DNA of 64,000 nucleotides. It comes from Planctomycetota bacterium. Lineage in GTDB: Bacteria > Planctomycetota > UBA1135 > GCA-002748355. The DNA is taken from assembly GCA_002748355.1 (NCBI GenBank), contig PDSF01000029.1:110262-174261 (forward strand), in the 5' to 3' direction. How positions within the stretch are numbered: the stretch's first letter is position 1; every line of letters starts with the position of its first letter. The notes beneath the pieces are model-generated. The model saw nothing but the letters and a program-made list of their open reading frames with translations, was not told the DNA's origin and did not search any database. Positions 1-64,000 of the stretch are shown in pieces. The translations under genes were made by a program, and so were the position numbers.

Positions 1-1495
1 CAAGCACAACACTCGGAATCGCCGCCATAATCTCGATGACAGGCTTGATGTAGCGGCGCAGCGAAAAGTGCATGAACTGCGAGACATACATCGCCCCGAG
101 CACTGCGATCGGGATCGAGAAGAGCATCGAAAAGATGGTCCCCTTGATCGTGCCCACGATCAGCGGCATGAAGCTCAACTTGGGCTCGTAGTCCTCGGTA
201 GCACCGGTGGACTGCCACTCGTAAGCGGGCTGATTCGCCCCTTCATACCAAACCGGTGTAAACAAGGTGCCCAGAGTGAGTTCGGGATGCTCATTCTTCA
301 GCGAAAGGATCTTGGCCTGCTTGCTTCCGGCAACGACAAGACCATCTGCCTTTGGCGTATAGGTTATCGCGCTGGCCCCGGGAACATTTGTGCTCCCCTT
401 CCAATCGAGAACACCGGTCGTCGAGTAGCTCACCTCCAGCTCGCCCTTTGAGCTGAGAGCGAGAAAGCCCTTATTCCGGCGCGAGGCTGCGATCGCGATG
501 ATCTCACCCTCTAGCGCCGAAAACCTGCGAATGCGGCTCAGCTTAAAATCGTTTCTGCCTTCGGCAATCCGCACTGGAAACCAGATCGAGACACGACCAT
601 CCGCGCGCCCGACCAGGAGAGACTGCTCGCCGAGGAGGAACTCCAGGGCCGTGATCTTCGGAAGCTGCGCCTTGCGCATACTCTGCGGGGCAACGCCGTA
701 TTGCGGCGAACCAAACTCTTCACCGCGGATATCCCACCAGACCAGACGACCATCGTCGAGAGCGCCAAAGACACGGCGAAAGTCGCCAGTCAAAAGCAGG
801 TGGACCAGCTTGCCGTCGAACTTGGTTTCGAGCTTACGCTCGCTGACCTCTTCCTCGAGCGTGAACTGATTGACCTCGACGCTGCGCTGCGACAGGAGCA
901 CGTTGCCGTCATCGAGCTGTGCGACGACACCGACTGTTCCCGACTCGGCCTGCTGCACCGCGTAGCAGGTAATGGCTCGCTTTTTCTCATCGACCACGAC
1001 CTGGGTCAAATCACCCTTTTCTGGCCTAACGATGCGCTCGCCTCGACCCTCTCCATCCTGCGCCTTGGCAAAATGAGACTTGAAGCTAACGGCCTGCACG
1101 AGGACGCGACCCTGGTCGGTAGATGCAGTCAAGGCATCACGCCCAGGCACCTTACCGACACCAGTAATCGACTCGTTATCGCCTACAGGCAAGCGCCCGG
1201 AAAAAACGATCTCCTGCTGCGCCACTTTGATCGCAGCGAAGCTCGCATCCTTCCCCATGAGCACCAGGTGTGACTGATATTCGTCGGCGATAACGACGGC
1301 CGGCTGAGCGATCGGAGTCGCCTCACTTGACCGCTCGGCAACTTCGGCACCACCGAGCAAGGGCAGAACCTCCGCTAGCAGGAAGAGGAAGATGCCAACA
1401 ACACCGGCAACCATCGCCACACCACCCAAAAAGATGACGTTGCGGGCGAGCTTGTCGCGAGAGTTACGCTTCGCGATGCCGTGCTTCGGATTCAT
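1..1495 (-). CDS. pstC: phosphate ABC transporter permease, PstC-like long form with ~400-aa N-terminal extracytoplasmic extension (3' end runs off the window)
   Basis: Absent from the ORF track because it has no stop in the window. My reverse-strand translation from ATG 1495-1493 gives MNPKHGIAKRNSRDKLARNVIFLGGVAMVAGVVGIFLFLL... and stays open to position 2. It ends ...KLSFMPLIVGTIKGTIFSMLFSIPIAVLGAMYVSQFMHFSLRRYIKPVIEIMAAIPSVVL, which matches the PstC AAIPSVV region. I checked the frame at 1495, 778 and 181. It lies directly downstream of pstS. Confidence 0.75.
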   Translation of the reverse strand, partial: MNPKHGIAKRNSRDKLARNVIFLGGVAMVAGVVGIFLFLLAEVLPLLGGAEVAERSSEATPIAQPAVVIADEYQSHLVLMGKDASFAAIKVAQQEIVFSGRLPVGDNESITGVGKVPGRDALTASTDQGRVLVQAVSFKSHFAKAQDGEGRGERIVRPEKGDLTQVVVDEKKRAITCYAVQQAESGTVGVVAQLDDGNVLLSQRSVEVNQFTLEEEVSERKLETKFDGKLVHLLLTGDFRRVFGALDDGRLVWWDIRGEEFGSPQYGVAPQSMRKAQLPKITALEFLLGEQSLLVGRADGRVSIWFPVRIAEGRNDFKLSRIRRFSALEGEIIAIAASRRNKGFLALSSKGELEVSYSTTGVLDWKGSTNVPGASAITYTPKADGLVVAGSKQAKILSLKNEHPELTLGTLFTPVWYEGANQPAYEWQSTGATEDYEPKLSFMPLIVGTIKGTIFSMLFSIPIAVLGAMYVSQFMHFSLRRYIKPVIEIMAAIPSVVL

Positions 1496-1632
1496 CGTTC
1501 GGTCAGGCTTCTGGGACTGGCTCAACGGAGCCTCCGCCAGCAATGGCGTAAGGGGAAAAGAAGGGAGAGAAGGCGGGTAGCAGGCCCCGCCCCCGCATGT
1601 AGCTCAGCGCGGTAGCAGCGCCGACGCCACGA

Positions 1633-2643
1633 TCAAAGGCCGAGCTTCTTAAGAGACTGGACCTGGATCCGCTTGGTCAACGGCAGGTAGCCATCCTTCT
1701 CGACGATGGTCTGTCCCTCTCGGGAAAGGATGAAGCGGAGATACTGCTGGGTCAGAGGATCCAGATCCTTGCCGGGCGCCTTATTGACGTAGATGTAGAG
1801 AAAGCGCGCGAGCGGATACTTGCCGCTGTAGACGTCCTTGGGGTCGGTCGAGTAGTAACGCTCCCCAGCCATCTTGGCCAGCGGAACGGTCTTAACGCCG
1901 GAGGTCTTGTAGCCAATGCCGCTATAGCCAATAGCGAAGGGATCGCTGGCGATCGAGCTGACCACAGCGGACGAGCCCGGCTGCTCCTTGACCGTGTTGA
2001 GGTAGTCGCCCTTGAACAGCGCCTGCTTCTTGAAGTAGGAGTACGTGCCCGACGCCGAGTTCCGCCCATAGAGGCGGATGGGCTTGCTCGCCCACTGCCC
2101 GCTGAGGCCGGCGCCGCCCCAGTTGGTGATCGCCTTGGCCAGGCCGCCCTTGCGCCCCTTCGAGAACATCGCATCCACCTGCTGCAGGGTGAGCTTCTCG
2201 ATCGGATTGTCCTTGTGGACGAAGACGGCGAGGGCGTCGATCGCCACCGGGATCTTCGTCGGCTTGTAGCCGAAGGCCTTCTCGAACTTGTCCTCTTCCT
2301 TGGACTTCATCTGCCGGCTCATCGGGCCGAGCTGCGAGGTGCCCTCGATGAGCGCCGGCGGAGCCGTCGAGGAGCCCTTGCCCTCGATCTGGATCTTCAC
2401 GTTCGGATAGATCTTCTGGTAGCTCTCGGCCCAGAGCGTCATCAGGTTGTTGAGAGTGTCCGAGCCGACGGAGTTCAGCGAGCCGGAGACACCGGTGACC
2501 TTGGTGTATTTACCGATGGCCTTGTCGACCATGCTGACCTTCTTGGCCTCTTTCTGAGCAGCCTTAGCGACCTGGGCGGAAGCCGTATCAGCCATTGGGA
2601 CAGCCAGCAGAGCCGTCGCCAAACAAAGTGCTTCGTAGCGCAT
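1633..2643 (-). CDS. pstS: phosphate ABC transporter substrate-binding protein PstS
   Basis: 336-aa ORF with a signal-peptide-like N-terminus (LATALLAVPMADTASAQ). PstS-type motifs SGSLNSVGSDTL and EGKGSSTAPPALIEGTSQLGPMSR are present. Same strand as, and upstream of, the PstC-like permease. Confidence 0.9.
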   Translation of the reverse strand: MRYEALCLATALLAVPMADTASAQVAKAAQKEAKKVSMVDKAIGKYTKVTGVSGSLNSVGSDTLNNLMTLWAESYQKIYPNVKIQIEGKGSSTAPPALIEGTSQLGPMSRQMKSKEEDKFEKAFGYKPTKIPVAIDALAVFVHKDNPIEKLTLQQVDAMFSKGRKGGLAKAITNWGGAGLSGQWASKPIRLYGRNSASGTYSYFKKQALFKGDYLNTVKEQPGSSAVVSSIASDPFAIGYSGIGYKTSGVKTVPLAKMAGERYYSTDPKDVYSGKYPLARFLYIYVNKAPGKDLDPLTQQYLRFILSREGQTIVEKDGYLPLTKRIQVQSLKKLGL

Positions 2644-2979
2644 ATCTGAGTTCCTTTTTCTTGTTTTGCGCCGAAGACACTAGGAGCGCCTAGATGAAGG
2701 CTCCTCCCGGCTTTCCGTAAAGAAAGCGAGAAGATGAACCCGCCTGTCTCAGGCGCAAGCTGCAAGCACGGCAAGAGGCGGAACTTAGCGCCAAAGCCGC
2801 TTCAAGTACCCGGAGGAGCGACCCGGCATGCAGCGGCTTCTTTTCCCGGAACAGCTCCAAGTTTTTCCCCGACTCGAAGCAGTCCCTGGCTTTTCTACCC
2901 TTCATGCTTGCGCATCGAGGAGCTGGGCGCAGAATCCTTCGCTCGTCAATTCGGGCACAAAGCCCTCGATTGACATTGC

Positions 2980-3071
2980 GGAGAGATGGCAGAGTGGCCG
3001 AATGCGCCGGCTTGCTAAGCCGGTGAGGGGATCAGTCCCCTCCGCGGGTTCGAATCCCGCTCTCTCCGCCA
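2980..3071 (+). tRNA. tRNA-Ser (anticodon GCU), class II with long variable arm, CCA encoded
   Basis: Hand-folded cloverleaf. Acceptor GGAGAGA/TCTCTCC. Anticodon stem CCGGC/GCCGG with loop TTGCTAA. Variable arm GAGGGGA-TCAG-TCCCCTC. T arm GCGGG-TTCGAAT-CCCGC. Discriminator G followed by CCA. Confidence 0.9.
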
Positions 3072-3120
3072 CTTTTCTCCTCGGATCGCCTCCCTGGAGC
3101 AGGTCCCCGGAGCGCCTCGC

Positions 3121-3693
3121 ATGCTGCAACCAAGCCAGCGACGCCAGCATTCCTTGCTTCCCTCGATTGGGCTTCCCTCGATTGGGCTTCCCGCGATTGG
3201 GCTTCGATCTTTCGGGCTCCAGGCTCTCCTGCTCCTCGCCCTAGTTTCGGCAGGCTCCCTGCTGAGTGCCTGCCAGCTGAACGGCGAAGAGCAGGGCCTC
3301 TGGACCGAGAGCCTGGGCCCGGACGAAATCCGCTTCGAGAGCGATCCTGACGAAACCGATCTGTGGGTCGATGGTCAGCTGCGCGGCCAGACGGCAATGA
3401 GCTTGCCACTTCGCTACTACGGCGAATACCGGATCGAGATGCAGCTGGCGCCTAAGCTACCCGGCCGCCAGTTTTTCGTCCCAGCGACGATCAAACGAGA
3501 GATCGCACCGCCAGCGACGCCCTGGATCTTCCCCTTCGATTTCCTCCTCGAGATTGCTCAGCGCAGCCTGGGATGGAAGATCGAGCCGGTCAAAGCTCGG
3601 CTTGAGAGCCGCAAGCTGGCCACGGAACAGGACGGTCCCAACTCGCAGGCCGACATCGACGCCGCCGACGCCGCCGCACTGCGCAGGCAGTGA
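3121..3693 (+). CDS. hypothetical lipoprotein with PEGA-like domain
   Basis: 190-aa ORF with hydrophobic stretch plus lipobox (LLLLALVSAGSLLSAC). PEGA-like segment DLWVDGQLRGQTAMSLPLRYYGEYRIEM. The start is uncertain because the n-region is long and contains the 15-bp tandem repeat. Confidence 0.5.
   Translation: MLQPSQRRQHSLLPSIGLPSIGLPAIGLRSFGLQALLLLALVSAGSLLSACQLNGEEQGLWTESLGPDEIRFESDPDETDLWVDGQLRGQTAMSLPLRYYGEYRIEMQLAPKLPGRQFFVPATIKREIAPPATPWIFPFDFLLEIAQRSLGWKIEPVKARLESRKLATEQDGPNSQADIDAADAAALRRQ
3156..3210. repeat. 15-bp tandem repeat, 3 full copies plus a partial fourth
   Basis: gcttccctcgattgg at 3156, 3171 and 3186 (third copy has one substitution), then the partial copy gcttcgatct. 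In frame in ORF 3121..3693, encoding LPSIG-LPSIG-LPAIG. Lies 85 nt 3' of tRNA-Ser. Confidence 0.9.
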
Positions 3694-3728
3694 GCTGAGC
3701 GCGGGCAGTCATCGCGAATTGGCGTAGC

Positions 3729-5135
3729 ATGACGCGCAGCAAAGCAGAGGGGGGAACGATGACAGGTCGGGCTGTGGTATGGGGACTGGGACGTTTTGGT
3801 GGAGGCCTGGCTGCCTTCGCCCATCTTCGGCGCTGCGGCTACCAGGTCGACGTCGTCGACAAGCGGGATGCCCAAGAGATCCGGGCCAGCCTCGCCGAGA
3901 GCGGCATCGAAGCCGGCAGCGTCGAGTTGCTGGCAGAGGCTCCCGAGTCCTTCGCCGGCGCCGACCTGGTCGTAGTCAACCCCGCGGTTCACCCGGAGCA
4001 TCCTCTCTATCGCCACCTAATCAACTCGGGCGTCGAGCTGAGCCAAGAAATCGACCTGGCTCTCAGCGCCTACCCCGGCGAGGTCGTGGCAGTCACCGGC
4101 ACGAATGGCAAGAGCAGCACCAGCGCTCTCTTGCAGCAGCTTCTGTTGGCTTCGGGACGAGACGCCCTCCTCGGCGGCAACATCGGCCGCAGCCTCTTCG
4201 AAGACCGCGAGAGTTGGCACTCCGAGCAGATAGCCGTCTTGGAGATTTCTTCGTTCCAGGCCTTCCGCCTGCAGCTCGCCCCGCGGCTGCGCGCGGTCCT
4301 GGTCACCAACCTCGATGAAGACCACCTCGACTGGCACGGCTCCCGCGACCAGTACCACGCCGCCAAGCTGCGGCTAAGCGGCGCCCTTCAGCCAGGTGGC
4401 CGGATGCTGGGGCACAGCAGCGATCCCGCGTGGCGGCAGTTCTGCACAAGCGAGGGGCCCGGGCAGTGTCTCCTGGTCGGAGGCGCCGGGCAGGCCCTGC
4501 GCCTCGATCCCGATGGAGCGATCCGCCTCGAAGGCAAGAGCATCCTCGCTGCGGACGCGCCCTACCCCAGCGCCCAGCCCCTTCGCGAGAATGCTCTTTT
4601 AGCTCTCGCGGCGGCCCAGGAACTCGGCTGCGACATCAGCGGCCTGGGTGAGAGCCTCGCCCAGTTCCAGGGCCTTGAGCATCGCATGCAGCGGCTCGCA
4701 CCCGCGCAGGGGGTGGAGTTCATCGACAACGGTATCTCGACGGTGGCGCGATCGAGCGAGGTGGCGATCGACAGCTATCGCAGCGCTCCCGGCTTGCACT
4801 GGGTCGTCGGCGGACACCCCAAACGACCGGAGCTCGACGAGCACATCGGCATCGCCGCCAGCTGCAGCAGTGTCCACATCTTTGGCGAAGTCGCCGAGCG
4901 CTTGGCGCCAGCCATGCGAGCCGCTCACCCGCAGCTCATGGTCACAGGCCCCCACCCGGAACTGAACTCAGCCCTGGTCGCCGCCTTCAAAGGTGCAGGG
5001 CCTGGCGAAATCGTCCTTTTCAGCCCGGGATTCTCGTCCCATGACGCCTATCCGAACTTCGCGGCCCGCGCCGCCGAAGCTCGCGAGATCTGGTCGGCCT
5101 TGCGCTCGCGCACGGTCGGTGCGAACGTGCAATAG
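3729..5135 (+). CDS. murD: UDP-N-acetylmuramoyl-L-alanine--D-glutamate ligase
   Basis: 468-aa ORF. N-terminal Rossmann-like VWGLGRFGGGLAAFAHLRRCGYQVDVVD and the Mur ligase P-loop VVAVTGTNGKSSTSALL. The exact start may be a few codons downstream. Confidence 0.85.
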   Translation: MTRSKAEGGTMTGRAVVWGLGRFGGGLAAFAHLRRCGYQVDVVDKRDAQEIRASLAESGIEAGSVELLAEAPESFAGADLVVVNPAVHPEHPLYRHLINSGVELSQEIDLALSAYPGEVVAVTGTNGKSSTSALLQQLLLASGRDALLGGNIGRSLFEDRESWHSEQIAVLEISSFQAFRLQLAPRLRAVLVTNLDEDHLDWHGSRDQYHAAKLRLSGALQPGGRMLGHSSDPAWRQFCTSEGPGQCLLVGGAGQALRLDPDGAIRLEGKSILAADAPYPSAQPLRENALLALAAAQELGCDISGLGESLAQFQGLEHRMQRLAPAQGVEFIDNGISTVARSSEVAIDSYRSAPGLHWVVGGHPKRPELDEHIGIAASCSSVHIFGEVAERLAPAMRAAHPQLMVTGPHPELNSALVAAFKGAGPGEIVLFSPGFSSHDAYPNFAARAAEAREIWSALRSRTVGANVQ

Positions 5136-5151
5136 AAGCAAGGAGCACGCG

Positions 5152-5733
5152 ATGCGCTGCCAACTGTGTCAGAAAAACAAGGCTCAGATCCATAGCCTCG
5201 AGAAAGTCAACGGCGAGTGGCTGCAACAGTCCATCTGTGAGCAGTGCGCCACCGGCCAGCAGGGACAAGGAAGCCATCCAGGACAGCTGCCTCCAGGCGG
5301 CTCGAAAATCTTCCAGTTCTTCGGGCAAATCCTCATCGGCTCGATTCCCACAAGCCCAAGCAGCAAGATCCCCGAAACCGTAGGCGAGCTCCTCGATCAC
5401 TGGTCTCCCGAGGGGGGCGGCGGAGAGGAGCGGAGCTGCCCGGGTTGCGGGATGAGCTTCGAGCGTTTCCAGGAGCTGCGGCGACTGGGCTGCGCCCGCT
5501 GCTACGAGCTGTTCCGCGTTGAGCTGGAGCAGATCTTTGGCAGCGTCCACTCCTCAGTCCAACATGTAGGCAAGACCCCGGGACGCCCCACCCAAGCTAT
5601 GCCCTCGGTCCAGGAGATCACCATCCTCAAGGAGAAGCTCGATACCGCGATCAAGGAAGAGCGCTTCGAAGAAGCCGCGCTGTATCGCGACAAGCTACGC
5701 GAGCTGATCGACGGACGTGGAGAAAAGCAGTGA
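5152..5733 (+). CDS. mcsA: protein arginine kinase activator McsA (zinc-finger plus UVR domain protein)
   Basis: I chose the start at ATG 5152 (MRCQLCQKNKAQ...) rather than the track start at 4993, which overlaps murD. CxxC pairs are present (CQLC, CEQC, CPGC, CARC). C-terminal UVR motif ILKEKLDTAIKEERFEEAALYRDKLRELI. Its stop overlaps the mcsB start. Confidence 0.8.
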   Translation: MRCQLCQKNKAQIHSLEKVNGEWLQQSICEQCATGQQGQGSHPGQLPPGGSKIFQFFGQILIGSIPTSPSSKIPETVGELLDHWSPEGGGGEERSCPGCGMSFERFQELRRLGCARCYELFRVELEQIFGSVHSSVQHVGKTPGRPTQAMPSVQEITILKEKLDTAIKEERFEEAALYRDKLRELIDGRGEKQ

Positions 5734-6767
5734 GTGAGGCCCCACAGCTAGACGAGTGGATCTCCCTCGACGGCCCTGACAGCGATGTCGTCTTCTGCAC
5801 GCGGATCCGGCTCGCCCGCAACATCGAGACCGCGAGTTTCTCACCCAGCTTGGGCGAGGAGGAGGCCGAGGAGCTGGTTCACTCACTCCAGGACTCCCTG
5901 CAGGACATCGCCAAGGATCACGGCTGGAGCTATGCCGATCTCAGCCAGCTCAGCCCCCTCGATCGTCAGGTCCTACTCGAACGCCATCTCGTCAGCCGAG
6001 AGCTGATCGACAGCGAGCAGGCCCGCGGCGTCTACTACGACCAGCGCGGGCGTAGCGGCTGCATGGTCAACGAGGAGGATCACCTGCGCTTGCAGGTCTT
6101 CCGCAGTGGCCTCCAGCTTGAGGAGGCCATGGAAGCTGCCGACCTGCTCGACGACGAAATCAGCGAAGCGGTGCCCTACGCCTTCCACCAACAGTTTGGA
6201 TTCCTGACCGCCTGCCCGACCAATACCGGGACCGGGATGAGGGCCTCGGTCCTGCTCCACCTGCCGGCACTGGTGCTCGCAAAGGAAATCGACAAGGCCG
6301 CCCATGCCGTCCAGGACATTCCCATGGCGGTCCGCGGCTTCTACGGCGAAGGTAGCCGAGCCGTCGGCGACCTGTTCCAGGTCTCCAACCACCGCACCCT
6401 CGGCCTCGACGAGGACATGACGGTGGAGCAACTCGGGCACGCGGTGCAATCCCTGCTCAAGTGGGAACGAACCCAGCGCGAAAGCTATCGCCGCGACCCG
6501 CTCTTCCTCTTGGACCGAGCCCACCGCTCCCTGGGCGTGCTCCAGCACGCCCAGCGCCTCAACTCCGAGGAGACCCTCGACCTCGTCTCCAAACTGCGGC
6601 TCGGCCGAGTCCTTGGTCTCGTCGAAGAACTAAGCGAGGAGCAACTGCTGCGCATCTTCCTGCTCACCCAACCCGGGCACCTGCAGGCGCATTCGGGCAA
6701 GGCACTCGATGCCGAGGGACGAGACTTGCTCCGAGCCCAGCTGGTGCGGGAGATCCTGGCCGGCTAA
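5730..6767 (+). CDS. mcsB: protein arginine kinase McsB (ATP:guanido phosphotransferase family)
   Basis: 345-aa ORF carrying the guanido-kinase active-site signature FLTACPTNTGTGMRASVLLHLPAL. Overlaps the mcsA stop by 4 nt. Confidence 0.9.
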   Translation: MSEAPQLDEWISLDGPDSDVVFCTRIRLARNIETASFSPSLGEEEAEELVHSLQDSLQDIAKDHGWSYADLSQLSPLDRQVLLERHLVSRELIDSEQARGVYYDQRGRSGCMVNEEDHLRLQVFRSGLQLEEAMEAADLLDDEISEAVPYAFHQQFGFLTACPTNTGTGMRASVLLHLPALVLAKEIDKAAHAVQDIPMAVRGFYGEGSRAVGDLFQVSNHRTLGLDEDMTVEQLGHAVQSLLKWERTQRESYRRDPLFLLDRAHRSLGVLQHAQRLNSEETLDLVSKLRLGRVLGLVEELSEEQLLRIFLLTQPGHLQAHSGKALDAEGRDLLRAQLVREILAG

Positions 6768-7052
6768 GCCAAGCCGGGTGCCTGATGCCCGGAACCCCAG
6801 GCCTTGGGAAGGGCCTTGAACCAACACCACCCCGTACTCAGCCTGCCGCCAATTCGCGAGTGAATGGGTGGCGGATGGGCCTGACGCTGAGCCGATCAAG
6901 CCGATGACATGAGACTTATGGGCAGATCCACCCCTTCCTCTCAATTGCGCAGCGGAGAGGGTCGATCTACAACCATCGAGGGGAGCTTGATTCCACGCCC
7001 CCTGACTCGATCGATCGGCTGTCGCCGACCGTGAAACCCCTGGAGGAGCCCA

Positions 7053-9596
<2,544 letters not shown>

Positions 9597-9651
9597 CGCT
9601 TCTTTTTTCAGAAGCTGCGAAACCAAGCGGCGTCCCCGGTCACTCACAGAT

Positions 9652-10752
9652 GTGATGACCAGGGACGCCGCTCTCATTTCTCTCCGCCTCTCGCTCGCCT
9701 TCGGCCCAGCCTCAGCCCTGGAGCCGTCTGTCTGCACTCCGCTCTTCGACTCGGGCCTTGCAGACTGGGAGCTCTTTGAGCTCAGCGCCGAGGAGCTTCG
9801 CGAGTTCGGCGTGCCCAAAGCCCAAGCCGCCAGGCTGCGCAGCCCCTCCACCCTGCGCCAGGCCAAGGAGATCCTCGCCAGCACCGAGCAACAGGGAATC
9901 TGCCTATTGCACCGAGGCGGGGCAGCTTGGCCCAGACGACTCGACATCCTGCCGGCAGCGCCGCGCGTGCTTTTCGCCAAGGGCAACACCGCCCTCCTCG
10001 AGCGCGAAAACATGATCGCTGTCGTCGGAGCCCGCAGCGTGACGCCCTACGGTCGCGAAGCCACCCGCGCCTTCGTCGAAGGCTTGGCGATGGCCGGGCT
10101 CGGCACCTACAGCGGGCTCGCACGCGGGGTCGACGCCGAAGCCCATAGAGCCACCATGAATTACCGCCAAGCAACGGTGGCAGTGCTGGGATCCGGTCTC
10201 ACCCAGATCTACCCCAAGGAGAACGCCGGGCTCGGACGCGAAATCATCGCTCGCGGCGGGCTCCTTTTGAGCGAACTACCTCCGGGCCTGCGGGCACTGC
10301 GCACGAGTTTCCCCAGGCGCAACCGAATCATCGCTGGACTCGCGATGGGGATCCTGGTCATCGAAGCCGCGCGAAGGTCGGGGGCACTGATCACGGCTCA
10401 CTGGGCAGCTCTCTATGACCGGCCAGTCTGGGCTGTTCCGGGGCCCTACCACGCCGCAAGCAGCGAGGGCTGCCACGCCCTCATCCGCGATGGAGCCCAG
10501 CTCGCCGAGGGGCCAGCCAGCCTGGCCCAAGACCTGGGCCTGTGCATCCGCCCTCCCGGCTCGCAGAGCATCGCTCAACCAACGAAACACGCCGGGAGCA
10601 TCCTCGATCTACTGAGCAAGGGGCCTCGCCCCACCGATGTCCTGGCCACGGAACTGGAGCTTCCACTCAACAAGCTCCTGGTCGAGTTGCAGATGCTCCA
10701 GTCCGCAGGTTGGCTGGATGACAGCAGCGGGCTCTGGCGCCGGAGCCGGTGA
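9652..10752 (+). CDS. dprA: DNA processing protein DprA
   Basis: 366-aa ORF with the DprA Rossmann-like core VVGARSVTPYGREATRAFVEGLAMAGLGTYSGLARGVDAEAHRA and a C-terminal winged-helix-like tail. Start is GTG 9652 or ATG 9655. Confidence 0.85.
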   Translation: MMTRDAALISLRLSLAFGPASALEPSVCTPLFDSGLADWELFELSAEELREFGVPKAQAARLRSPSTLRQAKEILASTEQQGICLLHRGGAAWPRRLDILPAAPRVLFAKGNTALLERENMIAVVGARSVTPYGREATRAFVEGLAMAGLGTYSGLARGVDAEAHRATMNYRQATVAVLGSGLTQIYPKENAGLGREIIARGGLLLSELPPGLRALRTSFPRRNRIIAGLAMGILVIEAARRSGALITAHWAALYDRPVWAVPGPYHAASSEGCHALIRDGAQLAEGPASLAQDLGLCIRPPGSQSIAQPTKHAGSILDLLSKGPRPTDVLATELELPLNKLLVELQMLQSAGWLDDSSGLWRRSR

Positions 10753-10756
10753 CTGA

Positions 10757-10790
10757 ACTCCGTGCCAGCAACCACTCCGTGCCGCCAACC
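10757..10790. repeat. 17-bp tandem duplication (15/17 identical)
   Basis: actccgtgccagcaacc followed by actccgtgccgccaacc, in the convergent gap between dprA and the KAS III-like gene. Confidence 0.85.
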
Positions 10791-10860
10791 AGCCTGCCTG
10801 CCAATGCCAGCCGATGCCCGTGCCCGCCCAATACCAGCGGCCGGCCAGCAGACCCAGCCC

Positions 10861-12150
10861 TCAGCTGCGCTTCACCATCAGGTAGTTCCAGCTCTTGCCG
10901 GCACCGAAGGAGAGCAGCATGACGTGCTGACCAGACTTGATCTTCGGCGTCACCACTTCGCGACTGGGGACCTTGATCTCGCCCTTGCCATCACGCTTGG
11001 TCAGCGTGAGGTAGCGAGACTCCATGCGCAGGGCCTCATACAGCGAGATTCCCACAGAGGCCGCAGAGGTGTTGCCGTATTTGTGCAGCGTCACATACAT
11101 GCGCTCGAAGGGGATCCCCATCTCGTTGGCCAGATCTTGGTTGAGCGAGAGGTTGGCGCTATGCGGCACGAACATGTCAATCTTGCTCGCCAGATACTGG
11201 GAGATCTCACGGCGACGCCCACGGTCACGGATCTCGGCCAGGGACTGCACCGAGTCGAGTTCCAGCCCTTCGGGAGCATCCTCTAAGAGACCAGAGCGCC
11301 GTAACACTTCGAGGTAGCCCTCCCGGGGCACCGTGCCAGTAACGAAGCGATAGACCTGGCGCCCGTCCATCTCGAAGAAACGTCGCTCGCCAGGCTTATT
11401 GCTACCAAAGAAGCCCTCGCCGTAAATCTCGGGGGTCTCCTCCGTCGGCGGGAAGTTCTTGAGGATGCTCAACGGATGGTTCTCGACGTTGAGCACGCTG
11501 CGCTGCTGAATCACGTCAGCACGACGCCCCTCGGTCCGCATGAAGTGCCCGAGCACTTGGAAGCTCGGGCTCTTGGCCGGAGCACGCGGTTCTTCCGCAG
11601 ACACGATGCAGGATGTAGCAGCATCGCCGAGGAGGATGGCATCACGCTCGGTCCAGTCGACCATGCGCGTCACCACATCGGCCCCGACCACGAGCACGTT
11701 GCGGAAACCACCGCCACGCACCATCGCTGTCGCCATGCCGATGGCTCCGAGGAAGCTCGCGCAGCCCTGCTGCACATCGAGGGCGCCAGCATTGCGCATG
11801 CGCATGCGGCCCTGCTCATCTTTGCCAAAGGCCACCGCAATCTGACCAGCGCCGGCGGGATATACCCAGTGCGGCGTGTTCGTCGCCAAGAGGATCAGAT
11901 CGATCTCTTCGGGATCAATACCGGAGAGTTCTATGGTCTCCTTAGCGGCAAGGTAGCCCATGTCGGTACCGAGCTGGTCCGGGTCGGCGATGCGCCGAGT
12001 ATGGATACCCGTGTGCTCAGCGATCCAACGAGCATTGGTATGGAGCCAGGGCATCCCCTGCTCAATCTGCTCGTTACTCAGTTCCTTCGGTGGCAGATAG
12101 ACGCCGAGTCCATGCAGATGGATCGGGACTTCGTTGATCGGGGTGCTCAC
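10861..12150 (-). CDS. 3-oxoacyl-ACP synthase III (FabH/KAS III)-like condensing enzyme with insertions
   Basis: A Cys-His-Asn triad is recognisable (VQQGCASFL, VPHSANLS, YGNTSAAS). Extra segments lie before the His motif and near the C-terminus. I prefer the GTG start at 12150, which forms a GTGA overlap with the upstream small ORF; the track start at 12207 is the alternative. Confidence 0.8.
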   Translation of the reverse strand: MSTPINEVPIHLHGLGVYLPPKELSNEQIEQGMPWLHTNARWIAEHTGIHTRRIADPDQLGTDMGYLAAKETIELSGIDPEEIDLILLATNTPHWVYPAGAGQIAVAFGKDEQGRMRMRNAGALDVQQGCASFLGAIGMATAMVRGGGFRNVLVVGADVVTRMVDWTERDAILLGDAATSCIVSAEEPRAPAKSPSFQVLGHFMRTEGRRADVIQQRSVLNVENHPLSILKNFPPTEETPEIYGEGFFGSNKPGERRFFEMDGRQVYRFVTGTVPREGYLEVLRRSGLLEDAPEGLELDSVQSLAEIRDRGRRREISQYLASKIDMFVPHSANLSLNQDLANEMGIPFERMYVTLHKYGNTSAASVGISLYEALRMESRYLTLTKRDGKGEIKVPSREVVTPKIKSGQHVMLLSFGAGKSWNYLMVKRS

Positions 12151-12335
12151 GGGTCGATCCACATCCTCTCGATCAGGAGCATCACCACGAAGGGGCCAAT
12201 GACCCACAGGGCGATGATGGCGGTTTTTTGCAGAGCGATTCGCGCGAGCCGATGTGGCTCACGCTCCATTCGGGCGCAATAGGCCAGCGCACCGAGAAAA
12301 CTCACGAGCAGCAAGAGCACAAGGCGAAAGATCAT
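12147..12335 (-). CDS. small two-TM membrane protein (hypothetical)
   Basis: 62-aa ORF with two hydrophobic segments (LVLLLLVSFLGALAY, IIALWVIGPFVVMLLI). ATGA overlap with the upstream gene and GTGA overlap with the KAS III-like gene. No homology recognised. Confidence 0.4.
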   Translation of the reverse strand: MIFRLVLLLLVSFLGALAYCARMEREPHRLARIALQKTAIIALWVIGPFVVMLLIERMWIDP

Positions 12336-13228
12336 CTCTGTCCCTCCCGTGCTCCGGCATTGGAGGTGGCTTGGTCACTAAGCCCCAGCCGGCGCCGTTC
12401 TGCCAGGGTGTAAACGTCTACCGCGACCGCCAAGTTGAGCAAGCCAGCGATCGAAAGCAGGGTCACGCCCAAGTCGACATGCGGCAAATCCTCGGTGATC
12501 TGCAGCGGACCGAGCAAGACGTTTCCGAGCAGCGTCGCTAGACCGTTGCCCGACTGGGCAGCCCACCACCAATAGAGCTGCGAACGATCACAGCCGCAGA
12601 AGCCACTGAAGTAGAGCCCCATGCCAAAGAGCGCGAAGAGGCTGCCAGCGCAGAGGAAGCCGAGAGCCCGACGCCCTTCCCAGAAGTAGCCCGCTCCCGG
12701 AATAAGCCAGGCCAGGAAGGCAGAGAAAGCTGGCTGAGTCCGGAGCGACAGCGAGTTCGGCTTTAGGGCCGAGCGCGATTCGAAGTATTGGGTGCTGCCG
12801 ACACCCCAGGCCGCATCGGTGGCGAAAAAGACGTTGAGATAGCCCGAGGCAGCGGTGAGGGCGAGTCCGAGGTGTTCGTTAGCGAGGGGGAGACGCAAGC
12901 CAGGCTCAAGGATGTTCTCCGGCCCAAAGGCGAGCCAAGCGACCAAGGCCGGCGCAAAGTTGAGCCCCTCCGGAATCAAGTGCAGGGGCAAGAAGCCCAG
13001 GATGCTCCCCAGCAGACTGCCACCACCAAAGGAAGCGCTGAAGGCGAAGAGCCGCTCACCGATCAACCCGAAGCCGAGCACAAAGAGCGCAACTGGCAAG
13101 AGGAAGGCCAGCACCGCCGTTTTGGCGCGTCCTTGCAGCAGGTGCCCGAGGCCTGGGACCAAGAGCCCAGCCACGAGGGCACGGTAGACGGGTTTGGGGT
13201 CGACACTCACGAAAAAGGATCCGGGCAA
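12332..13228 (-). CDS. polytopic membrane protein with internal duplication (hypothetical)
   Basis: 298-aa ORF, multi-TM. A repeated motif is present: LLVPGLGHLLQGRAKTAVLAFLL and WLIPGAGYFWEGRRALGFLCAG. The start is non-ATG (TTG 13228 or GTG 13210). Confidence 0.55.
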   Translation of the reverse strand: MPGSFFVSVDPKPVYRALVAGLLVPGLGHLLQGRAKTAVLAFLLPVALFVLGFGLIGERLFAFSASFGGGSLLGSILGFLPLHLIPEGLNFAPALVAWLAFGPENILEPGLRLPLANEHLGLALTAASGYLNVFFATDAAWGVGSTQYFESRSALKPNSLSLRTQPAFSAFLAWLIPGAGYFWEGRRALGFLCAGSLFALFGMGLYFSGFCGCDRSQLYWWWAAQSGNGLATLLGNVLLGPLQITEDLPHVDLGVTLLSIAGLLNLAVAVDVYTLAERRRLGLSDQATSNAGAREGQR

Positions 13229-13271
13229 GAGCTAGGGCAGGGGAAAAGGCGGCACAGGATAGCCCTGGCAG

Positions 13272-13730
13272 TCAGAAGAGACCAACGGGCAGAGCACAGG
13301 GTCGCATCTCATCGTCGAGCAAGCCCAATTTCGTATGCGCATCTGCAAGTAAGAGGCCGCCGCCATCGCCTGCTTGGTCGGCAAAGAGCTTATAGGCCAT
13401 CACCAGCGAGGCCTTGCGCCGCTCAGTCAGCCAAGTCTCGATGCGAATCAGGTTGTCGTACTGCGCCGAACGCTTGAAGCGGAAGCCCATGTCGACCACC
13501 GCCAGGAAGAGCCCCTTTTTTTCGAGGTCCGCATAGCTGCGCCCCTGATGCCGGATCCATTCGCTTCGCGCCTCCTCGACCCAAAGCACGTAGGCGCCGT
13601 GATGGGCCACCCCCATTTGGTCGGTCTCGGCATAGCGCACCCGCAGCCAATGCCAGCAGACCCAGCCACGCTCGTCTTCAAAGAGCCGGGTTGGGGGGAG
13701 GACCAGGGGAGACTCGAAGGGGTCGGACAT
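13272..13730 (-). CDS. acyl-CoA thioesterase, 4HBT/YbgC family
   Basis: 152-aa ORF with the hotdog-fold signature YAETDQMGVAHHGAYVLWVEEARSEWIRHQG. Begins 2 nt after the stop of the upstream dehydrogenase gene. Confidence 0.8.
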   Translation of the reverse strand: MSDPFESPLVLPPTRLFEDERGWVCWHWLRVRYAETDQMGVAHHGAYVLWVEEARSEWIRHQGRSYADLEKKGLFLAVVDMGFRFKRSAQYDNLIRIETWLTERRKASLVMAYKLFADQAGDGGGLLLADAHTKLGLLDDEMRPCALPVGLF

Positions 13731-13732
13731 GC

Positions 13733-14851
13733 TCAGTTTCCTCGGCTAGTGGGCTTCTGGCGCTCGGCTGGGAAAAACGGTGCTCCCTTCGCAGCCTGCA
13801 GCCGCTCCTCGGCCATGCGGTCAGCAAGGTCGTGCGGCGGCTCCCCTTCGTACTCAGCCTTCTCGAAGATCTCCAGCAGGGCATCCTCGATGCGATCGAT
13901 CGCCGCGTCCTGGTCGCGATCACCCGTCAAATGGTAGTTTGCCCCCAGCACTAAGGCGCCGCTGTTGGTGATGAAGTCGGGTGCCAGGAGTATCCCTCGA
14001 TCCCAGAGCACCTGCGCATATTCCGGCCCAGCAAGCACGTTGTTGGCGCTGCCGACAATGGCATCACAGCGGAAGCGTCCGACGCTGAAATCGTGAACAA
14101 TGCCGCCAAGGGCACAGGGAACGAAGATGTCGCAGTCGACGCCATAGACCGATCCCGGCTGCACCGCCTCCGCCCCAAGCTCAGCACAGGTGGCGCTAAG
14201 CAAGTCCGGATCGAGCTCGGAAAGGGTCAGGCGCGCCCCCGCTGCGTGCAGCTGCTGCGCCACCTTGCGGCCAACACCGCCAAGACCCTGCACACAGAAG
14301 TGCTGCCCTTCGAAGCCTTGCCGAGCTGGGTCCGAGGAATACTGCGGGTGCTTGCGTGACAGATAGCGAACGACCGCACGCAGGCCAGCCATCACCCCAC
14401 GGGCGGTGGCCAGGGAAAGATCCCCGGGACCTTCTGCCCCCGGCCGAGTCACGAAGCGGGTCGTCTCCGCCAGGAAACCGAGCTCCGCCTCTCCCGTACC
14501 GACATCCGGTCCGGTGTAATACCGCCCCCCCATGCTCTCGACGTATTCTCCGAGGCGACGGTAGGCCCCCGGCACATCGAGATTGGGGTGGTCGAACAAG
14601 ACCACCTTGCCGCCACCACCAGCCACGCCCGCGAGCACGCACTTTTTGGACATCGCCTGCGAGAGACGAAGCACATCAGCGAGACCCTCACGCGGATTGC
14701 GATAGTCGAATCGGCGAACGCCACCAAAGGCGGGACCTTGGCTGGTGTCATGGATCGCGACAAAGGCAAGCATTCCCAGGTCTAGATCCTGAAGGATCTG
14801 GACCTGCTCGTGCTCGGCTCCAATCATCGCTTCCAACAGTTCTGTCGGCAT
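13733..14851 (-). CDS. Glu/Leu/Phe/Val dehydrogenase family protein (leucine dehydrogenase-like)
   Basis: 372-aa ORF with GPAFGGVRRFDY and the AGVAGGGGKVV catalytic Lys region. C-terminal Rossmann motif VQGLGGVGRKVAQQL. Confidence 0.85.
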   Translation of the reverse strand: MPTELLEAMIGAEHEQVQILQDLDLGMLAFVAIHDTSQGPAFGGVRRFDYRNPREGLADVLRLSQAMSKKCVLAGVAGGGGKVVLFDHPNLDVPGAYRRLGEYVESMGGRYYTGPDVGTGEAELGFLAETTRFVTRPGAEGPGDLSLATARGVMAGLRAVVRYLSRKHPQYSSDPARQGFEGQHFCVQGLGGVGRKVAQQLHAAGARLTLSELDPDLLSATCAELGAEAVQPGSVYGVDCDIFVPCALGGIVHDFSVGRFRCDAIVGSANNVLAGPEYAQVLWDRGILLAPDFITNSGALVLGANYHLTGDRDQDAAIDRIEDALLEIFEKAEYEGEPPHDLADRMAEERLQAAKGAPFFPAERQKPTSRGN

Positions 14852-15002
14852 GCTGCCAACTCACCGCAATCGGAGCCCTGGCGCAAGCCTGCGCCTGAGC
14901 CTCCGTCCAAGCGCATTGCCTGACCAAACCGCCACGTTCATCGCCAAAGGTTCAAAGAGACCATCACTCTGAGCCCCATGGCTGCCCTTCCGAGGCCCGA
15001 AG

Positions 15003-15983
15003 ATGCCGAGTTCCTCCGCCATACTGCGCCCCCTCGCCCTCCTCGCCGCCCTGCTGCTTCTCGGGCTGAGCGCCTGCAGTTCCCGCGGCGAGTCGGCCGC
15101 TAAGGATCCGAGCATCGAGAAGCAGTTCTCCGAAACAGAGAAGATGCGCCAGGAGCAGAAAGCACGGGAACAACAGACGGGCTTCCTGCTCAAGCGCTTC
15201 GACGATGCGCTCAATGCCTACCACCACAATCTGCAACTCGGCAGCGGCCAGGACATCGCGACCAAGGTCGAGAGCGTGCGTCAGCTCCTCGAGCAGGAAG
15301 CGCTCCGCTTCCAATCTCAGCTGCTGGGTTTCCTCCGCGACGAAGAAGCCCGGCCGCGCTGGATCGCCGCGGCGGCACTCGGCTTCTCCGGTGACCCCAA
15401 GGTCATGGAAGCCCTGGTCGTCATGCTGAAAGATCCAGTCGCTCGCGTGCGAGAGAGCGCGGCCCTCGGCCTCGGGCAGCTGGCTGTCCCCTATACCCCC
15501 CTCGACGCCCTCGAGGAGCGGCTCTTCGATCCGCGCGAAGAACTCCCGGTCCAGCGCAGTGTGGCCTGGTGCCTGGTCCGCCTGCAGCTGGCGAAGGCGC
15601 CAGCCGAACCCTTCCGCCGAATCTGGCCCGAGCTCCTCGCCGGAAATCTCTTCCGCAAGGACGAGATCCTCAGCCTCCATGGACTCCACGGCCTCGGCCT
15701 AGTCGGCGAGCAGCGCTTCGCTGCCGAGGCCAAGCGCTACCTGGCACATCCCCGGGCGCTGCTTAGGCAAAGCGCCCTCATCGCCCTCGCACGCTGCGGG
15801 ACTCGCGAGAACGCTTCCGACATCCTCCCCTTCCTATCGCAGGCAGAGAGCGCCCCCAACGTTCGTCTCACCGCCCGCAAGGCACTCAAGCACCTCACGG
15901 GAAATCGGGTAGACCACGGCTTCGACCTCGGCGCCTGGCGCGCCGAGTTCGGACTGGTGGAGCAGGAGCAAAAAGACGGTTAG
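15003..15983 (+). CDS. HEAT-repeat lipoprotein (hypothetical)
   Basis: 326-aa ORF with signal peptide plus lipobox (LLLLGLSAC). HEAT-like repeats are present (AAAALGFSGDPKVMEALVVMLKDPVARVRESAALGLGQL; RQSALIALARCG). Confidence 0.6.
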   Translation: MPSSSAILRPLALLAALLLLGLSACSSRGESAAKDPSIEKQFSETEKMRQEQKAREQQTGFLLKRFDDALNAYHHNLQLGSGQDIATKVESVRQLLEQEALRFQSQLLGFLRDEEARPRWIAAAALGFSGDPKVMEALVVMLKDPVARVRESAALGLGQLAVPYTPLDALEERLFDPREELPVQRSVAWCLVRLQLAKAPAEPFRRIWPELLAGNLFRKDEILSLHGLHGLGLVGEQRFAAEAKRYLAHPRALLRQSALIALARCGTRENASDILPFLSQAESAPNVRLTARKALKHLTGNRVDHGFDLGAWRAEFGLVEQEQKDG

Positions 15984-15992
15984 CCTCGGGGC

Positions 15993-17219
15993 ATGGCCTT
16001 ACCCCCTCCCTCTAGGCTTTTTGCCCTCGCGTTCGGTACACTGAGCGCCCTGGCGCTGATCGCCGCGAAAAGCGGACAAGCCCAAGGCTTCGTCGCTCCT
16101 CAGGGCCGCAGCAAGCAGCTCGAAGCCCTGGCCAAGGGTCCGGTCCAGGCCCTCGCCGGGCTTCGAATCGAGCTGCGCGCCAAGAAGCGGGTTCCGGAGA
16201 AGAAGGACTTAGAAGCGCCCAAGGCTGGGGCAGAGCAGAAACGCCCAAGCGCGAAAGCCAGCAGCAGCCTCCTCCGTATCGACCTCCAGCACCCCAGCCG
16301 TATGCGAGTCGAGTTCCGCCGTGCCGAAAAGATGCCCCCGGAGCGGATCTGGATTCTCGACGGCACCAAGCACTGGCACTGCGAAGCGGATGGTGCCCAC
16401 CTCCTGCTTCGTGGGGACTCGGCCAAGGAAATGGAGGCACTGTTCGCGCTCGCAATGAGCCTGGCGCACTGGGACCAGCTCGCTCCTGGTGCCGAGCTGC
16501 GTAGCGAGAAGGGAATACTCCTCAGCCATGCCAAGCTGGGCTCCCGCCAGCTACGGGTCCGGCGCTCCGCTTGCGCCTGGCAAATCGGCGAGCAGCGCTA
16601 CCGCCTGGTAGGGCGCCATGGGCAGCTCCCCCGCCACCTGATCGGGGAGGCACAGAGTTTCGAGCTTCTGCGCTTCGAGCCGGGACTGCACTTCCTCGAG
16701 ACCCGCTTCGACCCCAAGCAGCTGGGAAAAGAAGAGCTGCGAACGCTGCGGCAGGGAGTTCCCGAGCCCAACTTCCGAGCGCCAAAGCTGGAACGCCAAA
16801 AAGGCTTCAGCTACCTCGAGCTGACAGATCCCGGATCTTGGCCCATGCGCCTGCAAAAGGTTCACGAACTGGGCATGGCCCTGTTCCAAGCTCGGCAGCT
16901 CCCCGCAGGCCTGCCCATCTATACCAGCACGGGCAAGCTCTGGATCCCCTTCCAAGGGCCCGCCGGAAAAGCGGCGCAGGCTCCACCCGGCCAGCAGCGC
17001 CAAGAACTCGGCCCGGGCCTCGTCCTGGTCCTCCACTGCCGCGCAACGATGCCCGCCGGCCAGAAGCTTCTCGCCAAGCGCCTCCTCGCAGCCCTACGCC
17101 GCATGGGCCGCAAGCCGGCTGGCCCCCTCATGCTCCGCCCCCACGTGCTCCCCGGCGACGAAGTCCCCGGCCCCAAAACCCAAGTCCTCCTGCGGGGCGA
17201 GCTGCGCGTCCGGGATTGA
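15993..17219 (+). CDS. hypothetical secreted protein
   Basis: 408-aa ORF with a signal-peptide-like N-terminus (FALAFGTLSALALIAAKSGQAQG). Same strand as its flanking genes, 9 nt after the previous one. No confident domain call. Confidence 0.5.
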   Translation: MALPPPSRLFALAFGTLSALALIAAKSGQAQGFVAPQGRSKQLEALAKGPVQALAGLRIELRAKKRVPEKKDLEAPKAGAEQKRPSAKASSSLLRIDLQHPSRMRVEFRRAEKMPPERIWILDGTKHWHCEADGAHLLLRGDSAKEMEALFALAMSLAHWDQLAPGAELRSEKGILLSHAKLGSRQLRVRRSACAWQIGEQRYRLVGRHGQLPRHLIGEAQSFELLRFEPGLHFLETRFDPKQLGKEELRTLRQGVPEPNFRAPKLERQKGFSYLELTDPGSWPMRLQKVHELGMALFQARQLPAGLPIYTSTGKLWIPFQGPAGKAAQAPPGQQRQELGPGLVLVLHCRATMPAGQKLLAKRLLAALRRMGRKPAGPLMLRPHVLPGDEVPGPKTQVLLRGELRVRD

Positions 17220-17363
17220 CCGGCCGCTTAGGCAGGGCAGGGACGACGGCAAGGGAGGCCCCGCGACGAGGCCGCCGGGCCCTGAGGATTCGCAGCACCT
17301 GTCCCCTCACGGGGGCAACTAGGCCCCTCAGGCACTGGTATCTTCTTTGCCTCTACTCACTCC

Positions 17364-19319
17364 ATGATGACGCCAAGGCCCTGGCCCCTATTCGCTCTCT
17401 TCGCCTTGCTGCTCGCCCCCGCTGTTCTCCAAGCACAGCGAATGGGCAGCGACGCCCACGCCCAAGGCCGCCGGGCTACGGACCGTCCGACAGCCCGGGC
17501 TACGGCGAGGCCCACGGCACGCGCGATTCCTCGGGTAAGGGCTCGCCCTGCAGCAGGTGCTACGGCTCGCCCTAGGGTTCAGGTCAGCCCTCGCCCCACC
17601 GCTCGCCCGGCTCCCAAGCCACAGATGCGAAGTGTTTCCCGGCGTCCAATACGACCTGTCCCGCGCAGCACGACGCGCAGCTTGCCCCGTGCCGCCACCA
17701 GCGCAGCGGCGCGGATGCGCGCCACCCTTCGCCCACGGCCTCGAGCAAGCTCAGCCCAAACACCAAGGCGCAGCGCCAGGCCACGCCGCCCCATCACTCC
17801 CATCCGGCCCTACCCAAGCCAAACGAGAAGCCCCGCCCATGGCAGCTATACGAGGCCAAGCCGACGTCCGAGCGTCCGCCCCATCCCCCGACGGACGACA
17901 GCCGTCAGGTCAACGGGCACTCAGCCGAGAAACAGGCTTAGCGCCAGGAAGCGAGGCAGCATCAGCCCAGCCGCCATCTTCCGATCGGCCAGCCCCAGCA
18001 GCGACAGACGGAAGGCCAGGACTCGCAGCCTGCACAAAGCAGCTCGCCCGAAGCCGCTGGTGAAGCGCTTTGTCCCGGATGCGCAGGCCAAACGCCCCAA
18101 GCTGCGCAGCGATCCCCTCCCCCCCAGCTTCCAGCCACACAGCTCCCAGCCACGGAGCGAGAAGCTCAAGAGCCGTAGTGTCTTTCTGCGCGGCCAGGAC
18201 CAAGCCATCAAGCCCATAGCCCGCAGGGTCGTCAACGATCGACATCCCTATGCCAGCAGCAAGCGACGACCGGTCCCGGGAAGCCAAACCCCAATCGCAC
18301 GAAGGGCCCTCGGCAACGCCGTCGCTAGAGGGACCCAAGCCCCCGGCCTTCCTCGCCTTGGCCAGCTCTACGCCCACAACCCAGGTCTCATCGACACCAT
18401 CGGCACCCGGGTCTTTGCCAGTAAGGGGCGCGACAGCTACCTGCAACGCAGCCGTCACCACTACCGGGCACGCTTTGGACTGAGCTTCTGCTTCGGCGGC
18501 AGCAGCTTCTACACCGGCTTCTGGAACTACTGCCACCGCAGCTGCTACGCACCCTATTGGTGGGACTGCTACCAGCTTCGCTGGGGCAAGAGCTTCTACT
18601 GGTGGCTGCCCGCAGGCTGCTACCCCACCTGGCGCCGCTACTGGAGCAATTGGTGGTGCTGGTCGACCTCGTATGACTGCCAGCCCTGGGAGCTCTCGGG
18701 CTACTGGGGCACGCCGATGGGCTTCTACGCCTTCAGCTCTAGTGTCGACCCCGATAGCAGCTCAACGATCTACACCGAGCACATGGACGATGATGACAGC
18801 GAGCCAGTAAGCGTCGATCTTCCCGAGGAGAGTTCCGTCACCCGACTCGCCCGCCAGTATCTCGAGCTCGGCGAACTCTACTTTCGGACGCGCCGCTACC
18901 TGCGCGCCGTATCCGCCTACGAGAAAGCGGTCGAGCTAGCGCCCGACGACCCCATCCTCCACCTCCTTCTCTCGGACGCACTCTTCGCGGACGGTCGCTA
19001 CGCACGCGCCGCCTTCGAAATCCGTCAGGCCTTCGACCTCGACCCAAATCTGGCGAAGGCCTCCATCGACAAGCGGCTCCTCTACGGCTTCCCCGAAGAC
19101 TTCAGCAAGCAGCTAGGCCGCCTCGAGGACTTCGTCGCGAAGACCCCCTTCGACACCAATGCCCGACTGGTCCTCATCGTCAACCTACTCTTCAGCGACC
19201 AGCTAGACCGGGCTGAAAAGCAGATCGAAGTGCTCGCCGGACACCTGAAGGGAAACGAAATCGTGCCGCTACTCACCGAGGCCATAGAGGAAGCTCTCTT
19301 GCGCCGCTCAGCGAAGTAA
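17364..19319 (+). CDS. secreted protein: Arg/Pro-rich low-complexity region, Trp/Cys/Tyr-rich block, C-terminal TPR repeats
   Basis: 651-aa ORF. Signal peptide MMTPRPWPLFALFALLLAPAVLQAQ. Degenerate ARPT-type repeats. W/C-rich block encoded at about 18477-18740. TPR-like C-terminus (YLELGELYFRTRRYLRAVSAYEKAVELAPDDP...). Confidence 0.6.
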   Translation: MMTPRPWPLFALFALLLAPAVLQAQRMGSDAHAQGRRATDRPTARATARPTARAIPRVRARPAAGATARPRVQVSPRPTARPAPKPQMRSVSRRPIRPVPRSTTRSLPRAATSAAARMRATLRPRPRASSAQTPRRSARPRRPITPIRPYPSQTRSPAHGSYTRPSRRPSVRPIPRRTTAVRSTGTQPRNRLSARKRGSISPAAIFRSASPSSDRRKARTRSLHKAARPKPLVKRFVPDAQAKRPKLRSDPLPPSFQPHSSQPRSEKLKSRSVFLRGQDQAIKPIARRVVNDRHPYASSKRRPVPGSQTPIARRALGNAVARGTQAPGLPRLGQLYAHNPGLIDTIGTRVFASKGRDSYLQRSRHHYRARFGLSFCFGGSSFYTGFWNYCHRSCYAPYWWDCYQLRWGKSFYWWLPAGCYPTWRRYWSNWWCWSTSYDCQPWELSGYWGTPMGFYAFSSSVDPDSSSTIYTEHMDDDDSEPVSVDLPEESSVTRLARQYLELGELYFRTRRYLRAVSAYEKAVELAPDDPILHLLLSDALFADGRYARAAFEIRQAFDLDPNLAKASIDKRLLYGFPEDFSKQLGRLEDFVAKTPFDTNARLVLIVNLLFSDQLDRAEKQIEVLAGHLKGNEIVPLLTEAIEEALLRRSAK

Positions 19320-19336
19320 GCCCCTAGCAGTAGCAA

Positions 19337-19358
19337 TGCGCCAGAGCCCCCTGGCGCA
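19337..19358. terminator. GC-rich hairpin in a convergent intergenic gap (candidate bidirectional terminator)
   Basis: tgcgccag-agcccc-ctggcgca forms an 8-bp stem with a 6-nt loop, between gene ends at 19319 (+) and 19411 (-). There is no U-tract. Confidence 0.4.
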
Positions 19359-19410
19359 CAAGAGTTCGGCACCCAGGGCCTAGGCGTGGCACCCTTCGCT
19401 TCTTCGCAAG

Positions 19411-20277
19411 CTAGTGGCGGAAGCTCGGGAGTTCACTGCGATAACTGCGCAAGGCATCGGCCTCCCCTCTTCTCCCCAATAAGCCGAGGCTATGCACGAG
19501 GTTGCTCAGGATGCGGAGGAATACGTCTTCCTCACTGCTCGCCTGCAAGCAGCTGGCGTTATAGCCATAACCGAGTTCACGAAGCTTGCGCAGGCAAGCC
19601 TTGCGTGTCAGGACTCGGCCACCGTTGAAGGAGTCGAGATAAAGCGGCCGCGGACCAGGAAAGCGCAGCAAAAAATGTCCAGGCAAGGGCACCGGATCCA
19701 GGTCGAGGCCGATCCGCCGAGCGACGAGCAGATAAAGGGCACAGAGAGCAGCGGGCATGCCTCGACGCCGAACAAGCACACGATGCAAGAAGCAGTTGTC
19801 GGGGTTGTCGTAGCTGTCCCGATCTCCATCAAAGCCCAACTCTCCATAAAAGAAGTGTCGAAACTCACCCGCGAGGGCATGCGGGTCCCTGCCCCGCAAT
19901 CTCGGCTCCAGAAGTGCCGCATAGAGGTCGAGGCCGCGCCTCTGACGATCAGCATCGACTTGGGGATCCACCAACGAACCTATTTCGATCCAGGCCTCTT
20001 CAAGATCGACCTGCTGTGAGCGCAAGCGACCGAGATGATCCCGCTCCCAGAGGTCGAGGTGGATGCGGCGCTGCAAGCTGCGAACACGAGCGCGCGCACG
20101 AGGATCCTCGCACTCTTCGATCTCTTGCAATACTGCAAGAGCCTCCCGCCCAAAACCACGCAAACGCTTGGCGCAAATCTCGTGGATCCTTGGGTTCGAG
20201 TCGAGCAGCAGCTCAGCCATGGCGGACATGGACGAGCGCGTAGGCTCAGGCTCAGGGGAAAGTCCGGACGGGTCCAT
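19411..20277 (-). CDS. SirB1/YchA-like transglutaminase-fold protein
   Basis: 288-aa ORF. DSYDNPDNCFLHRVLVRRRGMPAALCALYLLVARRIGLDLDPVPLPGHFLLRF matches the SirB1-family core as I remember it. Confidence 0.7.
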   Translation of the reverse strand: MDPSGLSPEPEPTRSSMSAMAELLLDSNPRIHEICAKRLRGFGREALAVLQEIEECEDPRARARVRSLQRRIHLDLWERDHLGRLRSQQVDLEEAWIEIGSLVDPQVDADRQRRGLDLYAALLEPRLRGRDPHALAGEFRHFFYGELGFDGDRDSYDNPDNCFLHRVLVRRRGMPAALCALYLLVARRIGLDLDPVPLPGHFLLRFPGPRPLYLDSFNGGRVLTRKACLRKLRELGYGYNASCLQASSEEDVFLRILSNLVHSLGLLGRRGEADALRSYRSELPSFRH

Positions 20278-20517
20278 TTTGCGAGGATGGGAGGAGCTGG
20301 AAGAGATAGCTTAGGAGCAGATCAAGGATAGCCCCGGTCAGCTGGGCAAGAAGCAGCAGCCCCTCTCGCCCCAGGGAGAAAACACAGGCGAATCGACGGA
20401 TTCAGGATTCAACTAGGTCTTTCCGCCAAGGACGGTGCAGACGGTGTTGGCGCAGACGGTGCTTTGCTGCCGTAGGTCCACTTCAACGACCGGCTAGTGC
20501 CCACGCCCGTCATCTCA

Positions 20518-21069
20518 TCAGCCCTTTCCCGGGGACGACGAAGCACCCGGGTCCAATGGCTTCTCCTCGGCAGGAACCTGCTTGGTGATGACGCGGGTTG
20601 TGGGCACAGGCTCGCCCGTCTTCGGGTCCGGCTCAAACATGCCAGGCTGCAGGATGGTGCGGGCATGATCCTCGTGCTCCCAGATCAGGTACCCGGTGCT
20701 CGGGTCACGAAAGCGCCGCACCAAGAGGGCTGGATGCCCCCCCATCACCTCGGGGGGGCAAGGTCCCACGCCATCCGGATCGGGAACCTGAGACTCTGCC
20801 ACCGGGCGCAGCTCTCGCCAAAGTTCCTTCTCCTCGTCACTAGGAAGGAAAGGATCCAGCTGTCGCTGCATGGCCTCACGCTGGGCGAGGGCTTCCCCGA
20901 TGACGGTGCGCGCCGCCGAACGAACGTTGGGGGCCGGAAGCCTAGGCGAGGATTCCGGGGGACGATCTTTGCCCTCCAAGGGCTCAGATTCGGAAAGAAA
21001 GAACCAGGCCGCACTACTAAGGCCCAGGAGCAGAACCAAGATCAGCAGGACTCGCACCAGATCCCCCAC
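20518..21069 (-). CDS. hypothetical N-terminally anchored protein
   Basis: 183-aa ORF with a single N-terminal TM (VRVLLILVLLLGLSSAAWFFL). No domain recognised. Confidence 0.45.
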   Translation of the reverse strand: MGDLVRVLLILVLLLGLSSAAWFFLSESEPLEGKDRPPESSPRLPAPNVRSAARTVIGEALAQREAMQRQLDPFLPSDEEKELWRELRPVAESQVPDPDGVGPCPPEVMGGHPALLVRRFRDPSTGYLIWEHEDHARTILQPGMFEPDPKTGEPVPTTRVITKQVPAEEKPLDPGASSSPGKG

Positions 21070-21169
21070 GCTGAAGAGTCATTCAAAAGCGTCAGGGGCC
21101 CCTGATTCGAGGCCCCTTCGCCCTACGCTGCTGTATCGCAATCGTTCGAAGCGGGTCGCGCGGATCGAA

Positions 21170-22603
21170 TCAATAGTTCCAGCGATATACGAAGGTCGTC
21201 GGCTTCGCATGCTTACCGCGGACGCGCCACTCGGTACCGCCAGGATTTGTCCTTTCACGGACGGCGGTGCGCTCGTTGACCAGGAAGGTGCGCAGCTTAT
21301 GAGTCAACCGGTATTCATCAACCTCGAGCACGCCTGGGCCATCGTTGCGGAGGAACAAGGAAAGCGGAATACCAACAGCAGGACGCTGGATTTTGTGCGC
21401 CACCTTTGCGGTAGCCTTGCCTTGGGTCCACGCCGTCTGCTTCGCAAGCTTGGGGTCATAAAAGAAGCGCATCGTCGCCGCGGTCGAGAACCGAGCCCGC
21501 GCACTCTTGGCGTTAAAGACCAGCGCCTGTGCACTCCAGCAGGGGAAGCTGGCGACTAGAGGGCGGACGGCCTTGGGGATCGTCAAGGTAAAGGTCGCCA
21601 CCCCCTTCGCATCCAGTGGTGCCGAAAAAGGAAGAGCGCCGAGCGAGGAGAACAGCGGGTCAGCCCCAGGGTTAAGCCAGAATTCGCCAAAGGGGGTCGC
21701 GATCCCCTTGTTCAGCATCGCCATCGAACTGAACAGGAAGGCGACACTACCTGCGTTCTGGGCCCCGGCCTGAACCTGCCAAACAAGGTTGTCCTCGCGC
21801 TTCACCTGTTGCTTGCCGACATTGTTTACGTCGGGATCAAAGCCGCCGTACCCATAATTCGGGTTGGAGCAGGTTCCGTTATACACGGCATTCTCGACGC
21901 CTGTATTCAGAGTCACCTCATCCCAGCCCATATCGAAACGCCACGAGCGATGCAGGTCGGAAAAGGTGTTATTGAGGCCTGAACTCTGGGCAAGCTTGTT
22001 ACCCGGAATGATCGCCGTCCCTTCGACTCGATTCATCTCACGGTGATAAGAGCGCGAGGATGCCGTATAGCACTGCGGGGTGTTCGCACTGTTCGGCAAG
22101 CCAGTATCCGCCTGGGACATGTGCAGACTTATGCCGTCCTTCGACCAATTCGTCTTCGTCTTCAGATGCCAAGCAAAGATCAGCCGGCCTCTCGGAACTG
22201 CGATCTTCACAGCGTTGGCGGGAGCAGTAAGAGTGTGGGTGATCGCCCAGGCCCCCACCCCTGTGCCGACGCTCAGTCGGTTGTTGGCAACGATGACCTT
22301 ACCCCCAGCATAATCGGGGTTACCGGAGCCTTTTGGATCCAAACTGGTCCATAGGAAATCCCACGGCTCGACGGTAGCCATATTTTGATCCTGCACCAGG
22401 TAAGACGCAGAAGTCAGGGTCTTCGCACCGGCTATCGCGCCGAAGGGGACGGCTTGCGAGATATACCCGGCATTGGAGCCAACATTGGCCCGCGAGGTGT
22501 ACTCTGTCGTCTGATCCCAGATGCTACGTTTGTTTGAACTCAAAGTCTGGGCAGATGCGCTAGCAACGATCGCCGCGACGGCGAGAGCGAGAGAGGTTTT
22601 CAT
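21170..22603 (-). CDS. secreted protein of unknown function (N/S/T/G-rich)
   Basis: I chose the start at ATG 22603 (MKTSLALAVAAIVASASAQT, a clear signal peptide, with GGAG about 15 nt upstream) rather than the track start at 22753. The C-terminus has alternating aromatics (TFVYRWNY). G+C is lower than the flanks. Confidence 0.6.
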   Translation of the reverse strand: MKTSLALAVAAIVASASAQTLSSNKRSIWDQTTEYTSRANVGSNAGYISQAVPFGAIAGAKTLTSASYLVQDQNMATVEPWDFLWTSLDPKGSGNPDYAGGKVIVANNRLSVGTGVGAWAITHTLTAPANAVKIAVPRGRLIFAWHLKTKTNWSKDGISLHMSQADTGLPNSANTPQCYTASSRSYHREMNRVEGTAIIPGNKLAQSSGLNNTFSDLHRSWRFDMGWDEVTLNTGVENAVYNGTCSNPNYGYGGFDPDVNNVGKQQVKREDNLVWQVQAGAQNAGSVAFLFSSMAMLNKGIATPFGEFWLNPGADPLFSSLGALPFSAPLDAKGVATFTLTIPKAVRPLVASFPCWSAQALVFNAKSARARFSTAATMRFFYDPKLAKQTAWTQGKATAKVAHKIQRPAVGIPLSLFLRNDGPGVLEVDEYRLTHKLRTFLVNERTAVRERTNPGGTEWRVRGKHAKPTTFVYRWNY

Positions 22604-22618
22604 AGAAGGCAAGACTCC

Positions 22619-22658
22619 AAGAAGAAGAGAGAAGAAGAGAAAGAGGAGAAAGAAAGAA
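22619..22658. repeat. 40-nt uninterrupted polypurine (plus strand) / polypyrimidine tract with a 17-nt mirror repeat
   Basis: aagaagaagagagaagaagagaaagaggagaaagaaagaa. The segment gaagaagagagaagaag (22621-22637) is mirror-symmetric. The tract lies 16-55 nt upstream of ATG 22603 on the coding (minus) strand. Confidence 0.9.
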
Positions 22659-22998
22659 TCGCGATTCGCAGCAAGCGCCAGAAAAACAGGCTGCTGGGAC
22701 TGCGCGCCCGGCCACCGCAAATCACGCCCATCGGCCCAGCACCGGCCGCTCACCAGACGTCTTCACCGAACTCGTCTTCGCGATGCTATGGAACTCCGGT
22801 GGCTGGAGAGGCCCTAGCCGACTTCGGCACAGGGAAAAACGGCTCACGCGGCCAAGGCCACGTGAGCCAGAAGAGTCTGGCATCATTCCTGACCGGCAGG
22901 AATCAGGCAAGCCCCCCAGATCTGGGAAACGGGAGAGGCTCCACAAGTAGCCCCCGAAGCCCCCCCTTTCTCCTGCACGCCCCCGGCCTCAAACGCGA

Positions 22999-23032
22999 GC
23001 CGCCCTGGACACACAGCCGCCCTGGACACACA
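22999..23032. repeat. 17-bp perfect tandem duplication
   Basis: gccgccctggacacaca occurs twice. The second copy can pair with the downstream ccagggcg (cgccctgg/ccagggcg). Confidence 0.9.
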
Positions 23033-23076
23033 AGGTGGCCCAGGGCGACGATCTATCGCACCGAAGCTTCGGCGCG

Positions 23077-23110
23077 AGCGTGGTGCGGATCTAAGCGTGG
23101 TGCGGATCTA
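23077..23110. repeat. 17-bp perfect tandem duplication abutting and resembling the tRNA-Leu 3' end
   Basis: agcgtggtgcggatcta occurs twice, followed by gctgtggtgccgagga, which is the tRNA 3' terminus on this strand. The 12-bp palindrome ccgaagcttcgg lies at 23061-23072. Confidence 0.85.
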
Positions 23111-23114
23111 GCTG

Positions 23115-23203
23115 TGGTGCCGAGGACAGGATTTGAACCTGCACGCTCAATAAAGAGCACCAGCCCCTCAAGCTGGCGTGTCTGCCAATTTCACCACCTC
23201 GGC
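23115..23203 (-). tRNA. tRNA-Leu (anticodon GAG), class II, CCA encoded
   Basis: The reverse complement folds as follows. Acceptor GCCGAGG/CCTCGGC. Anticodon stem CCAGC/GCTGG with loop TTGAGGG. Variable arm GCTC-TTTATT-GAGC. T arm GCAGG-TTCAAAT-CCTGT. Discriminator A followed by CCA. Confidence 0.9.
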
Positions 23204-23371
23204 CGGCAGTGCCCCCATAGCTCGTCGCATTGGAGGGGCGGGAAGGCTAGCGAGGCCGGAAGGGGCCCGCAAGCGCGGGCTCGGCTTCGAACCGAGTTTT
23301 TCCCCCTCACCTAGGCCATCGCAAGCAGCGAAAGGCAGCGCGCAGTCGCCTTCGGCCACAAGGAGCCAGGC

Positions 23372-25432
23372 TCAGTAGCGCAGGAAGGCTCGCAGTTCAC
23401 ACTCGACCCTGCGCGGCTCGCTCCGAATCAACAGATAGGCGGCGTCGAGGAACTCGAGGTAGCGCTGCATGTCTTCGAACTCGCTCACCATCTGCTGCCC
23501 CCGCCCTTGCCCCTCGCTCTGCCAGCGCACGCCCAGCACGTCCGAGACACGCTTCTCGAAAGCTTCGCGATCGGCACCTCGGAGTTCGAACTTGCTCGCG
23601 GCCTTGCGCTTGAACTCCTGCTCGAAGATCCGGCGCTCCACCGCTGGTCGGTTGACGATCATCCAATTGGGATCGGGCTCATTGCTCCGAACCGCATCGA
23701 GGGCGAACTGAAGGTAACGCGAAAGGATGCCGCGAACATTCTCCCCCTCGACCCAGGCAAAACCGGAGAGCTTCTCGTTTTTCCCCATCCTCTGGATGTT
23801 CTCCAGTAGCCGCTCGTTCGTCCCGATCGAGCGGGCGCCCTTCTCGTTGAAATAACTGCGAACGCACTCCTGCAGGAGCTTGCCCGAGTTACTCAGCATC
23901 AGCAGATCTCCAAGCTGCGATCCTCCCTCCAGAATCGCGATCTGCCCGGTCCCGGGGATATTCGTGCTCGGCCACTCGTCGATGCGAACAGCGCCACCCG
24001 GCCCGGTGTTGATCTCGTATTGGCTCTGGAAGCCAAAACGCCGGTAGTTCTTACGCAGCAGCCCCAGCACCTGATCGATGCGCTCTTGCTCGCGCTTGCG
24101 GACTTCGACAACCCAAGCGACGGCTGGAGCCGGGCTGGGAATCTTGACCTCGTATTCCGTCTGGAACTTCGGGTAATCGTTATTGCGGATAATCACCAGA
24201 ACGTAGGGCTTAAGGCCCCGGGCAAAGCTCTCGATCAGGCCTCGCACACCACCGCGTTGCCCCGATCGGCGCAGCCCTTCGTCGATTAGGTCGCGCGCGT
24301 CCTTCTCCAAGCTGGCCACGAACTCTTCCAAGAAGAGCTGGACAGGTAGGCGCAGCATGAGAAAGCCCGCAGCCGTCGAGGGAATGCAACGGAGCTTCGG
24401 ACGCAACCAGCGATTCACATCTCCTGGCTGCGTCGAATAGAAGCTCGTCTGCTGCGGCGTCAGCTCGTTGCGATTCATATCGATGGTCAGCAGCGCCGAA
24501 ATCGAATCCTCGTTGAAATCGATCGCCCCCCACAGAGCGCGCATCGCCTTGGTCTGCACAAAGGAGCCCAGCAGCTTGCTCTCCTGACTCAGATCCGGCC
24601 CCTCACCTGGCCAGGCGGCAAAGGCAGGGAAGTCCCGCGCCAGCCGGGTCAAATCGAGGTTGAGTTCGACCGCATTGGCTCTGAATCCTTGTCGCTCAGC
24701 AAAGGCATCGAGCTGGCCCAAGACCAAATCCTGGTAGTCGGGCGAGACCTGCAGCGTGTCCTTAGCCAGCTCGCCAGCGGCCAGCGCCCGGGACTCTGCG
24801 ACAAAGTCCTTGTCGTTGCCCAGGATGATCAAATCAAGGACACGGGCCATCCAGAGCACCGGAGCTCCGGGCGGCTGCAGCTGAACCAAGTCCCCATCGA
24901 GGGACAGTGCCAGCCCCTGATTCGCCATCTTTTCGCGCACCAAGCTGTAGCCGAGCAAGTTGTAGAACGAGCAGATTTTCCAAGAGACCCGAGCGTAGCT
25001 GGCCCAAGTCGGAGGCTGCCCGGAGCCGCGCAAGCGGCCGGCAATCGCAAGATCCTCCCCCAGGACATCGCCCAAGATCGTCACATTGAGCAAGGGGATC
25101 TCGGCCAGCTGATCCTGGACCCGCTCCAATTCCTCCAGCGCCTGGCCGAGCCCGGCCTGGTTGAGGGCATAGCTATGGAGCTTGGAGCGGCGCAGCTGCA
25201 CATACGCCGGCCCGCTCTCGAATCGCGACCAGAACTGTGGCTCTGGAAACTTGGTGAAGTCTCCTGCCAGCCCTCGCTTCCCCAGATAAAAATCGACGGT
25301 CCGCGGGATGCCCGTCCGGATATCGACAACCGAGCCCTCGAAGACGTTGTAGACAAAGGCCGTAAAGGCCAAGGAACCGAACACGGCGAGGCTCACCAGT
25401 CCGATGCCGGTGTATTTGAGGATCTTTTTCAT
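23372..25432 (-). CDS. large N-terminally anchored protein of unknown function
   Basis: 686-aa ORF with an N-terminal TM (IGLVSLAVFGSLAFTAFVYNVF). The rest is predicted soluble. No motif recognised. Confidence 0.6.
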   Translation of the reverse strand: MKKILKYTGIGLVSLAVFGSLAFTAFVYNVFEGSVVDIRTGIPRTVDFYLGKRGLAGDFTKFPEPQFWSRFESGPAYVQLRRSKLHSYALNQAGLGQALEELERVQDQLAEIPLLNVTILGDVLGEDLAIAGRLRGSGQPPTWASYARVSWKICSFYNLLGYSLVREKMANQGLALSLDGDLVQLQPPGAPVLWMARVLDLIILGNDKDFVAESRALAAGELAKDTLQVSPDYQDLVLGQLDAFAERQGFRANAVELNLDLTRLARDFPAFAAWPGEGPDLSQESKLLGSFVQTKAMRALWGAIDFNEDSISALLTIDMNRNELTPQQTSFYSTQPGDVNRWLRPKLRCIPSTAAGFLMLRLPVQLFLEEFVASLEKDARDLIDEGLRRSGQRGGVRGLIESFARGLKPYVLVIIRNNDYPKFQTEYEVKIPSPAPAVAWVVEVRKREQERIDQVLGLLRKNYRRFGFQSQYEINTGPGGAVRIDEWPSTNIPGTGQIAILEGGSQLGDLLMLSNSGKLLQECVRSYFNEKGARSIGTNERLLENIQRMGKNEKLSGFAWVEGENVRGILSRYLQFALDAVRSNEPDPNWMIVNRPAVERRIFEQEFKRKAASKFELRGADREAFEKRVSDVLGVRWQSEGQGRGQQMVSEFEDMQRYLEFLDAAYLLIRSEPRRVECELRAFLRY

Positions 25433-25642
25433 CTCTACGCTGCTATGGGGTCCCTGGGGAGGGAGGGCTTGGACGCCTGGAAGGTTTCGAGATTGCGGGA
25501 CTCATCGAAGCCGCTGTACTTCAGGCTTACCAGCAGCTAGCCTGCTCCCATTGGCCGAGGAGATCCCGTCCTTTTCTCCGTCGGCAGATAGAGACCTGAG
25601 CCGTTAGGCTCCTGGGCCGACTTCACACACAGGCTCGCTCCC

Positions 25643-26830
25643 GTGAAAATCTCTAGCACGCTCGCTCTGATCTCCGAATCCACCACCCTCGCTATCACCG
25701 CCCGGGCCGCCAAGCTCCGTAGCGAAGGAAGGGACGTCATCTCGCTCTCTGCTGGAGAGCCGGACTTCCAAACACCCGAAATCCCTAGTCAGGGCGGGAT
25801 TCGCGCCATCAAAACCGGCAAGACCAAGTACACCGCGGCAGCGGGTCTACCCCTGCTCCGCGCCGCAGTGGCGCGCTCGCTCGCTCGCGACTTTGGGATG
25901 AAATACTCGCGCGAGGAGATCTGCATCACGGCCGGGACCAAGCCTGCCATTCACCTCAGTCTCCTGAGCTTGCTGGAGAAGGGCGACCGCGTGATCGTGA
26001 TGGCGCCCTACTGGGTCTCCTACCCCGACCTGGTGCGATTGGCTGGTGGCGTGCCCTTGCTGCTGCAAGGGCACGAAGAGGACGATTTCCTGCCCGATGA
26101 AGCCGAGATCGCCAAGCTGTTCGAAGAGGGCGCTTCAGGAATCATCCTCAATAGCCCATGCAATCCGACCGGCACGGTCTGGCCACGGGAACGGATCGCG
26201 AGCCTGGTTCAGCTCTGCGAAAAGCACGATGCGTGGATCCTCTCTGACGAGATCTACGGCCAGATTCTTTATGACGACGCCGAGCATGTCTCGCCGGCCC
26301 AGCTGCCAGGCGGGCGCGAGCGAACCGTGGTATTGAACGGCTTCTCCAAGTCCTTCTCGATGACCGGCTGGCGCATCGGCTACTTGGCAGCCCCAGAAAA
26401 CCTGACACAGTCGGTCATCCGCGCGCAAAGCCAGATGATCGGCAACCCCTGCACCCCTTCGCAGCACGCGGCGCTCGCAGCGCTGAGCGAGGACTCCCAA
26501 GCCTCGCGCCTGGAGATGGTCGAAGCGTTCGCCGAGCGCCGCGCCTACATGCTGGATGCCATCCCCAAGCTCCCGGGCTTCACCCTGCGAGCGCCGGAGG
26601 GTGCCTTCTACCTGTTCCCGGGCGTGCAAGGGGCCTTGCAAAAGCTCGGCATCGATGATGTCGAATTTGCCAAACGACTACTCGACGAAGCCCTGCTCGC
26701 GGTGGTGCCCGGCTCAGCCTTCGGGCTCCCAGGCCACCTCCGTGTGTCCTTCGCCTCCTCGATCGACGACCTGCAGCACGCGGTCGAGCGTATCGAGAGC
26801 TTCCTCTCTGCAGCCGGAGTCTCCGTATGA
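25643..26830 (+). CDS. pyridoxal-phosphate-dependent aminotransferase, class I (aspartate aminotransferase-like)
   Basis: 395-aa ORF with a GTG start. Contains NSPCNPTG and the PLP-lysine region NGFSKSFSMTGWRIGY. Confidence 0.88.
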   Translation: MKISSTLALISESTTLAITARAAKLRSEGRDVISLSAGEPDFQTPEIPSQGGIRAIKTGKTKYTAAAGLPLLRAAVARSLARDFGMKYSREEICITAGTKPAIHLSLLSLLEKGDRVIVMAPYWVSYPDLVRLAGGVPLLLQGHEEDDFLPDEAEIAKLFEEGASGIILNSPCNPTGTVWPRERIASLVQLCEKHDAWILSDEIYGQILYDDAEHVSPAQLPGGRERTVVLNGFSKSFSMTGWRIGYLAAPENLTQSVIRAQSQMIGNPCTPSQHAALAALSEDSQASRLEMVEAFAERRAYMLDAIPKLPGFTLRAPEGAFYLFPGVQGALQKLGIDDVEFAKRLLDEALLAVVPGSAFGLPGHLRVSFASSIDDLQHAVERIESFLSAAGVSV

Positions 26831-27864
26831 GCGCGGAGCGCCTGCTCCGCCTTGAGCAACTGGGCAGTGAGCCAGGGGACATCTTTCTGCGGCTGGTCTC
26901 CATCGAACGCAAGCGCACCAGCAAGGGCGACCCCTATCTCGACCTTGAACTCGCCGACGGCAGCCGTTCACTCCCGGGCAAACTCTGGAGCAACTCACCC
27001 GGCTTCAACGAGGTTGCAGACCTCAAGGCTGGGGCCGTCGTCAAGATCCGTGCAGCCCTCGATGAATACCGCGGCCAAAAGCAGCTCAGGCTCCTGCGCA
27101 TGCGCGAAGCGGTTCCGAGTGACGAGTGGAACCCCGAGCAGCTCTATGGCCAAGGTATCGAAACTGTGCGCGACCTGATCGCCAAACGCCTGGTCTTTGA
27201 CATCGAGACCGCCCCCATCCGCGCCGTCGGCGAGCTGCCAGAGAAGCTACAACAAGACGTGCAGCGTCTCGCCGAGGACCGGGGTTGGCCCACTGAAAAG
27301 GTGCTAGGACTCAACCCGCTGTTCTCGCGGGTCGTCTCCATCGCAATTGGCGATATCGACGGCAGCGGTGGAGCCGTGCTCTTCGCCCCTAAGGACGAGC
27401 ACATCGAGCGCTTGACCAAAGAAGGCGAGGGAGAGCAATGGCTGCGGGTCTCAAGCGAAACCGAGATGCTCCGCTCCTTCTGGACTCTAGGCTGCAACTG
27501 TGAGCTCCTGGTGAGCTACAACGGCCGTGGTTTCGACCTGCCGTTCCTGCGCACGCGCAGCGCCATTCTCGGAGTGCCAGCACGGCGGGATTTCGTGTCC
27601 CAGCCGCCCTACGTGCACAAGCCCCATCTCGACCTCTACCAAATCGTCACCGGCGGCATGCGCGGCGGCCCTATGAACCTCGATGCAGCTTGCTACGCCT
27701 TCGGCATCGAGAGCCCTAAGGACGCGATGGACGGCTCTCAGGTCGGCCCGGCCTTCCACGAGGGACGCTACATGGACATTGCGAGATACAACCTCGCAGA
27801 CATCGACGCGACCCGGAGCCTTTTCCACCGCCTATCCGAGACGGTGCTGGACCACCTCAGCTAA
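26827..27864 (+). CDS. OB-fold plus RNase H-like (PolB-exonuclease-like, DEDD) 3'-5' exonuclease family protein
   Basis: 345-aa ORF. The N-terminal ~90 aa are OB-like. Exonuclease motifs LVFDIETAP, SYNGRGFDLPFL and HLDLY are present. The ATG overlaps the aminotransferase stop (ATGA at 26827-26830). Confidence 0.65.
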   Translation: MSAERLLRLEQLGSEPGDIFLRLVSIERKRTSKGDPYLDLELADGSRSLPGKLWSNSPGFNEVADLKAGAVVKIRAALDEYRGQKQLRLLRMREAVPSDEWNPEQLYGQGIETVRDLIAKRLVFDIETAPIRAVGELPEKLQQDVQRLAEDRGWPTEKVLGLNPLFSRVVSIAIGDIDGSGGAVLFAPKDEHIERLTKEGEGEQWLRVSSETEMLRSFWTLGCNCELLVSYNGRGFDLPFLRTRSAILGVPARRDFVSQPPYVHKPHLDLYQIVTGGMRGGPMNLDAACYAFGIESPKDAMDGSQVGPAFHEGRYMDIARYNLADIDATRSLFHRLSETVLDHLS

Positions 27865-27895
27865 GAGTTCGCCCAAGGACAGCCATGGACTCCGC

Positions 27896-29245
27896 TCACA
27901 GCCGGTAGGCGTTCTGCGCCCCCGGCAACGCCGCACAGGCACAATCCCGTAAGAAAGCCCGCTCCTTCGCGTCCACCGCCGTCGTCAGCACGTAGACCTT
28001 CCACAGCCGCAGGTATCCCTCTTCCAAATCCTGGATCCCGGGATGCTCGGCCTTGAAGCTGGATAAGGGCTGCAGCCCCTCCCCCGCCGGATGCCGCACC
28101 AGGGTGTCGACCTCCTTCAGCTGCATCTTCCGATTCGGGCAGTACAGGATCACCTGCTCCTTCCGGCCGAACTCACGCTCGAACTCCACCTCGCGCTCCC
28201 ACTCCCAGCTTCGCCGACCCTCCTGATTCGAAGGAGCAAAGAACTCGCGCACGAAGTCGTCCTGCTTCTCGCGGTTGAGTGCATAAGGAAAGACCGCCAC
28301 CCGCTTAATCAGACGTCGGCTCCCGAGCCGCTGCAGGAGCTCGCGCACCCGCCTGGCCTCCTCGCCCGAGAGTTCGCCAACGATCCGCTCAAGCCGCAGC
28401 ACCATGCCATCGTCCGTGAGGTGGTACAAATCCTTCGGCTCGATCCAACGCGACAGAAGCGCGGTCTCAACCGCCCGCGCGATCATTGCGCCAGCAGCGA
28501 TCTTGGCGTGGTGGTAGTACACCCGCTCACTGAAGAAGTACCGCGCCTGCAGCATGCGCAGCACCTCGGAAACGATGTCTTCGCGCAGCAGCCCCTTCTT
28601 CTCGCAATCGATGTAGAGCCGTTCGAGCTTGGGATCGATGCGGAAGTAATCGACGATGCGCAGGTCGTAGCGCAGGTCCAGCCCGGTGAAGTATGCGTCC
28701 CGCCGCAAGTAGTCCATCAAATCGCTGCAGATGCTGTCGCTGACCATCTGCGACAGAAACGGCGGGCGCTGCGTCGGCTTCGCTCCCAAGACGCCCAGGA
28801 CATCCTCAAGCAGCCCCTGGCGCTGCAGCTCCGCCCCGAGCTCGCGAGCAGGATCGAGCATAGAGAGATACCTCTCCGCACGATCGTGTCTCGGCAACAA
28901 GCCCGTTTGATCTTCGATGTTGTGCCCAAAGGGGATGTGCGTGACATCGTGCACCAGGGCTGCCGCTCGAATGATCCGGGCCTCCTCCTCGTCGACCCCG
29001 CGGCTGAGCTCGGGGCTCATCGCCGCGGTGCGACGCACGGCATCGATCAAGAGCTGACTCATGTGCAAGGTGCCGATCGAATGCTCGAAGCGACTGTGCC
29101 GAGCTCCGGGAAAGACCAGATGCACCAGGCCAAGCTGGCGAACACCGCGAAGGCGCTGCATTTCCCGGGTATCAATGATCCGGCCCTCGTCCGGACTGAG
29201 GTAGATATCGCCGTGAACGGCGTCTCGGATCACGAATCGCTGCAT
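27896..29245 (-). CDS. HD-domain phosphohydrolase (dNTP triphosphohydrolase/SAMHD1-like, COG1078-type)
   Basis: 449-aa ORF with RFEHSIGTLH and AALVHDVTHIPFGH (the H...HD...D metal motif). Confidence 0.8.
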   Translation of the reverse strand: MQRFVIRDAVHGDIYLSPDEGRIIDTREMQRLRGVRQLGLVHLVFPGARHSRFEHSIGTLHMSQLLIDAVRRTAAMSPELSRGVDEEEARIIRAAALVHDVTHIPFGHNIEDQTGLLPRHDRAERYLSMLDPARELGAELQRQGLLEDVLGVLGAKPTQRPPFLSQMVSDSICSDLMDYLRRDAYFTGLDLRYDLRIVDYFRIDPKLERLYIDCEKKGLLREDIVSEVLRMLQARYFFSERVYYHHAKIAAGAMIARAVETALLSRWIEPKDLYHLTDDGMVLRLERIVGELSGEEARRVRELLQRLGSRRLIKRVAVFPYALNREKQDDFVREFFAPSNQEGRRSWEWEREVEFEREFGRKEQVILYCPNRKMQLKEVDTLVRHPAGEGLQPLSSFKAEHPGIQDLEEGYLRLWKVYVLTTAVDAKERAFLRDCACAALPGAQNAYRL

Positions 29246-29335
29246 CCCGCGGACGATATCACCGCCGGCGCCAAGTCACGAAACGTTCCAAGATCTCTCC
29301 GGAGCTACGATCGGCAAGTTGGGCTTCGATTTCGA
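29242..29335. repeat. left copy of a 94-bp perfect direct repeat
   Basis: Identical base for base to 32394-32487. Contains the HD gene start codon (29243-29245) and a stranded copy of the last 25 codons plus stop of the 142-aa gene. Confidence 0.95.
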
Positions 29336-29431
29336 ACCGAAAAGCCCCCAGTGCCCCCTACTTATCAGCCACCTTGCTCGTGCCGACAAAGGATCGACAG
29401 ATCGGGTACAAAGCGCAGCCCCGACCGTCGG

Positions 29432-30604
29432 TCAGTCACGATTTCGACGGGCGAGCAGACTTCTCACCCATTCCGCACGGTGTTTGTGCATCGACTCAAG
29501 CGTGTTTTCCCCTGCCATCTTCCGAAGAGCAAGCATGACATCTGCACGAGCTTCCGGCGTACGGAACGACTGCACAACCTGGGCTAACGACTCGGCATCG
29601 CCCCTCTTGTAGAGCACACGCTTATCCACGCCGAGCTTCTGGTAGGGGGCGGAATCGGGGCAAATCGGGACGAGGCCCTGGGAAATCGCATCGAAGATGA
29701 TCCGCGGCTGCTCCACGTTGAGATTGGTGATGAGCAAGATGTCGTGGCGCGAGATCGCATGGAAAAACGGGCCGGGGTAGGGATACGTGCCACCAAACCG
29801 CACGGCTTCGGCAAGCCCGGCCTGCTTGGCTCGCTGAATAAGAGCCGGCTTTTCTGCACCTTCTCCGAAAATCTCCAACTGCGCGCCCGGAAGACCAGGG
29901 GAGGCGTGATCGTGAAGCCAGCGCAGTGCATCGATCGCCAGATGAACCCCCTTCATCGGTTCAAGACGCGCCGCCACACAAAGGCTGAGGGAGCCTGAGC
30001 TGGCTGCCAGCTTCTCTTTCAGTTGCACCTCGCCGATAAGCTCATTTTCGGTAATCCAACTTGCCGTGCAGACGTATACCTCAGCGTCCACTTGCCCAAG
30101 CATCTCCACCAACCCGTAGCCCGTTAGAAACACCCCATCTACGGCATGAGCAAGACTCTGCACGGCATGAGTCATCCGAGAAGCCTGATGGCGCGCCCTG
30201 ATCCTCCTGAGCAGGGATTGCCCCTCAGCATTCATGATCGTGGTCGCCGCGCGATTGCTGCTCACCCCCAAAATGGAGCAGAGACCAGCCGCCCGTGCCG
30301 CCTTCACAAAGGTCATCGCCGGCGACGAGAACAACCCGGGCTCCGGGCCAACTTGGACCACATCGTGCTCGCGGACCAGCCGCTGTAGAGCCTCAGCGTC
30401 CAGCCTGTCACGATCCACGACCTCGACCCCAGTCGGCAAGGGGGTGGAATCACCTTGCGCCGGTCCCTGCCTTGCCAGAAGGGTGACTCCATCAACTACC
30501 GCACACTGGCCTTTCAGGTCCCGCGCCCACAGATCGAGGGTCTCAAGCCCACTCGCCCCCTCATGGACAGGGATCGGCGAAAGAAGAAGGAGTCGGTAAC
30601 TCAT
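29432..30604 (-). CDS. glycosyltransferase family 4 (GT-B fold)
   Basis: 390-aa ORF with typical GT4 layout. The C-terminal nucleotide-sugar-binding region is diverged (LLITNLNVEQPRIIFDAISQGLVPIC). Lies inside the repeat-bounded islet. Confidence 0.7.
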   Translation of the reverse strand: MSYRLLLLSPIPVHEGASGLETLDLWARDLKGQCAVVDGVTLLARQGPAQGDSTPLPTGVEVVDRDRLDAEALQRLVREHDVVQVGPEPGLFSSPAMTFVKAARAAGLCSILGVSSNRAATTIMNAEGQSLLRRIRARHQASRMTHAVQSLAHAVDGVFLTGYGLVEMLGQVDAEVYVCTASWITENELIGEVQLKEKLAASSGSLSLCVAARLEPMKGVHLAIDALRWLHDHASPGLPGAQLEIFGEGAEKPALIQRAKQAGLAEAVRFGGTYPYPGPFFHAISRHDILLITNLNVEQPRIIFDAISQGLVPICPDSAPYQKLGVDKRVLYKRGDAESLAQVVQSFRTPEARADVMLALRKMAGENTLESMHKHRAEWVRSLLARRNRD

Positions 30605-31133
30605 GCGCCCCAGCCTAACGGCTGCCCCCCAGGTAAGTCACGAAACCGCCCCCTCGCCAACTCGTGCAAACTTAGCCTAAGGAAGGCCATCGGCGCCTTG
30701 GTTTCCCCGACCCGCAATAGCCTCAATTCGGCGAGGGCGATCACTGACGGAATAAACGCCTAGAACGTAAGCGTCCGACGGTCGATTTGGAGGGCCATGG
30801 ATTTCGTCCCAGCTCGCTACCAGCCTATCCAGGAGGAACGCCTTCGATCCGAAGAACCGTCCGAGTAGCAGACCTGCCCTCGCCCGCCTGTATGCCGAAG
30901 CCCCTGATGAGCAGCGACGACGTGGCATCAGGTATCCAAGACCTTTTTTACTACACTGGAAAAAGCAACAGGTCCACAATATCGTGTCTCCCTCCGAGGA
31001 GGTACCCGAGGAGGCAAGGAGCTACCCACCATCATAATATCGCAATGCAAACCACCATCCCTGGCCGTATAAATCACAGCCAGGCCACAGACACCGAAGC
31101 ACTAAAGACACACCCCAACAGGTCAAACATATA

Positions 31134-32087
31134 ATGGATCAAGAAGGACATCTTAGCCTGGAGGAACTGCGCAGAGAGCTTAGAGGACCCTTGGAAGCCG
31201 CTCTATCTATAGATCCAAATACAATATGTCTCGACCTCCTATGCGAGCCAAAAGACATCGTTACCGATGACACTCAAAAACTAATCATAAGAGACAACCA
31301 TGGCCGCAACCTAGCTGTCTCCTTAGTCGCCTCCCCAGTCGCCCCCGACCTCGTAGGGAGAGGCATGCATATCGCAAAAGAAGCCAAAAAATTACTCGGG
31401 GACCCTTTAGGTAACGTCATCCTCACCCCCTTGGGAGAAGGGAAGGTCTGCGGCCGCGATTACACCATTCTCCCCTTTTGCCCACCAATGGGCGGAGGGA
31501 GAATTATGCGTCCCCTTTGGAAGATCTGGGCCCGACCAAAGGTAATAAAATGGCTGCTCCAAATCACTGACCACACAGCAACCCGCATTGCCCCTTCGGA
31601 CATACCAACTGCCTTTGAAGCGCCACTAGACTTCCTAGCGACCTCCTCAGCGCTAAGCGCTCAGCTGCGGAGTGCAGCGGAGCTATCACTCGCACGACTA
31701 CGAGCCGGTGAAATAGCCCCACGCTCTACACTCATGCATGGCGACCTGTGGGAAGGCAACATACTCCGCCCCCCATCTCCGGCCTTAGGTAGAATAAGAG
31801 CCCCATTTATATTGATCGACTGGCCCGGAGCGATGTTGCAGGGCTACCCTTTTTACGACCTCATACGAATCGCGGAGTCCATGAACTTCAGCGCACGCGC
31901 TCTGCGTCGAGAGATTTTGAAGCACACTAAGGTGCTCGGAATCGATGCCAGGGACGCCGAAGCCCATCTTTTATCGTCCCTAGGACATATCGGACTCAAC
32001 CGAGGAGGATTCCCGCTGGAACGGTACGCGGAACTGAGCCTAAGGTGTTTCACCAGATTCCAACATGCCCTGAACCCAGAGTTCTAA
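31134..32087 (+). CDS. APH/ChoK-family phosphotransferase (small-molecule or sugar kinase)
   Basis: 317-aa ORF. Brenner-type catalytic motif LMHGDLWEGNIL, followed by FILIDWPGA and FYDLIRI. Visibly AT-richer codon usage and no Shine-Dalgarno sequence upstream. Confidence 0.65.
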   Translation: MDQEGHLSLEELRRELRGPLEAALSIDPNTICLDLLCEPKDIVTDDTQKLIIRDNHGRNLAVSLVASPVAPDLVGRGMHIAKEAKKLLGDPLGNVILTPLGEGKVCGRDYTILPFCPPMGGGRIMRPLWKIWARPKVIKWLLQITDHTATRIAPSDIPTAFEAPLDFLATSSALSAQLRSAAELSLARLRAGEIAPRSTLMHGDLWEGNILRPPSPALGRIRAPFILIDWPGAMLQGYPFYDLIRIAESMNFSARALRREILKHTKVLGIDARDAEAHLLSSLGHIGLNRGGFPLERYAELSLRCFTRFQHALNPEF

Positions 32088-32393
32088 TCGAAAACGAAGA
32101 CCGGACCACCCGGGCAAATCCGCCCAGCCACCGCAATGAGCAGTTAGTCAAACGTTAAGGGTCGATCGAGGTTGCCGCACAGCGGAAGCCTTCGGCCTTC
32201 GCCCCCCACTAACAGGTCTTTGAAATATCTGTAGCACAAAAGCTAGATCACTCAGACGGACAACCGGTCTTATCAGGCTGCTGAAAAGGTCCTGTCTAGA
32301 TCTCAAGCCTGCATCGACAGCCTGAGATAACTCATCCCTGCTGTCGGCGAGCTACAGGCTTGTCTTCGTTTTCAAGGAACAACGAAGACTCGG

Positions 32394-32487
32394 GCATCCC
32401 GCGGACGATATCACCGCCGGCGCCAAGTCACGAAACGTTCCAAGATCTCTCCGGAGCTACGATCGGCAAGTTGGGCTTCGATTTCGA
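32394..32487. repeat. right copy of the 94-bp perfect direct repeat
   Basis: Identical to 29242-29335. Here it forms the genuine 3' end of the 142-aa gene and carries a decoy copy of the HD start codon (32395-32397). Confidence 0.95.
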
Positions 32488-32839
32488 GCACGCCGCTGTC
32501 GAGGCGAATCACCGAATACTGAACGCGAAGGTGCTCGTAGCCATCAAGGTGGCTGGCCCCGGTCTCGGCCCGGGCGACGGGCCCGATCTCTCCGAGGGCT
32601 ACAGGAGAAACGGCCTGCGTTAGCAGTGTGCTCATGACCGGGCGAGTCGTCCCGAACTGCATCAGGCCAAGTTTCTTGGCGAAGTAAGGACCAGCAAGGC
32701 CAGCGGTCACGCTCAGGATGGCGAGCAGCAGCGAGAGCAAACTGGCAGGAGCACGACGAGTCAGGACGACAGGGCGAATAGAAGGAGCTTTCCCCTTGGG
32801 GCCGGCACTCAACGGCACTCTCGCTCTCTTTCGCTCCAT
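32411..32839 (-). CDS. hypothetical single-pass membrane protein
   Basis: 142-aa ORF with basic N-terminus followed by a TM (LLSLLLAILSVTAGLAGPYF). Its last 25 codons lie in the 94-bp repeat. Downstream of elbB on the same strand. Confidence 0.45.
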   Translation of the reverse strand: MERKRARVPLSAGPKGKAPSIRPVVLTRRAPASLLSLLLAILSVTAGLAGPYFAKKLGLMQFGTTRPVMSTLLTQAVSPVALGEIGPVARAETGASHLDGYEHLRVQYSVIRLDSGVLEIEAQLADRSSGEILERFVTWRRR

Positions 32840-33007
32840 TGCTGGCTCCAGGTCTATGGGCAGCCCCTTGCCACCGACTCGCTCTATCGACTCGGATCCA
32901 CCACAAAATGAGCCCTGACCGGAGCCGAAGCCTGGCCCTGGCTCCGAAACATCGATCGGAGCGCAGGGTTTCGCTGACGCTTTTTCAAGGAACTCTGCGG
33001 CCGCAAC

Positions 33008-33664
33008 TCAAGCAAGCATCCCCATCAACGCATCGATCGCCTTGCGAATCCCCCGCTCGACCTCCTTGATGCCAGTGCCGACCATGTAGGCCGGTGTCGA
33101 GACGATGCGGTTCTTCTCATCCACGACAACTTCCTCGGCTGAGCAGTTCTGGTGCTCACAGCCGAGCGCCTCCAGCGCCTTGGCCGTGCCTTCGTCCGTG
33201 CCGATCGTCAGCTTGGGCCCCTTATCGCCCAGCACCTTGGCCAGGACAGCCGGAGCAATGCAAATAGCTGCAATGGGCTTGTTCTGCGCGTGCATGTCCA
33301 AGAGGAGCTTGGCGAGCCCGGGATGCACCTCGCAGTCCACGCCAGCGCTAGCGAAGTTCGACAGGTTCTTCGCCGCGCCAAAGCCTCCTGGCAGCACCAG
33401 GGCATCGAGATCCTCGGCCTTCGCCTCCCCGAGTTCCGAGATTTCACCCCGCGCGAGACGCGAAGCTTCGGTGAGAACGTTGCGCTTCTCCCCGCTCGCC
33501 TCAGCGCTCCGGTGATCGACGACATCGAAGTCGATATCCGGGGCAAAGCAGCGGATATCAGCACCCGCTTGCTCAAGCACCAAGAGGGCACAAACGGACT
33601 CGTAGATCTCGGCACCATCGAGGTAGCCACATCCAGACAATACGACGCCGACCTTTTTGCTCAT
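33008..33664 (-). CDS. elbB: isoprenoid biosynthesis glyoxalase ElbB (DJ-1/PfpI superfamily)
   Basis: Collinear with E. coli ElbB as I recall it: KKVGVVLSGCGYLDGAEIYE, LVLPGGFGAAKNLSNFA, ICIAPAVL, STPAYM. I prefer the start at MSKKVGVV (33664); the track start at 33688 is possible. Confidence 0.88.
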   Translation of the reverse strand: MSKKVGVVLSGCGYLDGAEIYESVCALLVLEQAGADIRCFAPDIDFDVVDHRSAEASGEKRNVLTEASRLARGEISELGEAKAEDLDALVLPGGFGAAKNLSNFASAGVDCEVHPGLAKLLLDMHAQNKPIAAICIAPAVLAKVLGDKGPKLTIGTDEGTAKALEALGCEHQNCSAEEVVVDEKNRIVSTPAYMVGTGIKEVERGIRKAIDALMGMLA

Positions 33665-33715
33665 CTCGTCTCGCTCCTTCATCTTCACGTGAGGAGGACG
33701 AGGATAACCGGGGAA

Positions 33716-35383
33716 TCAGCGAGCAGCTGCGCCGAGTTCTAGGTGAAGTCGCCGGGTGCCGAGAACTGCCAGCTCGTGGCACTGCGGCCCCGCTCCGCTC
33801 TCGGGCACGCGCACGCGCACCTGGAGCCTTGCCGCCTTCGCCAACGGCAGAACGAAGGGCTGTGCCGGGTCATGCCTCACTGAGCGCCCCAGTCCGTCCC
33901 CGTCTCGATGCAGCGACAAGTCCAGCGGGCGCCCCAAATCGGGGTCAAAAAGCAGAAGCAGGCGATGCGCCCCCTTCGCCTCCATGTCTTGTGCGAGCTC
34001 GAAGTTCCGCTTCGTGCCACGACGCCCGGTAAAGCGCTCCCGGCTCGACAAAAAGCCCTCAGCCCCGACTTCGACCTCACTGCTCTTCCAGGGGAGCCCA
34101 ACGCAATAGCGCCCCTCGGCATCTGTGCGCGCAAGCACACAGCCCATACCAAACAAAGCCTCAGGCAGCGGTAGCGCCTGGCTGCGGCGAAGCAAGCTCG
34201 GCCCCCAAGCAGGGAATCCGCGCCGTCCTTCACTGACGCGCACGAGGGCACCGGCTATCGGTCGACCCTCCTCATCGTGAACGACACCGCTCAAGAGGGA
34301 GCCGCGTTCTGGCTGCACGTGCACGACCCGGGGCGCATCGCGATCGACGAGCACCGGCTCACGAAGCACAAATCTCGGATGCGCGAGACCGAGCTCGAAG
34401 GCAACGGCAGGTGCGTGCTCGAGGACAAACTGCCCCCGCTCATCAAGAGAGATGGCGGCGAAGCTGCTCGGATCGAACCAAGGAGTGCGCAGCCCCGGCT
34501 CCCCCAGCGGCAGCGCCACAAGTCGTGCTTCTCGTAGCTCCGCAGTGGGCAGGTGCACGACTCCACGCACCGTCCGCCCGCGATCGAGCACGAAGCGCAG
34601 CTCAGGGCTGCGCTCCTGCGGAGAACTGACATGAACCCGCTCGAACTGCGCCGCATGGCCCTTGGCTTTCAAGATCAGCGGCTGGTCGCCTCCGGGCACC
34701 AATCCGCTCATCGCGAAGCGCCCCTTGGCATCACTGCGAGTGCGGTGCTCTCCGAGCGTGATCTCGGCACCAGTAAGCGGCATTCCGTCCTGACCGAAGA
34801 CGGTCCCGTGCACTCGCCCGCTGCTGACCCAGACCAGGTTGAGTTCCTGCGGGGCTTTCGCCTGTAGCCGCAGCAAGCGTTGCGTCCGAAGCCCCCCACA
34901 AGCGAGTTCGATCAAGTGCCAACCACTGGGCAAGGAAGGAAGCTCAGCCTGCCCCTCACAAATCAGGCTGTGGCCCGCAGCGGGACCCGCCAAAAAGCGG
35001 AGTTCGAAGCCTGCGCCAGCACCCGCACTACGGCTGGTGATAGCGAGGCTCGCTGAGCCCCCCAGGCCCTCGCCGTTGCGCAAGAGGGCAAGAGCCTTCA
35101 CTTCGATCTCGACGGAGAGCGGCTTGCCCTCTGGAAGTTCCGAGACCCCGGCGAGCCAGGAATCCTCTCTCTCCTCATCGCGGGGGAGCAACTCCGCCGT
35201 CGGCAAGGGTGATTGCCAAGCCCCCTCCTCGATGGCCGCCTGCACCGGCAAGGCCTCGACAAGCAGCCACAGCAAAAGCCCAAGAAGCAGCAGCACCGGG
35301 AGAAGGCTGCGGCGCCAGAGGCCGAGGGCAGGGGGAGGAGGGCTCGAAATCATCGGGAGGATCGGGGGAGTTGGGGGCAGCAA
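33716..35383 (-). CDS. membrane-anchored protein with carboxypeptidase-regulatory-like (CarboxypepD_reg) beta-sandwich repeats
   Basis: 555-aa ORF with an N-terminal TM (LLPVLLLLGLLLWLLV). Repeats of the type VHGTVFGQDGMPLTGAEITL...SDAKGRFAMSGLVPG and LSGVVHDEEGRPIAGALVRV...TDAEGRY. Confidence 0.55.
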   Translation of the reverse strand: MLPPTPPILPMISSPPPPALGLWRRSLLPVLLLLGLLLWLLVEALPVQAAIEEGAWQSPLPTAELLPRDEEREDSWLAGVSELPEGKPLSVEIEVKALALLRNGEGLGGSASLAITSRSAGAGAGFELRFLAGPAAGHSLICEGQAELPSLPSGWHLIELACGGLRTQRLLRLQAKAPQELNLVWVSSGRVHGTVFGQDGMPLTGAEITLGEHRTRSDAKGRFAMSGLVPGGDQPLILKAKGHAAQFERVHVSSPQERSPELRFVLDRGRTVRGVVHLPTAELREARLVALPLGEPGLRTPWFDPSSFAAISLDERGQFVLEHAPAVAFELGLAHPRFVLREPVLVDRDAPRVVHVQPERGSLLSGVVHDEEGRPIAGALVRVSEGRRGFPAWGPSLLRRSQALPLPEALFGMGCVLARTDAEGRYCVGLPWKSSEVEVGAEGFLSSRERFTGRRGTKRNFELAQDMEAKGAHRLLLLFDPDLGRPLDLSLHRDGDGLGRSVRHDPAQPFVLPLAKAARLQVRVRVPESGAGPQCHELAVLGTRRLHLELGAAAR

Positions 35384-35600
35384 GCCGACGCAGAAGCCTA
35401 CTATCCCTTGGCCCGCAAGGCGTCACCAAGTCGCTCCAAAGAAGGGAAGCCACAGCAGCACGGGCCTCTCTGCCCCATCCGCGACTCGCCCCGATTCTGT
35501 CACAGCTACCAAGCTTGGCCAGCAAAGCGTAGGTAATACGCCTGACGGCCACTAGCGTAGCTGGGGCCTAGCCCTTTTCACTTCTCCCGGAGTCTCCACC

Positions 35601-38279
35601 TTGCGCAGCTCTTGCCACCTATTGTTATTCGCGGCCTCCTTGGCCAGCCCCGCCTTCGCCCAGGGCGCCAGTCCCACCGAGGCATGGAATCGCTTTCTCG
35701 CCGAGCATGGCCCCCGCTGGACCGCGGAGTGGAGCCCGGCAACTGGCACCCCCAAGGCGATCTACGGCCAGGGCTTCCAGCTCAAGGCCGGCCGCATCGA
35801 GAGCATTGAGGAGGCAAGGGTCTATGCCCGGCAAACCCTGAACCGCTACTCAGATCTCCTCGGCCAGGGGGCTTCGGTCTTCGAAGAGCAGCTCGCCAAC
35901 AAGACCCACCGTCTCTACAGCTTCGTCTATCGCCAAAGCTTCCGCGGCCTCGAGGTCATCGGCGGGCGGGCTGACCTGCGCATCCACGAGAACGGCGGAC
36001 TCTCGCTCCTCGGCTCCGAAGCCTTCCCGGTACCCGATAGCTTCTCGATCGAGCCCAGCATCCCGCAGAGCCAAGCTCGGCTGACAGCAGAGCAGATCCA
36101 CGATCTGCCGCAGGCAAAGCCCGGCAACAAGGATCGCCTCGTGATCTGGGCCGACTGGCAAGCCAAGCAGGCGAGCCCGATTCGCCTGGCCTGGGAGATC
36201 GACATCGACCACAGGGACTCCGAAACCGTCGGCAAGAGCTATATCGATGCGCTCACCGGCGATGAGCTCAGCTACCGCAACGACTGGCACGAGTGCGGCT
36301 TCTGCCTCTGTCAGGCATCACCTGTGCTAGAGGCATCGCTGGCCGGCCCTAGGGCCCCACTGCCTGCGCAGCTGATCCTCGGCAACCCCTTCCAGGGCCC
36401 ACAGGCTGCCACCGTTACCGGCAAGGTCATGGCATGGGTCAACACCGGCAATCGCGCTATCGACGCGCCTAAGAACGTACCGCTGCGCAACGTTCTCGTT
36501 CGCGTCCAGGGTGGCGGCCAAGCGTATACCGATGCCTCCGGCAACTTTTCGATCTCCCACAGCGGCAGCAGTGCCGTCCCAGTCATCGTGGAGTTCAAGG
36601 GCCGGCGTATCGCCGTGGTTACCACCGCGCAGGGCAGCAATCTCTATTCGAAGGTCACGCTTACGCCAGGCACACCGACGACGATCCAGATTTACACCCA
36701 GCAGGTCGCAGAGTTTGATCTCGCCCAGGCGAACATCTATTGGGGCGTCGATGACATCAATGAGTGGATGCGCAGCAAAATCGGCCAGCTACCGAGCGCA
36801 ACGGACCGTATCACCGGGCGGGCGAACCTGACCAGAACCTGCAACGCGTATTACACCCGTAACACGATCAACTTCTTCAACGCCGGTTCCACCTGTAACA
36901 ACACCGCATTCTCAAGCGTGATTTATCACGAGTGGGGGCACGGACTCGACGACCGTTACGGTGGCATTTCGCAGACCGACGGTCTCTCTGAGGGATGGGC
37001 CGACATCATCGCCCAATATCGAACAGACAACCCCATCCTCGGAGAGTATTTCCGCAAGAATGGGGGCTATGTACGCACGGCGCTCAATACTCTGACTTAT
37101 CCTGCCGGAGGATCGGTCCACAAGCAGGGCAGCACTTGGATGGGATTTGCCTGGGACCTGCGAAAAAATCTGATCGCAACATACGGCAAGGCGAAGGGGA
37201 CGCAGATCGCCGAGAAGATCGTGCTCACGACTATCGCCAGCAATGCCCGCAACCAACCCAGCGCGGTGCGAGAAGTCTTCCTCGCCGATGACGATGACAG
37301 CAATCTCAACAACGGCACGCCGAACTACAAGGACCTCGAAAAGGCGGCACGAAAACGCCGACTTCCGTATCCGGTGAAGCTCAGCCAAAACCCTGGCACC
37401 TGGCAGGCTTTCGGAGCCGGCTGCCTCGGCACCGGCCAGCAATCTGGCACCTGCGTCCGCGTCAACGACACGGCAAGAAACCGTGGGCTACGCTCGCGTT
37501 CCAACCTGACCTACGCCCTGCGGATCAAAGCTCCAAAGCCGCTCGCGCTGAAGGGCTTCGAACTGAACACGAGTTCACGCAGTTCCGGCACGGTCACGCG
37601 AAACATCGCGGTATATTCCGCCGATGCCGCTGGTCGCCCGAATCAGATCCTCGGCACCGGGACCATGCAAATCGGCAGAACCCTGGGCTGGTACCAAGCC
37701 AAGCTGAAGTCTCCGGTACTGATCAAACAGAACCAGACCTTCTTCATCGCCTTCATCAATCAAAGCACGCCGATCCTCTGCTCGATTATGACCAGCGGCA
37801 CCAGGGTCGCCTACTTCCGTAATGACGGCCCCAACAGCTCGTGGAACGGCCCACGCACGATGTATCCGTGGGCGTATCGCCTCAAGTGCAGCACGGCGAG
37901 CAAGGTGGCCCCAACCTTGACGAATAAGGGCGTCCCTGAACTTGGCAAGAGTTTCGACCTCGAACTCGGACTCGCCTCCGCCAATGCCCCGGCAGTCCTC
38001 TTCTTGGGTAGCTCCAACAAGTATCTCGGCAGCCTAAAGCTCCCCTTCGACCTAAGCTCAGCCGGCATGAGCGGCTGCAAGCTCTACACCTCGACCGATA
38101 TCCTCCTCCCCCTGAACGCGAACGCCTCAGGCACAGCTTCGATCAACATCAAGATCCCGAGCTGGCCCGGCCTCGAAAACAACCTGTTCTATAGCCAGGT
38201 CCTCGTCCTGGACTCAAAGGCCAATGCACGTGGCCTCGTCCTGACCAACGCGGGCAGCTCAAAGATCGGCAAGGAGTAG
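35601..38279 (+). CDS. secreted zinc metalloprotease, fungalysin (M36)/thermolysin-clan-like, with a long C-terminal extension
   Basis: 892-aa ORF with a TTG start and signal peptide LLLFAASLASPAFAQG. HEXXH site SSVIYHEWGHGLDD, followed by LSEGWADIIA (the M36-like GEGWSD position). The last ~330 aa have no recognised domain. Confidence 0.7.
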   Translation: MRSSCHLLLFAASLASPAFAQGASPTEAWNRFLAEHGPRWTAEWSPATGTPKAIYGQGFQLKAGRIESIEEARVYARQTLNRYSDLLGQGASVFEEQLANKTHRLYSFVYRQSFRGLEVIGGRADLRIHENGGLSLLGSEAFPVPDSFSIEPSIPQSQARLTAEQIHDLPQAKPGNKDRLVIWADWQAKQASPIRLAWEIDIDHRDSETVGKSYIDALTGDELSYRNDWHECGFCLCQASPVLEASLAGPRAPLPAQLILGNPFQGPQAATVTGKVMAWVNTGNRAIDAPKNVPLRNVLVRVQGGGQAYTDASGNFSISHSGSSAVPVIVEFKGRRIAVVTTAQGSNLYSKVTLTPGTPTTIQIYTQQVAEFDLAQANIYWGVDDINEWMRSKIGQLPSATDRITGRANLTRTCNAYYTRNTINFFNAGSTCNNTAFSSVIYHEWGHGLDDRYGGISQTDGLSEGWADIIAQYRTDNPILGEYFRKNGGYVRTALNTLTYPAGGSVHKQGSTWMGFAWDLRKNLIATYGKAKGTQIAEKIVLTTIASNARNQPSAVREVFLADDDDSNLNNGTPNYKDLEKAARKRRLPYPVKLSQNPGTWQAFGAGCLGTGQQSGTCVRVNDTARNRGLRSRSNLTYALRIKAPKPLALKGFELNTSSRSSGTVTRNIAVYSADAAGRPNQILGTGTMQIGRTLGWYQAKLKSPVLIKQNQTFFIAFINQSTPILCSIMTSGTRVAYFRNDGPNSSWNGPRTMYPWAYRLKCSTASKVAPTLTNKGVPELGKSFDLELGLASANAPAVLFLGSSNKYLGSLKLPFDLSSAGMSGCKLYTSTDILLPLNANASGTASINIKIPSWPGLENNLFYSQVLVLDSKANARGLVLTNAGSSKIGKE

Positions 38280-38340
38280 CCAGGCCGATCTTGAATAAGG
38301 CCGAGCAGGAGAAGAGGGCCCTGAGCGCTTACACCCAGCC

Positions 38341-39555
38341 GTGAACTCCTACGCCTCTCTCCTGCTCAGCCGCCTGCTCGGCCTCGCGGCCAGCGCCGGA
38401 GCCCTGGCCCTTGCCGGCCGCTGCCTGGGTGACGCCGAACTCGTCCGCTTTCTGGTGGCGCTGGCACTGCTGCACATCAGCACCCAGGCCGCAAGCCTAG
38501 GCTTCCCAAGCATGGCGCTAGCCGAACAGGCACGTGGCCGCCCCGCAGCCCTAGTCTTGGCCCAACTCGCCCCCCGTATCCGGCGGCGATGGCTGCTGGC
38601 AGCAGGAGCTTTCGCCACGGCGCTCTTCCTGCTCGAGGGCACAGCGGCACCAGGACTCTTCCTCCTGGTCCCCCTCCACGCCCTGCTCCAGCTTCAACTC
38701 GCCGCAAGCCCCAGCCTCGTCCACGGCCGTGGACGCCCGCTGGCCTGGGCCGAAATCTCTGCCCGCCTGCTTAGCCTTGGCCTCGCTGGGAGCCTCTACC
38801 TGGCAGGACACGGGGGCAGCGGCCTTTGGGCGTTCAGCTTTGCAGTCGGAAGCCTCTTGCCGCCGCTTTTCCTCGCCGCGCAAATGCCCAGGGAGCTACG
38901 CAGGGCGCTCTATCGCCGCTCCAACCCGCCGACACCACTCCTGCGCCCGGCAGCCCTGCGCGAACTCGTCCTAGGCGAAGCCGCCCGCTCCCTTTACCTA
39001 CAAGGCCCCCACCTCCTCCTCCGGGGGCTGCGGGAGCCGAGCTACCCGGCGCTCGGGAGCGCCTTGCGACTCACCAGCATCAGCTATATGGCCCCAAACG
39101 TGGTCTCCACCCTGATCCTTGGGCCACTGGGCCGCTTGCCGCGACGGCAAGCTCAGAGCCAAGTGCTGCGCCTGCTGCCGCTGCTCGCCCTGCTCGGGGT
39201 AGCAGGCGCCCTGGTACTGAGCCTCGGCGCAGAGAGCTGGATCGCCCTGTTCTTCCCCAACTTGGAGCAGGCCGCCGAGACCAGCGCCGCGCTGGCCTGG
39301 CTCGCCTGGACCCTACCCGCGGTATGCCTCTCCAGCCTGCTGCTGCCCTACCTCCTAGCCCAGCAGTGCGAGGCGCGAGTGCGAAGCATCTCCTTGCTCG
39401 GACTGGGCGTATTGGGAGTCCTGCTGGCCCTGCTCGGTACCGCTGCCCCGGCCACGGCCCAGGCGCTGCTGGCCTGCGAACTCAGCGTCGCACTGGGCGC
39501 CCTGCTCAGTTTTTTGCAGGAGAGAGCTGGCGAAGCCGCCCCTGTAGGCCAATGA
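38341..39555 (+). CDS. polytopic membrane protein, polysaccharide flippase (Wzx/MOP)-like
   Basis: 404-aa ORF with a GTG start. It is highly hydrophobic throughout and sits immediately upstream of three GT4 genes. The family assignment rests on context and topology only. Confidence 0.45.
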   Translation: MNSYASLLLSRLLGLAASAGALALAGRCLGDAELVRFLVALALLHISTQAASLGFPSMALAEQARGRPAALVLAQLAPRIRRRWLLAAGAFATALFLLEGTAAPGLFLLVPLHALLQLQLAASPSLVHGRGRPLAWAEISARLLSLGLAGSLYLAGHGGSGLWAFSFAVGSLLPPLFLAAQMPRELRRALYRRSNPPTPLLRPAALRELVLGEAARSLYLQGPHLLLRGLREPSYPALGSALRLTSISYMAPNVVSTLILGPLGRLPRRQAQSQVLRLLPLLALLGVAGALVLSLGAESWIALFFPNLEQAAETSAALAWLAWTLPAVCLSSLLLPYLLAQQCEARVRSISLLGLGVLGVLLALLGTAAPATAQALLACELSVALGALLSFLQERAGEAAPVGQ

Positions 39556-39592
39556 AGAACTCAGCTATCGGGTCGAAATCCCGCGGCCACCA

Positions 39593-40741
39593 GTGTCTGA
39601 TTCCCGCGTGCGAGTCGCCATCGACTACCGCCCGGCACTCTTCTCCCGAAGCGGCATCTCCCGCAGCGTACGCGAGCTGGTCCGGGCCCTCTCCCAATGC
39701 AGCCAGGACAGCGAGCTGGTGCTCTTCGCCCACGCATGGAAGCGAGCCCTCGACCCAAACTGGCGCGAAGGGCTGGCCGAGACCGTCCATGTCGCCCGCA
39801 GTCGGCTACCGGGCCGGGTCCAACCCTGGCTGGCGCGCCTAGGCCTCGATGCCCGCCGACTGGCCAAAGGCGCCGACATCTTCCACATCACCGACTTTGT
39901 GCAGCCGCCCCTAGGGCGAAGCGCGCGGGTGGTCATGACCGTGCACGACCTCGCCTTCCACGCCGACCCGCGCTTTCACGGGGCCAGCCAAAGCCTGCGC
40001 CTCGCTCGCCGCCTCGAGCGGCTCCTTCGCCACGACCCGCTGCTGGTCTTCCCGAGCAGGGCTAGCCGCGACGCCTTCGTCGCCCAATACGGGACAAAGC
40101 AGCGCCTGCAGGTCATCCCCTTCGGCAGCGACCACGCACGGCGCCAGGGCACCGATCCCGAGCGCGGCCGCCGCCTGGCCCAGCGCCTCCTCGGCAGTGA
40201 GGAGCCCTTCGTGCTTTGCCTGGGAACCATCGAGCCGCGAAAGAACCATGATGTGCTCCTGCATGCGCACGAGACCCTGGCCGAGCGCGGCAGGCCGCTG
40301 CCCCTCCTCGTGGTCGGCGCTCCGGGCTGGGAATGCGATGCGGTGCAGCATCGCCTTGCCCGGGGGCAGGAACGCTTCCCCCTCCACTGGGCCAGCACCC
40401 TCGAGGACGCGGACTGCTTCGACCTGCTCGCAGCCGCCCGAGTCCTCGCCTACCCCTCAAGCCTCGAAGGTTTTGGCTTCCCCCCCCTGGAAGGCCTCGA
40501 ACTCGGCACCCCCTGCGTCGTCGGCGACTGCCCCGCCCTCAGAGAACAGCTGGGCGAAGCCGCCTGCTTCGTGCCCCCCCGGGACCATGAGTCCCTCGCG
40601 GAGCAGCTCCTCCGCTGCTACTCGCGGGAGGAGCTGCGCCGTGAGCAGCTCGCCGCCTGGGAGGCTCGGCACAAGCAGCGCAGCTGGCAGCGCTGCGCAG
40701 AGAGATACCTCGAAGCCTACCGCGAAGCCGCAAGCGACTGA
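39593..40741 (+). CDS. glycosyltransferase family 4
   Basis: 382-aa ORF with the GT4 C-terminal EX7E region YPSSLEGFGFPPLEGLELGTPCVVGD. Confidence 0.8.
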   Translation: MSDSRVRVAIDYRPALFSRSGISRSVRELVRALSQCSQDSELVLFAHAWKRALDPNWREGLAETVHVARSRLPGRVQPWLARLGLDARRLAKGADIFHITDFVQPPLGRSARVVMTVHDLAFHADPRFHGASQSLRLARRLERLLRHDPLLVFPSRASRDAFVAQYGTKQRLQVIPFGSDHARRQGTDPERGRRLAQRLLGSEEPFVLCLGTIEPRKNHDVLLHAHETLAERGRPLPLLVVGAPGWECDAVQHRLARGQERFPLHWASTLEDADCFDLLAAARVLAYPSSLEGFGFPPLEGLELGTPCVVGDCPALREQLGEAACFVPPRDHESLAEQLLRCYSREELRREQLAAWEARHKQRSWQRCAERYLEAYREAASD

Positions 40742-40788
40742 TTGCAGCTTCGCATTCCCAGCCGAGCCTCCGCACAATAGCCAAAGCC

Positions 40789-41859
40789 ATGGACCCGATC
40801 GCCTTCGACGCCTCGTGCCTGGTGAACGAGCGATCGACGGGTGTCGAGCGCTCCTTTCTCATCACGCTCGAAGCATTCACCAAACTGCCAGACATGCCGC
40901 CGTGCGTGGTCTACCGCCCAGCTCAGAGTCGAACGGAACTCCCTCCGGGCGTGGAGATCCGAGAGATCCCTCGGCTACCGCTCAGCCTATGGCGTTCGAC
41001 CCTCCTCCCGCGTGCCTTGCACGAAGAAAACGCCGCCGCCCTCCTGAGCCCGACCACGGCGCTACCGCGCCTGGCCCCATGCCCGCGCATCGCCACAGTG
41101 CACGAACTTCCCGGGGGCTATGCCGGGGCCCGCGAGCACGCCTTCGAGGAACTCCGCCACGAGCGAGCCATCGACGGGCTGCCACAGCGCGCCGACCGGG
41201 TCCTGGTGCCGTCCGAACACACGCGAAGGGATCTGCTACGGCGCAGCCCCGTCCTCGCCCCCCGCACCCGAGTGCAGCCGCAACCCCTGCATCCCTATTT
41301 TCTGGAGCCCTACCCGGCCGTGCCCTTCTCGGCGCGCCGCGGCCTGCTCTTCGTCGGTCAATCGCGACGGCGCAAAAACCTACCCCGCATCCTCCACGCA
41401 TGGGAACAGCTCCCTGAAGCCCTGCGCCTGGAGCATCCTCTCTTCTGGGTCGGGGGAGCCATCGACGCCGGGGGGCAGAAAGGACTAGCGAGCGGCATCG
41501 AACTCTTACCCGAACTCGATCAGACAGAGATCGTCCACCGCATGTCCCTGGTTCGAGGCCTGCTCCTGCCCTCACTGAGCGAAGGCTTCGGCATCCCCGC
41601 TCTTGAGGCACTCGCCGTCGGCACCCCGGTTCTCGGCTCCAAGGGCAGTGTCACCGAAGAACTGTGTGGCGAACTCAGCACCCTCGTCGACCCCTATGAC
41701 GTGCACGCCATCCTCATTGCCATGGAGGAGCTACTGCGCAGCCCGGCGGCATGGGAGCGCAGTTCGGCCTCCGGCCCCGAGCTGGCAGCCAAATACACCC
41801 CCGCCCTCAGCGCCGAGCACTGGCGCTCGGTGCTAGAAGAGCTGGGGGTCATGGGATGA
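40789..41859 (+). CDS. glycosyltransferase family 4
   Basis: 356-aa ORF with LPSLSEGFGIPALEALAVGTPVLGS. Confidence 0.8.
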   Translation: MDPIAFDASCLVNERSTGVERSFLITLEAFTKLPDMPPCVVYRPAQSRTELPPGVEIREIPRLPLSLWRSTLLPRALHEENAAALLSPTTALPRLAPCPRIATVHELPGGYAGAREHAFEELRHERAIDGLPQRADRVLVPSEHTRRDLLRRSPVLAPRTRVQPQPLHPYFLEPYPAVPFSARRGLLFVGQSRRRKNLPRILHAWEQLPEALRLEHPLFWVGGAIDAGGQKGLASGIELLPELDQTEIVHRMSLVRGLLLPSLSEGFGIPALEALAVGTPVLGSKGSVTEELCGELSTLVDPYDVHAILIAMEELLRSPAAWERSSASGPELAAKYTPALSAEHWRSVLEELGVMG

Positions 41860-42983
41860 CGGGGCTCAAGGTTGGGATCGCCTGCTGGCTCCCGCTCGCA
41901 CCACACTCAGGCGCCAAGACCCGGCTCTTCGGTTTCCTGCGCGGGCTGGCCCGTATCAGCGAAGCACAAGGTCATGAGTGGATCCTCCTCGGAAACTCCC
42001 GCTCTCCCGGATTTGCCCAGCTACACCAGCTCGTCGCCCAGATCCCCGGAGGCCAACTCTTCAGCGTCGCCATCCCCGAGTCTGGTCGCCAACGCGCGCT
42101 AGCCGAGAGGAGAATCCTCCCAAAGGTCTGCGAGGAGCTGCAACTCGACGTTCTCGACCTGCAAAGTCTCCCTGTCCCCCATCTCACCCAAACGAAGATC
42201 CTCACCACCATCCACGACATTCGTGACCGAGGGGAGTGGCGACGCAGCCGTATCCACAAGCTCCTCGCCAAGCCCCTGCTGGCTCAGGCGCTGAAGCTCA
42301 GCGCCCGGATGATCGTGCCGAGTCCCCAGGTTCGCCAAGAGCTCAAAGAGCTGCTGGGGGAGGACAGCGAGAAGCTGCAGGTGGTGCCTGCCGGCCTAGA
42401 TCGACAAGAGCTGCAGGAAGAAACGCGGAAAGGGCCACAGATGCGCTTCTTCCTCAACATCGGCCGAGACGAAGCCCGTAAGCGCCTGGAGTTCTTGCTA
42501 CGCGCCTACGCCTGGGCACTGGAGCGTAACCCCAAGCTGGAGATGCTGGCCCAAGTCGGCGCCAGCCGACGCCAGCGCCTCGACCGACTCTGTCGCCAGC
42601 TCGGCATCGAGCAGCGTATCGTCTGGATGGGCGAGCTCGACAATGCCTCACTACACCGGGTTCTGGATGACTCACTCGCCATGATCTTTCCCTCGGCGCT
42701 GGAGGGCTTTGGCCTACCGGTGCTCGAAGCGATGACGCACGGGCGTCCAAGCGTGGTCGCCAAAGGGGGCCCGCCCGCCTGGCTCGTCGGCGAAGGCGGC
42801 CTCCAGCTCGACGGGGACTCCATCGAAGCCTTTGGCAACGCCATGCTCCGCCTATCTGCCGAACCCGAGTTCTGCACTTCGCTCGGGGCTCTCGCCTATG
42901 AACGCGCTGCAGAATTTAGCATCGAACGCTGCACCCGCCTTTGGCTCAGGCAGATCGAAGCAGCGGCGTCGTCGCAGGTCTGA
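41856..42983 (+). CDS. glycosyltransferase family 4
   Basis: I chose the start at ATG 41856 (MTGLKVGIACW), which forms an ATGA overlap with the previous GT. Contains FPSALEGFGLPVLEAMTHGRPSVV. The track start at 41751 lies inside the previous gene. Confidence 0.8.
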   Translation: MTGLKVGIACWLPLAPHSGAKTRLFGFLRGLARISEAQGHEWILLGNSRSPGFAQLHQLVAQIPGGQLFSVAIPESGRQRALAERRILPKVCEELQLDVLDLQSLPVPHLTQTKILTTIHDIRDRGEWRRSRIHKLLAKPLLAQALKLSARMIVPSPQVRQELKELLGEDSEKLQVVPAGLDRQELQEETRKGPQMRFFLNIGRDEARKRLEFLLRAYAWALERNPKLEMLAQVGASRRQRLDRLCRQLGIEQRIVWMGELDNASLHRVLDDSLAMIFPSALEGFGLPVLEAMTHGRPSVVAKGGPPAWLVGEGGLQLDGDSIEAFGNAMLRLSAEPEFCTSLGALAYERAAEFSIERCTRLWLRQIEAAASSQV

Positions 42984-43056
42984 GGAGGAAACTCTCATGA
43001 CTCAGGACGACGCCGCTGCCTAGCCCGGATCCCTCGTCGAGATCACTGAGCCTGAA

Positions 43057-43554
43057 TCACTGATCTCCCAGGCGCTTCCCCTTGCGGACGCGCTCGATCT
43101 CCGTGCGAGAGGTCGCATAGGTCAGGAGCCCTAGGCCAATCGCCAGCAGGAAAGAGCCGGGAATAAACAGCACATCCTCAGCCACGATCCAGGCAGAGGC
43201 GCAGAAGGCGCCCCCCAAAAGAAAGATGATGAGCCCAGAGAGAAGGTAGCCGTCGCCGGATTTGCCCTTCCTGCTGCCGCCCTCTAGCTCCTGCGCCGCA
43301 CCCTCCATCGAAACAAATCGCTGCGGCTCAGCGGCATCCTCGTTCTCGACGCGGTATCTCATCGCATGTGGGTCATGGAGCTTGCCACTCAGGATGCGCT
43401 CGACGGCGGCCGGGTCCTGGTAGCGTTGAACGAGTTCGTGCTTCAGCTTTGCCTCGATCTTCGCAACCTTCGTAATCCGCTCGTTCTCGATCGCGGTCAC
43501 GATGATTCGGTACGCGAAGTACCCTAGGGCAGTCCAAAAAAAGTATGTCCACAC
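43057..43554 (-). CDS. hypothetical membrane protein
   Basis: 165-aa ORF with an N-terminal TM (YFFWTALGYFAYRIIV), a charged helical linker and C-terminal TMs (LLSGLIIFLLGGAFCASAWIV, FLLAIGLGLLTY). Downstream of the FHA gene on the same strand. Confidence 0.5.
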   Translation of the reverse strand: MWTYFFWTALGYFAYRIIVTAIENERITKVAKIEAKLKHELVQRYQDPAAVERILSGKLHDPHAMRYRVENEDAAEPQRFVSMEGAAQELEGGSRKGKSGDGYLLSGLIIFLLGGAFCASAWIVAEDVLFIPGSFLLAIGLGLLTYATSRTEIERVRKGKRLGDQ

Positions 43555-43675
43555 GGTCCGTTCCTCCTCAGGCAGGCTCGAGAAGCTGCCCAGTGCGCGA
43601 CTCTGTCGCGGCTATTGCCAAGTTTCCTGCCTCGGACTCACAGCAACAAGACAACAAGAACGAGAGCGGCGCCTT

Positions 43676-44269
43676 TCAACTCGCAAGCTTGAAGGCCAAG
43701 TAGGCGAGGCCGGCGCCGATTCCCAGGACGAGGAGGAAGAACCCGACGCGCTGCAGAGGGCCGCGCTGCGCCAGATCATCGGCATAGAACCCTCCCCGCT
43801 TGGGCTGGCTGTAGCGCAGCACCCCCGAGGGCAAACGGTGCGGGTCATCCTTCCCCGATAGCGGCGTCACCACCGCCGAATCGAGGCTCGGGCCCTCCTT
43901 CGCAGCCACGCGCGCAGGCGCCACACGAGGTTCCACCAACGGAGCCGCAGCCACGCTGGGCGCCGGCGCCTCGATACGCACCCGCAACTCGATCGGCCCC
44001 AGGGCAAAGACCGCCCCATCCTCCAGCCGAACCTTCTGCACCCGCTGCCCCTTGAGCTTGGTCCCATTGGCCGAGCCCAGGTCCTCCAGAAAGAGTTCAT
44101 CTCCCTGGCGAACAAGCCGAGCGTGTCTGCGCGAAACGCCCTGGTCATGCAAGGTGAGATCACATTCAGCAAGCCGCCCGATGCTCAACTCGTCTACGAC
44201 AACAGCTTCCTCACCAGCGGAGTTACCGGTCAGCACATACAGATTCACCCGAGGTTTGGACGGAGTCAT
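43676..44269 (-). CDS. FHA-domain protein with a C-terminal transmembrane anchor
   Basis: I chose the start at ATG 44269 (MTPSKPRVNLYV...). FHA core SIGRLAECDLTLHDQGVSRRHARLVRQGDELFLEDLGSANGTKLKG. C-terminal TM FFLLVLGIGAGLAYLAF. Confidence 0.75.
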   Translation of the reverse strand: MTPSKPRVNLYVLTGNSAGEEAVVVDELSIGRLAECDLTLHDQGVSRRHARLVRQGDELFLEDLGSANGTKLKGQRVQKVRLEDGAVFALGPIELRVRIEAPAPSVAAAPLVEPRVAPARVAAKEGPSLDSAVVTPLSGKDDPHRLPSGVLRYSQPKRGGFYADDLAQRGPLQRVGFFLLVLGIGAGLAYLAFKLAS

Positions 44270-44771
44270 GCAAGGGCTCTCGAACGAAGATCGCAAAGCG
44301 GCACCAGACGCAAGCGCCAAAGCCAGCCTACCCCAAGCCGCCTCCTGAGCCTCCGGGCTTTCGCTGAGCGATCAAAGAAGCCGGCAGGGCGGGTTTCTTG
44401 GCCCGCTGGCCTTAGAAATAGCTGCTGTTGGCGGAACCGGGGTTTTCGAGGAAGAGACCGTCTCCCTGACGAAGCAGCCGGGCGTGTTTGCTTGAGACGG
44501 CCTGGTCGTGCAACGTGAGATTGCAATCGGGAAGCTGCCCGACGCGCAACGCGTCGGGGGCCGCGGCTTCCTCAGCGGCGGAGTTGCCGGTCGGCACATA
44601 CAGATTCACCTGAGCTTTGGACTCGGTCATGCAAGGGCTCTCGAACGACGATCGCGAAGAAGCGCCGGGCGCAGGTGCCGGGACCGACCCGACCCAAGCC
44701 GCAGTCTGGGTCTCTGGTCTTTCGCTGAGCTACCAGAGGAGCCGGCTGGGTGGGCTGCTTGGCCGTGGGCG
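44067..44771. repeat. diverged tandem segmental duplication, two ~345-nt copies with period 361 nt
   Basis: Copy A is 44067-44411 and copy B is 44428-44771, aligned by eye. A near-identical core surrounds the start codons (cacatacagattcacc ... tcatgcaagggctctcgaacga). Each copy holds the 5' ends of the FHA gene (minus) and the ABC ATPase gene (plus). Confidence 0.8.
44412..44630 (-). pseudogene. truncated FHA-domain paralog (72 aa) created by the tandem duplication
   Basis: MTESKAQVNLYVPTGNSAAEEAAAPDALRVGQLPDCNLTLHDQAVSSKHARLLRQGDGLFLENPGSANSSYF is collinear with residues 1-68 of the full FHA protein. It stops in the duplication junction and lacks the distal FHA strands and the TM tail. Confidence 0.5.
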
Positions 44772-45552
44772 ATTTGAGGTCCTCCACGACCTGAGCTTTG
44801 ACGCTCAGCGCGGCGAGATCGTCGGCGTCGTCGGGCCCAATGGCTCGGGCAAATCGAGCCTGTTCCGCAGCCTTCTTGGCCTCGAAGCAGCCCGCGGCGA
44901 TGTGCGCCTGCTGGGGCTGCGCCCCGGTGCCCGCGAACTGCGCAAACGCATCGGCAGCAGCTCGGACGAGGGCTTGCCCTTCCCGGAATTCACCGCATTG
45001 GAGCTGCTCACCCTGGACGGGAGCCTGTCCGGCCAGCCACTGCACAGCGCCAAGGCCAAGGCCGAGGCCATGCTCGAACGCGTCGGACTCACCGATGCCC
45101 GGCGGCGACGGCATGGAGAATTCTCCAGCGGCATGCAGAAACGCCTGGCCCTGGCCCATGCCCTGCTCCTGGAGCCGGAGATCCTCCTCCTGGATGAGCC
45201 AACCGCCAACCTTGACCCCATCGGCATCCGCCTCGTCGCTGAGGAGCTAGGCAAGTTCCAGGAGCAAGGCGGCTGCGCCCTGGTCGCGACACACGGGCTG
45301 GAGGATTTCCCCGGGCTCTTCTCCCGCCTACTGGTCCTGCTTGAGGGGCGCCGCATCGCCTTTGGCAGCCCCGAGCAGGTGCTTGGAGAGCTCGATCGCT
45401 TCGAGCTGCGTTTAGAAAGCAACGACAGGGAGCTGCTCGCGAGCCTGGCGCAGAAGGCGAGCCAACAGGGCATCACCGGACAAAAGCTTGGCCCGCTCCA
45501 GCGCAGCCTCGGCAAGATGCTGGCCGAAGCCCAGGAACGAGCGGCGCCATGA
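44629..45552 (+). CDS. ABC transporter ATP-binding protein
   Basis: Walker A GPNGSGKSS, signature FSSGMQKRLALA, Walker B LLLDEPTANLD. The first ATG is at 44629; the track start at 44617 is a TTG in the same frame. Confidence 0.85.
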   Translation: MQGLSNDDREEAPGAGAGTDPTQAAVWVSGLSLSYQRSRLGGLLGRGRFEVLHDLSFDAQRGEIVGVVGPNGSGKSSLFRSLLGLEAARGDVRLLGLRPGARELRKRIGSSSDEGLPFPEFTALELLTLDGSLSGQPLHSAKAKAEAMLERVGLTDARRRRHGEFSSGMQKRLALAHALLLEPEILLLDEPTANLDPIGIRLVAEELGKFQEQGGCALVATHGLEDFPGLFSRLLVLLEGRRIAFGSPEQVLGELDRFELRLESNDRELLASLAQKASQQGITGQKLGPLQRSLGKMLAEAQERAAP

Positions 45553-46643
45553 GCAGCTGGCCGGTCCTGATTCGCTGCCTCGTCCGGGGGCTAGAGCTGT
45601 CCTCCTGGCTCATCCTCGGCGCCGGCGCCTTTCTGGCCCTGCTTCTGGGGCGGGATTTCGGTGCCCGCGGAGCCGAAGAGCAGTTCGGCCTCCTCGCCCA
45701 GCCGCTGTCCTGGCTCCCCCTCCTCGCCGTGCTCTGCGCCGCAGCGCAGGCTCTCCGCGTCTGGCCGGCACATTCGCCGAGCCAGCCCGGCTACCGCAGC
45801 CTTTGGCTCATGGGCGCGCCGATCGCCCGCTGCCGAGTCGCGGCCTGGCTCGGGGGCATGGCGGCGGGTCTGCTGCTCCTCGCCGGGGCGGGGCTGCTGC
45901 TCTTCCTCAACTTGCTCGGGCAGCCACATCCGGACTTCGCCCGTGCCTTTCAGGCCCGCTTTGCTGACGTCTTGGGCCGGACTCCCTGGATCTCTCGCCC
46001 TGGCGAATTCCAAGAGCTACGGGTGCCCAAGCTCCAGCAAGCGCGCCGACTCCGGCTGGAGCCGCTCTATGTCTTCGCCAGCCGGGAGCTGGCCGACTCC
46101 TGGGCGCCGGTGCAGGTGGAGGTCCTGGCCCTTGGCCTCGACGCAAGGTCGCAGGAGCCGCTGCGGCTGGGCAAGCTCACGCTGGCGGAACCGGGGGCCA
46201 GGCTCGATCTGGAGCTTCCTCCCGAGCTGCCCACGCCCTGCGCCATCCGCCTGGTGCGAGAGCCCGGGCCGCTGAGTTTCTCCGTTTCCTTCGAACTGGG
46301 TACCGCCACGGTCGAGCATGAACGGGTCGCGACCTGGCGCGCCAGCATCGAACTGGGGCTGCAATATGCGCCCTGGCTCGCCCTGGTGCTGTCGCTGGCC
46401 TTTCTGGTCGCCCGCTTTGCACCACCGGCCCTGAGTCCCTTCGCCTGGCTGCTCGTGCTGCCGGCCCTGGCCTCGCTCCCCGGACTCGAAACCCCAGCGA
46501 CCCTGCGCTCGCTCCTACTCGGACAGGTCCCGAGCTGGGCCCAGCTTGGACGTGAGCCCTGGCTGATCGCCGGAGCCCTGCTCTTGGTCTCGCTGCTGCC
46601 GGCCCGGCCGCGAGTGGCTGCTGCGGACAGGAGTGGCGCATGA
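45549..46643 (+). CDS. ABC transporter-associated polytopic membrane protein (putative permease)
   Basis: 364-aa ORF with TM clusters at both ends and a central soluble domain of ~150 aa. ATGA overlap with the ATPase gene. Confidence 0.5.
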   Translation: MSSWPVLIRCLVRGLELSSWLILGAGAFLALLLGRDFGARGAEEQFGLLAQPLSWLPLLAVLCAAAQALRVWPAHSPSQPGYRSLWLMGAPIARCRVAAWLGGMAAGLLLLAGAGLLLFLNLLGQPHPDFARAFQARFADVLGRTPWISRPGEFQELRVPKLQQARRLRLEPLYVFASRELADSWAPVQVEVLALGLDARSQEPLRLGKLTLAEPGARLDLELPPELPTPCAIRLVREPGPLSFSVSFELGTATVEHERVATWRASIELGLQYAPWLALVLSLAFLVARFAPPALSPFAWLLVLPALASLPGLETPATLRSLLLGQVPSWAQLGREPWLIAGALLLVSLLPARPRVAAADRSGA

Positions 46644-47464
46644 AGCTTCACAAGCCGCACAAACGCCTCGCCCTCGGCGCATTGCTCCTCGGTGTTGCCG
46701 CTGGAGGAATCTCCCTGTCCAAACCTCGCCCGGTCGCGGCCACCGAGATACTACAGAGCACGGGACTACTCCGCGGGCTCGCCGTGCCCTTCCTCTGGAC
46801 CGGGTTAGGCGATGCCGCCCAGAAAGGAGAGCTCCGCCAAGCGCTGAATCTCGGCCGACTCCTGCTGCGAGTCGTCCCAGAATACGAAATGCTCTGGCAG
46901 GCCCTGGCCCTGCGCTACGCCTACCAATTGCCCCTGGCCAAGAGCAGCCCAGAGCGGGAGGCTGGCCGCCTCATGGAAGCCCTGGTGATCCTCGAAGAGG
47001 CGGGGCGCCGCTGGCCCCATCGGGCAGAGCCGCGCTCCCTGGCCGCCTTCCTGCTCTACGACCGCTGCCTGGGCCAGGGGGCCGCAGCGCAGGCCCGGCG
47101 CCGCGCTTTCGAAGAGCTAAGCGGCCTCGACACCGAGCAACAGGCGGCCAAGCTACTCGCAGCGGCGGGTCGCATTCGCGGCGCGCCGCTCGCGGTCGAC
47201 GCACTCGCTCCCCAGCTGGCGCTCTCGACCCTGGCCCGGGGCGAACGCCAACTCGCAGCTCAGCTGCTGGAGCGGGCCGCCTCACTCTTGGCCGAATTCC
47301 CCGAGCCGGACCCAGCAGAGAGAGCCGAGGAGGAGATTCGCCGGCAGCTGTACCAGCGATTCGCCCGATGGCTGCGAGAGAACCCCTCCGCAGAACTGCC
47401 GCCCCAACTCCTGGAAGAGCTTCGGGAGGCCAGGCCAAGTGACCGATCCAAGGAAGATAGGTAG
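46640..47464 (+). CDS. hypothetical N-terminally anchored helical protein
   Basis: 274-aa ORF with TM LALGALLLGVAAGGISL. ATGA overlap with the permease-like gene. The remainder looks helical, possibly TPR-like. Confidence 0.45.
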   Translation: MKLHKPHKRLALGALLLGVAAGGISLSKPRPVAATEILQSTGLLRGLAVPFLWTGLGDAAQKGELRQALNLGRLLLRVVPEYEMLWQALALRYAYQLPLAKSSPEREAGRLMEALVILEEAGRRWPHRAEPRSLAAFLLYDRCLGQGAAAQARRRAFEELSGLDTEQQAAKLLAAAGRIRGAPLAVDALAPQLALSTLARGERQLAAQLLERAASLLAEFPEPDPAERAEEEIRRQLYQRFARWLRENPSAELPPQLLEELREARPSDRSKEDR

Positions 47465-47552
47465 GACGAAGCCGCTCAGCGGCTTATCGTCACCCGTCGC
47501 CGAGCATTCATGAGGAGTAGGCCCCCTGCTTGAGAGTTTCGTCGAGCTCTGC

Positions 47553-48437
47553 TTGGAGTACCCCGAGTACCCCTACCTGATCATCTTCGGGATCCTGCTG
47601 CTCTGCGGAGTCGGCTTGCCGTTGCCCGAGGAGATCATCGCCATCGGCTCTGGCTACCTGAGCGCGAAGTACCCGGAGCTTGTACACCCCTGGATCGGCT
47701 GGGGCGTCATCGTCGGCTCGATCCTCATTAGTGACTCGATCCCGTTCTCGCTCGGCAAAGCCTTCGGCCCGCGGCTGCTGCGCCTGCGCCTGATGCGAAG
47801 CTGGATGCATCAAGAGCGGCTCGCTTCCTTCGACTCCTGGTTCAGGAATCACGGCAACAAGACCATCCTGATCTCGCGTTTCTTGCCCGGGATCCGGGTG
47901 CCGGCCTTCTTCACCGCCGGCTGCATGGGCGTCAGCTACCTGCGCTTCCTGATCCTGAACGGCCTGGGCGCCCTGATCAGCTCCGGGGCCTTCATCTTCC
48001 TCGGTAACCGCTTCAGCAACCAAATCGACCAGGTCGTGGACTGGGTCCAGGGCACCGAGCGGGGCCTGCTGATCATCCTCGGTGTCGGCGGCGCCCTCTT
48101 CTTGGCTTGGTGGATGTGGAAGAGCCACCGGCGCCGCAAGCTCCTGGGCGAGGATATCCGTGAGACCTTCGTCGAGCCGACCCGGCGTCGGCACGAGGTC
48201 CACATCCTCCCCTCGGCGCGCCGTCCCTTTGGACCACCGCCACCGCCGGAGATCGCCGCTCGCATCCAGAAGCGCCAAGACGAAGCGGACGGTGCGGAAG
48301 AGCCGGGCGAGGAAGCTCCCAAACGCACTGACGAAGCCCCGCGCAGCGGCATCGCTTCGAACCCTGCCAGCACCCGAGCAACGAGGGCACCGTCGAGCAA
48401 GCCTCAGGCCCAAGGCGGCGGTGGCAAGCAAGCTTGA
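47553..48437 (+). CDS. DedA/SNARE-associated family membrane protein with a disordered basic/Pro-rich C-terminal tail
   Basis: 294-aa ORF with a TTG start. DedA motifs GVGLPLPEEIIAIGSGYL and ISRFLPGIRVPAFFTAG are present. Confidence 0.75.
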   Translation: MEYPEYPYLIIFGILLLCGVGLPLPEEIIAIGSGYLSAKYPELVHPWIGWGVIVGSILISDSIPFSLGKAFGPRLLRLRLMRSWMHQERLASFDSWFRNHGNKTILISRFLPGIRVPAFFTAGCMGVSYLRFLILNGLGALISSGAFIFLGNRFSNQIDQVVDWVQGTERGLLIILGVGGALFLAWWMWKSHRRRKLLGEDIRETFVEPTRRRHEVHILPSARRPFGPPPPPEIAARIQKRQDEADGAEEPGEEAPKRTDEAPRSGIASNPASTRATRAPSSKPQAQGGGGKQA

Positions 48438-48672
48438 GCCTCCCAAAGCGTGCCGCTAGTCTCCGAACCCTCCCTATATGCATTCGGGCCCGGATTCCGT
48501 CTACAAGGCCCGCTCCCACAGGTGCCGGATGCGGCTCGGCCTACTGGACCAAAAGCGAGGGTCGCCCTTCGGCCGATACTCCGAACGTGTATGCCCGAGC
48601 CAGCTCAGGAGCCATGAGCAGCTCTCTCTTACGCAACGACCCGACTGACACACTCTTCCCCGAGGAACCCCG

Positions 48673-50769
48673 ATGACGTTCTGGACGATCCTGGCGCTCA
48701 TCCTCTCCATGCTTGCACTGTTCTATGCGTGGACGCTGCAGCAAAAAATCATGGTGGAGGACGAAGGCAACGACACCATGCAGAGAATCGCCCGCCAGAT
48801 CCAGGCGGGCGCCATGGCCTTCCTCAAGACCGAATACAAATGGCTGAGCCTCTTCGTCATCGTCGTCGCTGCGGTGATGTCTGCCGTGCCAGCGCTCGGC
48901 TGGAGGACAGCTATCGCCTTTATCTGCGGCGCCTTCGCCTCCGGCCTCGCTGGCTGGATCGGCATGCACACGGCGACCCGGGCTGCCGTGCGCACCACAC
49001 AGGCCGCGCGCTCGGGCCTCTCCAAGGCACTCGACATCGCCTTCTCCTCAGGCACCGTCATGGGGCTTTGCGTCGTCGGCCTCGGCCTGGGCGGCATCAC
49101 CATCCTCTCGATCATCTACGGTAGGACGGCGGCAGACCTCGAGAGCGTCCTCGGCTTCTCCTTCGGTGCCTCGTCCATCGCCCTCTTCGCTCGCGTAGGC
49201 GGCGGCATCTTCACCAAGGCCGCCGACGTCGGCGCCGACCTCGTCGGCAAGGTCGAAGCGGGCATCCCAGAAGATGATCCTCGCAACCCTGCGGTCATCG
49301 CTGACAACGTCGGCGACAACGTCGGTGATGTTGCCGGCATGGGCGCAGACCTCTTCGAGTCCTACGTCGGCTCGATCCTGGCAACGATGATCATGGGAGC
49401 GGTCATCCATTCGGGCGAGCTGCAGCCGTTCACACACGGCACATACAGCCACCTACTCGTGATCTACCCAATCGTCCTAGCCAGTCTCGGCATCGTGGCC
49501 TCGGTCGCAGGCACCCTCCTCGTCACGACCAACGACGAGAAGAAGCTGGGCCAAGCTCTCCACAATGGCCTGCTCGGCGCCTCCGGCGTCTTGATCGTGC
49601 TCATGGCCATCGCAACCCTCCTCGTGGGCCCCGCGATTTACAGCAAGGGGCTGAACGGCCCGGAACTCCTCTACGGCCCGTGGGACATCTTCCTCTCCAT
49701 GCTCATTGGCCTCATGGTCGGCGTCCTGATCGGCAACGTCACCGAGTACTACACCTCCGAGAAGAAGGCGCCGGTTCAAGAGATCGCCCGCCAGTCACAG
49801 ACTGGCTCCGCGACCAATATCATTCACGGCCTCGCAACCGGCATGGGCTCGACCTGGCTACCCATCATCCTGATCGCGGTCGGGATCTTCTTCGCCCACC
49901 AGCTCGCCGGGGTCTACGGCATCTCGCTGGCCGCCGTCGGCATGCTCTCGACCTTGGGCATCTCGCTGGGCATCGACGCCTTTGGTCCGGTCGCTGACAA
50001 CGCCGGTGGCCTCGCGGAAATGGCCAGCCTGGATCCGGAAGTTCGCCAGCGCACCGACGCCCTCGACGCAACCGGCAACACCACCGCTGCCATCGGCAAG
50101 GGCTTCGCCATCGGCTCCGCGGCTCTGACCGCACTGGCCCTGTTCAACACCTACGGCGCCAAGGCCCAGGTTGAAGCAGCAGCCGTCGGCGGCAGCTTCA
50201 ACCTCGATGTATCCAACCCGACCGTGATGATCGGCCTCTTCATCGGCGGCATGCTGCCCTTCTTCTTCAGCTCAATGGCGATGAAGGCGGTCGGCTCTGC
50301 AGCCAACAAGATGATCGAAGAGGTCCGGCGGCAGTTCCGTGACATCAAGGGTCTGCTTGAGGGCGAAGCCGAGCCAGAAGCCGCCAAGTGCGTCGAAATC
50401 GCAACCGCCGGCTCGATCAGGCAAATGGTTGCCCCCGGCATGCTCGCCGTCCTCGCCCCCATCGCCATGGGCCTGCTTCTAGGTATGTCCGCTGTCGGCG
50501 GCCTCCTTGTTGGCGCACTGATCTCTGGCGTCATGATGGCGCTCTTTATGGCCAACGCTGGTGGCGCCTGGGACAATGCCAAGAAGTTCATCGAGAGCGG
50601 TGAATTGGGAGGCAAGGGCAGCGAGCCGCACAAGGCAGCGATCGTCGGCGACACCGTCGGTGATCCGTTCAAGGACACGGCAGGCCCGGCGATCAACATC
50701 CTGATCAAGCTGATGACGATCGTCGCCCTTGTTTTCCTCCCCCTCTTCGCAAGCCCACTACTGGGCTAA
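48673..50769 (+). CDS. hppA: membrane-bound proton/sodium-translocating pyrophosphatase
   Basis: 698-aa polytopic ORF. Hallmark motifs [29 protein letters not shown] and [13 protein letters not shown]. Confidence 0.92.
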
Positions 50770-50790
50770 GAAGCCGTTGAAGCAGCCTGC

Positions 50791-50814
50791 CTGGACGCCC
50801 AACGCGGCGTCCAG
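50791..50814. terminator. strong GC-rich hairpin between hppA and rsfS (candidate terminator or processing site)
   Basis: ctggacgcc-caacgc-ggcgtccag forms a 9-bp perfect stem with a 6-nt loop, 22 nt after the hppA stop. No U-tract follows. Confidence 0.4.
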
Positions 50815-50835
50815 AGAGCTCCACTGAGATATCGA

Positions 50836-51237
50836 ATGGTAGACAGCGAGCTACTCGTAACCCGCGCCATCCAGATCGCGCACGACAAAAAGGCCGAGAA
50901 CGTCAAAGTCCTCGACGTCTCCGAGCGTATTCAAATCGCGGATTACTTCGTGATTTGTACGGTGCAGAACCGTCGCCAGGCCCAGGCGATCTGCAGCGAG
51001 ATCGATTACGAGATGAAGCACTCCAAGGTGCCGAAGGCACGCATCGAGGGCTTCGACAGCGGCTGGTGGATCCTGCTGGATTACGACATCGTCGTGATCC
51101 ATGTCTTCCACGAGGAAGCGCGCGACTACTACGACCTCGAATCGCTCTGGGCCGATGCCACCGATATCACCGAGCGTTTTGCCTCGGCCCTGGACGCGCC
51201 AGCAGCCAAGAGCGACGACGAAGCGAACAGGGACTGA
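50836..51237 (+). CDS. rsfS: ribosome silencing factor RsfS (Iojap family)
   Basis: 133-aa ORF with AENVKVLDVSERIQIADYFVICT and WILLDYDIVVIHVFHEEARDYYDLESLW. Confidence 0.85.
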   Translation: MVDSELLVTRAIQIAHDKKAENVKVLDVSERIQIADYFVICTVQNRRQAQAICSEIDYEMKHSKVPKARIEGFDSGWWILLDYDIVVIHVFHEEARDYYDLESLWADATDITERFASALDAPAAKSDDEANRD

Positions 51238-51326
51238 GCCCCTGCCAGCTTCGGCGACAAAACACGCCCCTGCCTTCTTTCCTGCATCCAGGCCAGCGCC
51301 ATACTGCTTCGACGATTATCGCCGAG

Positions 51327-51622
51327 TTGCTGATAGAGACGCGTCGCGCCCCCGAAGGTAGCTTCTTCGATATGCCCAAACAGGTGCCCGAATCCGGCCG
51401 AGGCCAAATCGGCACCTTGGAGCAGCACAAGCGATCCATCCTGGAGAACTCTCATCCCTGGCCGAGGCGCTACTGCGCCCTTCCTATCTGGTCCGCCGTG
51501 AGGGGTTCTCCGACATCACCTACGAAACCCTCCTGTCTTTCACAGGCAGCTACAAACAATATGGCTTCTTCGTCGTCGGCTACACGCGGCGCAAGAAAGA
51601 CCAGATCCGAGACGAGTCCTGA
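51327..51622 (+). pseudogene. small ORF with an apparent -1 frameshift, stop overlapping the Clp_N gene start
   Basis: The high-GC3 coding signal runs in frame 0 from TTG 51327 or ATG 51372 (MPKQVPESGRGQIGTLEQHKRSILENSH). At about 51440-51480 it switches to frame 2 (LAEALLRPSYLVRREGFSDITYETLLSFTGSYKQYGFFVVGYTRRKKDQIRDES*). Frame 2 has no start codon. The TGA at 51620-51622 overlaps ATG 51622. Confidence 0.35.
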
Positions 51623-52083
51623 TGCTCAAAGACCTTTCCCCCCAATGCAAAGATGCCTTCGAGAAGGCCAGCGCCCTCAGCCAGGAATACGGTGAGTCTC
51701 GCATAGGGACCGCTCACCTCATCTACGGCCTGACCGGCGACCACCTCAGCCTGGGACACCGCATCTTCAATGACGTGAACATCTACCCCGAGATGTTCCG
51801 CGACCACCTCAAGAAGCTGCCGCGCGAGACGGCGGAACCGGACGAGAACGGCTGGGACCCGCGCATCATCCAAGCCTACGAACGCTCGAAGGACATCAAA
51901 AAGGCGCTGGGTGGCGGTCGCCAAATCATGACCGACCACCTGCTGATCGCGCTCTTGTCCGTGCGCTCGGGCAGCGCCTACGAGTGCATGCGTGAGTTCT
52001 CGGTCGAACCCAGCGAGATCATCAACGAAATCGTCGAAGCCATGGGCTTCGAGATCCACGAGTGCCCGGCCTGGGACGAATAA
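51622..52083 (+). CDS. stand-alone Clp N-terminal (Clp_N) double-repeat domain protein
   Basis: 153-aa ORF with two Clp_N repeats (RIGTAHLIYGLTGD and IMTDHLLIALLSVRSGSAY). There is no AAA+ module. Confidence 0.7.
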   Translation: MLKDLSPQCKDAFEKASALSQEYGESRIGTAHLIYGLTGDHLSLGHRIFNDVNIYPEMFRDHLKKLPRETAEPDENGWDPRIIQAYERSKDIKKALGGGRQIMTDHLLIALLSVRSGSAYECMREFSVEPSEIINEIVEAMGFEIHECPAWDE

Positions 52084-53912
52084 TCTCGCGGGAGCAGGCA
52101 CCGCTCTATGGCGGGCTCCTGCTCCTAGCCGGATTCCTGGCCGCGGTCCTGATCCTTGTCAGTGGCTGGGAATACGGCGCCGATGACGTCCGCTTCGTGC
52201 GTGAATACTCCACGCTCGCGGCGGACGGCGAAGTGGCCGTCGACTGGAGCCGTGTCGCGGCGGATTGGCTGGGTTCATGGGCCGGCAACCAAAACATCGA
52301 GTTCTACCGACCCGTCGTCTCGACGAGCCTGGCTCTGGACTTTGCCCTCTTCGACTTCAGCCCTGGAGCCAGCGCCGCGCTCAATGTGCTGCTGCACTTC
52401 GCCAGCGCCCTGCTGCTGTTCTTCCTGGCCCAGCGGGTCTTTCCTGATCCACGTTCAGGGCTGATTGCGGCCGCGCTTTTCGGCTGCACGCCACTCGCCC
52501 ACGAGAACCTAGCCTGGGCCGTCGGCCGCTGCGGCCTGACGACTCTCTTCGGCATCGCCGCGGCCCTCAGCTTTCTGCGCGGCTGGAGCCAAGAGAAGCG
52601 CGGCCTACGCCTGCACGCCTGGCCGCTGTTTTGGAGCATCCTCAATCTGGCGACGATGGAGTCTGCCGTCGCCTGGACTCTGTTCCCTCTGCTCTGCCTC
52701 TTGCTCCGGATGACCTTCTTCCGGCGAGAAGAGCATCCCTCGCTGCGCGAGCTCGTCCTCCTCGCCCTGCCCTACCTCGCCCTACTGCCCCTCTACCTCG
52801 GCTGGCGCGGCCTGGTCCTGACTTCGGTCTTCGGCGACAGTCCGGTCCCGATGCAGCCGCAGTCGATCGGCGACTGGCTACTAGCGCCTCTGGAGCTGCT
52901 CTACGAGAGCCTGGTGCCCAGGGATGCCACGTGGTTCCACACCAGCCTGCAGCGTCGACTCTGGCACTGGCTCTGCCTCCTGCCTCTGGGCCTGGGGCTG
53001 CTGGCGCCGCTCTGGTTCCCCAACCCCAAGAGCGCCGGCTATCGCCGGGCACTGGGGCTCCTCCTCCTTTTCTGGTTCGCGAGCCGCGTGCCCAATATGG
53101 AGCTACGCATGGGGGAGGGCCTCGAAGCGAGCCGGGCCGCCTACTACAGCTATCCGCTCCTGGCCTTGCTGCTCGGGCTGCTGCTGGCGACCTCGCGCTA
53201 CGCCTTCGGCCTCGGACTGCTCGCTGCCGTGGGCATGGCCTCCATGCTCTGGGGGCGGCTCGAAATCCGGATCACCGAAGCAGAGCACGGCCGGAAGGTC
53301 CTGCAGCGACTCGCCAACGAATGCCAAGGGCGAGAGCGAGCCCTAGCCTTCGTCAACCAGGTCAACGGCCAGCCGGGCGCCCCCTCCTACCATGCCGGCG
53401 AGCTAGCGCTGGCGCTGGCCCCACCCTTCGTCAGTAAGCGCATCGATGCTTTGAGCCTGCACCTCTTGATCGCTGGCCAACACCACGAAACCCATGTCGC
53501 CGCCGCGATCGCCGAAGCCGCCGGAGGGTTGGCTTGGTTCAAGAGCTCTCGCACTGGCGTGCGCCTGGAGTGGCCGGACCTGGCTCCCTACAGCAAGGCA
53601 GTGCCAAGGACCGGCCTCGACCTGCAGATCTCGGCGGAGGGGGAGCTGAACTTCGAAAGCACTGAGCTCCCTCCAGGCGAACTCGTCCTCTTCGTCGTGG
53701 GCGGCCCGGTGCCGCTCCGACTTTCGCTGCCGAGAAATACCCGGGTGAAGGCCTGGCCAGAAGCCGCGCGCGCGAGCTTGGCCAAATGGCGCCGACTCCT
53801 CGGTCCGGGCGCAGCCATCGCCGCAGTCGTAGAGCTGCGGCGCAAGGTGGATGACCATGACTCGGCCCTGCTTCGATCAAGCGTCTGCTTTGCGAGGCTG
53901 CCCCGCATGTGA
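52062..53912 (+). CDS. polytopic membrane protein, GT-C fold (PMT_2/TMTC/DUF1736-like) glycosyltransferase-like
   Basis: 616-aa ORF. The N-terminal pattern FYRPVVSTSLALDFALFDFSPGASAALNVLLHFASALLLFFL resembles the YRPL...H..N.LLH motif of GT-C/TMTC-like proteins, recalled from memory. About 10 TM segments are followed by a soluble tail. Confidence 0.45.
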   Translation: MPGLGRIISREQAPLYGGLLLLAGFLAAVLILVSGWEYGADDVRFVREYSTLAADGEVAVDWSRVAADWLGSWAGNQNIEFYRPVVSTSLALDFALFDFSPGASAALNVLLHFASALLLFFLAQRVFPDPRSGLIAAALFGCTPLAHENLAWAVGRCGLTTLFGIAAALSFLRGWSQEKRGLRLHAWPLFWSILNLATMESAVAWTLFPLLCLLLRMTFFRREEHPSLRELVLLALPYLALLPLYLGWRGLVLTSVFGDSPVPMQPQSIGDWLLAPLELLYESLVPRDATWFHTSLQRRLWHWLCLLPLGLGLLAPLWFPNPKSAGYRRALGLLLLFWFASRVPNMELRMGEGLEASRAAYYSYPLLALLLGLLLATSRYAFGLGLLAAVGMASMLWGRLEIRITEAEHGRKVLQRLANECQGRERALAFVNQVNGQPGAPSYHAGELALALAPPFVSKRIDALSLHLLIAGQHHETHVAAAIAEAAGGLAWFKSSRTGVRLEWPDLAPYSKAVPRTGLDLQISAEGELNFESTELPPGELVLFVVGGPVPLRLSLPRNTRVKAWPEAARASLAKWRRLLGPGAAIAAVVELRRKVDDHDSALLRSSVCFARLPRM

Positions 53913-53976
53913 TTCCCGAGGAACACGTCTCGCTGGGCCGCGTCCTTCGGCGCCACGCTCACCACAAGGAGGAATC

Positions 53977-56262
53977 ATGGCCCACTCTGTTCGACTCGCT
54001 GCCGCCTTGGCGCTGACCCTGCCGCCCATCGCCCATGCCCAAGGGCGGCAGCTACTGCCGCCGCAGCCCAGCGCCCGCAGCATCTCGCAGTCCGTGCAGG
54101 TCGAATCGACGCAGCTGCAAGTGCAGATCAAGGACGGCATCGCCAGCTGCAAGGTCAAGATGCTCCTGCGCAACGACAGCCAACAGCAAGCAGAGAAGAT
54201 CCTCCTCCTACCCATCCCCAAGGGAGCCAGCGCCGACGGCCTGGAAATGCTGGTCAACGGCCAGCCGACCAAGAGCGAAGTGCTCAGCGGCAGCAAGGCC
54301 CGCAGCATCTACGAGGACATCGTTCGGCGGCGCCGCGACCCGGCCCTCCTCGAATACGTCAGCCAGAGCACCCTTCGACTGCGGGTCTTCCCCATTCCGG
54401 CACGCGGCAAGCAGGAAGTGAGCCTGCGCTATCGACTACTGCTCCGCGAGAGCGGCGGGCTCTACGCCTTTGAGTATCCGACCCGCGCGCTTGAAGCCGG
54501 GCAGTTCTCGATGGATATCGCCATAGAGACCAAGCAGGGGCTCAAGAATATCTACTCGCCCATCCAGGGCTGGGATATCGCCCGCAAGGACGAGCACCAC
54601 GCACGCGCAAGCTTCGAGTGCAAGGGGCGGCCAGTGAAGGATCCGATCATCTACTACAGCCTCGATGACCGTGACTTCGGCCTAGGCCTCCTCACTTACC
54701 GCCCAAAGGGCAAGCAGGGCTACTTCCTGCTGATGCTCTCGCCCAAACGTGAGTGGGAGAACGAGGAGGAGCTGAAGAAGAGCGTCACCTTCGTCCTCGA
54801 TACCTCGGGCTCGATGCAGGGCGCAAAGATCGAACAGGCAAAGAAGGCGATGAGCTTCTTCCTGCGCAGCCTGAAGCCACAGGACCGCTTCAACATCGTG
54901 CCTTTCGCCACGGAGGCCCGCCCCTTCGCCGCAGCGCCGGTCGATGTCAGCCCGAACAAGGTGCAAGAGGCCCTAGCCTTCGCTTCCGGCATCGATGCTC
55001 GCGGCGGCACCAATATCCACGAGGCACTGACCTTCGCCTTGAAGTCGCAGCAGAAGAGCGAGCACGTGCCCATCGTCGTCTTCCTCACCGACGGACTCCC
55101 CACTGTCGGCCTGAGCCAGGTGGACGAGATTTTGCGCGACTGCCGCAAGGCCAACGCCAGCCAGGCCCGCGTCTTTGTCTTTGGTGTCGGCCACGACGTC
55201 AACACCAAGCTGCTCGACAGCTTGAGCCGGGATTTCCGCGGCGAGCGCGACTACGTCCGCCCCGGCGAAAATCTCGAACTCAAGCTGGGCGCGCTCTTCG
55301 AGAAGATCGCCTACCCCGTGCTCAGCGACTGCCGCATCGAATGCGACAAGGTGCAGCTATCACAAATGGCTCCAAAGGCACTGCCCGACCTCTTCCGCGG
55401 CAGCCGCATCGTCGTGGCGGGTCGATACAGCGGCAGTGGCCCGGCAGCAATCCGCTTGCAGGGCTTGGTCAATAAGCAAAAGGCCAGCTACGTCTTCGAC
55501 GCCCTCTTCCCCGAGCAGGCCAGCGAAGACGACTTCGTCGCCACGATCTGGGCACAACGCCGCGTCGGCGGGCTACTCGAGGCGATCCGGCTCAACGGCC
55601 AAAGCCCCGAGTTGATCGCCGAGATCCAGCGCCTGGGTAAGGAATACGGCATTGTCACCCCATACACCTCTCACCTCATCGTCGAGGAGAAAGAGCGCGT
55701 CGCGCGGCGCTTCCAGGCGGGCGGGCAGCCCCGGGTGATTTTGCCGACAGGCAGCGCAAGCGATGACCGCCTACGCGAAGAGCTCCGTCGCGTCGGACAC
55801 GCGAATCCGGACGCCGCTCCACAGCGAGGCTTGGGCTTTTCGGGTGCGGACAAGGAGTCCCCGCAGGAACCAGCTCGCCAGGCCAAACAGAAACTCGCCG
55901 GTCTCAACAGCAAAAGCCAAGGCAAGGCTGCCGTCGACCAAAGCATCGACACCGGTCGACTCGCCTTCCTGAGCAGCCTGTCGCAGAAGCGCCGCGACAA
56001 GCTCTGGAGCACACAGCGGGTCGCAGGGCGAGTGCTGCACTTCGTCGCTGGCATCTGGGTCGACAGTCGCTACCGCCCCGAGCACGAGAACAAGCTCGAG
56101 AAGATCGAAGCCTTCTCCGAGGCCTACTTCGCCCTGCTACGGGCCCAACCAGAACTCGGCAAGCTCTTCGCCTTCTCCACCTCGATCGTGACCATCGTCG
56201 GCGAGCGGGCCATCCAAATCATCCCGGCGAAGCCGGCGGTAAGCGGAGCCAGCGACAAGTAA
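53977..56262 (+). CDS. secreted VIT-domain plus von Willebrand factor A (vWA) domain protein
   Basis: I chose the start at ATG 53977 (AAGGAGG 6 nt upstream; signal peptide MAHSVRLAAALALTLPPIAHAQG). VIT-like N-terminus (LRLRVFPIPARGKQEVSLRY). vWA MIDAS motif VTFVLDTSGSMQG. Confidence 0.8.
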   Translation: MAHSVRLAAALALTLPPIAHAQGRQLLPPQPSARSISQSVQVESTQLQVQIKDGIASCKVKMLLRNDSQQQAEKILLLPIPKGASADGLEMLVNGQPTKSEVLSGSKARSIYEDIVRRRRDPALLEYVSQSTLRLRVFPIPARGKQEVSLRYRLLLRESGGLYAFEYPTRALEAGQFSMDIAIETKQGLKNIYSPIQGWDIARKDEHHARASFECKGRPVKDPIIYYSLDDRDFGLGLLTYRPKGKQGYFLLMLSPKREWENEEELKKSVTFVLDTSGSMQGAKIEQAKKAMSFFLRSLKPQDRFNIVPFATEARPFAAAPVDVSPNKVQEALAFASGIDARGGTNIHEALTFALKSQQKSEHVPIVVFLTDGLPTVGLSQVDEILRDCRKANASQARVFVFGVGHDVNTKLLDSLSRDFRGERDYVRPGENLELKLGALFEKIAYPVLSDCRIECDKVQLSQMAPKALPDLFRGSRIVVAGRYSGSGPAAIRLQGLVNKQKASYVFDALFPEQASEDDFVATIWAQRRVGGLLEAIRLNGQSPELIAEIQRLGKEYGIVTPYTSHLIVEEKERVARRFQAGGQPRVILPTGSASDDRLREELRRVGHANPDAAPQRGLGFSGADKESPQEPARQAKQKLAGLNSKSQGKAAVDQSIDTGRLAFLSSLSQKRRDKLWSTQRVAGRVLHFVAGIWVDSRYRPEHENKLEKIEAFSEAYFALLRAQPELGKLFAFSTSIVTIVGERAIQIIPAKPAVSGASDK

Positions 56263-56397
56263 AGGCCAGGGTACCACCCTCGCCCTCCCATGGGTTCGGG
56301 TGGGGCATCCCGTCGCAAACGGCGCTATGTCGCCGTGCGCATATTTCTGGCGGCCTGCTAGGATGCTCCACCCGAATTTCTTTTCTGGAGTGCCCCG

Positions 56398-57378
56398 ATG
56401 ACCAGCCTCAGCAGCGCCGAGAGCACGATCGATCCCAGCCTCGACCTCTTCGAGGAGATCGAACGGCTTAAGCACGAGCGCAATGCCATCATCCTGGCGC
56501 ACTACTACCAGGACCCGGACCTCCAGGACATCGCCGACGTGCTCGGCGATTCGCTGGTGCTGGCGCAGGCAGCCAAGAAGGCCAAGGACAAGGACATCAT
56601 CCTCTTTCTCGGCGTCCACTTCATGGCCGAGACCGCCAAGATCCTCTGCCCTGACAAGACCGTCATCCTCCCCGACCTCGAGGCTGGCTGCTCACTCGCC
56701 GACGCATGCCCCGCCGAGAAGCTCGCCGCCTGGCGCCGAGAGAATCCCGACCATGTCGTCATCACCTACATCAACTCAACGGCAGCGACCAAAGCCGAGA
56801 GCGACTGGATCTGCACCTCCAGCAATGCCCTCAAGATCGTCAAGCAGGTGCCGACAAACCAACCCATCCTCTTTGCCCCCGACCGCAACCTCGGTGCCTG
56901 GCTAAGCAAAGAGCTAGACCGCCCGATGGACTACTGGCCCGGCAGCTGCATCGTCCACGAGACCTTCAGCGAGCGAAAGATCATCGCGCTCAAGGCCCAG
57001 CACGAGAACGTGGAGTTCATCGCCCACCCCGAGTGTGAAAGCCACGTGCTCCGCCACGCTGATTTTGTCGGCTCGACCAGCAAGCTCCTCGAACGCGTGC
57101 AGACCAGCCCGGCCCAGACATTCATCGTCGGCACCGAGATAGGCATCCTGCACGAGATGCGCAAACGCTCGCCGGACAAGACCCTGCTCGAAGCCCCCAT
57201 CGATCAGCGCGAACTCGAAGACGGCAGCTGCGGCTGCCAAGAATGCCCCTTCATGAAGCTCAACACCCTGGAGAAAACGTACCTGGCGCTGCGCGACCTA
57301 AGGCCCCAGATCCACGTCGACCCCGAGCTTCGCAAGCGGGCCCTCCTGCCCCTCGAGAGAATGCTCCAGGTCAGCTAA
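56398..57378 (+). CDS. nadA: quinolinate synthase
   Basis: 326-aa ORF with ILAHYYQDPDLQDIADVLGDSL, FLGVHFMAETAKIL and YINSTAATKA. Confidence 0.9.
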   Translation: MTSLSSAESTIDPSLDLFEEIERLKHERNAIILAHYYQDPDLQDIADVLGDSLVLAQAAKKAKDKDIILFLGVHFMAETAKILCPDKTVILPDLEAGCSLADACPAEKLAAWRRENPDHVVITYINSTAATKAESDWICTSSNALKIVKQVPTNQPILFAPDRNLGAWLSKELDRPMDYWPGSCIVHETFSERKIIALKAQHENVEFIAHPECESHVLRHADFVGSTSKLLERVQTSPAQTFIVGTEIGILHEMRKRSPDKTLLEAPIDQRELEDGSCGCQECPFMKLNTLEKTYLALRDLRPQIHVDPELRKRALLPLERMLQVS

Positions 57379-58114
57379 GGCGCACGACCTGGCTCTCTAC
57401 CTCAAGCCGGATCGTGCCGCGCAAACCCAGCCCATCGAGGATGCGAAGCCACTGGACCCAGGGCATGGGCAGTTGCGGATCGAGGCTCCGCGCCATCAGC
57501 AGCATCTCGTGCGTATGCTCCAGGAGGTTCTCCGGGATGTCCCCCGTGATGTCACGGCCCTCTGGCGCAGACCGCGAGCCCCCGCCCATCGCCCGCTGCA
57601 TCACCACCTCTGCCCGGTTCAGATAGTAGCCCGCCGGATGCCCTCGCTCCCACCAAGGGAAGCGCGAACGCGCTGCGAGAGGATCCACTTCACCGAGTTC
57701 ATCGCAGGCAAAGTCCTGCATGGCACGCTCGACCACCAGCTCGTCATTGTGCCACCAGAACCCCGTATCGTCGCAGCATTCAGCATCCTGCCAACGCAGG
57801 CGCAGATCGATGCCCATAGCGCGAACGAGCTTGCACAGCCAAACGTGGTAGCCCGGTCCAACCGCCGTCGTCTCCGCCTGTAGCAGCAAGCCGCGCTGCG
57901 ACAAAGTGAGCCGGAGAAAGCCCAAGCTGGGATAGAACTCGAAACGGAAATCCGTGGGGCCGAGACCTTCCACCCCAAGCAGCAAATGCCCAGAGTGCTC
58001 GCTCAACCATTCCCGTACCCGCAAGAAGAGTTTCCTCTTCGACGGCGGCCAGAACCAAGTCCCGGCACGAGCGACCAAGCGAATCTGGATCCCCACCTCA
58101 GTCGCGGACCTCAA
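57371..58114 (-). CDS. hypothetical protein
   Basis: 247-aa ORF, Trp-rich, with no motif recognised. Downstream of rpiA on the same strand, overlapping it by 17 nt if the start at 58114 is used. Confidence 0.45.
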   Translation of the reverse strand: MRSATEVGIQIRLVARAGTWFWPPSKRKLFLRVREWLSEHSGHLLLGVEGLGPTDFRFEFYPSLGFLRLTLSQRGLLLQAETTAVGPGYHVWLCKLVRAMGIDLRLRWQDAECCDDTGFWWHNDELVVERAMQDFACDELGEVDPLAARSRFPWWERGHPAGYYLNRAEVVMQRAMGGGSRSAPEGRDITGDIPENLLEHTHEMLLMARSLDPQLPMPWVQWLRILDGLGLRGTIRLEVESQVVRLS

Positions 58115-58772
58115 CCGAGCCGTCCGCCTTGCCTATCAGGATGCGTCCAGCAAGCCCGACAAAGAGCCCGTTCTCGACGACGCCCGGGATCATGTTGATC
58201 TGGCGCTCAAGTTGCTCGGGATCTTCGATGCCATTGCAGCGGCAGTCGAAGATGTACATGCCATTGTCGGTAACGCTGACCTCGCCACTTTCCTTGGTGC
58301 GCAAGAAGGGGGTCAGACCAAGTTCTTGGAGCCGAGCCTGCACCAAGGGCTCGGCAAAGGGCAGGCACTCGACGGGTAGCAAGAAGCTTTTCCCGAGCAT
58401 ATCGACCATCTTGTTCTCGGAGACGATCACGATGAGTTCCTGGCTCGACGCCGCCACGATCTTCTCGCGCGTCAGCGCCCCGCCTCCGCCCTTGATCAGA
58501 GCCTTTCCGGGGCCGACCTCATCAGCGCCATCGATGCAGATGGCGGGCTCAGGCTCCGCCTGCAGACTCGCCAGAGGGATACTCTGCCGACGGGCCTTCT
58601 GCTCCGTGTCCTTCGAAGTTGGAACACAGGTCACACGGAGATTTTCCTGGTCGATACGCTCCGCGAGCCGCTCAAGCGCGAAGAAGACCGTGCTCCCCGT
58701 TCCCAAGCCGACCGCTTGTCCGTCCTCGACCAGATCTGCCGCAAAGCGGCCTACGGCTCTCTTCGGGTCCAT
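58098..58772 (-). CDS. rpiA: ribose-5-phosphate isomerase A
   Basis: 224-aa ORF with VGLGTGSTVFFALERL, IDGADEV and IKGGGGALTREKIVA. Confidence 0.88.
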   Translation of the reverse strand: MDPKRAVGRFAADLVEDGQAVGLGTGSTVFFALERLAERIDQENLRVTCVPTSKDTEQKARRQSIPLASLQAEPEPAICIDGADEVGPGKALIKGGGGALTREKIVAASSQELIVIVSENKMVDMLGKSFLLPVECLPFAEPLVQARLQELGLTPFLRTKESGEVSVTDNGMYIFDCRCNGIEDPEQLERQINMIPGVVENGLFVGLAGRILIGKADGSVEVRD

Positions 58773-58962
58773 AGTTCCTCCAGGGCCCGGATGCTACGCC
58801 AGCAGCCTTCCCCACCCAAGCTCATGTGCCGCCTGAGCAGAACCTGCGCAGGGGCTCCCCATAGAAGTGCGCAGCCATGCGAGGTTTAGGCCGCGACTCC
58901 TTCTATTGCATCGGAGCGGCCTAGCCCTAAGGTTTTGCGCCAATCGTTCGCAATTAGAGCCC

Positions 58963-59316
58963 ATGAATCGGCCAGCCTCCAACTCTAAGTCCATCGAGCC
59001 ATGCTCTGAAAAAGAGCCCAGCGTCGACTCGTCAGAGGAGCAAACGCGCGCTTCTGACGCCACCGGTCGATACATGACGCTCGCGGAACTCCCCATCCTC
59101 GCCAAGGCCCGCATCGTAAGCCTTGAGGGCGGGAGCGATGACCCCTCTCGTCGACGACTCCTCGAGCTTGGGCTGCACCCAGGCACCGAGATCGCGGTCT
59201 GCCACCGAGCTCCCCTCGGTGACCCGCGCTGCTACGGATTCCGCAGCACACAGATGTGTTTGCGGCGCTCCGAGACGAGCCGTATCCAAGTCGAACTCCT
59301 AAGCCTCCCCGCCTGA
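58963..59316 (+). CDS. feoA: ferrous iron transport protein A
   Basis: The FeoA SH3-like domain lies in the last 80 aa (MTLAELPILAKARIVSLEGG...LLELGLHPGTEIAV). The start is ambiguous: ATG 58963 adds a low-complexity extension, while ATG 59074 gives a canonical 80-aa FeoA. Confidence 0.7.
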   Translation: MNRPASNSKSIEPCSEKEPSVDSSEEQTRASDATGRYMTLAELPILAKARIVSLEGGSDDPSRRRLLELGLHPGTEIAVCHRAPLGDPRCYGFRSTQMCLRRSETSRIQVELLSLPA

Positions 59317-59332
59317 GCCTCGCCGGAACCGC

Positions 59333-61300
59333 GTGTTCCGGCGCAGTTCTTTCCTGCGTCGTTTTCTTTCCTGCGTATTCCTTCCCTGCGGAAACCTTTT
59401 CGTGACCGAGACCGATATCCAGTCTCCGCCGAGAGCGCTGCGTATCGCCCTCGTCGGCAGCCCCAACTCGGGCAAGACCACCCTTTTCAATTCCCTCACC
59501 GGTCTACGGGCAAAGACCGGCAACTACGCTGGCGTCACGGTCGAACGCAGCACCGGCCAGCTGATGAGCCGCTCGCGCAAGGTCGAACTCATCGATCTTC
59601 CCGGCACCTACAGCCTCGACGCGATCAGCGAAGACGAATCGGTCGCGATCCGGGTCCTGCGGGGAGAGTTCGCCACAGAGAGCCCGCCGGACGGGGTCGC
59701 CTGCGTCATCGACTCCACAACCCTCGAGCGCAGCCTACCCCTGCTCGCCGAAGTGCTCGCCGTCGGCCGCCCCACGGTCCTGGTCCTGACGATGATCGAC
59801 GAGCTCAAGGCTCGTGGTGGCGACATCGATATCTTCCGACTTCAGGACACCCTCGGTATCCCGGTCGTCGGCGTCGTCGGCACCCGCGGCATCGGCATCG
59901 CCGACCTCAGCGACCTGCTGATCCAGCCCGACAAGTGGACACGCCACAAGGTCGCCCTGCCCAGCGACATCAGCGATCGCTTCGCCTGGGCCGATCGCGT
60001 CCTCAATGACTCCACGCGCACGAGGCCTCAGGAACACAAGTTCACCCGGCGACTCGACAAACTCTTGCTGCACCCGATCCTGGGTCCGCTGGTATTCCTC
60101 GCCTTCCTCGTCGTCTTCTTCCAGGCCATCTTCTCCTGGGCCGGTCCCGCGATGGACTTCTTCGCCGGAACCATGGACGACCTGGCCGACTACATACTGC
60201 AGCAGGATGGCAGCGACAGCGCCTTCACCTCCCTGCTCGCCAACGGCGTGATCCGTGGCGTCGGCGGCGTCATCGTCTTTTTGCCCCAGATCCTCCTGCT
60301 CTTCGCGGTCATCCTCTTCCTCGAAGCCTGCGGTTATATGGCCCGCGCCGCCTTCGTCATCGATCGCGTCATGGGCTGGATCGGACTCGAAGGCCGCTGC
60401 TTCATCGCCTTGCTCTCGAGCTACGCCTGCGCGGTGCCGGGCATCCTCGCCACTCGCACCATCCCCAACCCCAAGGACCGCCTGGCGACGGTGCTAGTGG
60501 CACCTCTAACGACCTGCTCGGCGCGGCTACCGGTTTATCTACTACTCATCACCGCCTTCGTGCCGGCCGACCCACTCATCGGCCCCTTCGACATGCGCGC
60601 GGCGACCCTCTTCGGGCTCTACCTGCTCGGCGCCGTCTCCACCATGGTCTGCGCCGCCATCCTCAAGAAGGGCATGCTTCGCGGCGCCAACCTGCCCTTC
60701 TACATGGAGCTTCCTCCCTACCGCCTCCCCTCCCTTCGCTCGATCGCGCTCGGCGTCTGGGAGCGGGCACGGGTCTTCATCGTTCGGGCAGGCACGGTCA
60801 TCCTCGCGGCTTCCGTCGTGCTCTGGATCCTCCTCAACTTCCCCAAGCAGGAGGCCAAACCGGGCATGGACGAAGCCCAGGCCCAACGCATCCAGCTTGA
60901 GCAGAGCTACGCCGCCACCATCGGCCGCAGCATCGAGCCCATCTTTGAGCCGATGGGCTTCGACTGGCGTGTCAATGTCGGCCTGCTCGGCAGCTTCGCC
61001 GCCCGCGAAGTCATGAACTCGACACTGGCGGAGATCTATGCCTATAGCGGCGACTTAGAAGAGGTCGACGGCTTGGCCTCGGTCATCACCGCCAAAGACC
61101 CGGTCACCGGCAAACCGCCGCTCGAACGCGCATCGGCCTTCGCCCTCCTGGTCTTCTTCGTCTTCGCCCTGCAGTGCATCTCGACAATCGCCGCGATCCG
61201 CCGCGAGACGAACTCCTGGCGCTGGCCCCTCTTCGCCCTTGCCTATATGACCGCTCTTGCGTGGGTCGGCGGCTGGGTGACCTATTGGCTCACTGCCTGA
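59333..61300 (+). CDS. feoB: ferrous iron transporter FeoB
   Basis: G-domain IALVGSPNSGKTTLFNSLTG and DLPGTYSL, followed by a polytopic permease domain. The likely true start is GTG 59402 (VTETDIQ...), 23 codons inside the track ORF. Confidence 0.9.
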   Translation: MFRRSSFLRRFLSCVFLPCGNLFVTETDIQSPPRALRIALVGSPNSGKTTLFNSLTGLRAKTGNYAGVTVERSTGQLMSRSRKVELIDLPGTYSLDAISEDESVAIRVLRGEFATESPPDGVACVIDSTTLERSLPLLAEVLAVGRPTVLVLTMIDELKARGGDIDIFRLQDTLGIPVVGVVGTRGIGIADLSDLLIQPDKWTRHKVALPSDISDRFAWADRVLNDSTRTRPQEHKFTRRLDKLLLHPILGPLVFLAFLVVFFQAIFSWAGPAMDFFAGTMDDLADYILQQDGSDSAFTSLLANGVIRGVGGVIVFLPQILLLFAVILFLEACGYMARAAFVIDRVMGWIGLEGRCFIALLSSYACAVPGILATRTIPNPKDRLATVLVAPLTTCSARLPVYLLLITAFVPADPLIGPFDMRAATLFGLYLLGAVSTMVCAAILKKGMLRGANLPFYMELPPYRLPSLRSIALGVWERARVFIVRAGTVILAASVVLWILLNFPKQEAKPGMDEAQAQRIQLEQSYAATIGRSIEPIFEPMGFDWRVNVGLLGSFAAREVMNSTLAEIYAYSGDLEEVDGLASVITAKDPVTGKPPLERASAFALLVFFVFALQCISTIAAIRRETNSWRWPLFALAYMTALAWVGGWVTYWLTA

Positions 61301-61348
61301 GCAAAGGGCCGGCTGGCCCGACTCCGCACGCGCAACGAGGACCTAGCG

Positions 61349-62557
61349 ATGAGCCAGCAAGACCAGCCTTTCCCGCAAAGCGCGGGGAGAGATCCCCGCA
61401 GCAAAAGCGCAGGCCGAAGCCGCCAGCCCAGCCCAAAAAGCAAGCGAAGTAGCCCCCCCTGGGTCTACCTCGTTCTCGCCCTCGTAGGCGTCCTGGCCAT
61501 CTTCCTCACCTTGGCCCTCGAGACCGCAGACAAAGAGGCGGCATCGGCGCCGGTGCCGCTCTTCGCCAAGGTCGTAGGGCGGGACCAGATCAAGATGCCC
61601 AAGGTGACGGTCAACTTTCACCCGGCAAGTGACCCGGAGTCGATCGCGCACACAAGCACGACCGACTACCGAGGCATCGCCGACCTGCCAAAGGAAAAGG
61701 CAAAGGGTCGCTTCTTCGTCGTCGCCAAGAGCATGACGGGGACCATCGGCATGGGGCAAACCCATGCGGGCAACCACGAGCTGACCATCATCGAGCTATT
61801 GCCGCCAAAGCCCGTCATAGGCAAGGTCGTCGACGCCGAGGGCAAAGCCATCGAAGGCGCCAAAGTCACTGCTCGCTTCCTTGGTCCGGGGAGCCCCAAG
61901 CTCGTCGAGGCCACGAGCAAGGCAGACGGTGAGTTCCAGCTCTACCGGCTCTCGACCAGCCTACAAACGCTGCTGCTCCAGGCAGAGGCCAAGGGCTTTG
62001 CCCGGCAAGACTACGAATACAAGCGCGAGGCATCCGCCCCCCTGATCATTACGCTGGCCCGCACCATGGAACTCCAGGTCAGGATCCTGGACAGCAACGG
62101 CAAGCCCATCGAAGACATTCGCGCGACGGTCCAAGACCAGCCAAAGCTCAGGTCCGTCAGCGACATGTTCGGCCTTATGTTCTTCCCCAATCTCGTGGAG
62201 AAGAAAGCGGTCACCCTCCAGATCGAGGACCCCAAGCGCACATACCGCTTTCGCGATGACCTCATCCCCCGCCCCGAGCCCTACGACTTAGTGCTTGAGG
62301 AACCGGCGACACTGGAAGGCATCGTCGTCGATGCGAAGCAGCAGCCGCTAAGCGGCATCACCATCAAGCACCGACACGGGCCCCGCGCCTGGGTTCGAAC
62401 GAGCAGCGGGCCGGACGGGAGCTTCCGGATCGGCGACCTGCCCTCAGGCGAGGTCTGGCTCGAATATGAGCTCGGCGACGGGACCACGAAACGCTTCACC
62501 GTCCCAATGCAGCGCGGCAGCACCCGCAGCGGCTATACCGTCCAAATCACTCGTTAA
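61349..62557 (+). CDS. membrane-anchored protein with carboxypeptidase-regulatory-like repeats
   Basis: 402-aa ORF with TM VYLVLALVGVLAIFLTLAL. Repeats VIGKVVDAEGKAIEGAKVTA...ADGEFQLYRL and LEGIVVDAKQQPLSGITIKH...PDGSFRIGDLPSG. Confidence 0.55.
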   Translation: MSQQDQPFPQSAGRDPRSKSAGRSRQPSPKSKRSSPPWVYLVLALVGVLAIFLTLALETADKEAASAPVPLFAKVVGRDQIKMPKVTVNFHPASDPESIAHTSTTDYRGIADLPKEKAKGRFFVVAKSMTGTIGMGQTHAGNHELTIIELLPPKPVIGKVVDAEGKAIEGAKVTARFLGPGSPKLVEATSKADGEFQLYRLSTSLQTLLLQAEAKGFARQDYEYKREASAPLIITLARTMELQVRILDSNGKPIEDIRATVQDQPKLRSVSDMFGLMFFPNLVEKKAVTLQIEDPKRTYRFRDDLIPRPEPYDLVLEEPATLEGIVVDAKQQPLSGITIKHRHGPRAWVRTSSGPDGSFRIGDLPSGEVWLEYELGDGTTKRFTVPMQRGSTRSGYTVQITR

Positions 62558-62591
62558 GCCCGGCAAAAGCCCCAGCGCCATCAACACGCCA

Positions 62592-63503
62592 TCAACAACA
62601 AGAGCAGCTCTCAAGAGGGCTAACGTGCACCGTCACGGTGCGTACGTGTTCGAGCCGCTCCTTGATACGGTCCTCGACACGATGGGCAATGCCGTCGGCA
62701 CTCCGGAGAGAAAGCTCCCCATCAACACAGATATCAGCGTCAATATTGAAGTAGCTCCCCACCGGATGGATGCGTAACTGCTCGCAGCAGGCGACGTCAG
62801 GATCCTCTTCGATCACCAGGCGGATCTCTTCGCCCATGCCCGGTGGCGCCCTATCCATCAGGATATGCACGTTGTGCATGATCGGCTCGATTGACATCCA
62901 AGCGATGTAGAGGCCGACAAGCACAGCCGCAAAGGGATCGAGCCAGAGCAGGCCAAGCCGCGCGCCGAAGATGCCGGCAAAAACCGTGAGGCCGACCAAG
63001 ACGTCGGCTCTATGGTCGCGGGCACTGGCGAGCAGCGAAGGCGAGTTCAGCCTGCGCCCGACCTTGATCGTAAAACGGTAGAGCAGCTCCTTGAGCAGGA
63101 TGGTGGCAGCCGCAACCCAGAGCGCAAGCTCGCCCGGCGCCGCTTCCCGAGGCTCCAAGAAAGCCTTGGCGCCTTCGAGAAAGATGAAGAAGCCCGTCGC
63201 GCACAAGAGCCCGCCGACCAAGAGACCGGCGACACTCTCGGCATTGCCATGCCCGTAGTTGTGGTCTTCGTCCGGTGGCTTGCGGGCGTAGAGGTAGCTG
63301 GCAAAGACCGCGGCAGTGGCCAAGACGTCCCCAGCGGAGTTGAAGCCATCCGCAGTCAGAGCAGCACTACCGGCAAGCCATCCCACCACGAACTTAGCCA
63401 CCATCAGCACCGCGTTGATGGTGATCGCCAATACATTGGCAAGTACGCCGCGATCCATCGAGCCAAGAGACATTGCCCGGTAGGGTAACCGTCCCAAGGC
63501 CAC
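62592..63503 (-). CDS. cation diffusion facilitator (CDF) family divalent-metal efflux transporter
   Basis: 303-aa ORF with six TMs. CDF motifs ALTADGFNSAGDVLA and HNYGHGNAES. A cytoplasmic C-terminal domain ends in CSCC. Confidence 0.85.
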   Translation of the reverse strand: MALGRLPYRAMSLGSMDRGVLANVLAITINAVLMVAKFVVGWLAGSAALTADGFNSAGDVLATAAVFASYLYARKPPDEDHNYGHGNAESVAGLLVGGLLCATGFFIFLEGAKAFLEPREAAPGELALWVAAATILLKELLYRFTIKVGRRLNSPSLLASARDHRADVLVGLTVFAGIFGARLGLLWLDPFAAVLVGLYIAWMSIEPIMHNVHILMDRAPPGMGEEIRLVIEEDPDVACCEQLRIHPVGSYFNIDADICVDGELSLRSADGIAHRVEDRIKERLEHVRTVTVHVSPLESCSCC

Positions 63504-63613
63504 GCGGAAGTAACCGTTAGCCGGCTGTTGAAAAGGCTCGCGAGTGACAGAGGGCAGAATCCGGTGGCTTTGTCCCCGTGCGCCGTTTTCAACGGCCAGC
63601 TAGGAAACAGAAC

Positions 63614-64000
63614 ATGTACAAGTCGCTAGCAATCCCCCTGCTCTGCTCGGCGCTGCTCGGGCTCTCCCTGCAAAGCCAGCAGCCCGAGGCCCCAAAAAAG
63701 GCAAGCGCCAAGCAAGTGAAGAAACCGGAGCTGCCCAAGCTCGACCCGGCTAGCCCGCCAAAGCTGCCCCAGAAAGCCAGCTCCACCGGGCAAACGCCAC
63801 GACCCCAGCAAGGTGAACGCCGGGACCTCGTACAGCGGTTTCCACAGCGCAACCCCTTCTTGGGCGTATGGCGGATCCAGAAGTCCGTTCGCCACAAGAG
63901 CAACTCCACCCGCATCACCAATGGCTACGCGATCTTCACCAAGGGCTACTTCTCGCTGCACGTCATCCAGACTGGAGCCTTCGACAGGCGCACCGCCTTC
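63614..64000 (+). CDS. hypothetical secreted protein (5' part only; runs off the window)
   Basis: Absent from the track because it is open-ended. My translation from ATG 63614 gives MYKSLAIPLLCSALLGLSLQSQQPEAPKK..., a signal peptide followed by a K/P-rich linker. It is open for all 129 codons to the window end. Confidence 0.45.
   Translation, partial: MYKSLAIPLLCSALLGLSLQSQQPEAPKKASAKQVKKPELPKLDPASPPKLPQKASSTGQTPRPQQGERRDLVQRFPQRNPFLGVWRIQKSVRHKSNSTRITNGYAIFTKGYFSLHVIQTGAFDRRTAF

Follow-up and report, generated by a model that had tools for sequence, protein, structure and literature searches.

Described proteins with comparable parts

Several bacterial envelope adaptors dock their partners through TPRs, including NlpI, PilF/PilW, CpoB/YbgF, MamA, and the class II T3SS chaperones SycD/LcrH, and CpoB joins a signal peptide to a C-terminal TPR domain. 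The 651-aa protein described here, which is encoded in a 64,000-nucleotide stretch of a Planctomycetota contig (the whole stretch is referred to as the window), is like them in having three to five TPR hairpins of a docking type, but they lack its ~350-aa Arg/Pro-rich region and its Trp/Tyr-rich block. The invariant residues of the window family (DK..Y and D..AR..N) are also foreign to the NlpI, PilF, CpoB, MamA, and SycD families. NlpI/PilF/MamA-type families are matched only weakly by Foldseek and NCBIfam, and the NCBIfam equivalogs all score far below their cutoffs (MamA, 27.1 versus 200; PilW, 16.6 versus 154; PrsT, 31.6 versus 312.2; SycD, 15.3 versus 104.8).

In TonB, TolA, and LpoB, a targeting segment at the N terminus is joined through a long spacer, Pro-rich or disordered, to an interaction domain at the C terminus, a layout that the window protein shares with its own targeting segment, Pro-rich and predicted disordered spacer, and putative C-terminal interaction domain. 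Its spacer differs from theirs, however, in being strongly cationic, and the aromatic block is additional. A review of TonB and TolA is available (PMC12204202). Their N-terminal segment is an anchor, whereas that of the window protein looks like a cleavable signal peptide (14-aa core, small-x-small). No TonB_C or TolA domain was matched in Pfam or NCBIfam, and neither ExbB/ExbD nor TolQ/TolR is present among the called neighbors of the syntenic locus.

Lineage-restricted secreted proteins of unusual composition are also represented by the Cys-rich YTV-domain proteins found in Planctomycetia wall preparations (PMC12673574, PMC8567305). The window protein is similar in being restricted to a lineage, unusual in composition, and probably secreted, but its Cys are confined to seven nonconserved block residues and are not abundant elsewhere, and its phyletic range differs, as the family occurs in a handful of uncultured lineages. 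No YTV family was matched in Pfam at E values up to 0.1, and there is no 'YTV' tripeptide in the 651-aa sequence.

Indolicidin, tritrpticin, and lactoferricin are peptides that combine Arg with Trp and thereby bind strongly to anionic membrane interfaces. Polycations, moreover, condense polyanions (PMC10028949). The window protein also combines Arg and Trp, and its block has a calculated interfacial energy of -32 kcal/mol; those peptides, in contrast, have 13 to 25 residues with Arg and Trp interleaved, whereas here the two are in separate segments of 345 and 87 aa, and the locus is syntenic and housekeeping-looking, without sign of a toxin-immunity or bacteriocin context. Finally, Tyr-Arg contacts form in FUS between Tyr-rich low-complexity and Arg-rich RGG domains. 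The window protein similarly has Arg-rich (not Lys-rich) disordered and Tyr/Trp-rich low-complexity regions in one chain, conserved in composition and not in position, but FUS, a nuclear protein of eukaryotes, has RNA-binding domains and numerous scattered Tyr, whereas the window protein is bacterial, probably extracytoplasmic, and has a single compact block. This comparison is an analogy only, not one of homology.

A Planctomycetota protein family and its gene string

The open reading frame (positions 17364 to 19319, + strand; Table 1) has an ATG start and a layout matching that given in an earlier note made from the sequence; its 651-aa product is identical to PIE23910.1 ('hypothetical protein CSA62_05825 [Planctomycetota bacterium]'), from a Planctomycetota MAG, and begins with MMTPRPWPLFALFALLLAPAVLQAQ. 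There are about 25 relatives, all from MAGs or metagenomes of uncultured Planctomycetota lineages, and in a profile search no member scores below 237 bits, while the best match after them is a generic TPR protein at 66 bits. Two clades are distinguished, that of the window protein (clade A) and clade B, and the family has five parts in common: a signal peptide, a Pro/Arg disordered region, a short motif, an aromatic block, and an acidic linker followed by a TPR-like domain. No described family with this module order had been recognized in the earlier note, and none was found in Pfam, NCBIfam, the PDB, or 1.84e9 representative sequences, nor did the literature yield a described family with these features. 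By sequence comparison, this is an undescribed family restricted to Planctomycetota, represented here by a real but uncharacterized protein, and the conserved unit is the full 651-aa architecture, from the signal peptide through the TPR-like domain.

Table 1. Positions of the features in the window
Feature	Position	Strand	Basis
HEAT-repeat lipoprotein, 326 aa, lipobox LSAC	15003..15983	+	Pfam HEAT_2, 61 bits
408-aa protein, signal-like N terminus, no Pfam match	15993..17219	+	Between HEAT gene and target
Putative signal peptide, aa 1-25 (MMTPRPWPLFALFALLLAPAVLQA, then Q)	17364..17438	+	Read from sequence
Arg/Pro/Ala/Ser/Thr-rich disordered region, aa 26-370	17439..18473	+	Composition
Short linear motif P-L-V-K-R-F-V, aa 231-237	18054..18074	+	Family pattern [ILVM][ILVMA]x[RK][YF]
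Aromatic block of 87 aa (371-457) with 13 Trp, 11 Tyr, 8 Phe, and 7 Cys	18474..18734	+	Composition
Acidic linker, aa 458-494 (HMDDDDSEPVSVDLPEE)	18735..18845	+	11 D+E versus 1 K+R
C-terminal TPR-like domain, aa 495-651 + stop codon	18846..19319	+	Pfam, AlphaFold

The low-complexity N terminus of ~300 aa had been taken to be part of the protein, and the relatives bear this out: 14 homologs start with a signal peptide and a region of the same type, and, except in L005, the start coincides with the first ATG of the open frame or lies close to it. The long N terminus is therefore translated, because the relatives share the signal peptide and the Pro/Arg region together with the later parts. GC3 and codon framing are not decisive for the frame of this region, since the codons of Arg, Pro, Ala, Thr, and Ser all have G or C in their second position. 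An off-frame R/P-rich ORF is also present at 16571 to 17575, and R/P composition alone thus proves nothing.

A downstream start nearer the block, that of a 419-aa gene call (P0001) with a GTG at aa 233, was considered and ruled out, given that NCBI annotates 651 aa and that the 14 homologs have a signal peptide and an Arg/Pro-type region. Only start codons at aa 233 or earlier are compatible with retaining the conserved block. As for regulatory signals, no Rfam family was matched, and promoter- and terminator-like sites are not commoner than in shuffled sequence.

The gene is third in a same-strand string (15003 to 19319), preceded, as described earlier, by a HEAT-repeat lipoprotein gene and a gene for a secreted hypothetical protein, and this order is conserved family-wide. 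The middle gene begins 9 nt past the HEAT gene and stops 144 nt ahead of the 651-aa gene, and both upstream genes bear export signals as well. The two clades, as well as P0029 and P0021, have a HEAT_2 protein at the corresponding position, and the order of HEAT, ~400-aa secreted unknown, and 651-aa-type gene is kept in all of these at 30 to 40% identity. This retention, together with the short motif conserved in the disordered region, suggests functional linkage; the conservation of gene order could also partly reflect shared ancestry of related lineages.

Orthologs of the 408-aa protein are directly upstream of the target homolog in L001 and L007 to L009, and the same slot in clade B holds a protein of ~380 to 420 aa without a Pfam match; hhalign of the upstream proteins of clades A and B, at a probability of 19% (E value about 1e-3), did not establish that they are homologous. 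The 408-aa protein itself has no match in Pfam, NCBIfam, or the PDB, a homolog search with it found only itself, and its single-sequence AlphaFold model has a pLDDT of 36. A divergent ELFV dehydrogenase at the locus is likewise conserved, without an obvious functional tie, and a galactokinase-like gene is the downstream neighbor in clade B.

Parts of the protein

The signal peptide reported in the earlier note fits the n/h/c pattern by inspection, with a short n-region containing Arg5, a 14-residue h-region (LFALFALLLAPAVL), a c-region of L-Q-A, and Gln at +1. Equivalent peptides occur in 13 further homologs; in 12 of these the peptide begins with the first ATG or close to it, and one (L005) is interrupted by the contig start. 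Across these 14 members, the h-regions are 10 to 14 aa long, and thus too short to anchor in the membrane, and the c-regions are mostly small-x-small (A-x-A type) followed by Gln. Cleavable type I signal peptides have a positive n-region, an h-region of 7 to 15 residues, and small residues at -3 and -1 (PMC9360617). The early mature region is atypically basic, the first 18 residues past the predicted cleavage site having a net charge of +2 to +5. Studies in E. coli attributed to Yamane and Mizushima in 1988 and to Andersson and von Heijne in 1991 reportedly found that such positive charge after the signal peptide disfavors Sec export, and by that precedent export of this protein, with +74 over the whole region, would be disfavored.

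The Arg/Pro-rich stretch has the composition described earlier (R, 21%; P, 14%; A, 13%; S, 11%; T, 7%), but at 345 aa is longer than the 'about 300' residues then estimated. It contains 71 Arg and 13 Lys, with a net charge of +74, and has no match in Pfam or NCBIfam. Every full-length family member has an analogous in-frame region of 280 to 400 aa, rich in Pro, Arg, Ser, and Thr, in which Arg exceeds Lys 5- to 19-fold, compared to 1.5- to 3-fold in three of four neighboring proteins. The designation as a polycation suits the window's clade (net charge, +61 to +94) but not clade B (only +20 to +31), where the Pro/Arg character is nonetheless kept. High positive charge is thus not conserved, a point against the sticky-scaffold reading given below. 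The ARPT-type repeats are degenerate and seen at the peptide level only, and TRF found no DNA tandem array of note in the region; comparison of repeat number between strains is therefore inapplicable here.

Amid these otherwise unalignable regions, a short motif, ΦΦx[RK][YF], is present in 16 of 20 family sequences in one or two copies, mostly 100 to 170 aa ahead of the aromatic block. Shuffles of each region put the probability of a chance occurrence at 0.004 to 0.07 per sequence, for a pattern that was set after inspection of the sequences.

The block that follows had been placed at about 18477 to 18740, as ~85 residues with 13 Trp and 7 Cys, and agrees closely with the feature in Table 1. 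It holds 13 of the 14 Trp and all 7 Cys of the protein (Fisher tests of block versus rest, P = 2e-11 for Trp and P = 6e-7 for Cys), and its aromatic density is unmatched by any other 60-aa stretch in the six frames of the 64-kb window. The W+Y+F fraction is 0.35 to 0.47 in all 13 members examined, and the length is 84 to 93 aa in 11 of them. Two Pro positions are conserved. Positional conservation of Trp and Cys, which the earlier note made a test of its reading, holds in part for Trp, with W413, W414, W423, W427, and W431 each retained in 8 to 11 of 12 homologs, but fails for Cys: the best-kept column, C394, has a Cys in 6 of 12 homologs, and every other column in 0 to 3. Cys counts range from 0 to 8 over the 13 members and are often odd, and the closest homolog, 71% identical over the block, yet lacks three of the seven. 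The constant Cys number and spacing of a knottin-like or carbohydrate-binding mini-domain are thus not seen among the 13 members.

Profile searches with the block found no family in Pfam, NCBIfam, or the PDB, and phmmer against 1.84 billion representatives found no relative outside the family, its only matches being the block's own sequence, P0003, and P0080, a repetitive protein and spurious hit; the match to a known domain family that would have refuted the earlier note was thus not found. AlphaFold modeling of aa 334 to 651 gives the block a pLDDT of 31 to 46 and no confident fold. On the Wimley-White interfacial scale, the free energies of all members' blocks sum to between -28 and -44 kcal/mol (-32 for the window protein), and the TPR domain has a positive value per residue. 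In L009, the block is a Tyr/Gly/Ser 'prion-like' sequence (YGPYGWNYYHGAYCYSNYYSPYYY...). The block is conserved by composition, and mostly also by length, and together the alignments, the searches, and the model suggest a low-complexity module. It may still have a specific fold, or fold upon binding, because the AlphaFold input alignment held only 14 sequences and five Trp and two Pro positions are conserved.

The acidic linker, also noted earlier, opens with a short β-like stretch (STIYTEH), and all members have a net-acidic linker of 28 to 80 aa in the same place. The C-terminal TPRs are likewise upheld, by four Pfam models above their cutoffs over aa 496 to 562 (TPR_2, 41.1 bits, cutoff 27; TPR_8, 34.5, 25.7; TPR_19, 35.2, 25; TPR_16, 33.5, 32.7) and by AlphaFold, in which aa ~486 to 651 form ten helices in four to five helical hairpins with a pLDDT of >90. 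Two of the repeats are canonical TPRs, and the remaining two to three hairpins are degenerate; by its profile scores and the stacked hairpins of the model, the domain is assigned to the TPR superfamily. Foldseek matches consensus TPR (CTPR), RPAP3, SGT, MamA, and NlpI (E values of 4e-5 to 1e-3), and Foldseek and hmmsearch give generic TPR proteins only, PilF also among them. The domain (~165 aa) is well conserved across the family, with family-specific invariant residues that include D538, A539, D569, K570, Y574, D597, R601, and N607.

Proposed role and alternatives

We propose, with a probability of roughly 45%, that the protein is an exported envelope scaffold with a sticky Arg/aromatic end and a docking TPR end; we infer its localization, binding, and partners alike from the sequence and the structural model. 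It would be exported by Sec, cleaved after the signal peptide to leave a new N-terminal Gln, and retained in the cell envelope. The Trp/Tyr block and the Arg-rich region would together form a module that owes its stickiness to composition and not to a disulfide-locked fold. The module would partition onto anionic polymers of the envelope or onto membrane interfaces, and Arg-aromatic contacts may also drive self-association. The blocks' energies of -28 to -44 kcal/mol and the 5- to 19-fold excess of Arg over Lys suggest this stickiness. The long proline-rich region would be a flexible spacer separating the adhesive end from the docking end, where the folded TPR domain would grip an extended peptide of a partner, the likeliest candidates being the 408-aa protein and the HEAT lipoprotein encoded alongside, or the ΦΦx[RK][YF] motif of the family itself. 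The affinity for membranes or anionic polymers and the TPR scaffolding originally put forward are plausible, and the protein is probably a sticky cell-envelope scaffold and not a disulfide-knotted binding domain.

If so, the bacterium exports a protein whose working parts, a spacer rich in Arg and an adhesive patch rich in Trp and Tyr, depend on composition and not on folding. This would bear on the construction of the unusual planctomycetal envelope, whose proteins are largely lineage specific and uncharacterized, and leads to the question of how Sec copes with a passenger charged +74. The short motif and the three-gene module (HEAT lipoprotein, ~400-aa unknown, and TPR protein) would be concrete experimental handles. 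If, on the other hand, it is no more than a TPR adaptor of this lineage with tails of low complexity, the gain is a modest improvement in annotation.

A rather unlikely alternative, which overlaps the scaffold reading and differs in taking self-association as the main activity, is that the protein forms a cohesive matrix or condensate. Its Arg-rich region and Trp/Tyr block would be complementary 'stickers' in the way of the Arg-rich and Tyr-rich domains of FUS, and the exported protein would polymerize or phase-separate into a gel-like envelope or holdfast layer to which the TPR domain recruits clients. The strong preference for Arg over Lys, the retention of the block by composition and not by sequence, the prion-like block of L009, and the acidic linker in all members are consistent with this, as are the reported richness of planctomycete walls in unusual proteins (PMC12673574, PMC8567305) and the readiness of polycations to drive condensation (PMC10028949). 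However, a single aromatic block per chain limits valence, the several conserved Trp positions hint at more than generic stickers, and the family is rare, with about 25 sequences that are all from MAGs, where wide occurrence would be expected of a general component of the wall. A more specific version, which we consider quite unlikely, is an extracytoplasmic 'sticker-spacer' protein that condenses or gels in the planctomycetal periplasm or wall, or acts as a wet surface or holdfast adhesive, and organizes a HEAT/TPR complex; if true, this would be an envelope component that forms a material by virtue of its composition, and no bacterial counterpart has been described.

It is also possible, but distinctly improbable, that the protein is not exported, the hydrophobic segment being nonfunctional or an uncleaved N-out/C-in anchor and the polycation remaining cytoplasmic. 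It would then bind DNA, RNA, or polyphosphate while tethered to the membrane, in the manner of protamine or histone H1 through S/T-P-R-R motifs, with the TPRs recruiting cytoplasmic partners. Dense positive charge directly after the hydrophobic segment predicts a cytoplasmic polycationic region under the positive-inside rule (summarized in PMC9360617), TPRx and SPRR-type repeats do occur (e.g., PPRRTYQPPRRS in L009), and nonconserved, often odd Cys counts would suit a reducing compartment. The hydrophobic cores of only 10 to 14 residues followed in nearly all members by small-x-small are, however, a cleavable Sec signature (PMC9360617), both co-oriented neighbors are exported proteins or lipoproteins, a free cytoplasmic polycation of +74 is expected to be harmful (PMC10028949), and clade B members are only mildly cationic.

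Very unlikely, in our view, is a glycan binder in which Trp and Tyr stack on peptidoglycan strands or exopolysaccharide and so position a TPR adaptor, much as peptidoglycan enzymes are placed by NlpI, CpoB, and LpoA. Dense aromatics, the few conserved Trp positions, a TPR fold resembling those of NlpI and PilF (among many others), and the galactokinase-like gene in clade B point in this direction. Known carbohydrate-binding modules, though, present about 3 aromatics on a folded scaffold, whereas the block has about 32 in 87 residues and no predicted fold; no similarity to such modules was found in Pfam, NCBIfam, or the PDB, and the TPR matches are generic. The folded Trp/Cys 'disulfide knot' that binds anionic polymers, as first suggested, would be in keeping with the seven Cys within 87 residues of a probably exported protein but is hardly credible given that no Cys column is conserved (at most 6 of 12), family counts run from 0 to 8 and are often odd, the closest homolog lacks three of the seven, and the block pLDDT is <50, and the idea should be dropped.

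We note that gene callers often, and in a systematic way, truncate or split genes of this family, with calls of 419, 458, and 336 aa as well as spurious antisense calls.

Reading frame and translated extent of the protein

The target ORF starts with ATG and codes for a protein identical to NCBI PIE23910.1 ('MAG: hypothetical protein CSA62_05825 [Planctomycetota bacterium]'), with the N-terminus MMTPRPWPLFALFALLLAPAVLQAQ; the basic region, Trp/Cys block, acidic linker, and TPRs described from the DNA in the earlier note are all present. Trp and Cys are concentrated in the aromatic block far above chance (W, p=2e-11; C, p=6e-7; Fisher, block versus rest), and no equal aromatic density is found elsewhere in the six frames of the whole window. 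The 'ARPT' repeats of the target are degenerate and are peptide-level only, because TRF detects no DNA tandem array beneath them.

Features of the target protein and of the genes around it (window positions)
Feature	Position (nt)	Strand	Residues	Remarks
ELFV (Glu/Leu/Phe/Val)-dehydrogenase-family gene	13733-14851	-	372 aa	Short; divergent from HEAT gene
HEAT_2 lipoprotein	15003-15983	+		Lipobox LSAC
408-aa protein	15993-17219	+	408 aa	Signal-like N-terminus; no known domain; 9 nt after HEAT gene
Off-frame ORF	16571-17575	+	334 aa	Overlaps 408-aa gene; Arg/Pro/Ala-rich
Target	17364-19319	+	651 aa	Begins 144 nt after 408-aa gene
Gln-Arg at +1/+2	17436-17441	+	Codons 25-26	
Basic region			26-370	R 21%, P 14%, A 13%, S 11%, T 7%; net +74
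Motif copy			231-237	PLVKRFV
Aromatic block	18474-18734	+	371-457	13/14 Trp and 7/7 Cys of the protein; 11 Tyr, 8 Phe
Threefold repeat in block	18534-18710	+	391-449	C-[YQ]-x(0,1)-P-x(0,1)-W...YW
Acidic linker, then TPRs				C-terminal to aromatic block
Ten-helix domain (AlphaFold)			~486-651	pLDDT above 90
Two canonical TPRs (Pfam)			496-562	
Transglut_core2 (SirB1/YchA-like) gene	19411-20277	-		Convergent; ends 92 nt from target's stop

In high-G+C DNA (65 to 70%), neither composition nor an open frame says much about coding. The off-frame ORF that overlaps the 408-aa gene is equally R/P-rich and is a typical high-G+C artefact, an R/P-rich composition alone being no proof of coding, and GC3 framing of the Arg/Pro-rich region is indistinct owing to amino acid bias. 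The comparative evidence is decisive, and the long 651-aa form is the real protein, because homologs open with a signal peptide and a Pro/Arg-rich region and because candidate starts of the window gene that retain the conserved block lie only at or before codon 233. The closest relative (P0002, locus L001; 60% identity to the target over the C-terminal half) is called as 458 aa, yet its open frame spans 733 codons and reads, in the upstream part, MMLLSLRPLLLLCAFFALDLAASAQ and then about 385 R/P/S/T-rich residues; P0003 (L005), next in closeness, is cut off by the edge of its contig and reads ...LGLLFSAALLLIQSQLPAQ, followed by a similar R/P-rich region. A signal peptide lies at the frame start, with the Pro/Arg-rich region directly after it, in 14/14 members whose contig includes the N-terminus, and these frames answer the concern that a downstream start might leave the low-complexity part untranslated.

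Gene callers often truncate or split members of the family, with calls of 419, 458, and 336 aa that are too short. A second caller retains only the last 419 aa of the target (P0001, GTG at codon 233, window 18060), a spurious 170-aa antisense call lies inside the Arg/Pro-rich coding region of L001 (7487-7999, minus strand; 8001 is likewise among the mishandled sites), and the N-terminal part at locus L070 is called as a separate 333-aa gene (5910-6911).

A small family with conserved architecture

The family, gathered from species-representative genomes and from metagenomes by scanning and by a profile search, has about 25 sequences, every named source being a Planctomycetota MAG. Members score at least 237 bits in the profile search, against 66 bits for the best-scoring protein outside the family, a generic TPR protein; the family is sharply delimited and small. 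The order of six parts is common to all members, including a disordered region of 280 to 400 aa (9 to 19% Pro, Arg 5- to 19-fold over Lys, compared with R/K ratios of 1.5 to 3.2 in three of four neighboring proteins) and a net-acidic linker of 28 to 80 aa. The term polycation fits the window's clade (window, L001, L005, and L007-L009; net charge of the disordered region +61 to +94), in which P0026 is also placed by its sequence, but not the second clade, clade B (L010-L014, L039, and relatives), which has SRPAP/SRPxP repeats and a mixed-charge segment and reaches only +20 to +31. One conserved island, [ILVM][ILVMA]x[RK][YF], stands out in this otherwise unalignable region in 16/20 sequences, mostly 100 to 170 residues ahead of the block (R-E-x-I-L-x-R-Y-R in clade B), and the full frame of P0027 (L069) provides a seventeenth carrier (GPLVRYDHGP). 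Composition-preserving shuffles give a chance of 0.4 to 7% per sequence for a pattern set after the sequences were viewed, and the motif is therefore a lead, not a statistic.

The aromatic block is 84 to 93 aa long in 11/13 sequences and contains 35 to 47% W+Y+F in 13/13, clade B blocks being almost without charged residues. Residues W413, W414, W423, W427, and W431 are identical in 8 to 11 and aromatic in 8 to 12 of 12 homologs. Selection maintains aromatic density, a near-constant length, and a few anchoring Trp and Pro residues, a pattern typical of a low-complexity functional module. AlphaFold gives the block a pLDDT of 31 to 46 with a shallow alignment (14 sequences), and it may fold on binding. 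The target has no Pfam or NCBIfam match outside the TPRs, a PDB profile search returns only TPR chains, via profile positions above 150, and a phmmer search of 1.84 billion representatives with just aa 340-460 as query recovers nothing beyond the protein itself, P0003, and a spurious repetitive protein; the block thus lies outside known families. We also note a loose threefold repeat in the block (CYAPYWW, CYPTWRRYW, and CQPWELSGYW, 20 to 25 residues apart), also discernible in L001, which could be an internal repeat unit.

The C-terminal domain (~165 aa) is the best-conserved part, with 37 to 62% identity to the window protein and about 20 invariant residues. The Pfam and AlphaFold results place it in the TPR superfamily, and its Foldseek matches are consensus TPRs, RPAP3, SGT, CHIP, MamA, NlpI, and PilF (E ~1e-4 to 1e-3). 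It is no member of the NCBIfam equivalogs MamA, PilW, PrsT, and SycD, all of which score far under their cutoffs, and it is predicted to be a generic peptide-docking TPR module. The family-specific invariants D538, A539, D569, K570, Y574, D597, R601, and N607 lie outside the structural TPR consensus.

A conserved gene string

The target is the third gene of a same-strand string, following the HEAT lipoprotein and the putatively secreted 408-aa protein, and the order recognized earlier is conserved across loci. The full order (divergent ELFV dehydrogenase, HEAT, ~400-aa protein, target) is found in L001, L007, and L008, and from the HEAT gene on in the truncated L009. In clade B the four genes are retained in this order at L070 (P0021), and also at L068 (P0029) and L012, where a class I/II aminotransferase separates the HEAT gene from the ~400-aa protein; L010 has all three upstream genes, only the dehydrogenase and the ~400-aa protein are detected upstream in L011 and L013, L039 has the latter with a weak HEAT match, and L069 begins with the aminotransferase, directly before the ~400-aa protein. 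All of these clade B loci have a no-Pfam protein of ~380 to 420 aa immediately 5' of the target. An hhalign comparison did not establish homology between the upstream proteins of the two clades (probability 19%); no PDB relative of the 408-aa protein was found, and its single-sequence model is unusable. Because the three co-oriented, tightly spaced genes for putatively exported proteins stay together at 30 to 40% identity, they argue for a functional module.

The dehydrogenase position is kept in both clades (L001, L007, L008, L010-L013, L068, and L070), with no functional tie to the secreted proteins evident. The Transglut_core2 gene is at its site only in L001 and L009, the clade B slot often being occupied by a galactokinase-like gene on the other strand. 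No RNA family was found in the searched sequence, and shuffled sequence contains promoter- and terminator-like sites at least as often.

A putative envelope scaffold and its alternatives

Arg together with Trp is a well-known combination for binding to anionic membrane interfaces, and the block of each member has a summed Wimley-White interfacial free energy of -28 to -44 kcal/mol, against a positive per-residue value for the TPR domain. Our preferred reading, with a probability of roughly 0.45, is an exported scaffold of the envelope that adheres by composition at one end and docks through its TPRs at the other. The Arg-rich region and aromatic block would bind anionic membrane interfaces, the Pro-rich region would be a flexible spacer, and the TPR domain would hold an extended peptide of the HEAT lipoprotein, of the ~400-aa protein, or of the conserved motif in the family itself, in which last case head-to-tail chains would be possible. 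Arg-aromatic contacts would also favor self-association, and polycations condense polyanions (PMC10028949); we think it unlikely that the protein is primarily a self-associating matrix or condensate.

The scaffold reading requires export. The 14 signal peptides have a basic n-region, a hydrophobic core of 10 to 14 residues and, in most, a small-x-small c-region followed by Gln (...LASA↓Q, ...SSAA↓Q, ...ITSA↓Q, ...EALA↓Q, ...SAEA↓Q). Since the cores are short and the c-regions of A-x-A type, a cleavable Sec signal peptide rather than a membrane anchor is quite probable by the criteria of PMC9360617, and secretion, as first proposed, holds as a prediction; candidate partner proteins also carry export signals. 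The +1 Gln is present in nearly all members, which suggests an N-terminal pyroglutamate, and +2 is usually Arg (...A↓Q-R), giving a basic early mature region (net +2 to +5 over 18 residues). Such an Arg is unusual in a Sec substrate; Yamane and Mizushima (1988) and Andersson and von Heijne (1991) reportedly found that a basic early mature region impairs Sec export in E. coli. By the positive-inside rule (PMC9360617), a segment of this kind would remain on the cytoplasmic side, as a cytoplasmic, membrane-tethered polycation requires, a reading that the cleavable-type signal peptides make less likely still. A glycan binder, its block having no database match, is decidedly improbable. The earlier note's aromatic/disulfide knot is very nearly dismissed: conservation of its Trp is borne out in part but that of its Cys is not, the best column (C394) being identical in 6/12 homologs and the other six in 0 to 3, with counts per member of 0, 2, 3, 3, 3, 4, 4, 5, 5, 5, 5, 7, and 8 and three of the seven already lost in the 60%-identical homolog, and with the low pLDDT the knot is therefore not supported.

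Literature searches found no published description of such a family, and the module order matches none in domain databases, in line with the initial impression. The target lacks the C-terminal domain, anchor, and motor genes of TonB/TolA and the YTV motif of the wall proteins of Planctomycetia (PMC12673574, PMC8567305), and its likeness to TonB and LpoB-type 'reach' proteins, Trp/Arg membrane-active peptides, and FUS-type sticker-spacer proteins is one of analogy only. It appears to be a rare and previously undescribed variant of a secreted TPR scaffold, restricted to one lineage and carrying two low-complexity modules of an unusual kind. A specialist would be somewhat surprised by the composition and by the problem that export poses; function is wholly inferred and the family is known from MAGs alone.

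Two members have individual features. The L001 acidic linker contains MEEVE (~8790-8815, ...GHMEEVEELRE...), similar to the Hsp90 MEEVD that carboxylate-clamp TPR domains bind; at this site the window protein reads HMDDDD and other clades have nothing alike, and the likeness may be coincidence or hint at a linker-TPR contact in the same chain. The divergent member P0029 has a His/Asp-rich stretch, DHDHDGLYDDFYDHHHHYHHHHY (residues ~255-275), directly before the aromatic block, which is absent in others and could be a metal-binding feature.

Follow-up and report, generated by a model that had tools for sequence, protein, structure and literature searches.

The split junction and its flanking genes

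The window, the whole 64-kb stretch of DNA that was analysed, contains an elbB-tm142-HD gene series in which an islet separates tm142 from the HD gene. On either side, the islet is bounded by a copy of one direct repeat, here called J, which spans the end of tm142 and the start of HD. The features, in window coordinates, are as follows.

9652-10752: dprA
27896-29245, minus strand: HD-domain phosphohydrolase, dGTPase-like (PIE23917.1), with HD and HD_assoc_2 domains
29242-29335, no strand: left copy of J; minus-strand content: orphan 3' fragment of tm142 (24 2/3 codons and the stop codon), 13-nt spacer, functional HD ATG
29336-32393, no strand: inserted islet, 3058 nt
29432-30604, minus strand: GT4-family glycosyltransferase, 390 aa (PIE23918.1), Pfam Glycos_transf_1
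30605-31133, no strand: GT4/kinase divergent intergenic region, 529 nt, presumed to hold the promoters of both genes
30677-30979, minus strand, and 30787-31134, plus strand: orphan ORFs in the 529-nt region
31134-32087, plus strand: kinase, 317 aa, choline-kinase/APH-like fold, HGDLWEGN and IDW motifs
32088-32393, no strand: non-coding islet tail, 306 nt, adjoining the right copy of J
32332-32397, minus strand: decoy ORF, 21 codons
32394-32487, no strand: right copy of J; functional tm142 3' end with its stop codon, 13-nt spacer, decoy HD start codon
32411-32839, minus strand: tm142, small membrane-anchored protein without known family, its 3' end inside the right copy of J
33008-33688, minus strand: elbB (DJ-1/PfpI glyoxalase), upstream of tm142; NCBIfam ElbB, 300 bits

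The first-pass annotation claimed a perfect 94-bp direct repeat here, and the two copies are indeed identical at 94/94 positions, with 3152 nt from start to start. Read on the minus strand, J encodes EIEAQLADRSSGEILERFVTWRRR (24 2/3 codons) and a stop codon, followed by the spacer TATCGTCCGCGGG (13 nt) and by ATGC; translation confirms the proposed content of tm142 tail and stop, 13-nt spacer and HD ATG. J is native host sequence, its encoded tail matching the tails of tm142 orthologues. Might it instead be a dispersed repeat unrelated to this junction? A search of the window that allowed up to 3 mismatches finds just two copies, both at the junction (0 in 100 shuffles), and J is the sole dispersed perfect repeat of at least 30 nt in the whole 64 kb.

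Both neighbours were said to stay whole only through the duplication of the junction, and this is borne out: tm142 is intact because the right copy of J supplies its 3' end, and HD because its start codon, together with 91 nt of native upstream sequence, lies within the left copy. The decoy HD start codon in the right copy opens a 21-codon ORF, as described, which encodes MPESSLFLENEDKPVARRQQG and a stop. In this arrangement, tm142 transcription would now enter the islet, and the GT4 promoter would probably drive HD, whose native 5' leader is retained.

Cargo and composition of the islet

The islet is a self-contained, divergently transcribed module of a GT4 glycosyltransferase and a choline-kinase/APH-like kinase. 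The GT4 gene, upstream of HD and on the same strand, was called correctly from the letters: its product matches Pfam Glycos_transf_1 with 37.4 bits (cut-off 26.4). Its best homologues are 56-62% identical and have neighbourhoods of polysaccharide type; the host GT4 cluster at 39593-42983 is unrelated to it.

The plus-strand kinase carries the HGDLWEGN...IDW motif attributed to it, and its public annotation covers just the last 84 aa (PIE23919.1). Against Pfam APH (PF01636) it scores 19.8 bits, below the cut-off of 23.2, and in a PDB profile search it reaches E ~0.5 at best; several of its homologues have a precomputed PF01636 match. The AF2 model (pLDDT 91.9) finds choline kinase, FN3K, APH and LicA as top Foldseek matches (probability 1.0), and the predicted structure is a bilobal kinase fold in which a metal-binding Asp lies downstream of the HxDxxxxN catalytic loop. 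Across 19 homologues, residues H202, D204, N209 and D229 do not vary.

What might these two genes do together? The initial reading as an envelope-glycan modification cassette stands in part: homologues of the GT4 protein and of the kinase both sit in polysaccharide/GT gene clusters, but separately, and in no other locus examined was the pair found travelling together. A glycan-modification role for the islet genes is plausible from such neighbourhoods.

The non-coding gaps of the islet measure 96, 529 and 306 nt, the two larger ones agreeing with early estimates of about 530 and about 300 nt. In the 529-nt region there is neither an Rfam match nor a sigma-70-like site; the orphan 100-aa ORF noticed earlier (30677-30979) is indeed present and matches no family. 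In the islet tail, a perfect 12-nt inverted repeat (32090-32101/32362-32373) closes a structured segment (z = -3.28), and folding agrees with the 9-bp-stem hairpin reported at 32362-32389, 4 nt from J; terminator-like sites in the tail are weak on both strands and not above chance.

With a GC of 0.570, the islet is the lowest of all 3-kb stretches in the window (mean 0.634, sd 0.023). The first-pass annotation described a sharp drop in composition, and its hand counts are exact (58/120 G+C at 31141-31260; 40/60 at 39601-39660), but the drop is concentrated in the kinase half, from which the deficit chiefly comes (GC 0.54, GC3 0.55). The GT4 gene is mildly atypical (GC 0.60, GC3 0.67, against GC3 of 0.72-0.88 in the flanking genes except tm142).

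Empty sites in related genomes

Relatives had been predicted to have an uninterrupted junction, in which J is single and 13 nt separate the stop codon of tm142 from the HD ATG. Exactly this is seen in L173, the closest relative found, whose HD protein is 90% identical: elbB, tm142, 13 nt, HD. The single J orthologue (L173:9526-9619) aligns to both copies in the window, so to say from either side: window 38280-32394 aligns to L173 3683-9619, and window 29335-23002 to L173 9526-15823. In L169 (HD protein 81% identical) the gene order is the same and the site empty, with a tm142-HD spacer of 26 nt; in L001 the tm gene and HD are adjacent. The elbB-tm142-HD order is thus kept in L173 and L169, and in all three a tm142 orthologue immediately precedes HD. 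Neither the GT4 nor the kinase gene occurs within 21 kb around the site in L173 or L169. At about 75-79% nucleotide identity, these two are other species than the window, and their empty sites are not conspecific alleles; even so, the insertion is real, because two related genomes keep the junction uninterrupted. The picture that would speak against an insertion, with all relatives carrying the islet at host-like composition and none an empty site, is not what was found: L173 and L169 are empty and the islet composition is atypical.

The slot between tm142 and HD has other contents elsewhere. No gene occupies it in L001, L169 or L173, while Alg14/Alg13-like genes are found there in L003 and, together with an MCP (chemoreceptor) gene, in L002 and L010. 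No mobility genes lie in the slot in these relatives and no repeats flank its other cargo; nothing thus points to an att site used repeatedly.

Between the window copies J is identical at 94/94 positions, while the orthologue matches at merely 75/94 (80%) and differs at 19/94; the duplication is therefore young and lineage-specific. Similarity to the relatives ends sharply at both ends of J, with none residual beyond. A foreign origin of the islet is supported, as it would fit the composition, the absence from relatives and the perfect repeat identity; plasmid, phage and viral collections gave no match to the islet.

Could the junctions be an artefact of assembly? A Logan contig from run SRR6011892 (L161, 3118 nt) equals window 29306-32423 exactly, and so comprises the islet and, on either side, 30 nt of J. 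This independent k=31 assembly reproduces both islet/J junctions, which indicates that both are present in the reads; an excised circle plus an empty chromosome would, however, give the same k=31 graph as integration. On comparative evidence, then, an evidently foreign fragment of 3058 nt was inserted recently at the tm142-HD junction, and 94 bp of the target were duplicated.

Routes of insertion

How did the fragment enter? The islet was described as lacking an integrase, a transposase and terminal inverted repeats, and none was found in it or, for the repeats, at its ends. The two larger gaps (529 and 306 nt) have no Pfam match of any kind at E<=1 in any frame, recombinase domains and remnants included. 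Among 35 large ORFs of the 64-kb window scanned with Pfam, a set that leaves out seven ORFs of at least 200 aa (19411-25432 and 62592-63503) and p892 (35601-38279), there is no integrase or transposase, nor is there one in the gene lists of syntenic relatives for the left-out stretch. Neither kinship with a prophage, ICE or IME nor a remnant of an integrase, excisionase or relaxase emerged: the cargo is the GT4 and kinase genes only. A DDE transposon, an IS or a casposon was considered and rejected. As in transposon and casposon insertions, a duplicated target exactly flanks the insert; however, known prokaryotic duplications of this kind are about 2-15 bp long and are accompanied by terminal inverted repeats and a transposase or casposase, whereas here the duplication is 94 bp and neither was found.

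The account that we favour, with about as much confidence as doubt, is a recent horizontal insertion by host recombination or repair, without any element-encoded enzyme and with a 94-bp target duplication; dprA, in the same window, counts in favour of insertion by host machinery. Two routes can be envisaged: (a) the foreign fragment would have been joined de novo into a staggered break or, in a variant, brought in when replication switched template twice, at points 94 nt apart, with a long “target-site duplication” as the result in both cases; and (b) a single (Campbell-type) RecA crossover would have taken place between the chromosomal junction and a circular, J-bearing cassette from a conspecific cell. 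Route (b) needs a J-bearing circle beforehand and thus merely pushes the origin back. The likeness to Campbell-type integration is otherwise close: the insert lies between direct copies of a single unbroken stretch of host DNA that occurs once in the naive site; this stretch reaches from the end of one gene into the start of the next, leaving both whole; and homologous recombination can precisely reverse the event. Unlike the islet, which is natural, 3 kb long and devoid of a backbone, Campbell-type integrants are known mainly from the laboratory, or as plasmids and episomes that bring replication or vector functions. The insertion is known from a single instance in one MAG.

The geometry is also of the kind that tyrosine-integrase elements make, with an identity block running from a gene 3' end to a few nt beyond the stop. 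J would then be an attP/attB identity block at the tm142 3' end, and the islet a CIME- or IME-like remnant or satellite, since decayed to 3 kb, whose tyrosine recombinase was deleted or is encoded elsewhere in the genome; calling J an “attachment sequence”, as was done at first, presumes such site-specific recombination. We regard this as rather unlikely, yet as a serious rival. Direct repeats that start in, and hence restore, a gene 3' end are the classic geometry of integrase islands; 27% of the islet is non-coding with orphan ORFs, a possible sign of decay; and genome inspection covered 64 kb, so that a trans-acting integrase could be elsewhere. CIMEs, cis-mobilizable elements, by definition keep attL and attR after loss of integration and transfer genes (PMC5704250). 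Like the islet, they are small, have no such genes and lie between direct repeats containing the target gene 3' end; unlike it, they come from a recognisable ICE/IME family whose integrase moves them, whereas the search found no such family, integrase or remnant, and the islet repeat reproduces, at length and without a mismatch, host sequence of low conservation. This last point counts against the integrase scenario: the tm142 tail is only 80% identical at the nucleotide level to its closest orthologue, and a 94/94 attP/attB match would need an element that co-evolved with the lineage. The gaps are, moreover, too short for a recombinase, the scanned large ORFs hold no integrase, nothing similar extends beyond the J ends, the junction carries no repeat-flanked alternative cargo in relatives, and the viral, phage and plasmid collections were silent.

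Identity blocks of this length do exist: blocks of ~100 bp at tRNA genes are known in actinomycete integrative plasmids, with about 112 bp in Streptomyces SLP1. SLP1-type elements resemble the islet in this ~100-bp block overlapping a gene 3' end; in contrast, their targets are highly conserved tRNA genes and they encode int and xis, whereas the islet sits at a fast-evolving protein-gene tail and no integrase was found.

It is quite improbable that the chromosome is empty (tm142-J-HD), with the islet present only as a 3152-bp one-J circle or in a mixed population and the integrated path an assembler choice. The ambiguity of the k=31 graph would allow it, and either end of the Logan contig lies exactly 30 nt inside J; however, a 3.15-kb circle without a replication gene cannot persist, which means that the integrated, duplicated form exists or existed in the population, and J, with its 94 bp, falls below the usual length of Illumina reads or inserts and should normally be resolved by assemblers. 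Less probable still is an islet ancestral to the clade, with the empty sites of relatives as deletion scars: recombination between direct repeats would, logically, leave one J and look like a never-occupied site, but the J copies are identical even though the gene fragment in the left one has no function and the orthologous J differs at 19/94 positions, islet GC3 (0.55-0.67) is not ameliorated to that of the host (0.72-0.88), and the junction is tight in three relatives at different distances (L173, L169, L001).

The islet insertion is an unusual variant within known insertion types. Like a minimal mobile element or replaceable slot, the locus has variable content between conserved flanks (tm142 and HD) and no mobility genes; minimal mobile elements, however, are exchanged through recombination in the flanking genes and have no flanking duplication, in contrast to the 94 bp duplicated here. 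Under our favoured account of insertion by host recombination or repair, homologous recombination between the J copies could excise the islet precisely, giving an empty site and a J-bearing circle. An improbable extension makes the islet a recombinase-free mobile cassette, composed of cargo and a copy of the host junction, that would leave as a circle through RecA and spread among conspecifics by a single crossover at the junction; a bolder version may invoke a trans-acting enzyme of a novel type that cuts with a ~94-bp stagger. If the recombinase-free cassette is true, genes could spread, for example by transformation, with no element-encoded enzyme and with the flanking genes kept whole.

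The tm142-HD junction and its single-copy counterpart

Two copies of J, a 94-nt direct repeat, flank the islet, a 3058-nt insert (29336-32393) that separates tm142, the gene for a 142-aa membrane protein, from HD, the gene for an HD-domain phosphohydrolase; elbB lies upstream of tm142.

Features at the tm142-HD junction (window coordinates)
29242-29335: left copy of J, perfect direct repeat, 94 nt
32394-32487: right copy of J, perfect direct repeat, 94 nt
33688-33008, minus strand: elbB
32839-32411, minus strand: tm142
29245-27896, minus strand: HD phosphohydrolase

The copies, 3152 nt apart start to start, are the only two occurrences of J in the window at up to three mismatches (none in 100 shuffles), and J is the sole dispersed perfect repeat of at least 30 nt within the 64 kb. 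Read on the minus strand, J comprises the last 24 2/3 codons and the stop of tm142 (the product ends in …EIEAQLADRSSGEILERFVTWRRR), a 13-nt spacer, the HD ATG, and one more base. Comparison with orthologous tails reveals that J encodes the native tm142 tail, and thus both copies are host sequence; the left copy contains a functionless tm142 fragment, yet it is identical to the right one.

What does this locus look like without the islet? Exact-sequence look-ups of HD and tm142 returned no match, and searches of species-representative genomes and JGI metagenomes with the HD protein yielded no relative closer than 65%; two closer relatives, L169 and L173, came from a large protein collection, the latter (P0213) reached only via a 90% cluster listing. 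L169 (JGI 3300066527; HD 81% identical) is collinear with the window from ~38281 down to 22010 and has the order CarboxypepD_reg protein, elbB, tm149, a 26-nt spacer, HD; the glycosyltransferase (GT4) and kinase genes of the islet are both absent at this locus. The closest relative found, L173 (ENA ERZ25074695, contig ctg336149_4x_l, 49.7 kb; amino-acid identities of 90% for HD, 88% for the exonuclease, 85% for the aminotransferase, and 70% for tm142), has elbB, tm142 (142 aa), a 13-nt spacer, and HD. BLASTN aligns the window to L173 in two collinear blocks (window 38280-32394 with 3683-9619 of L173, and 29335-23002 with 9526-15823), which overlap at L173 9526-9619, i.e., over 94 nt. The empty site predicted by the first-pass annotation is thus found: a single J orthologue (75/94 positions identical, 19/94 different) aligns to both window copies. 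Relative to it, the window carries an insertion with an exact 94-bp target duplication.

More distant relatives fill the slot differently. L001 has tm156, 28 nt, then HD; L003 has Alg14- and Alg13-like transferase genes (3099-4150); L002 (7821-8761) and L010 (6089-7062) have such a pair plus a chemoreceptor gene. In this Planctomycetota clade, the interval between tm142 and HD thus ranges from a tight junction to Alg14/Alg13 genes to these plus a chemoreceptor; it is a slot of variable content that accommodates glycosyltransferase genes. The Alg14-/Alg13-like genes, named by eye from their translations, are of the split UDP-GlcNAc transferase type; the methyl-accepting chemotaxis gene of L002 and L010 is on the opposite strand. 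No flanking repeats are present in the other occupied slots (L003, L002, L010), and the 94-bp duplication is unique to the window among the slots compared. A recurrent attachment (att) site at the junction was considered and rejected, since relatives with other slot genes lack flanking repeats.

J is also rich in 6-bp palindromes: it has eight (CCGCGG, GATATC, GCCGGC, GGCGCC, AACGTT, AGATCT, TCCGGA, CGATCG) where ~1.6 are expected. At least eight are found in just 0.27% of 94-nt windows, at two places in the 64 kb besides the J copies, and the L173 orthologue retains two or three of them, as judged by eye. This excess could be due to chance or could mark a break-prone or restriction-site-rich target.

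Cargo genes and non-coding segments

The islet forms a self-contained unit of two divergent genes: a GT4 glycosyltransferase gene (29432-30604, minus strand) and a choline-kinase/APH-like kinase gene (31134-32087, plus strand), which share an upstream region of 529 nt. The GT4 protein (PIE23918.1, CSA62_05870; Planctomycetota MAG, 179-kb contig) exceeds the cut-off for Glycos_transf_1; the best of its homologues share 56-62% identity with it and neighbor methyltransferases, GT2 genes, EpsI, and carbamoyltransferase genes. A host GT4 cluster (39593-42983; three consecutive genes, GC3 0.74-0.83) lies ~7 kb from the islet; the islet GT4 has no detectable similarity to it and was rejected as its paralogue. 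The kinase scores 19.8 bits against Pfam APH, below the cut-off of 23.2; residues H202, D204, N209, and D229 are invariant in a 19-sequence alignment, the AlphaFold model is confident (pLDDT 91.9), and Foldseek groups it with choline kinase, fructosamine-3-kinase, APH enzymes, and LicA (probability 1.0). Public annotation PIE23919.1 (CSA62_05875) takes in no more than the C-terminal 84 aa of the kinase ORF, which is 317 aa long; the 19 homologues and the confident structure model support the full-length protein, and in practice most of the kinase gene is missing from the public record. PIE23920.1 likewise starts tm142 (32411-32839, minus strand) nine codons later, giving 133 aa.

Homologues of the kinase (at most 53% identical) recur beside GT2, a different GT4, and polysaccharide deacetylase; others sit within a Wzx/methyltransferase/sulfotransferase cluster. 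Since homologues of both cargo genes occupy polysaccharide-type neighborhoods, the pair may reasonably be expected to modify a surface or secreted glycan. PADLOC finds no defense-system match for the cargo. The two genes are neighbors in none of the other loci recovered and differ in composition; the islet has the look of a mosaic.

Scans of the islet for promoters and terminators did not rise above chance level, and the islet contains no Rfam families. Downstream of the kinase, a perfect 12-nt inverted repeat (32090-32101/32362-32373; GAAAACGAAGAC/GTCTTCGTTTTC) encloses a 284-nt non-coding segment; a segment within 32080-32400 folds better than shuffles (z = -3.28) and has no Rfam match. The 12-nt motif also forms a hairpin adjoining the right J copy. 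The finer details of the first-pass annotation proved exact: the 9-bp hairpin, the 21-codon decoy ORF, the orphan 100-aa ORF, the kinase motifs, and two hand G+C counts.

Possible routes of insertion

The islet ends lack terminal inverted repeats, and a Pfam search of all six frames of the 529- and 306-nt non-coding gaps gave no match at E ≤ 1 and no integrase remnant; the 96-nt gap, too short for a recombinase, was left out. The islet matches no plasmids or phages, and viral contigs contain neither J, nor GT4, nor the kinase family. A Pfam scan of 35 large window ORFs revealed neither an integrase nor a transposase; the scan left out seven ORFs of at least 200 aa (19411-25432, 62592-63503) and p892 (35601-38279), and the gene lists of syntenic relatives over the unscanned stretch hold no integrase. 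No island adjoins tRNA-Leu(GAG) (23115-23203, minus strand), whose region is 96% identical to L169, or tRNA-Ser(GCT) (2980-3071, plus strand), just downstream of which a 15-nt unit is repeated three times in tandem (3156-3215). A possible match of the islet start to HD codons 5-9 (10/14 nt, MAFFT) was put down to chance. Across 2.37 Mb of related loci, dispersed perfect repeats near 94 nt are absent, except for one 647-nt repeat in L012. There, perfect direct repeats of 647 and an adjacent 176 nt recur at the same spacing 12.8 kb apart (1-850 and 12798-13650), at the start of a long-read contig (1.67 Mb) from a different Planctomycetota MAG; possible origins are an IS copy, a duplication, and an effect of the assembly end.

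How, then, did the islet get in? Our preferred reading, which we consider about evenly balanced between right and wrong, is that host recombination or repair made the insertion, either de novo or via a J-bearing circle. Four observations argue for it: (i) J is a perfect copy of fast-evolving host sequence; (ii) similarity stops abruptly at both J ends; (iii) there is neither room for a recombinase nor a trace of one; and (iv) the site bears no sign of recurrent att use. De novo, a foreign fragment would be joined into a staggered break or, alternatively, two template switches would occur 94 nt apart; in the circle route, a single RecA crossover would integrate a circular cassette already bearing J, from a conspecific cell. 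The window also has a dprA gene (DNA_processg_A, 9652-10752); DprA mediates the recombination of single-stranded DNA entering the cell, and the presence of its gene at least fits with foreign DNA being taken up and recombined. In structure, the islet works like a Campbell-type insertion-duplication, and its slot behaves like a minimal mobile element (PMC3787668). By contrast, the islet belongs to no transposon or casposon family: inverted repeats and an enzyme are both lacking, and its duplication is far too long. Literature searches found nothing on Campbell-type islets and no comparable bacterial case among long target duplications.

The main alternative is that the islet could be a decayed or trans-mobilised site-specific element. 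An identity block that begins in the 3' end of a gene is typical integrase geometry, and blocks of ~100 bp occur in some actinomycete integrative plasmids. CIMEs are defined as elements that keep attL and attR after losing their integration genes (PMC5704250), but no relation of the islet to an ICE or IME was found, and we regard this origin as possible yet rather unlikely.

Is the islet part of the chromosome at all? Run SRR6011892, for which a literature search found no paper, has an independent Logan assembly (k=31); one of its contigs, 3118 nt long, is identical to window 29306-32423, which comprises all 3058 nt of the islet and exactly 30 nt (k-1) of J per side. Since this contig reproduces both islet/J junctions, both are present in the raw data. 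The assembly graph branches within J, as a true repeat would, a pattern that an empty chromosome and a separate circle bearing a single J would fit equally well. The islet lacks a replication gene, however, and such a circle could arise only by excision from an integrated form; a circle alone, or a mixed population, is improbable. The islet is real, it is a single case in one MAG, and it may have an ordinary explanation.

The islet has the lowest GC of any 3-kb stretch (0.570; window mean 0.634, sd 0.023), and GC3 is 0.55 in the kinase and 0.67 in GT4, as compared with 0.72-0.88 in flanking genes except tm142 (0.66). This atypical composition, the identity of the J copies against 19/94 differences from the orthologue, and the tight junction in three relatives point to a recent gain in the lineage of the window, leaving an ancestral islet lost elsewhere as a very remote prospect.

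Consequences of the insertion

Both neighbors survive the insertion: tm142 retains its own 3' end and HD retains 91 nt of native leader, with 3 kb now between them. GT4 reads in the same direction as HD and ends 186 nt before it, and HD is therefore probably transcribed from the GT4 promoter. Repeat-mediated deletion between direct repeats is well established, and with two 94-bp copies 3 kb apart the islet should be precisely excisable in a RecA-dependent manner.

Elsewhere in the window, genes for McsA-like (UVR motif), McsB-like (ATP:guanido phosphotransferase), and ClpC-type AAA+ chaperone proteins stand in a row (4993-9596); the arrangement of a protein-arginine kinase with Clp is best known from Firmicutes. 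Tandem 300-nt copies (44034-44333 and 44395-44694; 74% identical, 361 nt apart) adjoin or overlap an FHA-domain gene (43676-44320).

The islet represents a natural, empty-site-verified gene gain with no visible mobility gene, and its 94-bp target duplication far exceeds any that a transposase is known to make. Should host recombination or repair by itself be able to insert a two-gene module ready for expression, keeping both neighbors and leaving the module precisely excisable, this would be one possible route for the turnover of surface-glycan genes in lineages with few classical mobile elements.

Follow-up and report, generated by a model that had tools for sequence, protein, structure and literature searches.

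The window analysed here is a 64,000-nt stretch of a Planctomycetota genome (contig PDSF01000029.1), and all positions below are those of this stretch. On the minus strand at 43676-44269 lies a functional gene for a 197-aa FHA-TM protein, identified from its match to Pfam FHA (E=9e-20), an AF2 model, and orthologues in seven lineages. The FHA domain occupies residues 7-100, and a disordered linker connects it to a C-terminal transmembrane (TM) helix at residues 171-196. The top PDB matches are FhaA (3po8, E=1e-8) and the FHA domain of Rv1747 (6cah, E=7e-5), and the top NCBIfam match is FhaB_Rv0019c, with all NCBIfam scores falling far under their cut-offs (66 vs 125 bits). Divergently from it, on the plus strand at 44629-45552, runs a functional gene for a 307-aa DrrA/ABC-2-like ABC ATPase (Pfam ABC_tran, E=1.5e-28), whose top NCBIfam match is the drrA subfamily with a score under the cut-off of that family. 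Two downstream operon partners, also on the plus strand (45549-47464), encode a membrane protein of 364 aa and a second protein of 274 aa; Pfam and NCBIfam gave no match for either of them, and both are co-conserved with the FHA/ABC pair.

The start codons of the divergent FHA-TM and ABC ATPase genes are straddled by a 361-nt unit that is present in exactly two head-to-tail copies. Copy A (44034-44403) and copy B (44395-44764), neither of which is assigned to a strand, stand in a register of 361 nt and are 75% identical without indels, and positions 44395-44403 are an apparent junction microhomology that copy B has in common with the end of copy A. From the FHA gene (minus strand) each copy includes 236 nt of the 5' end, about 78 codons, and from the ABC gene (plus strand) 137 nt of the 5' end, about 45 codons. 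In copy A the FHA part belongs to the functional gene and the ABC part is dead; in copy B the FHA part is dead and the ABC part belongs to the functional gene. The repeat was detected by a self-repeat search (300 nt, 74% identity, spacing 361), independently recovered in a MAFFT alignment, and reported by TRF with a period of 361, 1.8 copies, 77% matches, 0% indels, and a score of 852. A blastn comparison of the two copies gave a gap-free alignment of 363 nt at 75.2% identity (E=1.1e-68), and their ungapped identity of 0.747 compares with 0.263 +/- 0.022 for shuffled sequences (z=22); no third copy was found in the window by blastn. The first-pass annotation had described, by eye, a diverged tandem duplication of a head-to-head FHA/ABC junction with a period of 361 nt, 75-80% identity, and about 45 ABC codons per copy, in which the left side retains an intact FHA gene with an ABC stub, and the right side an intact ABC gene with an FHA stub. 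The formal alignments bear this out, and the coordinates it gave for the four open reading frames are correct. Its copy bounds (44067-44411 and 44428-44771, separated by a 16-nt gap) need revision, as the copies abut and reach about 33 nt further left, and its estimate of about 65 FHA codons per copy is too low.

The crossover between the copies falls inside TTCTTGGCC|CGCTG at 44395-44408, where identity switches from the ABC side to the FHA side within CTTGGCC|CGCTG. The parental breakpoint sites have CTnCTnnnCCG in common, and the 25% divergence accumulated since then blurs the original microhomology. Identity between the copies rises to 88% in the 80-nt core around each CATG. The absence of indels over 361 nt was considered as a sign of length constraint and rejected, being not significant when calibrated on orthologous intergenic DNA (about 1.4 indels predicted, P(0) of about 0.25).

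In both copies the divergent start codons interlock in the motif CATG, as the first-pass annotation had noted. At 44267-44270 the minus-strand ATG is the start of the functional FHA gene and the plus-strand ATG that of the dead ABC stub; at 44628-44631 the minus-strand ATG starts the dead FHA stub and the plus-strand ATG the functional ABC gene. Both ATGs appear to be real start codons: from 44632 to the Walker A motif the ABC frame is free of further start codons, and its MQGLSN N-terminus is conserved in the relative L002, while the FHA N-terminus MT.S.PRV, which lies upstream of the GTG chosen by the gene caller, is conserved in L002 and L007, where the codons differ synonymously. Each of these interlocks pairs one live gene with one neutral stub, and the functional starts, at 44269 (FHA) and 44629 (ABC), lie 359 nt apart. 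The earlier proposal that the arrangement forces antisense overlap of the two 5' ends is not supported for the present locus; the live starts are now separated and the interlocks pair with stubs, so the duplication lifted the constraint and did not double it. Forced overlap applies instead to the single-copy, ancestral state seen in the relatives L002, L007, and L003, in which both functional partners overlap at CATG. The interlock is not universal in the wider family, since L008 has an 82-nt gap and L009 a 151-nt gap at this junction and L011 and L012 are ambiguous, but the CATG overlap is ancestral in the subclade and of a known rare class. A window-wide listing of CATG sites with long ORFs running both ways was uninformative, as spurious long ORFs abound at 63% GC.

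The first-pass annotation had left open whether relatives carry one copy of the junction or two. Seven related Planctomycetota lineages have the same gene neighbourhood with a single junction (loci L002, L007, L003-6, L008, L009/10, L011, and L012/13). Parsimony-informative sites group copy A with copy B at 16 sites, against 8 and 3 for the two alternative pairings with outgroup sequences (AB|OO2 16, AO|BO2 8, BO|AO2 3), so the copies are sisters and the duplication arose on the lineage of the source genome. Closer relatives were sought by scanning genome and metagenome contigs with permease profiles and with junction-core DNA patterns, neither of which gave a match, and a search of 5.8 billion proteins returned no FHA orthologue with an identity between 66% and 100%.

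The halves of the two copies that are still joined to complete genes have evolved very differently from the inner halves. Lineage-specific changes were polarised with L002, the sole close outgroup, and with just 16-32 changes counted per branch, the pN/pS estimates given here carry a wide error. On this basis, pN/pS is 0.05 for the functional FHA segment, with changes at codon positions 1, 2, and 3 of [2,1,13], and 0.89 for the FHA stub, the 72-codon open frame at 44412-44630 on the minus strand that now sits upstream of the functional ABC gene and whose changes are evenly spread over the codon positions ([11,12,9]). These two spectra differ significantly (Fisher test, p=0.0007), and a Tajima relative-rate test, with 16 changes on the live FHA branch vs 32 on that of the stub, gives p=0.02; overall, the doubled rate of the stub has a p of about 0.02-0.03. 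The ABC side behaves similarly, with pN/pS of 0.37 and changes of [2,3,5] for the functional segment and 0.93 and [6,6,5] for the ABC stub (44268-44404, plus strand), which now lies immediately upstream of the functional FHA gene. The ABC stub contains a 26-codon ORF (44268-44348) that ends where a conserved Trp codon, TGG in copy B and in L002, has become TGA at codon 27; recognisable ABC N-terminal codons run on in frame past this stop to the end of the unit, and everything from the Walker A motif onward is missing. The stub lineage has accumulated about 0.15 substitutions per site and no indels. A simple pairwise dN/dS of copy A against copy B gave an omega of about 0.32-0.36 in both halves, which resembled weak purifying selection; we set this estimate aside, as it mixes constrained and unconstrained branches. 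The polarised substitution patterns show both inner fragments evolving as neutral sequence, and while they may have had an early function that was later lost, the FHA stub now has the signature of a neutral relic.

We believe that the locus very probably records an old in situ tandem duplication of the 361-bp junction, after which the inner 5' fragments decayed neutrally into spacer. A segment spanning the CATG-interlocked FHA-TM and ABC starts would have been duplicated after the split from the closest sampled relatives, likely by illegitimate recombination or slippage at the short imperfect homology CTnCTnnnCCG, located at about codon 78 of the FHA gene and codon 45 of the ABC gene. The outer copies, still joined to complete genes, would have remained functional, and the inner fragments would have been redundant from the outset because the 5' ends alone were copied. 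Drifting neutrally, these fragments would together have become the 359-nt spacer between the functional start codons, leaving each live gene with its native upstream sequence, now freed from the coding constraint of the partner gene. The promoters and ribosome-binding sites (RBS) of the live genes presumably lie in the adjoining stub DNA, the sole hint of them being a run of 25 unchanged nt with a GAGAG motif. This run is the part of the ABC stub adjoining the FHA ATG, in which no stub-lineage changes occurred and about 3.8 were expected, and the GAGAG lies 7 nt upstream of that ATG (-8 to -12). In view of these unchanged positions and the 88% identity of the core, the spacer is probably not pure junk throughout, some of it being under constraint as a leader or promoter.

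The same positions bear on the idea that the duplicate was kept for regulation, supplying private upstream regions, a tandem promoter copy, and 26- and 72-codon upstream ORFs that uncouple or tune the expression of FHA and ABC. The relatives with the CATG overlap must hold their upstream signals inside the partner gene, and after the duplication such signals fall in non-coding stubs; the doubled control region suggested by the first-pass annotation, in the form of tandem promoter copies, is also geometrically possible. Apart from the conserved core and the unchanged 25 nt with GAGAG, such retention would accord with the indel-free alignment over 361 nt and with the persistence of the duplicate through a divergence of about 0.16 substitutions per site. 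The coding decay of the stubs is itself compatible with a regulatory role. Against this, the lack of indels is not significant, the tests of core conservation are post hoc, and the bases at -4 to -6 upstream of the live ABC ATG have all changed on the stub lineage. A scan of 43400-45000 for sigma70 promoters and intrinsic terminators found no sites, and no -10 element positioned for leaderless transcription from either CATG ATG was seen by eye. Folded as RNA, the two strands of the 359-nt spacer gave z-scores of +0.55 and +0.14, with no structure signal, and an Rfam scan returned a single sub-threshold chance match inside the ABC gene. As the duplication is present in one genome only, selected retention is inseparable from slow deletion. 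We therefore regard a regulatory role as rather unlikely, and have the same doubt about the more specific suggestion that fixation and retention came about because the two genes, with promoters and RBS regions embedded in each other's first codons, were thereby un-interlocked. In that case the stubs would fill all of these roles, with a conserved core of 25-80 nt in the private leader and promoter DNA.

A different kind of retention was raised by the first-pass annotation, which suggested that the FHA stub keeps the phosphothreonine-binding core and may yield a soluble decoy; as a maintained gene, it would encode a mini-FHA protein competing for the phosphothreonine ligands of the full FHA-TM protein. 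The 72 codons are open, a gene caller predicts a 65-aa product from them, and Pfam recognises a partial FHA domain (31.1 bits vs a cut-off of 20.7, profile positions 2-45 of 67). The stub also shares the upstream context of the live FHA gene and has kept its ATG intact, and may for this reason still be translated. The phosphothreonine ligand is bound in FHA domains by residues of the pattern G-R ... S-x-x-H ... N-G. The stub retains S-x-x-H (as S-S-K-H) and the Asn, but its GR has become GQ (Arg32->Gln) and its NGT has become NSS, so that the Arg of GR and the Gly and Thr after the Asn, all invariant in 10 full-length homologues, have been lost. Family-invariant residues have not been spared in general, with changes from the live FHA at 7 of 18 such positions and 19 of 54 others. 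Nor does the stub encode a complete 11-strand beta-sandwich: it ends at residue 72 of a domain that extends to about residue 100, PDB FHA domains align to the live protein up to residue 99, and the last four strands of the AF2 model (75-77, 79-82, 87-90, and 93-100) lie past the stub end. The open frame was also considered as a sign of selection on the stub and rejected, as a 72-codon frame stays open by chance in 33-51% of simulations. No relative has an orthologous stub, and the near-neutral pN/pS, flat codon-position spectrum, and doubled substitution rate described above are those of a relic; purifying selection on the stub, which the first-pass annotation had named as a reason to treat it as a real gene, is not what we found. 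A maintained mini-FHA is thus very improbable, and the 72-aa and 26-aa ORFs would probably be without function even if translated. The peptides of these stub ORFs would read MTESKAQVNLYVPTGNSAAEE... and MQGLSNEDRKAAPDASAK....

It is also conceivable that recombination or horizontal transfer brought a homologous fragment of the junction of a diverged relative in beside the resident one, as the live halves are nearer to L002 than to their in-genome paralogues (FHA part, A-L002 80.5% vs A-B 74.6%; ABC part, B-L002 76.6% vs A-B 75.2%). The doubled rate on the stub lineages explains this closeness, and the 16:8:3 split of informative sites, the perfect head-to-tail register, and the meeting of the unit boundaries at one apparent microhomology with no foreign flanks make such an origin highly implausible. 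Although the sequence comes from a metagenome-assembled genome, an artefact of assembly or binning, such as two strain variants collapsed in tandem, can be dismissed with near certainty, as the 25% divergence between the copies far exceeds strain variation, the flanks differ exactly as one continuous locus would predict, the stop codon and neutral substitution spectrum are confined to the inner halves in a pattern that chimerism would not give, and the 1 kb across the junction matches an independently made Logan assembly of SRR6011892 (L001) at 100% identity.

The preferred history of duplication followed by decay resembles tandem-duplication/random-loss (TDRL), a general evolutionary model familiar above all from mitochondrial genomes, in which remnants of partial genes are left at junctions. 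As in TDRL, a segment was copied head to tail, and the redundant copies lost constraint, gained stops, and drifted until one functional copy per gene was left. The locus differs in that 5' ends only were copied, so that the dying copy was set by geometry rather than at random, and gene order is unchanged; the sole lasting effect is a 359-nt spacer between formerly overlapping start codons. Divergent overlaps make up 0.9% of overlapping gene pairs, and 73% of these are of the AT type (2026 survey, bioRxiv 10.64898/2026.09.10.750558), a rarity that has been attributed to the need for encoding upstream signals (PMC2174442). The junctions of L002, L007, and L003 and both copies in the window are like these AT-type (CATG) overlaps in that the two ATGs have their central AT in common, but the overlaps in the window no longer join two live genes. 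A further comparison concerns the locus and not the duplication. The live FHA-TM protein resembles actinobacterial FHA proteins that partner ABC exporters or are small and membrane-anchored, namely Rv1747, FhaA (TB39.8), and FhaB/FipA of Mycobacterium tuberculosis, in that it has a canonical FHA domain, is anchored in the membrane, and is genetically paired with an ABC ATPase. In contrast to these actinobacterial proteins, the planctomycetote protein has an N-terminal FHA domain and a C-terminal TM helix, and FHA and ABC are separate, divergently encoded polypeptides.

The locus is otherwise an example of ordinary genome evolution and implies neither a new mechanism nor a new protein function. 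It does have consequences for annotation: remnants, and not genes, is how both the 26-codon ORF and the "FHA domain protein" of 65-72 aa should be annotated, and gene callers misplace the FHA start in relatives in a way that avoids the CATG overlap. If the duplication was indeed retained because it separated the two genes, this would be a natural example of a divergent gene overlap resolved by partial duplication. For this uncultured lineage of Planctomycetota, the locus provides an internal yardstick of the neutral rate. It is also a natural experiment, in which the same gene pair is interlocked in L002, L007, and L003 and stands 359 nt of former coding DNA apart in the source genome, and this contrast could serve to study the transcription of divergent overlapping starts and the cost of such an overlap.

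Our analysis showed that the start junction between a divergent pair of FHA and ABC ATPase genes is present twice in direct orientation, the two copies starting 361 nt apart, an arrangement recovered by four independent methods. A repeat search gave 300 nt at 74% identity between the copies, a MAFFT alignment recovered both copies at the same spacing, Tandem Repeats Finder reported a period of 361 with 77% matches, 0% indels, and a score of 852, and blastn aligned 363 nt ungapped at 75.2% (E=1.1e-68). Ungapped identity over the full unit was 0.747, far above that of 2000 shuffles (0.263 +/- 0.022; z=22). Matches in register 361, counted in sliding 20-nt windows, were 12-18/20 across approximately 44034-44404 and 3-7/20 in the background on either side. 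The unit occurs exactly twice, as abutting copies A (44034-44403) and B (44395-44764), and no third copy was found in the 64-kb window. The first-pass annotation had described a diverged duplication of this period, which these results bear out; its extents of 44067-44411 and 44428-44771, however, missed approximately 33 nt at the left end and implied a gap that does not exist. An assembly artefact was ruled out, as it is incompatible with 25% divergence between the copies and the independently built Logan assembly of SRR6011892 (L001) is 100% identical over 1 kb spanning both.

The sequence comes from a Planctomycetota MAG, and its FHA protein has the same sequence as NCBI CSA62_05925 (Planctomycetota bacterium). 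The intact FHA gene (43676-44269, minus strand) encodes 197 aa (Pfam FHA, E=9e-20), with beta-strands within residues 7-100 and a C-terminal helix at 171-196 in its AF2 model. The intact ABC gene (44629-45552, plus strand) encodes a 307-aa ABC ATPase (Pfam ABC_tran, E=1.5e-28), for which the top NCBIfam match is the DrrA subfamily, with a score under its cut-off. In each copy of the unit, the FHA gene is represented by its first 236 nt (~78 codons) and the ABC gene by its first 137 nt (~45 codons), and these 5' ends meet at a CATG in which both ATGs use the central AT. Between the intact genes lie an ABC stub (44268-44404, plus strand), whose ORF of 26 codons ends at a TGA in place of the TGG of copy B and the orthologue, and an FHA stub (44412-44630, minus strand) with an open frame of 72 codons. 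The earlier structural reading of a duplication with two stubs and interlocked CATG starts was thus correct. The genes 3' of the ABC gene overlap translationally and encode a membrane protein of 364 aa and a second protein of 274 aa; no Pfam or NCBIfam family matched either one. A VTT/DedA-family gene follows.

To place the duplication, we compared contigs carrying the best FHA orthologues: L002 (66% identity), L007 (50%), L003-L006 (42%), and L008, L009/L010, L011, and L012/L013 (38-42%). No FHA orthologue between 66 and 100% identity was found among 5.8 billion proteins, and further scans of genome and metagenome contig collections yielded no closer relatives. On the question of whether relatives carry one copy or two, every orthologous locus compared has a single FHA/ABC junction. 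Among informative sites in A, B, L002, and L007, 16 group A and B as sisters, versus 8 and 3 for the two other groupings. This makes the duplication specific to the lineage of the window, and its being an ancestral state lost elsewhere was rejected on the same site counts.

All of these relatives share GT4 glycosyltransferases, small membrane protein(s), an FHA-TM gene divergent from the ABC gene, a ~350-aa membrane protein, a ~270-aa protein, and a VTT-family gene. The corresponding neighbourhood (41751-48437 in the window) recurs in seven Planctomycetota lineages, including L002, L003, L008, L009, L011, and L012, and comprises three GT4 glycosyltransferases, (acylphosphatase), membrane proteins of 163-177 aa, the FHA-TM gene and a DrrA-like ABC ATPase gene in divergent orientation, a further membrane protein (345-364 aa), a protein of 258-278 aa, and the VTT/DedA gene; H+-PPase and RsfS come next in L002 and L003-L005. 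The neighbourhood may encode a phospho-regulated envelope glycoconjugate exporter. It recalls the actinobacterial FHA/ABC systems (Rv1747, FhaA, FhaB) in pairing an FHA-TM protein with an ABC-2-like exporter beside glycosyltransferases, a resemblance at the domain level only. Two intergenic blocks are also conserved here. One, GAGGAGTAGGCCCCCTGCTTGAGAGTTTCGTCGAGCTCTGCTTGGAGTACC (47505-47552), occupies ~50 nt upstream of the VTT/DedA-family gene (47553-48437) and is ~96% identical to L002 (~5003-5060), while the flanking coding DNA is less conserved (66-74% protein identity); as it contains a TAG, it is probably not coding but a conserved element of a leader or promoter. The other, GAAACTTGGCAATAGCCGCGACAGAGTCGCG (43555-43675, minus strand), lies between the FHA stop and a gene for a 165-aa membrane protein, has a small hairpin (CGCGAC-AGA-GTCGCG) in common with L002 with a 13-nt indel adjoining, and could be part of a terminator or promoter.

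Direct comparison of A and B gave dN/dS values of 0.32 and 0.36 for the two halves, which average a constrained and a possibly unconstrained branch and are uninformative, and changes were assigned to lineages with L002 as the outgroup. At codon positions 1, 2, and 3, the live FHA half has 2, 1, and 13 changes (16 in all) and the FHA stub 11, 12, and 9 (32), a difference in both spectrum (Fisher p=0.0007) and rate (Tajima test p=0.02); the live ABC half has 2, 3, and 5 (10) and the ABC stub 6, 6, and 5 (17). Lineage pN/pS was 0.05 in the live FHA half and 0.89 in its stub, and 0.37 and 0.93, respectively, for ABC. Ten full-length homologues define 18 invariant positions within FHA residues 1-72, and the stub has changed seven of them (L13P, G19A, R32Q, R47S, D63N, G69S, and T70S), a frequency that matches the 19 of 54 at variable positions. 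R32 is the GR-motif arginine, and G69 and T70 directly follow the conserved Asn; the loops bearing these residues bind phosphothreonine. The stub had been credited with keeping the phosphothreonine-binding core, which is only half true: it retains the S-x-x-H and the Asn and lacks the Arg and Gly-Thr. It also ends at residue 72, while the last four strands of the domain lie at 75-100 in the AF2 model of the full protein, and PDB FHA domains align as far as residue 99 of the live protein. The open frame was rejected as a sign of selection, since in simulations that placed the 44 inferred substitutions on the reconstructed ancestral sequence, 33-51% of runs had no stop within the first 72 codons. 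Both stubs are therefore relics, and the proposed soluble mini-FHA decoy is unsupported.

The duplication itself is old. Its novel junction joins the ABC-side parent up to ...CTTGGCC to the FHA-side parent from CCCGCTG... on, and the parental sites (CTTCTGCACCCG and CTGCTTGGCCG) resemble each other; illegitimate recombination or slippage at a short, imperfect homology would have produced the second copy. The stub lineage has accumulated ~0.15 substitutions per site. With 16 post-duplication changes in the live FHA half versus 22 on the branch that combines L002 with the pre-duplication stretch, a rough clock would date the event to roughly at least 0.8 of the split from L002.

The FHA and ABC starts are likewise interlocked in CATG in L002, L007, and L003. 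The N-terminal FHA peptide MTPS.PRV, upstream of the internal GTG chosen by gene callers, is conserved with synonymous differences, and the ABC frame has no other start ahead of its Walker A motif; both ATGs are therefore real and the overlap genuine. Gene callers dodged it by setting the FHA start 6-11 codons downstream (L002 7980-8001, L003 7968-8001, L011 2220-2238), which cuts off the conserved peptide along with some of the first beta-strand, and the 65-aa call for the FHA stub (L001 4633-4830) has the same origin. Judged from these sequences, the overlap is ancestral to the subclade of L002, L007, L003, and the window. It is not family-wide, with gaps of 82 nt in L008 and 151 nt in L009 and an ambiguous arrangement in L011/L012. 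A 2026 survey put divergent overlaps at 0.9% of overlapping gene pairs, 73% of these AT-type (bioRxiv 10.64898/2026.09.10.750558), and their rarity has been put down to upstream-signal constraints (PMC2174442); the ancestral FHA/ABC junction is a case of this known rare class. Under the ancestral interlock, the upstream signals of each gene must sit within the coding sequence of the other. In the window, the live starts (44269 and 44629) are separated by 359 nt, and in front of each live gene stands a copy of its native upstream DNA, freed from protein coding. The net effect of the duplication is a spacer between two starts that once overlapped. The forced antisense overlap suggested at first pass describes the relatives and not this genome, and the suggested reciprocal coupling is unsupported.

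Could the duplication have been retained because it decoupled the FHA and ABC control regions? The two copies are ~88% identical over the 80-nt core that surrounds each CATG, and the 25 nt of the ABC stub adjoining the FHA ATG, including a GAGAG 7 nt upstream of it, has 0 stub-lineage changes against ~3.8 expected (17 in 110 nt in the rest of the stub). These post hoc tests give a weak hint that the stub parts closest to the live starts may still be constrained. At positions -4 to -6 relative to the live ABC ATG, however, every base changed on the stub lineage. We did not find a sigma70-type promoter or intrinsic terminator at 43400-45000, a match to Rfam families, or excess RNA structure on either strand of the 359-nt spacer. 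The absence of indels from the 361-nt unit is not significant, as 2 indels in ~210 nt of orthologous window-L002 intergenic DNA, over both lineages, predict ~1.4 for the unit. We consider retention through decoupling unlikely. Separately, three adjacent bases of copy B, at 44622-44624 directly ahead of the live ABC ATG, were substituted on the stub lineage (ACGGAG to ACTCGG; 44261-44263 in copy A), which removes a GGAG found in copy A and L002; the three substitutions look like one multinucleotide event.

In the textbook process of duplication and loss, a tandem duplication arises and its redundant copies then decay. The FHA/ABC junction is a new instance of this known type of event, and differs in that the copied segment took in 5' ends alone, which predetermined the copies that would decay. 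Its main values are a corrected annotation and a natural comparison between interlocked and separated states of a divergent gene pair.
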